IMG/VR virus record: IMGVR_UViG_3300036945_000745
Length of the DNA: 29,282 bases
Origin: a virus
Lineage: Duplodnaviria; Heunggongvirae; Uroviricota; Caudoviricetes
Direction: 5' to 3' (one strand)
Positions 1 to 29,282 of this stretch are shown in pieces; positions within the stretch are counted from its first letter, which is position 1, and each line of letters opens with the position of its first letter. The position numbers and the translations under genes are program-made. The notes beneath the pieces were generated by a model. That model was not told the origin of the DNA. It ran no database searches and was given only the letters and a program-made list of their open reading frames with translations.

Positions 1-1245
1 TGGCAATTGCAATTGCTGAAACTTAGGTTGTATTTTGGTATAAATACCATAGTGATTTAATATTTTATCAAAATCTTCAGTCATTTTAATTAAACCAAAG
101 TTTACTAAATTATGTTTACCCAATTTAGATGCTTCGGCTTTATACTTATCGTAGTTTTTATAAACATCTTTTATTACAGGCAGTGCTTTCGAAACATTTA
201 CATTAAACCATTGAGATTCTTTTAATAAAAATTGGTCAGCCGCAGATTCGTGTACGGGCTTTAAATCACCTTCCAATAATACAGCTCCTTCTTTTAAGAA
301 ATCTAAGTGACCACTCCAATTAGAAACAATAACAGGCTTACCCGTTAAACTGAATTCCAATAAAGGTCTACCAAATCCCTCACCCTTTGTAAAGTTTAAC
401 ATAGCCTTTACTTTCGAATGTTCATATAAACCATTCATTTCAGATGCGGTTAAATCCCCATGCAATAAATAAATTGCAACTGATTTATAATCTTTACCCA
501 ATACTTCTCGTATTTTCTTAATGGTATTTTCTCTATCAATTACACTAAATCCAGCTGATGATGTTTTTAGAACTAATGCTGGCTTAACTTTTTCGTTTTT
601 GAATGCCATTGCGAATGTTTTAATCATCATTCCCACATTCTTTCTATCCTCTCCTAAATCACCTCTTAACCAATGTCCTACGAATAAGAATGCAAAGTCT
701 TCTTTGATTGAATCTAATTCCGTAATATGTGCAACATGCTCTGTTCCAAAATCACTTTCATCAAATCCTTCAAATAAAACATTAACTGGTTTAGTAATTT
801 TGTATTGTCCTATTAATTGACCAGTCTTTTTATCTTGCTCATTATAAATAGTATCTACTAAACTTTTCTTTGAATGTTCGGATGGAACTATGATTAAATC
901 CATTCTATTACATCCGTGAATCCAATCTAATGCACAATGTGTAGTTTCGATTGCGGCTGTGATACCAATGTTATAATGCCCTAATGGTTGAAATTCATTT
1001 GGAACAGTTACTTGGATATAAATATCCGGCTTTTGTTGGATGCCTGGAATGATATTATCTACTACCCATTTATGAAATTCGTTATCATAATTTAATGCAT
1101 CCATTGGGGTATTTCCCCAACGAGTACTAATTACTTTAATTTCAAATTTATCCAACTTATATAATGAATGTAATAAATCTCTAGCGTGGTCACCATATCC
1201 ACTTCTTGTTGCTACCGGTGCTTGAAATACTAATGTTGGTTTCAT
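1..1245 (-). CDS. GT4-family (GT-B) glycosyltransferase, 3' end runs off the window (not in ORF track)
   Basis: Manual translation from ATG at 1245: MKPTLVFQAPVATRSGYGDHARD...FLFVGHWL..DRKNVG...KGEGFGRPLLEFSLTGKPVIVSNWSG. Canonical E-X7-E GT4 motif; open for 415 codons to the window edge. Confidence 0.88.
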   Translation of the reverse strand, partial: MKPTLVFQAPVATRSGYGDHARDLLHSLYKLDKFEIKVISTRWGNTPMDALNYDNEFHKWVVDNIIPGIQQKPDIYIQVTVPNEFQPLGHYNIGITAAIETTHCALDWIHGCNRMDLIIVPSEHSKKSLVDTIYNEQDKKTGQLIGQYKITKPVNVLFEGFDESDFGTEHVAHITELDSIKEDFAFLFVGHWLRGDLGEDRKNVGMMIKTFAMAFKNEKVKPALVLKTSSAGFSVIDRENTIKKIREVLGKDYKSVAIYLLHGDLTASEMNGLYEHSKVKAMLNFTKGEGFGRPLLEFSLTGKPVIVSNWSGHLDFLKEGAVLLEGDLKPVHESAADQFLLKESQWFNVNVSKALPVIKDVYKNYDKYKAEASKLGKHNLVNFGLIKMTEDFDKILNHYGIYTKIQPKFQQLQLP

Positions 1246-1246
1246 A

Positions 1247-2626
1247 TTATAACTCTATTAACTTAAATTTTTGTTTTGGTTTCCAATTTTCAAATGCTCC
1301 CTCCATACCATCTACTAATGTTTTACACATAGCTTCTCTATTTAATAAGCCTTCTCCCATAAAGTATTTTCTTCCCTTTAATCCGGCGGCTTTTCTTTCT
1401 TCTCTTCCGATTCTATACCAATCCATAATCAATGGTGCCACATCTTCGAAATCAACTCTATCATCAAAGATATATGGAGTAGGAACTGAACCTGTTGTTG
1501 AGCGAACTGGCCAAATTGGTTTAACCCAATCTCCCCAAACTACACCCTCTTTTTTATGTTTATTATGTAATGAACCAATTTCAACATAATCATCGGCTGT
1601 CAATAATTTGCCCGTACCTTTATCTCTAAATCCACATTGGTCTTGCATACCACCTGTAACATTTAGAATAATAGGAGTTCCTGCCATTACCGATTCAGCG
1701 GTTGTTAACCCAAATCCTTCATTTGATGCTAAATTAATTGTAACATCAGCTATATTGTAAAGATAGTTCAATTGTTCTTCTGAATATTTATTTGGTAAAA
1801 ATATTACATTAGAATCTGGCATACAATGTTCAATGAATGTTGGTAAATCAGTACCATGTTCTTGTACGGGTTCGGTATGCATTAACATACATACTTTATC
1901 TTGCATATCTTTGGGTAATGCTTCTCTGAATTTATCAAAAGCAAGCATAGCATCCATTGGCTGCTTTCTCCTAATATTTCTATTACTCCAATAAAGAACA
2001 AATTCATATTCTTTATCTCCAAAAACGCTTTCTTTAAAATCTTTTGGAACTTCTACTGGTTTGTATAATTCTGAATTAATACCATGTGGTACATAACTTA
2101 CCTGCCAATCTTCTAATGGTTTCCAATGTGATTCCTTATCCCAAGTACCAACTCGCTTTACGATACCATATGTTTGTTTGGAAATACATCCCAACCAATC
2201 ACAACTTTCATAATAATTACGATTGTATTTAGGGTCTGGCAAATCATCCCAAATATGATAAAAGAAAATTGGAACTGATTGACGTAATTCATGCTCCATT
2301 TCGTACAACCAAATCCAATAGCGAGGGTCAGTAAAGTGTAAAATTGCATCAGGCTTTTCAATCATCAATAATTGACGAATGATATCTGGACTACCATACC
2401 CATCCGATGGGTAAATCTTAACTTCAGCATCGGTGATGCCCGTTTGTTGTCTAACACTCTCATTTAAATCCAAAACTTTTCCAGCTTCAGGATGTTTAAT
2501 CGCTGCTCCCAATTGAACCCAATCGTATTTATCAACTGTACCCAATACTAATTGTTTGGATACGTTTGCTATACCACTTGTCATTCTTAGGTCATCAGAA
2601 AGTAATAGTATTTTCTTTTTTGCCAT
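1247..2626 (-). CDS. GT4-family (GT-B) glycosyltransferase
   Basis: N-terminal ILLLSD...SG, YVPHGI, NRNIRRK, and SNEGFGLTTAESVMAGTPII (E-X7-E motif). Confidence 0.9.
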   Translation of the reverse strand: MAKKKILLLSDDLRMTSGIANVSKQLVLGTVDKYDWVQLGAAIKHPEAGKVLDLNESVRQQTGITDAEVKIYPSDGYGSPDIIRQLLMIEKPDAILHFTDPRYWIWLYEMEHELRQSVPIFFYHIWDDLPDPKYNRNYYESCDWLGCISKQTYGIVKRVGTWDKESHWKPLEDWQVSYVPHGINSELYKPVEVPKDFKESVFGDKEYEFVLYWSNRNIRRKQPMDAMLAFDKFREALPKDMQDKVCMLMHTEPVQEHGTDLPTFIEHCMPDSNVIFLPNKYSEEQLNYLYNIADVTINLASNEGFGLTTAESVMAGTPIILNVTGGMQDQCGFRDKGTGKLLTADDYVEIGSLHNKHKKEGVVWGDWVKPIWPVRSTTGSVPTPYIFDDRVDFEDVAPLIMDWYRIGREERKAAGLKGRKYFMGEGLLNREAMCKTLVDGMEGAFENWKPKQKFKLIEL

Positions 2627-2642
2627 AACTTATTTTGTTCTC

Positions 2643-2840
2643 TTAAAATTGTGAACCACTTATTTGTAAAATAGTGTATTCGTTTAATTGTTTTCTAAAT
2701 TCTTCGTTTTTTGTATAAAGGTCTAAAGTTCTATTAACGAGTTTTTGGAAATTTATACCACCGTGTATTGTGATAATTTTAAAGTCCTCATCATATAACT
2801 TTTTTATAACCTTAACAGTTGTTAATTTTAAATCTGCCAT
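2643..2840 (-). CDS. Small hypothetical protein (65 aa, start MADLKLTTVKV), possibly DNA-binding
   Basis: Co-oriented ORF filling the gap between genes. The internal ATG at 2840 fits better than the 2864 start in the ORF track. Confidence 0.7.
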   Translation of the reverse strand: MADLKLTTVKVIKKLYDEDFKIITIHGGINFQKLVNRTLDLYTKNEEFRKQLNEYTILQISGSQF

Positions 2841-2878
2841 AGTTGATAATATTTGTATATACATATATATACAAAAAA

Positions 2879-3742
2879 TTATTTTCCATCACAAATTCCT
2901 CTTTGTTTAAATTCACACCAAGGGCAAAGTTTGGATGGCCTCTTTGGATATTCCACATCGGTTCTATATGAACCATCCGCATTAAATACACTATCTACGA
3001 ATTCGGTAAACCCTCTCCACGCTTTATTCATAGATGGCTTACCACTAGCGGGTATGTGTCTACTAATACGGGGAATATGAAAGTCAGCCGTTTCGGATAC
3101 TTTACGTTTTAGTATAATAAATTCTACTTCAATCATATCCTCCGAAATTTTCAGCATTTCTGCATAGAATTTCTTATACAATAATATTTGTGTGTTTTTT
3201 ATTGGGTCTGATTTCTGATATTTACTCCACCCCTTTGTGGATGTTTTGAAATCGGTAATACGATATTTGCCAGTAGTTTTACTTCTAACAATAAAATCGA
3301 TGAAACCCAAAAATTGTACATTTTCCGCTATCTTAGTATTAATTACTTGCTCAATTGCAACTAATTCATCATCTTTTAACGAAAAGAAATTATTAAAGTT
3401 TTTGGGTTTTTGGAAGTAATCCAATATAAGATACCCATCTTCTAAGAATTCTACTAATTCTTCTTTAGAACATATTGGGTCTTTGCCATCATCGGATTCT
3501 TTGATAAAGAACTCTCTCATCTTTTCTTTAAGAAAAGCCTTCGTATCCATTCCCTTATCAGCTTGTGATTTGGAGATACGAAGGCATCTACTTAAATATT
3601 CCTGCAATGTCTCATGCATTGCTGAACCAAATACAGAATGTATATTGGATGATGATTGTCTTAAATCATCTATGTAGGATAATTTGTATTGTAGTGGGCA
3701 ACTGCTCCACATACTATATTGGGAAAATGATACTCTAGCCAT
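2879..3742 (-). CDS. PD-(D/E)XK Cas4/AddB/RecB-like exonuclease with probable Fe-S cluster
   Basis: SFSQ...CP..Y, FGSAMHE, GFIDFI, ITDFKTS, QILLY and C-terminal CPWCEFKQRGIC (1+3 Cys arrangement). Confidence 0.9.
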   Translation of the reverse strand: MARVSFSQYSMWSSCPLQYKLSYIDDLRQSSSNIHSVFGSAMHETLQEYLSRCLRISKSQADKGMDTKAFLKEKMREFFIKESDDGKDPICSKEELVEFLEDGYLILDYFQKPKNFNNFFSLKDDELVAIEQVINTKIAENVQFLGFIDFIVRSKTTGKYRITDFKTSTKGWSKYQKSDPIKNTQILLYKKFYAEMLKISEDMIEVEFIILKRKVSETADFHIPRISRHIPASGKPSMNKAWRGFTEFVDSVFNADGSYRTDVEYPKRPSKLCPWCEFKQRGICDGK

Positions 3743-3746
3743 ATAA

Positions 3747-3778
3747 CAAATATACGAATTTTATTTGAATAAACCAAA
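3747..3778 (-). promoter_or_regulatory. Bacteroidota-type sigma70 promoter (-33 TTTG, -7 TATATTTG)
   Basis: Minus strand TTTG-gtttattcaaataaaattcg(20 nt)-TATATTTG, followed by 4 nt and the ATG at 3742. Confidence 0.8.
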
Positions 3779-3781
3779 GAA

Positions 3782-4234
3782 TTATATCTTTAATTTAAGT
3801 TTCGTAATTTGTTTTTTCTCTATACCATATATTTCACATATATATTTGATATTTTCTCTACCTTCTCTAGTTGAGTAGAGAATATCTATATATTCCAATG
3901 CTTGCGATTCCGGTACCGAATAATCTTTCTTAACTAATTCTACTAAAAATTCCTCATACTTATCTTCGGATTTACCTTTTGTATATTTTAAATACTGCTT
4001 ACCTTTTGGTAAAACGCTAATATACAATTTGTACATCTCTTTTGGTTGAAGAGTTTGTGTTAGGGGTAATAATGATGCAACTAGCTCAACCCATTCCGGC
4101 TTCATAGATAGGAATCGATTAATCATAAAGTTACTCCACGATTTTAAATCCTCCTCCGATAACTTATCGAAATAGTTTGGGTCTTGTTCCGCCGTAATTG
4201 CATTAAGATGGTCGAATAACTTTTTAGCTGCCAT
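3782..4234 (-). CDS. Clamp loader small subunit (T4 gp62-like)
   Basis: LFDHLNAI...FMINRFLSM...Y.LYISVLPKGKQYLKY pattern; lies next to the gp44-like subunit. Confidence 0.75.
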   Translation of the reverse strand: MAAKKLFDHLNAITAEQDPNYFDKLSEEDLKSWSNFMINRFLSMKPEWVELVASLLPLTQTLQPKEMYKLYISVLPKGKQYLKYTKGKSEDKYEEFLVELVKKDYSVPESQALEYIDILYSTREGRENIKYICEIYGIEKKQITKLKLKI

Positions 4235-4473
4235 TATTTTTCTTCGTTTGTAGTTTTCAATTCATCGGGTAAAAACTCTTGCAATGGTTTACCACAATTT
4301 GTACATAAGAATGCTTCAAATGGCATAATAGTATCTTTATCTCCACCCGTTAATAACTTAGAAGCCTTGCGAAATCTAAATCCTGGCATAAAAATAACAT
4401 TACCACATTCGCAAGCAACATCTCGCGTATCTTTTAAATCAATTTGCGGTTGTTGAAATTGTTCGTTTATCAT
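4234..4473 (-). CDS. Small zinc-ribbon protein
   Basis: CECG and CTNCG Cys pairs; overlaps both neighbours (ATGA and TAATG). Confidence 0.75.
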   Translation of the reverse strand: MINEQFQQPQIDLKDTRDVACECGNVIFMPGFRFRKASKLLTGGDKDTIMPFEAFLCTNCGKPLQEFLPDELKTTNEEK

Positions 4474-5417
4474 TTTATAATATTTAAAATTTGAATAATT
4501 GTGCTCATAAACACTATTTCTTTATCTACTACTAAAGCATCTTTTGATAATCCATCTGCTATGGTGAGTATCACATTTGCCGTATTTCCGGAAGCGTAAT
4601 CATCTACCTTATCATATAACATAGAATACATTTCTGAATAATCATTTAATCTATTATCAGCAACTGCTTGTCTAATATTTATGAATAGATTTCGTTTATC
4701 ATTTGATGATTTAAGTAGTTCAATTAACTTACTTTGAAAATTGGATTCAACCATAATTGCATGGTCTACTTTCAATTCACCTTTTGCCGATTGTAGTTGG
4801 CAAGTATTTAAGATTCTACGAATATCAGGATAATATGAACTTACAATATCAGCTACATTCTTAATATCATATGTAATCTTTTCTGCATCTAATATCTTAC
4901 TCGCCTGAATTGCCACATCCTTTTTAGTTGGAGGTGTAATGGCAAATGATTGACATCTACTTTGAATCGGGTCAATAATCTTTTCAATGTAATTACAAGT
5001 CAAAATGAATCTACAATGTTTACTGAATGTTTCCATTAAGTTACGAAGAATTGCCTGCGCATTTGGAGTCATATAATCAAACTCATCCAAAATTACAACT
5101 TTAAATCCAGCGAAACCTACTGATGAAGCGAATCCTTTTACTTTGTTACGAACGGTATCGACATTATTTTCATCCGATGCGTTGATAATCATATGGTCAC
5201 ATTTAATTGTGTTTACGATTAACTTTGCTAATGTAGTTTTACCCGTACCCGCCTTACCATAAAGTAATAAGTGAGGGATATCGTTATTATCCAAATATTG
5301 TTGGATTGTTTCTTTGATGGTATCATTACCAACATAATCGGCAAGAGTTTGTGGGCGGTACTTTTCAACCCACAAGCTATGCTCTCTTTTATTAATATCG
5401 TTTGCGAAAAAGCTCAT
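4470..5417 (-). CDS. Clamp loader AAA+ subunit (T4 gp44 / RFC small subunit-like)
   Basis: LWVEKYRP, Walker A GKAGTGKT, INASDE, Walker B ILDEFD, QSRC, PDIRR. Confidence 0.95.
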   Translation of the reverse strand: MSFFANDINKREHSLWVEKYRPQTLADYVGNDTIKETIQQYLDNNDIPHLLLYGKAGTGKTTLAKLIVNTIKCDHMIINASDENNVDTVRNKVKGFASSVGFAGFKVVILDEFDYMTPNAQAILRNLMETFSKHCRFILTCNYIEKIIDPIQSRCQSFAITPPTKKDVAIQASKILDAEKITYDIKNVADIVSSYYPDIRRILNTCQLQSAKGELKVDHAIMVESNFQSKLIELLKSSNDKRNLFINIRQAVADNRLNDYSEMYSMLYDKVDDYASGNTANVILTIADGLSKDALVVDKEIVFMSTIIQILNIIK

Positions 5418-5423
5418 ATTATA

Positions 5424-5849
5424 TTATTTTCCTGTTGAACCGAATCCGCCTTCGCCTCTTTCGGTGTTATTTAATTCATTTACTTCTTCAAATTCAATAG
5501 TTGGGTGAGGGATAATCATAATTTGACAAATCCTATCACCTACTTTATATGCAAGGGAATCTAATCCGTTTTCTTTTTTAAATGTAGCTTGGATTTCTCC
5601 TCTATATCCACTATCAATTACACCAACTGAATTTGATAATATTAATTCATACTTCCTAATTGATGAACGAGGAAATACTAATCCTACAAATCCTTCGGGA
5701 ATTTCCAATGCAATATCAGTTCCATAGGTAATATCAAATGTTGTATTGGATATAATTTTAGTTGCTACTAAATCCATACCAGCATCCCCACTTTTTGCAT
5801 ATGTGGGGATAGTGGCATCGGAATGTAATTTTTTAAGCTTTACTTTCAT
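5424..5849 (-). CDS. dut: Trimeric dUTPase
   Basis: All five motifs: AGMDL, PRSS, GVIDSGYRGE, GDRICQ, RGEGGFGSTG. Confidence 0.97.
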   Translation of the reverse strand: MKVKLKKLHSDATIPTYAKSGDAGMDLVATKIISNTTFDITYGTDIALEIPEGFVGLVFPRSSIRKYELILSNSVGVIDSGYRGEIQATFKKENGLDSLAYKVGDRICQIMIIPHPTIEFEEVNELNNTERGEGGFGSTGK

Positions 5850-6135
5850 TTTCTTTTTTTCTTTCTAATTTTGTTTCTTCAGAAATTGGTCTTGGAAACA
5901 TTTTAAATACCATTCCATTTTGTTGGAAATTTAATCCCTGTCCTTCGATTGGCTCGATTTGCATTTGTAATGGTAACGCATTTTCGCCTTCATTTGAGAA
6001 TGCAAAAACTACTGGTTCATTGTTGAAAAATTGAAAACACCATTCAGCATCTACGATTTTCTTTTCTTCTGGTAATTCAACACTACCTTGCGCTTGTAAT
6101 TCCTCATTTGGGAATACTTCTAATTCTTTTTTCAT
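5833..6135 (-). CDS. Hypothetical protein (100 aa)
   Basis: Co-oriented ORF between the clamp and dut, overlapping the dut start; no motif recognised. Confidence 0.7.
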   Translation of the reverse strand: MKKELEVFPNEELQAQGSVELPEEKKIVDAEWCFQFFNNEPVVFAFSNEGENALPLQMQIEPIEGQGLNFQQNGMVFKMFPRPISEETKLERKKENESKA

Positions 6136-6140
6136 TTTTA

Positions 6141-6854
6141 TTAATTTGAGATTTCTACTAAATAATATTTACATACGAACTCATCAATAATGAATTCAAC
6201 GTGTGCTAACCCATCTGCTGATACATTAAGTTTAGCCGATGTTGCTTCTTTGTTAGCCGTTAAGATTTCTTTAAGATACTTAGCAGAGAATGAAATTGGT
6301 TTAACTTCACCAGCGTAACCTTTTTCACAAGTGAATGTTACTCTATTGGTAGAAATAGTTGAATAACCAATTGCCATTTTTAAATCACCACCTTCGGTGA
6401 ATACAGTGAATGTATCGATATCCGATAATGCACCTTTTGCTTTGATAAACTTATCAATCATAGTAGATGCCATTTCAATACTAATACCGAATTCAGGCAT
6501 TTGCTTCAAATCTGGTACAACGGGAATTACACCCAAATCTGCTAATTGATACGAAGTTTCAGTTTCATCTGAATTCAACTTTAATACAGTTGCTCTATCG
6601 CCAACCATATCAACATTTAAGGATAAGTCGTTATCCAAAATACCTAATAAATTTTTTAACAATGATGTAGTGTAAATACCAACATTGAATGGTTTTGATG
6701 TAAAGCCATTAAAATCCACTTCACCTAACATAGTTTTGTCATCCGAAATGAAACGTACAGATAATTTGTTTCCTTCTGCGTTCCATGCTACTGATTCAAT
6801 AACTCCACCTAGTGAATACTTCTGAATGAATCTTTGTAAATTTTGTTTGTTCAT
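6141..6854 (-). CDS. DNA polymerase sliding clamp (T4 gp45 / PCNA-like)
   Basis: 237 aa with a repeated beta-alpha pattern, GIY....L..LL, YQLAD..VIP, FSAKYLKEIL; sits between PolB and the clamp loader. Confidence 0.8.
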   Translation of the reverse strand: MNKQNLQRFIQKYSLGGVIESVAWNAEGNKLSVRFISDDKTMLGEVDFNGFTSKPFNVGIYTTSLLKNLLGILDNDLSLNVDMVGDRATVLKLNSDETETSYQLADLGVIPVVPDLKQMPEFGISIEMASTMIDKFIKAKGALSDIDTFTVFTEGGDLKMAIGYSTISTNRVTFTCEKGYAGEVKPISFSAKYLKEILTANKEATSAKLNVSADGLAHVEFIIDEFVCKYYLVEISN

Positions 6855-6886
6855 AATCTAATTTTTAAATTTTATTTTTATTGTTG

Positions 6887-6918
6887 TAAATATAAGGAAA
6901 TATTTTGAATGTTCCAAA
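6887..6918 (-). promoter_or_regulatory. Bacteroidota-type sigma70 promoter (variant -7 TATATTTA)
   Basis: Minus strand TTTG-gaacattcaaaatatttcct(20 nt)-TATATTTA, starting immediately after the PolB stop codon. Confidence 0.65.
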
Positions 6919-9480
6919 TTAAAATGAGAAAAACTTTTTGGCAGTTAATGCTTCGGTTGAAGCCTTTTGCCATTTAAGTGCGGTATAGAAATCATCTACC
7001 TTATTTTCCATATCCGAAACATATAATTTATCTCTATCGATGTATTGTTCTACGAAATCCATAATTTCTTTAGGGTCATTGTAATCTTTAAATGCTACGG
7101 TATCTAATCCCAATGGATTATTTTTAAGATATACCCACTTTACTTTATCTCCATCTCTAATTGGTTCGTGCTTATATGGTGCATTAAAGAATTTCAATAA
7201 TCGATTATAAGTGATTCCAGCTTTAACGTGAGCGGGAGTTCCTTTTTCAAAGGAGGCAATCGATTCACCACCATCTTTTCTCCAACTACCATTATCATAC
7301 TTACTCAACTCTTTGATTGCTCCACCCTTTGCTATTTTATTAACCGGAAGGTTAATCATACTAGCTTTGAATGCCAATAGTTTTGTATCAACGTATTCAT
7401 TACCCTTACCCATTAGAATATCTTTCAACATACCACTCATTTGGTCCTGAAATGCTTTGGGGAATGATGAGCGAACTACATCTAATCCTTTAACATCTAA
7501 CTTATCACACGGAATACCATTCTTTAATACCATCCATTGTGCATATCGTTTCTTTGCTACCCAAAATCCGGCTTTACTGATATATTCTTTCTTAATTTCA
7601 AATCTATGATTTTCTTTTGGAATAAAAAAGAATCTTTCGGCTAACATATCGTAGAATGTATTTAAGAATGTTTGGGTTTCGGTTGCGATATTATCCACCT
7701 CAACTGCCATCCTCTTTTCATCAAATGTTTTATATTCTGGGTATCTATGTTTTACCAATGGTTCTGCCATCATATAGATTGAATCGGTATCAATGTAAAC
7801 ATTATAGTCGTCAGTCGTTCCTAATTCTTTCCAATATTTTCTATTTGCCATTTCTGCCGTTTTCTTAATAACAGTTTGGCCCGTAACCGTAACTGCCTCT
7901 GCATTATCAATATCGTAAAACCGAAAGGCGGGAAGACCAAGAACACCATACATAGAGTTAAGAAGAATCTTTTGAACAAGCTGCCTCTTAGCATAAAAGT
8001 CATATTTTTCCGTATCACCCGCTTCACCATATTTTTTTTCTAATTTTCTAAACTCAACACGCTTTTCAAACCAATCATTTAAAATATCAGCGATAAGACC
8101 TTTCTTATCCTGTGTATATAGAACCCCATTTGCAGCTACACCCAAATTACTATCGGCAATAACTTCTTTCAATTCCTGAGTCGTATATTCGTATGTATCA
8201 CCATCCTTACCCACTAACTTATATGTCGTATCCAATCCTCTAATATTGGCTTCTGCATCCCAATTTTCAATCTTACCAACTTTGGTTTCGGGACTGATAT
8301 TTAAGGTCATAATGATTGATGGATATAGCGATGTTAAGTCCAAATCATAAATCCAATCATACTTACCAACAATTGGTTCTTTTACATATGCTCCAATAAA
8401 CTTCTCTTGGTTATTATCCCTAAGAGCCTGCATTCTTTCCTTTCTATCTTTTGGCTTATTGGTTGCAACTAATCCTTTCTTTTTAAGATACCCCAAACAA
8501 GCTCCTTCTAACCATTTGGATGAGTAGATGTAATCTTCATATGGAACAAATCCAGCGTGACAAACTGCTCTACATAATTCAATAAATTGAAGTTTCTCAT
8601 CCATCGATACAACTAAATCCACATCGACAATGTTGTATTCAATAAATTTTTCTAAATCATTTTCGAATAAATCATCCAAACTTCCTTCGTACTCAATCTT
8701 ACCTCTACCCAACTCTTTGGTAGCAATGTAGTTTAGAGTATAAGATGCTTCTAATGTATATGTGTAAGTTTTATATAGATTGATGTAATCCAAAATAGCT
8801 ACACCGCCAAAACTAAATTTCTCTCTATATGGAGACCAGAATGCTTGTCCAATTGGTGATAATCGTTTAGCGTTGCCCTCACCACATACATTCTTTAGTC
8901 GGTTATACAAATATGGAATATCAAAGAAATCGATGTTCCATCCAGTCAAAATGGTTGGATTGATTTCTTCATAGTAATTAAGGAATGCCTGTAATAGGTT
9001 TCGTTCGTTATCAAATATATGAAGCGTAACCTCTCTACCATCTTTATTGAAGTTTTTAGCTTTGTTTTTTACCTTTCTTTCTTTATCCAATACAAATACA
9101 TCATACAACTTCGTTGCTCCATCGTGAGCCGCAATTGCTGTAATTTCATTCTTTGCATCTTTTGTAGATGGTAGACCTGATATCATTTCTACCTCAATAT
9201 CGAATGTGAGAACTCTATGTCCTTTTGATGGTAAATCATTATCGTATATATCTACTAAAACTCTCGTTGTTTCTGGAACATCTGATTCAAATAAATCTTC
9301 GGCATCTTCCTTTTCCCATTTACCAATTTTGGTTAGTTTATCTCCATACATAGAAAGATACTCACCATGTGCATCTCGTTTGTATGCATACTTTCGATAT
9401 GGGAAAGTTTGATATCCACTTTTATCATCCCATAGATGGATTAAATTCTTCTGTCTTTCGTAATAAATGTTTTGATACAT
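6919..9480 (-). CDS. polB: Family B DNA polymerase (T4 gp43-like) with 3'-5' exonuclease
   Basis: ExoI FDIEV, ExoII GWNIDFFDIPY, ExoIII YNIVD; motif A DLTSLYPS, motif B KILLNSMYG, motif C YIDTDS, plus KKRYA. No intein-sized insertion. Confidence 0.98.
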   Translation of the reverse strand: MYQNIYYERQKNLIHLWDDKSGYQTFPYRKYAYKRDAHGEYLSMYGDKLTKIGKWEKEDAEDLFESDVPETTRVLVDIYDNDLPSKGHRVLTFDIEVEMISGLPSTKDAKNEITAIAAHDGATKLYDVFVLDKERKVKNKAKNFNKDGREVTLHIFDNERNLLQAFLNYYEEINPTILTGWNIDFFDIPYLYNRLKNVCGEGNAKRLSPIGQAFWSPYREKFSFGGVAILDYINLYKTYTYTLEASYTLNYIATKELGRGKIEYEGSLDDLFENDLEKFIEYNIVDVDLVVSMDEKLQFIELCRAVCHAGFVPYEDYIYSSKWLEGACLGYLKKKGLVATNKPKDRKERMQALRDNNQEKFIGAYVKEPIVGKYDWIYDLDLTSLYPSIIMTLNISPETKVGKIENWDAEANIRGLDTTYKLVGKDGDTYEYTTQELKEVIADSNLGVAANGVLYTQDKKGLIADILNDWFEKRVEFRKLEKKYGEAGDTEKYDFYAKRQLVQKILLNSMYGVLGLPAFRFYDIDNAEAVTVTGQTVIKKTAEMANRKYWKELGTTDDYNVYIDTDSIYMMAEPLVKHRYPEYKTFDEKRMAVEVDNIATETQTFLNTFYDMLAERFFFIPKENHRFEIKKEYISKAGFWVAKKRYAQWMVLKNGIPCDKLDVKGLDVVRSSFPKAFQDQMSGMLKDILMGKGNEYVDTKLLAFKASMINLPVNKIAKGGAIKELSKYDNGSWRKDGGESIASFEKGTPAHVKAGITYNRLLKFFNAPYKHEPIRDGDKVKWVYLKNNPLGLDTVAFKDYNDPKEIMDFVEQYIDRDKLYVSDMENKVDDFYTALKWQKASTEALTAKKFFSF

Positions 9481-10592
9481 TAAGCTCTTAGTTTTTCGTT
9501 TAATATTTTAATCATCCTACTATCGTTTTCAGATAGTTCCTTTGCTCTTTCAATTGCCTTTGTTGATAATTCTAATCTATGATTCTTATCATCTAATATC
9601 TTATCAAGCATATCAAACAAATCCTTTTTATATTTAAAGAACAACCCATTCGGGTCTATCTCTTTGTAACAATCTGATTCCTGAAATATCATAGGAGTTC
9701 CATTCATCATACAATCGGTAGCCGCTACACTCCAACCATAATTAGTCTGCCTCATTTGAATTCCAACGGAGCAAGATTGTAGTTTTTTATAGTAATCGTG
9801 CTTAGCTACTTTGGTATTATCAATCCAACTAAATTCAGGCTTACCATCCAATTGAGGCACCCAAACTTTGAAATCTTGCCTACGTCCTCTATACTCTTCC
9901 ATCAACTTAATAAATGATGGATATCCTTTGTATGCAGCTGCTCTATGATTGAATACAATAACTTTTTCTTTTGGTTTAGGCGATTCGATAATTTTTGTAA
10001 CATCTATTCCTAAATTCCACACTACTAATATACTACTTAATTTTTTAATAAACAAATCATTGAACCATAATTTTGCTTCTTCTAAAACTCTATCTTTTTG
10101 TTCTTGCGTATTTAGGAAGCAAGTTTCCATTTGAGATACACCCAAAAGTTCAATCGGCATCCATCTCCATTTGTTTTTTCTATCTTCTGCATTGCAAGAT
10201 TTCATTTCCCACCAATGGCAATATCCAATTACATTGGTTTTGAAATCGTTCTTATATCTGCCAACTTGCGGCCAATCAGGCAAATGAGAATATATTACAT
10301 CATATTCTAATGTTTCCAACAAACGATTCATATCGGGTGGATATGTTCTCATTTTAATCATATCGCCTGAAAATGATAAGATGTGTTGTTTCACATTTAT
10401 CAAATTCAATTTCTTTACAGGCTGTGGTAATATGATGTTCCAAAAGAATTCACCCTCCGATTCCAATGCTTTGATGTGATTGTATATAACATCCACAAAA
10501 GAATCTTTTTCGATATTTCCAGAGTTAGTGATATTTGGTATCACTAACACTTTTCTTGCTTTATTATAATCTATACTTTCCCAAAATGCCAT
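9480..10592 (-). CDS. Atypical GT-B glycosyltransferase, candidate DNA-modifying enzyme
   Basis: YDVIYSHLP, IVFNHR...KG, and QTNYGWSVAATDCMMNGTPMI aligned to the GT4 donor-binding motif. The stop codon overlaps the PolB ATG (TAATG). Confidence 0.8.
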   Translation of the reverse strand: MAFWESIDYNKARKVLVIPNITNSGNIEKDSFVDVIYNHIKALESEGEFFWNIILPQPVKKLNLINVKQHILSFSGDMIKMRTYPPDMNRLLETLEYDVIYSHLPDWPQVGRYKNDFKTNVIGYCHWWEMKSCNAEDRKNKWRWMPIELLGVSQMETCFLNTQEQKDRVLEEAKLWFNDLFIKKLSSILVVWNLGIDVTKIIESPKPKEKVIVFNHRAAAYKGYPSFIKLMEEYRGRRQDFKVWVPQLDGKPEFSWIDNTKVAKHDYYKKLQSCSVGIQMRQTNYGWSVAATDCMMNGTPMIFQESDCYKEIDPNGLFFKYKKDLFDMLDKILDDKNHRLELSTKAIERAKELSENDSRMIKILNEKLRA

Positions 10593-12634
10593 TATTCTCC
10601 AAGTTGTTTAAAATGTTTAATAATCTTTTTAAGATTAATTTCAGCATTCAACAAATCATCTTCTTCTTTATATTTCTTTTTAATCTTAGGTGCGCTTTGT
10701 TGTTCTAATATATAAGAATAATACTTTGATATGGTATTAAATGCTTTTGTTTTTGCTCCATCAGCTGAATTTGTTTCTAATGCTCTGATAGCTCCGGTAG
10801 TTTGATTAGTATTATTAATATGTTCCCAACTAGCGTTTACCGGCTCCGCCTTTTCGTTCCAACCACAATAAACAACCTTACCATTTACTGTATCTTCGTA
10901 CCAACCAAATTCGGTTAACTTTGTAATTTGTTTTAGGGTTGCTATATGTATATCCCTCATCTCATCATTAGTACCAATATATCCCTCATATGCTTCATAT
11001 GATTCTTTGAATGAAGATAACTTTTCAGTTAAAAAATATTCAGCTCTACCAGTATGAGATGTACTATACCCACCTGAATCGGTATCAGTTAATAGTTTTA
11101 AAAACCCATCATCTTTAATAACATATTCGTTCTTTGTTTCACTAACTGTGAAAACTTTATCTCCAAAATATGTTTCCATAAATAATTCTATTGATTTAGA
11201 AACATTATCGGGTGAGTTTTTAATAGTCTTACCATTGCCAGCATATAGTTGTATAAGTGTTACAAAACTATTGTAACCAAACTTGTCAGATATGATACCA
11301 TCTATTTTGGATGGTGCCAATAACTTAACCTCATCTGTTTGTTTAGTTTGAGATTTTAGTTTTTTCAAAACAACTTTCAATCTACTTAGTTTTTTCTTAG
11401 TTAATTTCCAAGCTTCAATAGATGATGCTGTATAAAATTCGTTAGTAAGTTCGTATTTGAAATCAGGAATTTTATCAATACCTTCGTACTTTTCTTTTAA
11501 AAACTCAACATCCTTACCTTCCATCAAATCTGCGAGTTGTTTATACTTATCGAATCGGTCATCGTTTTTAGTAGAGAAATCTCTAGCGTTGAAATAATTA
11601 TATGCAATCACCGGAACTAAACAATATTCAGGAGCTAAATCAATTAAATCTTTAAAATATTTTCTAGCATCAGAATACTCATCATTTTTTAATGCCAACT
11701 TTGCTTCAGCTACAAAAGAAATATTAGTTGATTTCATTATGTGCTGATATAAAAAGTTGATATTAGTCCAAGGATTGTTTCTATTGTTAATTGATTCAAG
11801 CTCACCAGAAATAATATCATGGTTACCAATTCGTATATGTATAGTTTCGTAATTATCTAATAAATCAACAATGCCATCTTTACCAATAATATCACAAATA
11901 TTAAATTCAGATGATGCCGATTCATCTTTGATTGATTCTAAAAATACATCTAATTCTTTTGGATAGCTGGTTTGAAATGTCTTTTTAATTTCGGCAATTA
12001 CATACTCCACATCTTTCTTTTTTAGAGAATCTTTTGCTACATCAATTTTAGCTTTATCAAAACTATCTTTATTAAGATTTGTATGGGTTTGGTTTAAATG
12101 TGATAATAGATTTATAATAGAAAATTCAGTTAAATTTGACCTATCGTAAGCTTCTAATGCTGAAAAATCTCTATCAAGTCTTATGCCAAATGGAAATTGA
12201 TTACCAATTGCTAGATTATATGCTCTAGCTATAGCGTATCTAAAGTTATCCATTATTTTATGGATTTCTTCTTTTCTCATACGTTGTTCATCATACTTTG
12301 TAAAAAACGTATTAGATAACGAATGTTCAATTTCCAAATCATCCAACGCATCCGATTTATAGTGATTTAGTATTGTTCTAAATTGAATCATGCCATCTAT
12401 CTTAATTGCTATGGTGACACGATTCTTTAAACAAAATGTTGTTACTTCTTTTAATTCCTTAATAAGTTCTTTAATAGAAGTTTCATCTATTGGTTCAAAT
12501 GTAAAACTACTCTTTCGTAGATGTTTAAGTACTTTAAATGAAGAAATGAGTTTATCAAACCCGTCTTTATTTGATATATGTACACTTGGTGTATTCTTAG
12601 TTTCTGAAATTAATTGGTTAATTTTCTCGTTCAT
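10592..12634 (-). CDS. 680-aa protein of unknown function with weak DUF262/ParB-like N-terminal and HNH-like C-terminal motifs
   Basis: The long ORF is secure. IKIDGMIQFRTI resembles IDGQQRLTT, LESINNRNNPW resembles F..lN..G.PL, and WEHI...ETNSADGAK resembles an HNH tail. The domain call is tentative. Confidence 0.45.
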   Translation of the reverse strand: MNEKINQLISETKNTPSVHISNKDGFDKLISSFKVLKHLRKSSFTFEPIDETSIKELIKELKEVTTFCLKNRVTIAIKIDGMIQFRTILNHYKSDALDDLEIEHSLSNTFFTKYDEQRMRKEEIHKIMDNFRYAIARAYNLAIGNQFPFGIRLDRDFSALEAYDRSNLTEFSIINLLSHLNQTHTNLNKDSFDKAKIDVAKDSLKKKDVEYVIAEIKKTFQTSYPKELDVFLESIKDESASSEFNICDIIGKDGIVDLLDNYETIHIRIGNHDIISGELESINNRNNPWTNINFLYQHIMKSTNISFVAEAKLALKNDEYSDARKYFKDLIDLAPEYCLVPVIAYNYFNARDFSTKNDDRFDKYKQLADLMEGKDVEFLKEKYEGIDKIPDFKYELTNEFYTASSIEAWKLTKKKLSRLKVVLKKLKSQTKQTDEVKLLAPSKIDGIISDKFGYNSFVTLIQLYAGNGKTIKNSPDNVSKSIELFMETYFGDKVFTVSETKNEYVIKDDGFLKLLTDTDSGGYSTSHTGRAEYFLTEKLSSFKESYEAYEGYIGTNDEMRDIHIATLKQITKLTEFGWYEDTVNGKVVYCGWNEKAEPVNASWEHINNTNQTTGAIRALETNSADGAKTKAFNTISKYYSYILEQQSAPKIKKKYKEEDDLLNAEINLKKIIKHFKQLGE

Positions 12635-12670
12635 CAGTTTAAGGGTTTATATTTTATGATTTGTTATATA

Positions 12671-12702
12671 CAAATATACGAAAAATATCCCAAATTACCA
12701 AA
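12671..12702 (-). promoter_or_regulatory. Bacteroidota-type sigma70 promoter driving the 680-aa/GT/PolB unit
   Basis: Minus strand TTTG-gtaatttgggatatttttcg(20 nt)-TATATTTG. Confidence 0.8.
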
Positions 12703-12718
12703 TAATTAGGGATATTTT
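12681..12718 (-). terminator. Probable intrinsic terminator after the DruA-like gene, overlapping the next promoter
   Basis: Minus strand AAAATATCCC-taattatttggtaattt-GGGATATTTT(T): a perfect 10-bp inverted repeat ending in a T run, about 25 nt after the stop at 12744. Confidence 0.6.
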
Positions 12719-12743
12719 ATATAACAGGTTGATACTCAATGAG

Positions 12744-13970
12744 TTATCTACCAACCTCTTTTAAATATGCTTCTTGCATTTGCTCCCACGTCATACCAAT
12801 TGCATCAACGTAGAATAGTACTTCGGGTTTGATTCTACCCTCATCGTGTAGTTTTGTATATCGTTTGATGGCTTTATCCTTCCACCACTTAGTGGTATAT
12901 TCGTTTCCTTTTGCAAACTTTTCATTAAGAATTAAATCCTTTTCTTCGATTTTTGATTTTAAGAACTCATTACCATTTTGGTATATTGGAGCAAAATATA
13001 CACCTCTTTGAAATCCGTGGTCATAAGCGTTTCCTTTGATTCCTAATTCTTTGAAAATTGCCTGAATAATCTTTTGTTTAATTCCACTTACAGGTCCGTT
13101 CTTTTCGTAACCCATATTAGCACCATTACGTTCTCTTTCATCCATAATATGCGTCTTATACCATTCCGAACGATTTTCTTTAATCCATTGATGCCAAGGA
13201 TTGTAGACCGAATCATCTGGCTTTGTAGAAATCTTACCTTTGGATTCCCCCAATGTTTTGAAATGTGGAATACCATTATATTGTGAATGAATTCCGTAAA
13301 GGGATGTTGTGCCTACTCCAACTAATGGATTATCATATTTAGTTTTCCAATATGCTCTAACTTCGGGTGCAGTTGCTAATGCTGCGATTAACTTACCACC
13401 TAAAAAATTATAACCAAATGGTTGTGTAGATACAATCGTTGTAGCAATAGATGTACAATTTAATTTACCTTTTTCAAACTTATCTTCTTTACTCCAACCA
13501 ATATATTCATCTCTAACACCCAATGATGTAATATCAGAACCTAAACATATTTGCCCTAATATTTTATTACTTACTCTATCCTTAACATATATTTTTACGT
13601 TTCTGCCAGGATTTGCTGAAAATTCCATAGTATGTATTAACTTACGGATTTCAGTCCAACGAGTAGATTCTTTTGGGTCATCTTCAACGATTTCCACATA
13701 AGGGTCTAATTGCTCTATTTCAGAAATAGTCAATTCCTTATTATTAATATCAGCTGGCTTCCACAATGAATCGTAGTATGATTGTAACGCAGGTAATCTC
13801 TTCATATTAGAAACTCTATCAGCATTCCATTCAATCCACTTCTTATATAAAGTTTGTTGCTCTACTGACATTTCTTTAAGATAGTCCAAATTTTCAATGA
13901 ACTTTCTTTTCATCACATCATAATCAAATGTGGTTGTGTTTGTTTCTTCGCCTGTGTTCCAAAATTTCAT
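12744..13970 (-). CDS. DruA/DUF4338-like protein (Mom/GNAT-related fold inferred)
   Basis: NPGRNVKIYVKD...ILGQICLGSD..SLGVRDEYIGW...QPFGYNFLGGKLIAAL...EVR..WK.KY...TTSLYG..SQYN matches the DruA motif string as I recall it. Confidence 0.8.
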   Translation of the reverse strand: MKFWNTGEETNTTTFDYDVMKRKFIENLDYLKEMSVEQQTLYKKWIEWNADRVSNMKRLPALQSYYDSLWKPADINNKELTISEIEQLDPYVEIVEDDPKESTRWTEIRKLIHTMEFSANPGRNVKIYVKDRVSNKILGQICLGSDITSLGVRDEYIGWSKEDKFEKGKLNCTSIATTIVSTQPFGYNFLGGKLIAALATAPEVRAYWKTKYDNPLVGVGTTSLYGIHSQYNGIPHFKTLGESKGKISTKPDDSVYNPWHQWIKENRSEWYKTHIMDERERNGANMGYEKNGPVSGIKQKIIQAIFKELGIKGNAYDHGFQRGVYFAPIYQNGNEFLKSKIEEKDLILNEKFAKGNEYTTKWWKDKAIKRYTKLHDEGRIKPEVLFYVDAIGMTWEQMQEAYLKEVGR

Positions 13971-13974
13971 ATTA

Positions 13975-14006
13975 CAAATATAACTAATTAATTTTAAATT
14001 ACCAAA
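13975..14006 (-). promoter_or_regulatory. Bacteroidota-type sigma70 promoter for the DruA-like gene
   Basis: Minus strand TTTG-gtaatttaaaattaattagt(20 nt)-TATATTTG, followed by 4 nt and the ATG at 13970. The -33 box overlaps the last codons of the upstream mom-like gene. Confidence 0.8.
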
Positions 14007-14802
14007 ATTTGGTATCTATTTCTGATTCAGGTGCAATTGTTTCCCACACTTGAATATCTTTGTTGAAAGCTCGAGTATCTTTTGGATATGGTCTGATTTC
14101 GTGTTTGAACGTTTTCATAATTGCTTTCTTTTCTTTCTTATCAGCCGTAACAATTTGAAGATATCTATGCTTTGGTGGCTCTTCTCTTCTCCAAAATTGC
14201 TTATATCCATCCTTACCAATTTCTCTACGAAGATGTTCTAAATTACCACTACCCCACTTTGTAAACACAGTCCTACTATGAATCCATTTATAAGGGTCAT
14301 TTGATAATGAAATACCATAGTTAGGCATTAAGGCAATATCGGTATTTAATCCTTGATAAATCCAATTAGTTGCCTGATAAATTCCACCTAAATGTTCTTG
14401 TCCATTATCTGCATAAGAAATAAGTGCTTTAATAGCCTTATCGTTTTCTCTAAACCATTTGAATGATTGTCCCATTGCGTATGATTCAATATTAGAGCCA
14501 TATCCATCATCACAATATAAACGAGTCAATTCTAATACATTATCTTTTGTAAGTAAATCTGAAATAGAAGTTGCTGCCCTTGCCCCAACGGGGAATCCAT
14601 AAACTAAACATCCAATTAATTTATTATCTTCACCCAATGCATTAGTTTCATCCATTTTATAAAAAATACCTAAAGCATATCTACAAGCTGTCCAAGCGTG
14701 TGTGTAGTGCTTCTTTACGATGATATCTTTAGCTATATCTTTACTGATTGGTGCGATATATACTTTGGATGTATCACAATAGTTTTTGCCTTCTTCTTTC
14801 AT
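13999..14802 (-). CDS. mom: Mom-family adenine-modification GNAT-like protein (paralog 1)
   Basis: IIVKKHY, LGIF, LIGCLVYG, LELTRL, NIESYAMG, ALISYAD, HLGGIYQATNWIYQG, KHRY: motif order as in phage Mu Mom. Confidence 0.82.
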   Translation of the reverse strand: MKEEGKNYCDTSKVYIAPISKDIAKDIIVKKHYTHAWTACRYALGIFYKMDETNALGEDNKLIGCLVYGFPVGARAATSISDLLTKDNVLELTRLYCDDGYGSNIESYAMGQSFKWFRENDKAIKALISYADNGQEHLGGIYQATNWIYQGLNTDIALMPNYGISLSNDPYKWIHSRTVFTKWGSGNLEHLRREIGKDGYKQFWRREEPPKHRYLQIVTADKKEKKAIMKTFKHEIRPYPKDTRAFNKDIQVWETIAPESEIDTKFW

Positions 14803-14806
14803 AACT

Positions 14807-15562
14807 TTATTTTATTGGCTCTAATTTGAGTATCTCCTCCACAAATTCCACATTTAATTTTGGATATGGTAGGGATGGGTATTTCAATGATTTAAATAAT
14901 TTCTTTTTTTCTTTACCATACAATAGTATATAAACATACCTATGTTTGCGTGGTTCTTTTTTAATCCAAAATGGGGATGTTACCATTGTTTGAATTATCT
15001 TTGGGTCATTCGTTCCATACTTCACATAAGATGTTCTGCTATGATGCCACTCATCAATCTCACTCCATTTAAAAGACCAACTATCATTTGGTCTGATTCG
15101 ATTTCCCTGATATACCCAATTAGTTGCTTGATAAACAGTTCCCAAATGTCCAACTTTTGGGTCTGAATATGATACCAATGCTTTAATGTGTGGTGCGTTT
15201 TCTCTTAACCAATTAAAAGTTTGTCCTACAAACCAACTCTCAATATTACTACCATATCCATCGAATACAAATAAACGGGTTAGTTCTAAAACCTCCGTTC
15301 TATCCAATAGTTCCGAAATAGATGCACCCGAATGTCTACCAACCGGGTCACCATAACACGCTACTCCAATAAGTTTTTCATTTACTCCGCCAAAGAACTT
15401 GTGTTCATCATTAGAAACATAAAACAAACCAATAGCATAGGATACTTTTGTCCATATACCACTATAATGGTTATTAACAATAATATCCTTTGCTATATCT
15501 TTGCTTACTAATCTAATTGAAAGTTTGGATATATCACAATATTCTTTTCCTTCTACTTTCAT
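14807..15562 (-). CDS. mom: Mom-family adenine-modification GNAT-like protein (paralog 2)
   Basis: IIVNNHYS, IGLF, LIGVACYG, LELTRL, NIESWFVG, ALVSYSDP, GHLGTVYQATNWVYQG, KHRY. Confidence 0.82.
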   Translation of the reverse strand: MKVEGKEYCDISKLSIRLVSKDIAKDIIVNNHYSGIWTKVSYAIGLFYVSNDEHKFFGGVNEKLIGVACYGDPVGRHSGASISELLDRTEVLELTRLFVFDGYGSNIESWFVGQTFNWLRENAPHIKALVSYSDPKVGHLGTVYQATNWVYQGNRIRPNDSWSFKWSEIDEWHHSRTSYVKYGTNDPKIIQTMVTSPFWIKKEPRKHRYVYILLYGKEKKKLFKSLKYPSLPYPKLNVEFVEEILKLEPIK

Positions 15563-15566
15563 ATAA

Positions 15567-15725
15567 CTATTTTACCCAATCATTGAATGCTTCTTCGAAG
15601 GCAGATACTCTATCTCTCTTTGGATTTTCTTCCATAAGTTGTTTAGCAGCATCTAATACTTCTCTCCATAATCCATATGAATTGGCTTCTAATAGAATCT
15701 CTTCGATTTGTTCTTCAGCGGTCAT
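15567..15725 (-). CDS. Small acidic hypothetical protein (52 aa, not in ORF track)
   Basis: Manual translation MTAEEQIEEILLEANSYGLWEKVLDAAKQLMEENPKRDRVSAFEEAFNDWVK*; fills the gap exactly and is co-oriented. Confidence 0.7.
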   Translation of the reverse strand: MTAEEQIEEILLEANSYGLWREVLDAAKQLMEENPKRDRVSAFEEAFNDWVK

Positions 15726-15728
15726 AAC

Positions 15729-15962
15729 CTATTGTTGCTTTTCATATGGCCACTTAATCATATGTGTCCACGTTTGGTTTGTAACTATTTTTTTGATGTT
15801 AGCGGGAGATACTCGGTAGTTCCTAGCAATAACATTTATATTCCTGTGACCTACTTTGTATAGTTCTCTGATTTGCATTATCTGCTCTTCAGTCAATTTG
15901 TGCATTGGATGCGCTTCTCCTCTTAACATACGTCTAATATAACACTTTTTTTTAACAATCAC
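15729..15962 (-). CDS. Stand-alone HTH protein resembling the C-terminal DNA-binding domain of HNH homing endonucleases
   Basis: RGEAHPMHKLTEEQIMQIRELY...IARNYRVSPANIKKIVTNQTWTH matches the GE.H..KLT...V..IR...A..fGVS...I..I....W.H pattern; no HNH core. Confidence 0.7.
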   Translation of the reverse strand: MIVKKKCYIRRMLRGEAHPMHKLTEEQIMQIRELYKVGHRNINVIARNYRVSPANIKKIVTNQTWTHMIKWPYEKQQ

Positions 15963-15969
15963 AAATATT

Positions 15970-16233
15970 TTACTTTAAATTTTCATTTAGTGAATTAATA
16001 TATGTTAATTTTGATTGTACTCCGGCGAATCTATCCACCTCTACCCCATTCTTTTCAACTACTACTGTTGGAACTGAACGTACGCCATATTTGGTAGCCT
16101 CATCGTATGCCACATCTACATCATACTCTTCGAATTTTACATTGGAAAATTGACCTTTGATTTCATTCATTACGGGAGCCAATGCTCTACATGGTCCACA
16201 CCATGCTGCACTAAATTTCTTAACTGTTACCAT
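15970..16233 (-). CDS. trxA: Thioredoxin
   Basis: FSAAWCGPC active site, YGVRSVPT cis-Pro motif; likely start MVTVKK at 16233. Confidence 0.95.
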   Translation of the reverse strand: MVTVKKFSAAWCGPCRALAPVMNEIKGQFSNVKFEEYDVDVAYDEATKYGVRSVPTVVVEKNGVEVDRFAGVQSKLTYINSLNENLK

Positions 16234-16945
16234 TTGTTTTATTTTTAAATTCATCATATGCATCCAATAAGGAGTCTACAACCGGATGTCTATGATTTGT
16301 TAATAATGTTTGTGAATCCATATCCTTAATCTTCTTTGCAGCTGATAATAAGAATTTAAATCCACTATCTCCTTTATACTTTAAATCTACTTGCTGTGTA
16401 TCACCACATACAACCATTTTACTTCTTAATCCCAAACGAGATGTAATCATCTCCATTTGGTCATTGGTACAATTCTGAGCTTCATCTACAATAATAAATG
16501 CATCTAAGAAAGTTCTACCTCTCATAAATGCAAGAGGTACAATTTCAACCTGCCCAGTTTCTAAAATCTTATCAATCTTTTCTTTGTTATACAATTGATA
16601 AAAATTGGAATATACGGGTTGCATCCACGGTTCCATCTTTTCTCTTAAGTCACCTGGTAGGAATCCAATCTCTTCTTTACTTACCGTAGGACGAGTGATG
16701 ATAATTTTATTTACAGTCTTTTTGAATAACATATCTAATGCTACTTGGCATGCTAAAAGGGTTTTACCACTTCCCGCTTTACCACTTAGAATGGTTATGG
16801 CGTTATTGAGAATTTTTTCTTTAGCTTCTTTTTGCTCTACATTTAACTGAATTTGGAACTTAATTGGTCCCTTTGGTTTATCAGTTTTTTCTTCTCTAAT
16901 TTTCTCTGTCAATTCTTTGAATTTTGTTGATTGATTTTCAGCCAT
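16220..16945 (-). CDS. phoH: PhoH-family ATPase
   Basis: GKAGSGKT, ITRP, IGFLPGDL.EKMEPW, MRGRT, IVDEAQN, CGDTQQVD. Confidence 0.96.
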   Translation of the reverse strand: MAENQSTKFKELTEKIREEKTDKPKGPIKFQIQLNVEQKEAKEKILNNAITILSGKAGSGKTLLACQVALDMLFKKTVNKIIITRPTVSKEEIGFLPGDLREKMEPWMQPVYSNFYQLYNKEKIDKILETGQVEIVPLAFMRGRTFLDAFIIVDEAQNCTNDQMEMITSRLGLRSKMVVCGDTQQVDLKYKGDSGFKFLLSAAKKIKDMDSQTLLTNHRHPVVDSLLDAYDEFKNKTNGNS

Positions 16946-16953
16946 ATTATTTA

Positions 16954-17079
16954 TTATTTACCTCTACCAGATTTTTTAATCTGATTTTGCTTTGGTACTA
17001 TTTTAGTTTGAGAAGTTTTAGTTCCTTTCGAATCTATTACCTTCTTATCATTTTTGTTACTAAAAAATTTACTACTCAT
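16954..17079 (-). CDS. Small basic hypothetical protein (41 aa, not in ORF track)
   Basis: Manual translation MSSKFFSNKNDKKVIDSKGTKTSQTKIVPKQNQIKKSGRGK*; fills the nrdA-phoH gap. Confidence 0.55.
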   Translation of the reverse strand: MSSKFFSNKNDKKVIDSKGTKTSQTKIVPKQNQIKKSGRGK

Positions 17080-17099
17080 AATATTAATTGTTTAATGGT

Positions 17100-18881
17100 T
17101 TAACCTTCGCAACTTACACAAGTCTCATCCATTGCTCTAGCGGCAATATCGCCTCTTAGTACCGATTCGGTTCTCATATAGTAAAGAGTCTTAACACCTT
17201 GCTTCCATGCTTCCATATGAATTTGGTTAATCCATTTTGGTTCTGCGGTTGCAGGAAATGCTAAATTCAATGAAACTGCTTGGTCTATATATTGCTGTCT
17301 TACACCGGCTTGTCTTACTAAATCCAATTGGTTTATTTCCTTAAATGTTTTGAATACATCTTTAACCGAACTACATCTATGAGCACGTTCATCAATTGAT
17401 ACTTCTTTACATTCAACTAATTTGCCATCTGAAAAACACCATTCATCTAAGAAGTCCAAATCTTGTACCGAACCACCATCTGCTAAAATTTTATCCCATA
17501 CTTCTTTGGTATTCTTACCCATTTTGCGGAGTACTTTTTCCAATTCAGGATTCTTTCTAATAAATGTACCTTTTGATGTTTGCTCCGTAAATACGTTAGC
17601 TGCCCAAGGTTCAATACCACTACTTACATTACCACTCAATTTAGAGTTTGATACCGTAGGTGCTACTGCCCTCAAGTGAGTATTTCTGAATCCACTTTCT
17701 TTACACCACAATGGTTCACCATATTCGTTTGCTAAATCTCTACTTGCTCTTTCAGATTCAATCTTAATGCCAGAGAAAATCTTACGAGTTTCGAATTGAG
17801 CTTGCAATCCTTCAAATGGTAATCCTTTTTGTTGTAAATAAGTGTGCCATCCTAATACACCTAATCCTAATGCTCTACCTCTTTCTGCTGAACGAACTGA
17901 ATTCTCAAATCCTTTCATATTCTTAGCTCTTTGTAAGAATTCTTCCAATACACCATCTAAGAAAATAGTAGATGTATAAACTAAGTCGGTATCTTTCCAC
18001 TCATCGTATTTTGCTAAGTTCAAAGAACTCAAACAACAAACAAATGAATGTTGCTCATCCGTATGTAAAACGATTTCAGAGCAAATGTTAGTCATATGAA
18101 CTTTTAAACCATTCTTTTTGTACATTTCAGGGTTTGCTTTATTTACATTACCTTTGTACATAATATAAGGTTCACCAGTTGCTTTACGTTTCTGAAGTAA
18201 CTTACCCCACTTACGTCTAGCTTCCGAATCACCTTCTTCAACCTTCTTCATAAATCTATCACTAACTACAACACATTGGTGTAAGTTAAGTGATTGGCGA
18301 TTTACATCTCCCTTTGGTTCTCTAATTTCTAAGAAATCTTCGAAATCTTTATGTTCGATTTTAATGTTTACCGATGCTGCTCCTCTACGAACGCTTCCCT
18401 GATTGGTTGCGAGTATCGTAGAATCGTAGATTTTAGCAAATGGTACAATACCATCAGATGTTCCATTGCCAGTGATTTTAGAACCGGCGGGTCGTATCAT
18501 ATTGATTCCAATACCAACACCACCTCCGTGCTTTGCTAACAACATCAATTCTAAGTTCTTAGAACCTATCTCATATACACTATCACCAACATCAATACCA
18601 AAGCAAGAGATTGGTAATCCTCTATCAGTACCTGTGTTTGATAATACCGGTGTTGCTAAACACAACCAACCCTTCCAAATGTAATCAAAGAACTTTGTTG
18701 CCATTTGTGGTTTATCCAAACGTTTGGCAACTGCCGTAGCAACTCTCCAATATGCATCTTTAGGTTTCTCACCCGCTTGTAAATATGTTTTAGATATAGT
18801 TTTTACATATATCTCATTGTTTCCCCACGATGGGAAATCAACATCTACTTCCCATCCGTATTCTTCTCCGTAATTTTTCAT
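17100..18881 (-). CDS. nrdA: Class I ribonucleotide reductase alpha subunit, no N-terminal ATP cone
   Basis: ATPVLSN, ISCF, GGGVG, NICSEI, APT, DQAVSLN, TLYYMR, C-terminal CVSC. Confidence 0.96.
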   Translation of the reverse strand: MKNYGEEYGWEVDVDFPSWGNNEIYVKTISKTYLQAGEKPKDAYWRVATAVAKRLDKPQMATKFFDYIWKGWLCLATPVLSNTGTDRGLPISCFGIDVGDSVYEIGSKNLELMLLAKHGGGVGIGINMIRPAGSKITGNGTSDGIVPFAKIYDSTILATNQGSVRRGAASVNIKIEHKDFEDFLEIREPKGDVNRQSLNLHQCVVVSDRFMKKVEEGDSEARRKWGKLLQKRKATGEPYIMYKGNVNKANPEMYKKNGLKVHMTNICSEIVLHTDEQHSFVCCLSSLNLAKYDEWKDTDLVYTSTIFLDGVLEEFLQRAKNMKGFENSVRSAERGRALGLGVLGWHTYLQQKGLPFEGLQAQFETRKIFSGIKIESERASRDLANEYGEPLWCKESGFRNTHLRAVAPTVSNSKLSGNVSSGIEPWAANVFTEQTSKGTFIRKNPELEKVLRKMGKNTKEVWDKILADGGSVQDLDFLDEWCFSDGKLVECKEVSIDERAHRCSSVKDVFKTFKEINQLDLVRQAGVRQQYIDQAVSLNLAFPATAEPKWINQIHMEAWKQGVKTLYYMRTESVLRGDIAARAMDETCVSCEG

Positions 18882-18892
18882 AACTTTTTTAT

Positions 18893-19906
18893 TTAAAATA
18901 AATCATCCCAATTTTCACCTTCACCTGCTTTACTATAATCCGTAGGCCTCATAGCAAAGAAGTCGGTATGAGTTACACCACCTGTTAAGTGATAGAACCA
19001 ATCTAATTCAGATGCTTTTACTTCATCAAATTCAAAATAATCATCACCACCCTTAATCGGGTTATATCCTAATTCACCCAACTTCTCATTAACTCTTTTT
19101 GTAATAAATTCTTTTAGGTCATCTTTTTTAAGATTCTCTAAATCCCCCATTTCAAAAATTCTATCAATAAATTTATGTTCCAAATCTCTAATGATTTCAG
19201 CTGCTTTGTAAATATCAGCCTTTGCTTCTTCTAACAATTCAGGAAACTCATCACACATATGTCTGAATAATTGGCAACCCATCTTTGAGTGAAGTGATTC
19301 ATCTCTCACACTCCACTTCATTTGTTGTCCGATACCTTTTAGTAGGTTTCTCATTTGGAATGAATACAATACAGCGAATGATGAATACAATGCTACACCT
19401 TCAGCGAATGCTGAAAAGATTGCCAATGAACGAGCTACTTCAACTCTAGCTTTATGGTTAGTATCCAAATCTTTTGGAGTCCAATCTGCCGTTGTATTTG
19501 TTAATAACTCAAATCTTTCTTTCATAACTTCATCATGCATAAAGCCTGCGAAGTCATCTAATCCTAATGTTTCATTGAGATATGAATATGCTACCGAATG
19601 TATTGTTTCTTGCGAACCAAATGCCATTGCCATCTGTCTAATCTCATGCTTTGGAAACCATTTAGTAACCATACCAGTCCAATAATCTGATACTGCACAT
19701 TCGGTTTGAGCAAATCCCAAAAGAATATTACCTACCAAATGTTTCTCTTCCTTTGTTAAATTCTCATTCCAATCCTTCACATCACCTTGCATTGGTATTT
19801 CGGTATGTAACCAAAATGCCTGCATTTGTTTTAACCAACCTTCATTGTAATAATCCGGATATTCGAATGGTTTAAAAGGAATTCTTTCAGTAAATAATTT
19901 GCTCAT
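18893..19906 (-). CDS. nrdB: Class I ribonucleotide reductase beta subunit
   Basis: FWLHTE, FAQTE, QETIHSVAY (radical Tyr), EGVALYSSF, RDESLH, DFF..R.TDY. Confidence 0.96.
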   Translation of the reverse strand: MSKLFTERIPFKPFEYPDYYNEGWLKQMQAFWLHTEIPMQGDVKDWNENLTKEEKHLVGNILLGFAQTECAVSDYWTGMVTKWFPKHEIRQMAMAFGSQETIHSVAYSYLNETLGLDDFAGFMHDEVMKERFELLTNTTADWTPKDLDTNHKARVEVARSLAIFSAFAEGVALYSSFAVLYSFQMRNLLKGIGQQMKWSVRDESLHSKMGCQLFRHMCDEFPELLEEAKADIYKAAEIIRDLEHKFIDRIFEMGDLENLKKDDLKEFITKRVNEKLGELGYNPIKGGDDYFEFDEVKASELDWFYHLTGGVTHTDFFAMRPTDYSKAGEGENWDDLF

Positions 19907-20001
19907 TTATATAATTTTTTATTAGAGTTGTAGGTATAACTATTCATCAATAATTAAAATTTTCTCTTTTCTTTAGAAAACTTTATATGACTTTTTGTCA
20001 G

Positions 20002-21357
20002 TTATCCCATGTTCTCTACATACTTTTTGTGTAATAATTTTTTCTCTAAATTCTCTCCGTTTTTAGAGTCTTTTGTTGCGATTACCCCATCCGCAGAGTT
20101 AGCTGCAAATACATCCATTACACCATGAAATGTATCAATCTTTGAAGGAAATGTCATTCCATCAGGTCCAAATCGATTCTTAACGATGTGAATACGACCT
20201 GTGTTTGATAACTTATCCTTTGTTTTTCTACTAACACTCATAATGAAATCGGCGGTTTGAACTTTCTTATAAGAATCTCCAACCGAATCTGCTCCAATCA
20301 CTTCGTGGTCGATAGCTGCTCTATTAGTTTGTGTTGCAGTCCAAATGGGAATTTGTTGTTCACCACTCAAACCTCTTAACTCTTCATAGATTCCACCTAA
20401 CTCAGCGTACAAACCATCTCTATTACTACCACTTTTTAATAAATCGGCGTAATCGATGATGATTAAATTTGGATTAAATCCACTTGCTCTCAATTTTTCG
20501 ATATGAGCTGATAGAGTTTTTGATGATGCGAATTGTGGTGGATAGTATTTGATACGAACTCTACCTGGAGTGTTCTTAATCTTACGAACGATTTCATCTT
20601 TACGTTCTTTATGCTCCGATGTTTGGATACCTGTAAGAATTGTGGTATATCTTTGTCCTACATAACTTTCGGATAATTCCAAAGTATAATGTAATACATT
20701 TAATCCCTTTTGAACTGCCGAACATGCTATCTTTGATAAGAACCAACTCTTACCAATTCCAGATGGTGCCATCACAACTCCTAATTCGCCTGGTCCTAAT
20801 CCTCCATCCATTAATTCATCAATGACTTCCCACCCAGTCGATACTGAATCTCGTTTGACATCTTCCATAATCAATTCGAAATTATCGATGTAATCTAATC
20901 CTAAGTCGTTTTCTACACCAACTTTAGATGCCGCCATCATCGTATCTATAATCTTATCGTAGTTTCCTGCTTTGAGTAAATCTACCGATTTTAAAAGAGC
21001 ATCTTTTACTTTTTGATTCTTAGCAAATGTAAGATATTCTTTTTTAACGTATGGTAAATCTTCCGCACCTATTTGTAAATAAACATTCTTTAATTGCTCA
21101 ATTACAGTTTGCTTTAAAGCCTTATCTTCAACAACGCCAACTTTAATTTTAAACACTTCCATTGTAGGAACTGTACGGAATTCATTGAAGTATTGTTGAA
21201 CTTCTTCAATAATCCATTGATTGGCTTGTGATTCAAAAAAAGCTGGTTTAGTTATTTCAGTTACCTGTTCTAAGAACTTTACATCTGATATAAGAGAAGC
21301 AACAACTTTAGATTGATACGATTGGCCATATTTGACTAGTGTATCTGTTGCTTCCAT
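20002..21357 (-). CDS. Replicative SF4 helicase (DnaB / T4 gp41-like)
   Basis: Walker A MAPSGIGKS, HYTLELSE, IIIDYAD, WTATQTNR, IVKNRFG. Confidence 0.95.
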   Translation of the reverse strand: MEATDTLVKYGQSYQSKVVASLISDVKFLEQVTEITKPAFFESQANQWIIEEVQQYFNEFRTVPTMEVFKIKVGVVEDKALKQTVIEQLKNVYLQIGAEDLPYVKKEYLTFAKNQKVKDALLKSVDLLKAGNYDKIIDTMMAASKVGVENDLGLDYIDNFELIMEDVKRDSVSTGWEVIDELMDGGLGPGELGVVMAPSGIGKSWFLSKIACSAVQKGLNVLHYTLELSESYVGQRYTTILTGIQTSEHKERKDEIVRKIKNTPGRVRIKYYPPQFASSKTLSAHIEKLRASGFNPNLIIIDYADLLKSGSNRDGLYAELGGIYEELRGLSGEQQIPIWTATQTNRAAIDHEVIGADSVGDSYKKVQTADFIMSVSRKTKDKLSNTGRIHIVKNRFGPDGMTFPSKIDTFHGVMDVFAANSADGVIATKDSKNGENLEKKLLHKKYVENMG

Positions 21358-21608
21358 TATTTCTTAGTTTTCTTTCTTGCTAATTTCTTCTCTTCGATTG
21401 ATAATTCTACTTGGTCGGTAGCTTGGTCGGTAACTTGGTCGGTAACTTGTACACTCTTTGGTTTTCGAGTTGCCAATTTCCATTCCGATTTTGGGCAGAA
21501 CGCCCATACTTTGGTACTTACTTTGGTATCTGCTTCGGAGTCTGTTACTCTACGGATTGTACCAACTTTATTGTCTTTTGTTTCTTTTACTACTTTAATA
21601 CACTTCAT
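21357..21608 (-). CDS. Small basic hypothetical protein containing a QVTD repeat
   Basis: Co-oriented; TAATG overlap with the helicase start. Confidence 0.7.
   Translation of the reverse strand: MKCIKVVKETKDNKVGTIRRVTDSEADTKVSTKVWAFCPKSEWKLATRKPKSVQVTDQVTDQATDQVELSIEEKKLARKKTKK
21409..21449. repeat. 12-bp tandem repeat, about 3.4 copies, in frame
   Basis: acttggtcggta-gcttggtcggta-acttggtcggta-acttg, encoding QVTD/QVTD/QATD/QV. Confidence 0.9.
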
Positions 21609-21637
21609 ACTGTTTGTCCATGTTTAATTTAAAAAAT

Positions 21638-21943
21638 TTATTTTAATACCATTAAGATTTCTGATTCTCTTAATAATGTATATTTTTCTCCGTTGATTTT
21701 TACTTCAACTCCCTGATGGTATGGTGGTAAAATTACCTCATCACCTTCAGCTACAGCCATTGGAATTAAAACTCCACCTTGCGTATAAATACCCGGCCCC
21801 GCTTTAATAACTTTTGCTCTTTTAACATCTTCTAATTTAGCGCTATCTGGAATAATAATTCCACCTGCGGTTCTATCATTTTGTTGTTCTGTTTCTTTTA
21901 GGAGAACTCTATCTCCAATTGGATGTGCTACTTTGTCTGCCAT
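21638..21943 (-). CDS. groES: GroES/Cpn10 co-chaperonin
   Basis: PIGDRVLL, mobile loop TAGGIIIPDSAK, GPG, V.EGD.V, LLRESEIL. Confidence 0.95.
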   Translation of the reverse strand: MADKVAHPIGDRVLLKETEQQNDRTAGGIIIPDSAKLEDVKRAKVIKAGPGIYTQGGVLIPMAVAEGDEVILPPYHQGVEVKINGEKYTLLRESEILMVLK

Positions 21944-21953
21944 AACTTATTTT

Positions 21954-23012
21954 TTAAAATTTACTAATATGTGAAAATGTCGATTGTAACCAATCGTTTA
22001 CATTAGGAAATGCATCTAACATACGATGTTTTAATCCTAACTTTAGAAATGAATGTTTTTCAAATTTTGGTGTTGGTTCATCAAACCTATCCATTATTTT
22101 TAAACGAAGATTTCCACTAAACTCTGGCTCCGATAACTGCATCAATTTACGATTTCTTTTTAAGATTTCCAAATTATTTTGAAATAACTCATGCGCTTTT
22201 ATTTTCTTTGGTAGAGTTTCAATGTATTCTAACATAGATTCGGTAGTATGTACGGTTTCTTCAGTTAAAATTGGAAATGCTTTGATGATAGTTTTTGCTC
22301 CTAAACCTGTAATACCTTCTACATTATCAGATTTATCGCCATCAATCATTCTGAAATTGATAAAGTTATGTGGATGAAATCCGTATTCTTCTTTTACTTC
22401 ATCAATTGTGTAAATCTTTTTCTTAGATGGTGAATATGCACTAACATCTTTGTTCACCAATTGAAGGAAATCTTTATCCGAACTCATTATAACCACCTTT
22501 TCGTTCTCTTTCTTCAATGTAGTAGCTATGTAAGCCATTACATCATCAGCTTCGATACCATCGTAAATCATAATAGTTACAGGTAAAGCAGATAAAAGTT
22601 CTCCTAATCCAGTCATTTGACGTTTCATAGATGCACTTTCTTCTTCGGGATTCATTTCAACGGTAGCGGCTCGATTCAATCTCATTTTGATTTTGTTCTT
22701 ACCTCTTTCGGATTTGTATCCTGCGTAAATTTCTTTTCTGCTATTTGAACCTCCCTTACCATCGAATACAACTACAACTCGTGTGGGGTTAATTAAACGG
22801 ATGGCGTAGCCGATACTTTTTAAAGTACCGACTATTCCTCCAATGTGGTCACCATTATCGTTTAGATTTGGTGCAGTTGACCAAGAACGAATGAATGTAT
22901 TAAGTCCATCAATAACTAAGGTTTTAGAATTACGTTGTAAATCTCCAAAACCTTTATGTTCTTCATCTATTTGTTTTAGTATATCTAAATACTTCTTATT
23001 AATCTGACTCAT
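21954..23012 (-). CDS. 5'-3' exonuclease / flap endonuclease (T4 RNase H-like)
   Basis: LVIDGLN, VVFDG, YK..R, EADD, SSDKDFLQL, GDKSDNVEGITGLG.KT. Confidence 0.95.
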   Translation of the reverse strand: MSQINKKYLDILKQIDEEHKGFGDLQRNSKTLVIDGLNTFIRSWSTAPNLNDNGDHIGGIVGTLKSIGYAIRLINPTRVVVVFDGKGGSNSRKEIYAGYKSERGKNKIKMRLNRAATVEMNPEEESASMKRQMTGLGELLSALPVTIMIYDGIEADDVMAYIATTLKKENEKVVIMSSDKDFLQLVNKDVSAYSPSKKKIYTIDEVKEEYGFHPHNFINFRMIDGDKSDNVEGITGLGAKTIIKAFPILTEETVHTTESMLEYIETLPKKIKAHELFQNNLEILKRNRKLMQLSEPEFSGNLRLKIMDRFDEPTPKFEKHSFLKLGLKHRMLDAFPNVNDWLQSTFSHISKF

Positions 23013-24105
23013 TTGCCTCGTCCGTTGTTATTTCAACTTCATCCGTTGCCGAATTTGTTTTATATTGTAAAATAGTTGCCTCACAAATCCTACGATAGAT
23101 TTGGTCTTTTAGTTCTTCATTCTCTAACATCTTAGCGAATTCTTTGGATTGAAATTTGGTAATTTCGCCCGTATCAATATCAATGTATTCATACCAAGCA
23201 CCCGCTTGCTTTAAGATTTTGGCATCTTTCATAACTGCTAACCACCCTCCGTAGTTATCAATACCTCTATCAAAGAAGATATCGAAATCTGCGTGTCTTA
23301 ATGGTGGTCCCATTCTATTTTTGATAACTTGCGTACGAACTTTGATACCAACAATTCTATCACCAACTTTCAATTGCCCCATACCCTTTAATCTCAATCT
23401 AACAGATGCGTGAAATGCTAATGCTTTACCACCCGATGTTGTCCAAGGGTCACCAAACATTGCGTTCATCTTCTGTCTTAACTGATTTGTGAATATAAGT
23501 GCAATAGATTGTCTACCAATCATATTAGTAATCTTTCTCATTGCTTTTGAAATGATAATAGCTTTATCAGTTGCGTAACCATCTTTATCATAATCAGCTT
23601 CCATCTCTTTCTTAGAAGATGCTGCTGCTACTGAATCGACTACGATTGTAACTAATCTATCTTTATCACCCGTTCTTACTTTCTCAATAATTGTTTCACA
23701 CGCTTCAAAGATACCTTCAACAGTATCAACTGAAACGTAAAGTAGTTTTGAGATATCTACTCCAATTGCTTCTAAAAATTCTCTACTTACTGCGGTTTCC
23801 GTATCAATTAGTACTGCAACACCACCCTTCTTTTGGGTTTCTGCTAAGAGATGGGCGGAGAGCAGAGATTTTCCACTCTGCTCTAAACCCGTTATCTCAC
23901 TAATACGGCCAACCGGCAAACCACCATAAGGGCGATTTGAAATTGCTACGTCTAACATTGCGTTACCCGTAGATAACCAATCCTTAACGTTGGTAGGAGC
24001 ATCGCCCCCATCATCATCTAAGAAGTAGGCAATCTTACCATCCTTATTTTGTTTGTTTAGAGAATCGGCGAGGATACTCGCTAAATCTTCTTCTCTTTTG
24101 GCCAT
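22999..24105 (-). CDS. recA: RecA/UvsX-like recombinase
   Basis: GGLPVGRISEITGLEQSGKS, IDTE, IVVDSVAA, IFTNQLR, TTSGGKALAFHASVRL, IKNRMGPP. Confidence 0.95.
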   Translation of the reverse strand: MAKREEDLASILADSLNKQNKDGKIAYFLDDDGGDAPTNVKDWLSTGNAMLDVAISNRPYGGLPVGRISEITGLEQSGKSLLSAHLLAETQKKGGVAVLIDTETAVSREFLEAIGVDISKLLYVSVDTVEGIFEACETIIEKVRTGDKDRLVTIVVDSVAAASSKKEMEADYDKDGYATDKAIIISKAMRKITNMIGRQSIALIFTNQLRQKMNAMFGDPWTTSGGKALAFHASVRLRLKGMGQLKVGDRIVGIKVRTQVIKNRMGPPLRHADFDIFFDRGIDNYGGWLAVMKDAKILKQAGAWYEYIDIDTGEITKFQSKEFAKMLENEELKDQIYRRICEATILQYKTNSATDEVEITTDEANESD

Positions 24106-24117
24106 TTGTAACTAATT

Positions 24118-24990
24118 TTAGTTGTTGAATAAATCATCGAATGCCGATGCTACATCATCTTTCGGTGCGGATTGTGGTGCTACTGCTTCTTCAGTTTCCC
24201 AAGGTAAATCAGCCGGTACGTTAGCTGCCGGTGGTGCCGATTGGAACGATGGAGTTGATACAGTTGGTTGTGATGCTACTGGTGTAGCTTTTGGTGCTTC
24301 CAATGCTTCGTTAACAGCGTTATCAGTTCCATTAGCAGGTGCCGATGGGTTTAACCAATTTTCTAACACACCTTTCAATTCATTATAAGATAACTCTGAA
24401 TATAATTCAGTAATATCTTTTTGGTTTTCTAACACACTTTGAATTGCTTCAGGTGAATCAGCTACCTTTGATTGAGATGGTTTAACACGAATGGTTGTTG
24501 TTGGATAAGCTGCATTTGATTCTTCAGCCGAAACAATTTCCAATACGATATCTCTACCATTTAATGGGTCGGTGATATCTCCGTAATCCGGGTCAGCGAT
24601 GTAACCTAAGATGTCCTGATAAACGGTCTTACCAAATCCCCAAAACTTAACACCTTCGTTCTCCTTACCTCTTACGATAACGGGTGCGAATGTTCTTAAT
24701 TTCGGCTCCATCTTCTTACCTGCTTTCCAATCATCGGTATCGCCTGTACGTTTAAGTTTTTCTGCAAACTCAACAATAGGGTCAGGTCTACCAAACGAAA
24801 TTGGAGATAGATAAGTTTTGTTGTTAATGTTGTAGTGAAAGAATAATTCAATGAACGGAATGTCCTTATTGAATTTGTAGGGAACTAATCTAATTTGATG
24901 TTTTCCCGGCGTTGGTTTCCAAAGTGAATCTGATTTTTTGGAAGTGTTTTGTAACGAGTTGAATCTCGATAGGGCAAGTTTAATGTCCAT
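24118..24990 (-). CDS. Single-stranded DNA-binding protein (T4 gp32-like, apparently lacking the zinc ligands)
   Basis: IRLVP, FFHY, DPIVEFA..L, VKFWGFGK, D......GRDI, Ala/Pro-rich linker, acidic tail DDVASAFDDLFNN; adjacent to the recombinase. Confidence 0.85.
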   Translation of the reverse strand: MDIKLALSRFNSLQNTSKKSDSLWKPTPGKHQIRLVPYKFNKDIPFIELFFHYNINNKTYLSPISFGRPDPIVEFAEKLKRTGDTDDWKAGKKMEPKLRTFAPVIVRGKENEGVKFWGFGKTVYQDILGYIADPDYGDITDPLNGRDIVLEIVSAEESNAAYPTTTIRVKPSQSKVADSPEAIQSVLENQKDITELYSELSYNELKGVLENWLNPSAPANGTDNAVNEALEAPKATPVASQPTVSTPSFQSAPPAANVPADLPWETEEAVAPQSAPKDDVASAFDDLFNN

Positions 24991-25068
24991 TTTGTTTTTG
25001 TTTTAAAGTTAATAATTGTTTTTAAAGTTGAGGTTTATATCGATATTACCTATATCTAAATATAACCT
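24991..25068 (-). promoter_or_regulatory. SSB 5' leader: hairpin followed by an unstructured A-rich tract (candidate autogenous operator)
   Basis: Minus strand AGGTTATAT-tta-GATAT-aggta-ATATC-g-ATAT-a-AACCT hairpin, then AACTTTAAAA twice before the ATG. Confidence 0.4.
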
Positions 25069-25086
25069 TTTTATCTTTTGTTGTAT

Positions 25087-25118
25087 CAAATGTACAACTA
25101 TTTTTTGAATATTCCTAA
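25087..25118 (-). promoter_or_regulatory. Bacteroidota-type sigma70 promoter for the SSB-RecA operon
   Basis: Minus strand TTAG-gaatattcaaaaaatagttg(20 nt)-TACATTTG; the -33 box has one mismatch. Confidence 0.65.
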
Positions 25119-25574
25119 TTATTTTTCAAAATACTTTACATCAATCCCAGCTTCTTTAAACATCTGAATTGAACGTTCTGCCGAATCTTCCCAAACCTTA
25201 TTCCAAGGCTTATTACTTTTGGAAAAAACTACTTTTGATATGCCAGCGTTGATAATACCTCTTGCACAATCGGCACAACTGATATCACAAGTCATATACA
25301 TTGTAGTATCTAAAGTGGATACTCCAATTCTAGCTGCATTATAAATTGCATTTCTTTCGGCGTGTTCAAACCAATAATATTTTTCAGGTCGTTCTTGTCT
25401 TTCTTGCAAATCATCGTTTATACCTCTCGGAAATGAGTTATACCCAGTTGATACAATTTCATTATCTTTACCAACTATTACAACACCTATTTGTGTTTTT
25501 TGGTCTTTGGATTTTAATTTGATTTGCTGAGCTATGTTTATAAAGTATTCATCCCAATTCATTACTTTGCCCAT
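25119..25574 (-). CDS. dCMP deaminase
   Basis: SKD...IG.VIV, STGYNSFPRG, HAERNAI, SCADCARGII zinc motifs. Confidence 0.93.
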   Translation of the reverse strand: MGKVMNWDEYFINIAQQIKLKSKDQKTQIGVVIVGKDNEIVSTGYNSFPRGINDDLQERQERPEKYYWFEHAERNAIYNAARIGVSTLDTTMYMTCDISCADCARGIINAGISKVVFSKSNKPWNKVWEDSAERSIQMFKEAGIDVKYFEK

Positions 25575-25915
25575 TTACCTCGTTGAACAATTTGTGCGAT
25601 TACACCATATACCGATAAATCTTCATAAGTGTCTTGAATTGATTCACCCACTTCATCTGGTTGACCTAATACTACTAATTGTTTTAAACGTTGAACTTTA
25701 TCATTGATTCTAAACCATAATCCAGTCAATGATAACTTAACATCATCTTTAGTTTCCAATGCCGTTCCTACGGAAATGTTTCCAGGTCCATAATTACGTT
25801 GTTTTTTACAAAACGTAACATACATCTCATCTAAAATGTTTTTGAATTCCTCACAAGTTTGAGGATAAGTGTGTTCGCAATATTGAATTGCAGATTCTGC
25901 TTTGATTTCTGACAT
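25562..25915 (-). CDS. DUF1599 / nucleotide-modification-associated domain 1 (Nmad1)-like protein
   Basis: KKQRNYG, RINDKVQRL, ESIQDTYEDLSVYGVI match the DUF1599 pattern K..DYG...R..DK..R...ES..DT..DL.NY. Confidence 0.75.
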   Translation of the reverse strand: MSEIKAESAIQYCEHTYPQTCEEFKNILDEMYVTFCKKQRNYGPGNISVGTALETKDDVKLSLTGLWFRINDKVQRLKQLVVLGQPDEVGESIQDTYEDLSVYGVIAQIVQRGKWAK

Positions 25916-25955
25916 ACTTTATTTATTATATTGTTTCTATGTTTTTATGTTAGAA

Positions 25956-25987
25956 CAAATATAATAAATTAATTCGGAATTTCCAAA
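25956..25987 (-). promoter_or_regulatory. Bacteroidota-type sigma70 promoter for the Nmad1-dCMP deaminase unit
   Basis: Minus strand TTTG-gaaattccgaattaatttat(20 nt)-TATATTTG. Confidence 0.8.
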
Positions 25988-26404
25988 TTAAAAAGTATCA
26001 ATATTCAAATCTGATAGATTTAAAGTTTTGTAAACTTTTGTAGGTATTTGTTTGTAGCCGTAGTTTGATGTGGTGATTATCGAATTTCTATAATCTTCCC
26101 AATTTAATTGATATGAATTATCCAATTGACCGCCTGTCTTAGATTTAATAACTTCATTTAAGGCATTAATTGTATATATTGTATTAGATTGTTTCTTTCT
26201 ATGAACTAAAATAGTTTTCCATTGAGAATCTATTGGCGATGAACCTTTCTCTACATTGAATGTAATAAATAAATCATCTTCCTTTACTTTATTTTCTAAT
26301 ATGAAAATATTTGGATTTATTAATACATAATTTTGTATTACAAATTGTAAAGATATATCTAGCTCCGCTCTATATGTAAATAAACATAATAGTTGTGTAT
26401 TCAT
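25988..26404 (-). CDS. Hypothetical protein (138 aa)
   Basis: Co-oriented ORF with HRKKQSNTIYTINALN; function not recognised. Confidence 0.8.
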   Translation of the reverse strand: MNTQLLCLFTYRAELDISLQFVIQNYVLINPNIFILENKVKEDDLFITFNVEKGSSPIDSQWKTILVHRKKQSNTIYTINALNEVIKSKTGGQLDNSYQLNWEDYRNSIITTSNYGYKQIPTKVYKTLNLSDLNIDTF

Positions 26405-26407
26405 TTT

Positions 26408-28546
26408 TTATCGTCTTTTTTTATCACAAGAAACAATGTGCGATGGATTAACATTATTTGGTGTCATCCATTTTTTGCCACCAATTGTACTAAATTTAAA
26501 ACCTGGATTATATGACCATCCCATACAACATTTTTTAATAATGCCATCCAATTCTTCATTAACAACTACTCCCGTTCTTTCGTTTACTTTACTTCTTTCG
26601 TTTGAAAAGTAATTAAAATCGGTATCATTGTTATTTATTTCTTGTATAGTTGCTCCAGATAGTGTATGTAATTTTAATAATCTTTTATATTCAACTTTTG
26701 ATTTTGCGTCAAATGGACCTACTCCATTTCTCATAGCAGTTTGAAATGCGTTCTCAGCCTGCTTCTCAGCTTGCTCCATAATTCGTTTATAATCATCTTT
26801 AGATATGATATTATTATCTAAAGCCCATTTTATATGATTATTAATTTCCTTTTCTTTGGCGGAAATTTGTGTAGATGATGGTGGGTATGTACCATCTTTA
26901 CTTTTTCCATATACAAATTGATGGGTTGATAATAAACTATTTAATACATTTTTTGTATTTTTGTTTTTATATTCAGTTTGTTCTACTTTTGAATCACTCT
27001 GACCTGCTCCACCTTCTGCAAATTTAACACTCTGACCACCAACTAACACCATAGATGTTTTAATCATCTTAAAATTATCAGCTATCGATTTTGCAACATT
27101 ACCATTTTTAGATAATTTTAAATTTGGCTCTTTAAATGCTATTACATCGGATACCTTAAATGTTTCAGATGATGGTAAAAATGCATGATATCCTCTACCC
27201 AACATTTTTGCAAATACCAATACTTCTAATAAATCGGGTACAGCTGTTCTAAAATCTTTATTAAGAGTCATTGCCCCCAATACATCATCTACTTCTTTTT
27301 CAAAATTTGGATTACTTCCATTTTGATTAAACTTAATACTATTGAATTTATCCAAAATACTCTTTTGTTCTTTTGTAATAGCTCCGTTTCTTTGGAATAG
27401 TTCTGAAAACTTATTTGTATAAAGTTTCTTAACGTTATCAAATGTTTTTACTCTACCTTCCGGTGTAGATGTATCACCAAAGTCAACTACCTCAAATTTA
27501 CCGGCAGTTGTCATCATTTCCAATTGTTTATTATATCTTCTTAATGCTGCTATGGCTGTTTTGGCTTCGATTTGAGCATTTGGTATTCCCAATTTATTGA
27601 GTTCCAATGCTAATTCCTTTTCTTTTGGTATAGAAATTGGTTTATGAACGACTCCTTCTAATGTAATAGAGCCATCCTTTCCCTTATCCGCACTAATTGT
27701 TTTTCTAGCTTTAGTTATTTTGTTTGCTACAACTTCTTTTTTACCTAACGCACCTTCTTGTGCTTTTGTAGATTGTAAACCAAATGATTGTGTAAGTTGT
27801 TTAAGCGCCTCTCTTTTAGTAGCACCAAATTCAACCTTTTTGTGTTTTTTAAACTCACCAGGTGTTACGTTTGCTATATATAATGTAGCTTCACCTTCTT
27901 TATCTTTAAATGCTACAAACTTTTGTAATAAATCTTTTTCTTTCGCATTAACCTTTTGGCCTGATATCATTTTTTCAAATCCACCAACTAAAGTTTTTAT
28001 TCCTATATCTCCTAAACTCTTCTTTAATTCGGATGAAAAATCCTTTTGAATAACCTGTGCTAAAGCGGCTGTTCTTTTAGAAACTTCTTCAGGTTTTAAA
28101 TTTAAATCAGAAGTAGTTGGAGTTGGAGTAGGTTTTACTTTCGGTTCTGATTTTGTTGGAAACACACTTGCTCCCTTTCCTTTACCAAATACATTAGGTT
28201 TTTCCTCATCATCGGCTGTGGCATCTACTGTTGTTAAATCATCTTCACTATATCCACCTTTATCAAGCATATTACTAGCTATTCTAAATGCCTGTGATGA
28301 TTTTTTGTATCTTAGAGCGCTATCTACTTTTACTAAGTTACCCGTTTCTGGGTTTTTAAATGTAGTAGCCAATAGTTTTTCTAAACTTTGCTTAGCTTCT
28401 AATGCCAATTGCTTTGCATTAGGTACACGATTTTCTTCTAAAATGATTATAAGTTCATTTAGATGTTGCTCGTTTGTTAAATCAACTATTCCTTGTGGGA
28501 TTCTGTAACTTAATTCCAATAATATTTCTTCGAAATTTGGAGTCAT
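26408..28546 (-). CDS. Large hypothetical protein (712 aa), modular, with a possible C-terminal restriction-endonuclease-like domain
   Basis: The long ORF is secure. Helical N-terminus, KNPETG..VKV motif, acidic and PT-rich linker, then LLEV...LP...FKVSDVIAF...QSVKF. Function is tentative. Confidence 0.5.
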   Translation of the reverse strand: MTPNFEEILLELSYRIPQGIVDLTNEQHLNELIIILEENRVPNAKQLALEAKQSLEKLLATTFKNPETGNLVKVDSALRYKKSSQAFRIASNMLDKGGYSEDDLTTVDATADDEEKPNVFGKGKGASVFPTKSEPKVKPTPTPTTSDLNLKPEEVSKRTAALAQVIQKDFSSELKKSLGDIGIKTLVGGFEKMISGQKVNAKEKDLLQKFVAFKDKEGEATLYIANVTPGEFKKHKKVEFGATKREALKQLTQSFGLQSTKAQEGALGKKEVVANKITKARKTISADKGKDGSITLEGVVHKPISIPKEKELALELNKLGIPNAQIEAKTAIAALRRYNKQLEMMTTAGKFEVVDFGDTSTPEGRVKTFDNVKKLYTNKFSELFQRNGAITKEQKSILDKFNSIKFNQNGSNPNFEKEVDDVLGAMTLNKDFRTAVPDLLEVLVFAKMLGRGYHAFLPSSETFKVSDVIAFKEPNLKLSKNGNVAKSIADNFKMIKTSMVLVGGQSVKFAEGGAGQSDSKVEQTEYKNKNTKNVLNSLLSTHQFVYGKSKDGTYPPSSTQISAKEKEINNHIKWALDNNIISKDDYKRIMEQAEKQAENAFQTAMRNGVGPFDAKSKVEYKRLLKLHTLSGATIQEINNNDTDFNYFSNERSKVNERTGVVVNEELDGIIKKCCMGWSYNPGFKFSTIGGKKWMTPNNVNPSHIVSCDKKRR

Positions 28547-28598
28547 TATTTATTGCGTGTTTGTTCCTATATAATTATATGATTATAAATATAAACTT

Positions 28599-29282
28599 TT
28601 ATTTAATAACCTCTAAATTATCGTAATTAGTTCCCTCATATGATTTAACGGGAAACCCACCTCTTTCCAACGTAGTAGTTAATTCATCTAAAAGGTGTTC
28701 TCTATCTTGCGGATGTACATCAATTAAGAACGCATCGTAGGTATATAGTATCATTTTTGACTTTCTATTCTCACACCACTTCAGTACTTCATCAATCTTA
28801 GTATAATTAATTTCAGTTTCTAACGCCTGAAGTAAATAGTTGAATACCTTTTGTTCGTTCGCCGCTTCGATTCGTTGGAATGGAATTTCCCTCTTATATA
28901 GAGGCGTCGTCAATTTTCCCGAAATTACGAACTTTTGGTAAACCGATTGAATGTATGCATCTACCTTTTGAAAGAATGGAATGGTTTTAGCAAACTCATC
29001 CAATCCCCCATAAAGATATCGGAATGATAAGGCTTTGGATTCTTCGGTCGTAACCCCATAATATTTTGATAGATGTTGGTGTGCCGTTTCCCCTTCCGGA
29101 AATACATACCCAACCATCTTACCAATGATACGGATGTGATAGGACTCGTAATCGAATTGAATCAAAGTACCCCCATCAAACCTACTCACTATATTACCCC
29201 TACTACCATCGGATTTATTCATCGCAGCCCAATTCACATTAAGATGGCGATTACTCGGTCTACCCGTTACCGTATATGGATT
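28599..29282 (-). CDS. polA: Divergent, compact family A DNA polymerase domain; 5' end is off the window
   Basis: The frame is open to the edge: NPYTVTGRPSNRHLNVNWAAMNK (TGR motif), motif A FDYESYHIRI, motif B SKALSFRYLYGG, FNYLLQ, motif C YTYDAFLID. Confidence 0.85.
   Translation of the reverse strand, partial: NPYTVTGRPSNRHLNVNWAAMNKSDGSRGNIVSRFDGGTLIQFDYESYHIRIIGKMVGYVFPEGETAHQHLSKYYGVTTEESKALSFRYLYGGLDEFAKTIPFFQKVDAYIQSVYQKFVISGKLTTPLYKREIPFQRIEAANEQKVFNYLLQALETEINYTKIDEVLKWCENRKSKMILYTYDAFLIDVHPQDREHLLDELTTTLERGGFPVKSYEGTNYDNLEVIK

Follow-up and report, generated by a model that had tools for sequence, protein, structure and literature searches.

Genes at the locus

The window, the whole 29,282-nucleotide stretch analysed here, comes from an uncultured freshwater giant phage and carries five genes directly upstream of a family B DNA polymerase gene, PolB (Table 1). 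All six open reading frames lie on the minus strand, in the order and at the positions given in a preliminary description of this DNA. Both Mom matches are strong, and a reading of the sequence confirms TAATG stop/start overlaps at orf680/GT and at GT/PolB. A small 77-aa open reading frame (15729-15962) stands between thioredoxin and MomA.

The 109 nt separating the DruA-like gene from orf680 contain, on reading the sequence, a hairpin, then a T-run, and the motif TAtaTTTG, and this gap doubles as the right-hand boundary of a variable slot. At the level of sequence reading these features fit the earlier suggestion that one promoter serves the downstream run, but statistically they have no support: a sigma-70 consensus scan returned no more sites than shuffled sequence. 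Genes for nucleotide salvage (RNR, ThyA, dCMP deaminase and dUTPase) surround the locus, two further GT4 genes follow immediately downstream, and the window borders on a large glycan island. PolB is 49% identical to that of Microcystis phage Mel-JY01, the closest cultured relative, which is syntenic and lacks all five genes. The runs containing the window DNA are kept only as Illumina-derived contigs.

Table 1. Features of the island and its flanks
Feature	Position	Strand	Length	Assignment
Thioredoxin and 77-aa ORF	15729-16263	-		PF00085 for thioredoxin; conserved anchor immediately upstream of the Mom pair
MomA	14807-15562	-	251 aa	Mom-family GNAT; PF25680 E 1e-42, 146.6 bits (cut-off 27); phrog_1384 'Mom-like DNA modification protein'
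MomB	13999-14802	-	267 aa	Second Mom paralog; PF25680 E 1.7e-42, 145.8 bits; phrog_1384
DruA/DUF4338-like	12744-13970	-	408 aa	PF14236 E 1.2e-22, 80.9 bits; PADLOC DruA 5e-20
Intergenic gap	12635-12743	-	109 nt	Terminator-like hairpin and T-run; TAnnTTTG-like motif; ahead of the orf680/GT/PolB run
orf680	10592-12634	-	680 aa	Divergent GmrSD-family protein by predicted structure (DUF262/ParB-like N-domain, C-terminal HNH-like)
GT	9480-10592	-	370 aa	GT-B/GT4-like by structure model; translationally coupled to orf680 and PolB
PolB	6919-9480	-	853 aa	Family B replicative DNA polymerase (gp43-like); PF00136 and PF03104; phrog_262 3e-181

Conservation among uncultured relatives

The island lies in the replication region of large uncultured phages from aquatic habitats, which together form a cosmopolitan clade. 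The survey supports conservation of Mom, the DruA-like gene and GT around PolB throughout this very large clade; a 298-kb contig and a Tara scaffold carry the same gene set. Further, these proteins diverge less than PolB itself. In relatives whose PolB is about 70% identical, MomA retains 83%, MomB 87%, DruA 78% and GT 76% identity; where PolB falls to about 60%, MomB is still at 74% and DruA at 68%. The neighbourhood comparison proposed in the preliminary description therefore came out in its favour for these genes.

Arrangement is more fluid than content. In arrangements built around PolB, the DruA-like gene and GT are never more than about 4 kb from it, and relatives, the type-2 genome G001 among them, keep the order thioredoxin, small open reading frame, Mom. 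In that complete 195-kb genome, however, thioredoxin-MomA-MomB lies some 15 kb from PolB-p237-DruA-GT. Of 46 loci, 24 have DruA directly before GT and 18 have a slot gene there; presence counts are biased, because the loci were chosen by DruA similarity. A nuclease-like gene and GT share overlapping stop/start codons in most lineages, and the triad DruA-orf680-GT recurs beside baseplate genes in locus L093, away from PolB.

Two diverged Mom paralogs

MomA and MomB are anciently diverged paralogs that share about 46% identity, while conservation within the clade is 74-95% for each. MomB is the more conserved of the two and occurs without MomA in four loci (L023, L024, L036 and L060). The family profile matches PDB 8bv8, the structure of Mu Mom, at 1.3e-70, and both paralogs belong to the same Pfam family, PF25680, as the Mu protein. 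Mu Mom uses Gly-tRNA(Gly) and yields N6-carbamoyl­methyl-dA, and residues H58, Y59, R111, S124, D149, Y159 and W181 are important for its activity (PMC13219725). All seven are retained in both paralogs, together with the insertion bearing W181. The acyl-CoA chemistry first proposed for these enzymes is thus outdated, and from its sequence MomA is probably an aminoacyl-tRNA-dependent DNA adenine N6 modifier.

The resemblance to Mu is not complete. R151, which is essential in Mu Mom, is K in MomA and G in MomB, and both paralogs have D in place of W48, which belongs to the dimer interface in Mu. At the Mu positions D149-E150-R151, MomB has an invariant D-N-G and MomA has D-P-K. Consequently, donor, product and oligomeric state may differ from those of Mu, or one of the two may lack catalytic activity. 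Both systems are phage-borne and presumably serve anti-restriction. Mu, however, has a single gene, located terminally in a temperate genome, whereas here two or three diverged tandem paralogs, with no Com-like regulator seen, sit in the early replication/nucleotide-metabolism operon of a lytic T4-like phage.

The DruA-like protein and the glycosyltransferase

The third protein is a clear HMM member of the family of type I Druantia DruA (PF14236/DUF4338), a domain described as a GNAT (PMC10853773). It has 227 relatives in IMG/VR and falls in a mostly viral subfamily. Unlike Druantia DruA, it stands alone in a phage, without DruB-E or any other Druantia gene near it. It had been counted as a third Mom-superfamily enzyme, a grouping that profile-profile comparison does not bear out, as no specific kinship with the Mom families was detected. 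Cyanophages and pelagiphages have homologues of it within their clamp-loader/PolB module, and in the surrounding 10-19 kb neither Mom nor GT is annotated; the Phold preprint remarked on such cyanophage proteins, assigning them no function. The gene has long been part of the replisome module, and its nearness to Mom may therefore partly be a syntenic coincidence.

GT matches Pfam GT1 and GT4 only below threshold. Its structure model (pLDDT 84.8) nonetheless predicts a genuine GT-B/GT4 fold, as had been proposed, with MshA as a Foldseek match (E 1.3e-13, TM 0.72). The closest structures, MshA, PglA, BshA and PimA, are small-molecule or lipid-linked GT4 enzymes, a group whose acceptors include many small molecules and lipids. 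Phage DNA GT-B enzymes in the literature likewise have MshA, PglH or BshA as structural neighbours (10.1101/2023.12.21.572611). The family comprises 856 clusters, and its donor motif is unlike the canonical EX7E of the glycan-island GT4s. What ties the DruA-like protein and GT to DNA is gene position and conservation only.

A GT-B enzyme among replication genes recalls T4-type DNA glucosylation and the metaviromic 5hmC-glycan clusters, whose glycosyltransferases are also reported with ParB-like and DNA polymerase neighbours (10.1101/2023.12.21.572611; PMC13326640). In contrast to those systems, GT has no sequence relative in GenBank phages, and no dCMP/dUMP hydroxymethylase, 5-hydroxy-dCMP synthase or TET/JBP enzyme accompanies it. 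The preliminary description had seen no priming enzyme in the window, and none was found in the relatives either, complete ones included. Relatives that are 95-100% complete hold one thymidylate-synthase-family gene only, and ThyA retains L143, C146, D169 and N177. With its sole thymidylate-synthase homologue canonical, priming by hydroxymethyl- or hydroxy-pyrimidine is unlikely.

A hypervariable slot upstream of GT

The 680-aa protein matched nothing in Pfam, PHROG, NCBIfam or PADLOC, yet it is not the orphan it was taken for: it has 43 homologue clusters (34-93% identity), and its AF2 model (pLDDT 87.6) resembles GmrSD-type DUF262+HNH nucleases. In a shape comparison with the ESM-Atlas, the five best matches are without exception GmrSD_N/HNH clusters (TM 0.52-0.63), the model follows DUF262+HNH architectures over residues 74-679, and in the PDB its N-domain matches those of SspE (6jiv, Z 5.0) and BrxU (7p9k, Z 4.7). 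The initial guess of a ParB/HNH-like protein is borne out by these predicted structures. Compared with GmrSD-family type IV enzymes and their kin (GmrSD, BrxU, SspE and DndI), however, orf680 is phage-encoded and translationally coupled to GT and PolB, its DGQQR motif is degenerate, and it gives no profile-profile signal.

orf680 occupies a hypervariable slot directly upstream of GT. In strains whose flanks are 96-100% identical, the slot is empty or holds a different GmrSD_N/HNH gene, such as one for an unrelated-looking 494-aa protein. In lake contigs that cross the site, the joined flanks are 7 nt apart or enclose 1662 other nt. Slot proteins of sister phages (L010, L008, L084 and L110) match GmrSD_N and/or HNH outright. 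Replacement and absence among near-identical strains show that the slot is variable and make orf680 an accessory gene, not a pathway step.

Three separable units or one pathway

We favour, with a probability of roughly 0.55, a conserved DNA-marking island made of three separable units over one linear pathway, so that the original idea of a modification cassette is supported in part. The island is probably an undescribed way to mark phage DNA. By homology with Mu Mom, the Mom pair behind thioredoxin/RNR would take an amino acid from a charged tRNA and modify adenine N6 in double-stranded DNA after replication, and the paralog-specific loops (D-P-K and D-N-G, against D-E-R in Mu) suggest different sequence contexts or donors. 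The DruA-like GNAT and the GT4-type GT would most likely put a second mark on DNA or on a replisome-associated target, the weakest step of the proposal; given the canonical thymidylate synthase homologue, the acceptor of GT is unlikely to be a hydroxymethyl- or hydroxy-pyrimidine. A compound acyl-glycosyl base is possible. The slot gene may be an exchangeable, dispensable self/non-self nuclease and not a biosynthetic enzyme, either a type IV-like enzyme that attacks DNA of foreign origin or with other marks, or a mobile HNH element.

The preliminary description had all five proteins acting in sequence, a GNAT-installed acyl or aminoacyl group being glycosylated by GT and the 680-aa protein also belonging to the pathway. 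Contiguous, co-oriented genes, the coupling of orf680, GT and PolB, and the joint presence of Mom, DruA-like gene and GT across the clade all suit such a scheme, and without a pyrimidine-priming enzyme the hydroxyl for a DNA-directed GT would most obviously come from a GNAT-installed side chain. The known Mom product, however, is an amide with no hydroxyl (PMC13219725). orf680 is dispensable and resembles a nuclease, not a transferase; the Mom pair can lie about 15 kb from DruA-GT; and cyanophages and pelagiphages carry DruA-like genes without Mom or GT nearby. We therefore regard the sequential scheme as unlikely. More plausible, if still doubtful, is that the Mom paralogs alone modify DNA. 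GT would then have a protein, lipid or small molecule as its acceptor and might supply the adjacent glycan island; the DruA-like GNAT would acylate a protein or metabolite or mimic host DruA; the nuclease would be a free-standing mobile or competition gene; and proximity to PolB would reflect shared early/middle expression only. The small-molecule and lipid-linked neighbours of GT, the two GT4 genes downstream, the lack of an acceptor hydroxyl in canonical DNA and the DruA-like genes of phages without Mom or GT nearby fit this account. HNH genes are also common mobile inserts, and PolB is split in L088. Against it, GT always neighbours PolB, DruA or a GmrSD-like gene, even in L093, is more conserved than PolB, and departs from the EX7E motif of the island GT4s; to our knowledge its partner family, GmrSD/SspE/BrxU, has been described solely as recognising modified DNA.

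The three-unit reading also differs from one in which GT and the slot nuclease work as a restriction-modification-like pair: the mark made by GT would shield phage DNA, and the nuclease would degrade unmarked host or competitor DNA. T4 offers an analogy, protecting its hmC DNA from its own endonucleases, and the overlapping stop/start codons of the two genes and the surrounding nucleotide-metabolism genes are in keeping with it. Characterised GmrSD-family enzymes (GmrSD, BrxU, SspE), however, are known to cut modified DNA and not unmodified DNA, and we consider this pairing improbable. Indeed, the same GT, 96-97% identical, partners orf680, the 494-aa GmrSD_N/HNH protein or nothing, which argues against a specific lock-and-key pair.

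We propose, at a probability of roughly 55%, that this locus is a conserved DNA-marking island that combines a pair of Mom proteins (MomA and MomB), a pair formed by a DruA-like protein and a glycosyltransferase (GT), and an exchangeable nuclease of the GmrSD family. Its carriers are uncultured large phages of aquatic habitats that form an abundant clade of worldwide distribution, none of whose members has been characterised.

Organisation of the locus

The window is a single long minus-strand operon of replication and nucleotide metabolism genes. In order of transcription, a first block comprises a PolA-like fragment, a 712-aa protein, dCMP deaminase, gp32, UvsX, 5'-3' exonuclease, DnaB, RNR, PhoH and thioredoxin. 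It is followed by a 77-aa ORF, MomA, MomB, the DruA-like protein, a 680-aa ORF (orf680), the GT and PolB, and then by a 237-aa ORF, dUTPase, clamp loader, PD-(D/E)XK nuclease and two GT4 genes. The preliminary description had proposed that the five genes preceding PolB form a DNA hypermodification cassette. What it observed is confirmed, with exact coordinates for the six genes from MomA to PolB and with both of its TAATG overlaps (orf680/GT and GT/PolB) present in the sequence, while its interpretation is supported in part only. A scan of the region for promoter and terminator consensus sequences found no enrichment over shuffled sequence.

Locations of the features discussed, in the window and in relatives
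Feature	Sequence	Position	Strand	Length (aa)
Short ORF, PolA-like	window	28599-29282	-	
712-aa protein	window	26408-28546	-	712
dCMP deaminase overlapping a 117-aa ORF	window	25119-25915	-	
77-aa ORF	window	15729-15962	-	77
MomA	window	14807-15562	-	251
MomB	window	13999-14802	-	267
DruA-like protein	window	12744-13970	-	408
orf680	window	10592-12634	-	680
GT	window	9480-10592	-	370
PolB	window	6919-9480	-	853
237-aa protein (p237)	window	6141-6854	-	237
Canonical thymidylate synthase	G000:C1 (L096)	45859-47082 (16577-17800)		407
DNA N6/N4 methyltransferase	L023	3484-4395		
Divergent GT orthologue	L023	5704-7032		
Divergent GT orthologue	L093	4469-5800		
AAA ATPase and SAM lyase family protein	G001 (L104)	7423-9294		
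PolB called in two pieces	L088	11188-14701		
HATPase_c_3 protein	L063	5447-7051		534

The source record, a 72-kb fragment in IMG/VR, has an estimated completeness of ~32%. Its nearest cultured phage, Microcystis phage Mel-JY01 (PolB identity 49%), has the same gene order, running from thioredoxin through two small ORFs to PolB and then clamp loader, and its locus contains none of MomA, MomB, the DruA-like gene, orf680 or the GT. Megablast of the region against GenBank phages gave zero matches, and NCBIfam names none of the five proteins. The region was found in 24 runs, in each case as assembled contigs. One lake metatranscriptome library, where presence cannot prove transcription, yielded a 6959-nt contig that covers the GT, an alternative gene in the position directly upstream of the GT (the slot), DruA, MomB, MomA and thioredoxin (window 10336-16263).

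Co-retention of the genes among relatives

Three arrangements recur among the relatives: Trx-Mom-Mom-DruA-[slot]-GT-PolB; PolB-p237-DruA-GT-gp44, whose Mom pair is located elsewhere; and Mom-Mom-[slot]-GT-PolB-p237-DruA, which is also present on a 298-kb contig and a Tara scaffold. G001, a complete genome of 195 kb, has the Mom pair behind thioredoxin, ~15 kb from PolB-p237-DruA-GT. Mom, DruA and GT are co-retained at the genome level, as two separately anchored units. The co-conservation that the preliminary description required of relatives is borne out, and the single unit that it envisaged is not. Further, sequence divergence among relatives is smaller in Mom, DruA and GT than in PolB. This slower evolution than that of the polymerase suggests that the gene set is a core function of the phages of this clade.

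Paralogous Mom proteins

Both Mom proteins score far above the gathering cut-off of PF25680 (MomA 146.6 and MomB 145.8 bits against 27.1), and the family profile matches Mu Mom (8bv8) at 1.3e-70. Seven residues that matter for Mu Mom activity, H58, Y59, R111, S124, D149, Y159 and W181 (PMC13219725), are invariant in alignments of Mu Mom with MomA, MomB and their orthologues. The essential R151 of Mu is not kept, being K in MomA and G in MomB, and these variants are fixed within each orthologue set (D-P-K in MomA versus D-N-G in MomB). Both have D in place of W48, a residue of the Mu dimer interface. The two paralogues share ~46% identity, whereas the conservation of each across the clade is 74-95%, which argues that the duplication is old and that both copies are under selection. 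Copy number varies, with three Mom copies in the relative L088 and MomB without MomA in four others (L023, L024, L036 and L060).

Silva et al. report that Mu Mom draws glycine from Gly-tRNA(Gly), not from an acyl-CoA donor, and acylates adenine N6 in dsDNA, after which the adduct rearranges to N6-carbamoylmethyl-dA (PMC13219725). The earlier view of the Mom proteins as acyl-CoA enzymes is not supported in light of this donor.

Other genes also accompany Mom. Between MomB and the DruA-like gene, L023 carries a DNA N6/N4 methyltransferase (PF01555, 3.9e-23), which places a further DNA-modification gene in this island. In G001, genes for an AAA ATPase and for a protein of the S-adenosylmethionine (SAM) lyase family come after the Mom pair; SAM lyases have a known anti-restriction function. 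In GenBank Microbacterium phages (e.g. Appa, NC_047972), Mom-like genes adjoin or overlap genes annotated as 'ParB-like nuclease domain', a second, independent case of Mom beside a ParB-superfamily gene.

The DruA-like protein and the glycosyltransferase

The DruA-like protein matches PF14236 (DUF4338) at 80.9 bits (cut-off 27) and PADLOC DruA at 5.2e-20, has 227 relatives in IMG/VR, and falls in a largely viral branch of PF14236. No match to Druantia, including the type I partners DruB-DruE, was found among the scanned neighbours, and no ORF in the window exceeds the 853-aa PolB in length, whereas the DruE helicase of type I Druantia is very large. DUF4338 has been called a GNAT family, and the DruA-like protein would be a GNAT according to that source (PMC10853773). 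Alignment with the Mom family by hhalign gave a probability of 0.6%, with no signal of specific kinship. In T4-like cyanophages, a DruA-like gene sits between gp44 and gp62, and in pelagiphages it lies a few genes away from the clamp; the surrounding 10-19 kb has no annotated Mom or GT in either group. These positions suggest that the DruA-like gene is an old resident of the replisome module.

With its two Rossmann domains, the modelled GT (pLDDT 84.8) clearly adopts a GT-B/GT4 fold. Foldseek returned at least 500 matches at E <= 1e-3, of which the best 50 are all GT-B glycosyltransferases. The best is MshA (3c4q, E 1.3e-13, TM 0.72), followed by PglA, BshA and the glycosyltransferase of phage HY126, whose DNA carries arabinosylated 5hodC. 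Published phage DNA GT-B enzymes share the same structural neighbours (10.1101/2023.12.21.572611), and the fold alone does not name the acceptor. The Pfam GT1 and GT4 models score the window GT below their cut-offs (21.8 and 19.6 bits), and the L093 orthologue above (36.1 vs 26.4). The canonical EX7E motif is absent; its position reads Y-G-W-S-V-A-A-T-D, of which W, T and D are invariant, as is an N-H-R motif. The family includes 856 clusters in a set of 5.8 billion proteins, Tara samples among them, and has no relatives among 50,697 GenBank phage records. Searches of PDB sequences (phmmer and profile) gave no meaningful match for the GT, the DruA-like protein or orf680. Divergent GT orthologues in L023 and L093 bear a C-terminal extension of ~70 aa, absent from the window GT, in which a Pfam search found no domain.

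The record and its 95-100% complete relatives have only one gene of the thymidylate synthase (TS) family, a canonical ThyA that scores as an NCBIfam equivalog and keeps L143, C146, D169 and N177, the positions that tell TS from 5hm-/5ho-dCMP synthases (PMC13326640). No enzyme that would prime a 5hmC, 5hmU or 5hoC hydroxyl was found, nor any ThyX or N6/N4 methylase in the 72-kb record. A TET/JBP search of that record was also negative, which is weak evidence because control genomes were silent too. The absence of a priming enzyme, as the preliminary description had it, extends to these relatives, and the GT, if it acts on DNA, therefore needs an unconventional acceptor. Compared with E. coli ThyA, the thymidylate synthase has several large insertions, which vary between relatives.

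An exchangeable gene for a probable nuclease

IMG/VR relatives with flanking genes 96-100% identical differ in the contents of the slot. In L008 and L010 it holds a 494-519-aa protein matching GmrSD_N and HNH (the proteins of L010 and L110 reach the GmrSD_N cut-off), in some near-identical relatives other 424-593-aa proteins without assignment, and in others nothing, with 4 nt between the DruA stop and the start of the GT. In lake metagenome contigs the two flanks of orf680 are joined with precision, either 7 nt apart or separated by 1662 other nt. Distant relatives carry orf680 homologues, 48-53% identical, at the same place and overlapping the GT start, which rules out a random strain-specific insertion. 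Together, the swaps and the distant homologues indicate that the placement of a GmrSD-like gene ahead of the GT is old, whereas the occupant itself turns over rapidly. In one lineage, the triad DruA-orf680-GT adjoins baseplate genes rather than PolB.

Far from being an orphan, as first described, orf680 has 43 homologue clusters at 34-93% identity. A shape search of the ESM Atlas with its AF2 model (pLDDT 87.6) returned GmrSD_N and/or HNH clusters in all of its best five rows (TM 0.52-0.63 by target, 295-383 residues aligned, span 74-679; next row 0.29). Weaker than this Atlas support, an exhaustive PDB search with residues 72-285 found SspE (Z 5.0) and the GmrSD-family BrxU (Z 4.7) as best matches. 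Foldseek against the PDB gave zero matches at E <= 1e-3, Pfam gave none, including its GmrSD_N and HNH models, hhalign detected no signal between the orf680 family and the GmrSD_N/HNH slot proteins, and an Atlas search by language-model features yielded only chance-level TPR-like rows (<0.8). At the DGQQR position the sequence is a degenerate I-D-G-x-I-x-F-x-T; Q117-R118, close by, is invariant. In a C-terminal beta-beta-alpha region, plausibly a His-Me finger, E604 is nearly invariant and H605, N608 and N622 are invariant. By overall fold and architecture (DUF262 + HNH), orf680 is predicted to belong to the GmrSD family, and it is best seen as an accessory predicted nuclease rather than a pathway step. 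A specific complex between orf680 and the GT is unlikely, since the nuclease is swapped beside an unchanged GT.

Possible functions of the island

How many of these proteins act on DNA bears directly on the reading of the locus. It could be that only Mom does so, a rather unlikely alternative that is consistent with a GT fold shared by enzymes of many acceptors; the stronger conservation of the GT than of PolB points the other way. At the opposite extreme, the preliminary description had the enzymes acting in sequence on one compound base. The contiguity of the genes in the window is compatible with such a pathway, and the separate anchoring of the Mom pair and DruA-GT, together with the turnover of the slot, makes it improbable. 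We speculate, as a long shot, that a tRNA-fed, purine-based DNA glyco-modification is made here: a Mom paralogue or the DruA-like GNAT would add a hydroxyl-bearing, aminoacyl-derived side chain, which the PolB-coupled GT4 would glycosylate without hydroxymethyl- or hydroxy-pyrimidine priming, and the exchangeable GmrSD-like nuclease would read the presence or absence of the mark.

A DNA-marking island of the kind that we favour would extend Mom-type chemistry, so far demonstrated for Mu Mom and for two homologues found by mining, to specialised paralogues in tandem. The gene set also offers a handle on the biochemistry of DruA/DUF4338, and a GT acting on DNA would represent sugar modification without pyrimidine priming. 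In the hypervariable slot, the exchange of nucleases beside a modification gene can be studied as a natural experiment. Possible new DNA-modifying enzymes, and a possible explanation of restriction-resistant environmental phage DNA, may be found in such loci.

Further features of the operon

Several smaller features accompany these genes. Upstream of the 712-aa protein, the short ORF matches family A polymerase weakly; the phage already possesses a complete PolB replisome. The 712-aa protein itself has no match in Pfam, PHROGs or PADLOC. The 117-aa ORF overlapping dCMP deaminase has a near-threshold match to DUF1599, 'nucleotide modification associated domain 1' (23.6 bits, cut-off 25). The 77-aa ORF keeps its position between thioredoxin and MomA in relatives and has weak PHROG matches to HNH endonuclease and HTH proteins (E ~1e-4). 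p237 follows PolB in every arrangement seen and is fast-evolving (45% identity where PolB has 60%), with a sole, weak PHROG match to a family of unknown function. Some relatives of the third arrangement encode a HATPase_c_3 (GHKL/MORC-like) protein in the interval from PolB to p237. In L088, whose locus also has DruA-like fragments in addition to its third Mom copy, PolB is called in two pieces (584 and 255 aa) with a 275-aa ORF in between, possibly an intein or a homing-endonuclease insertion.
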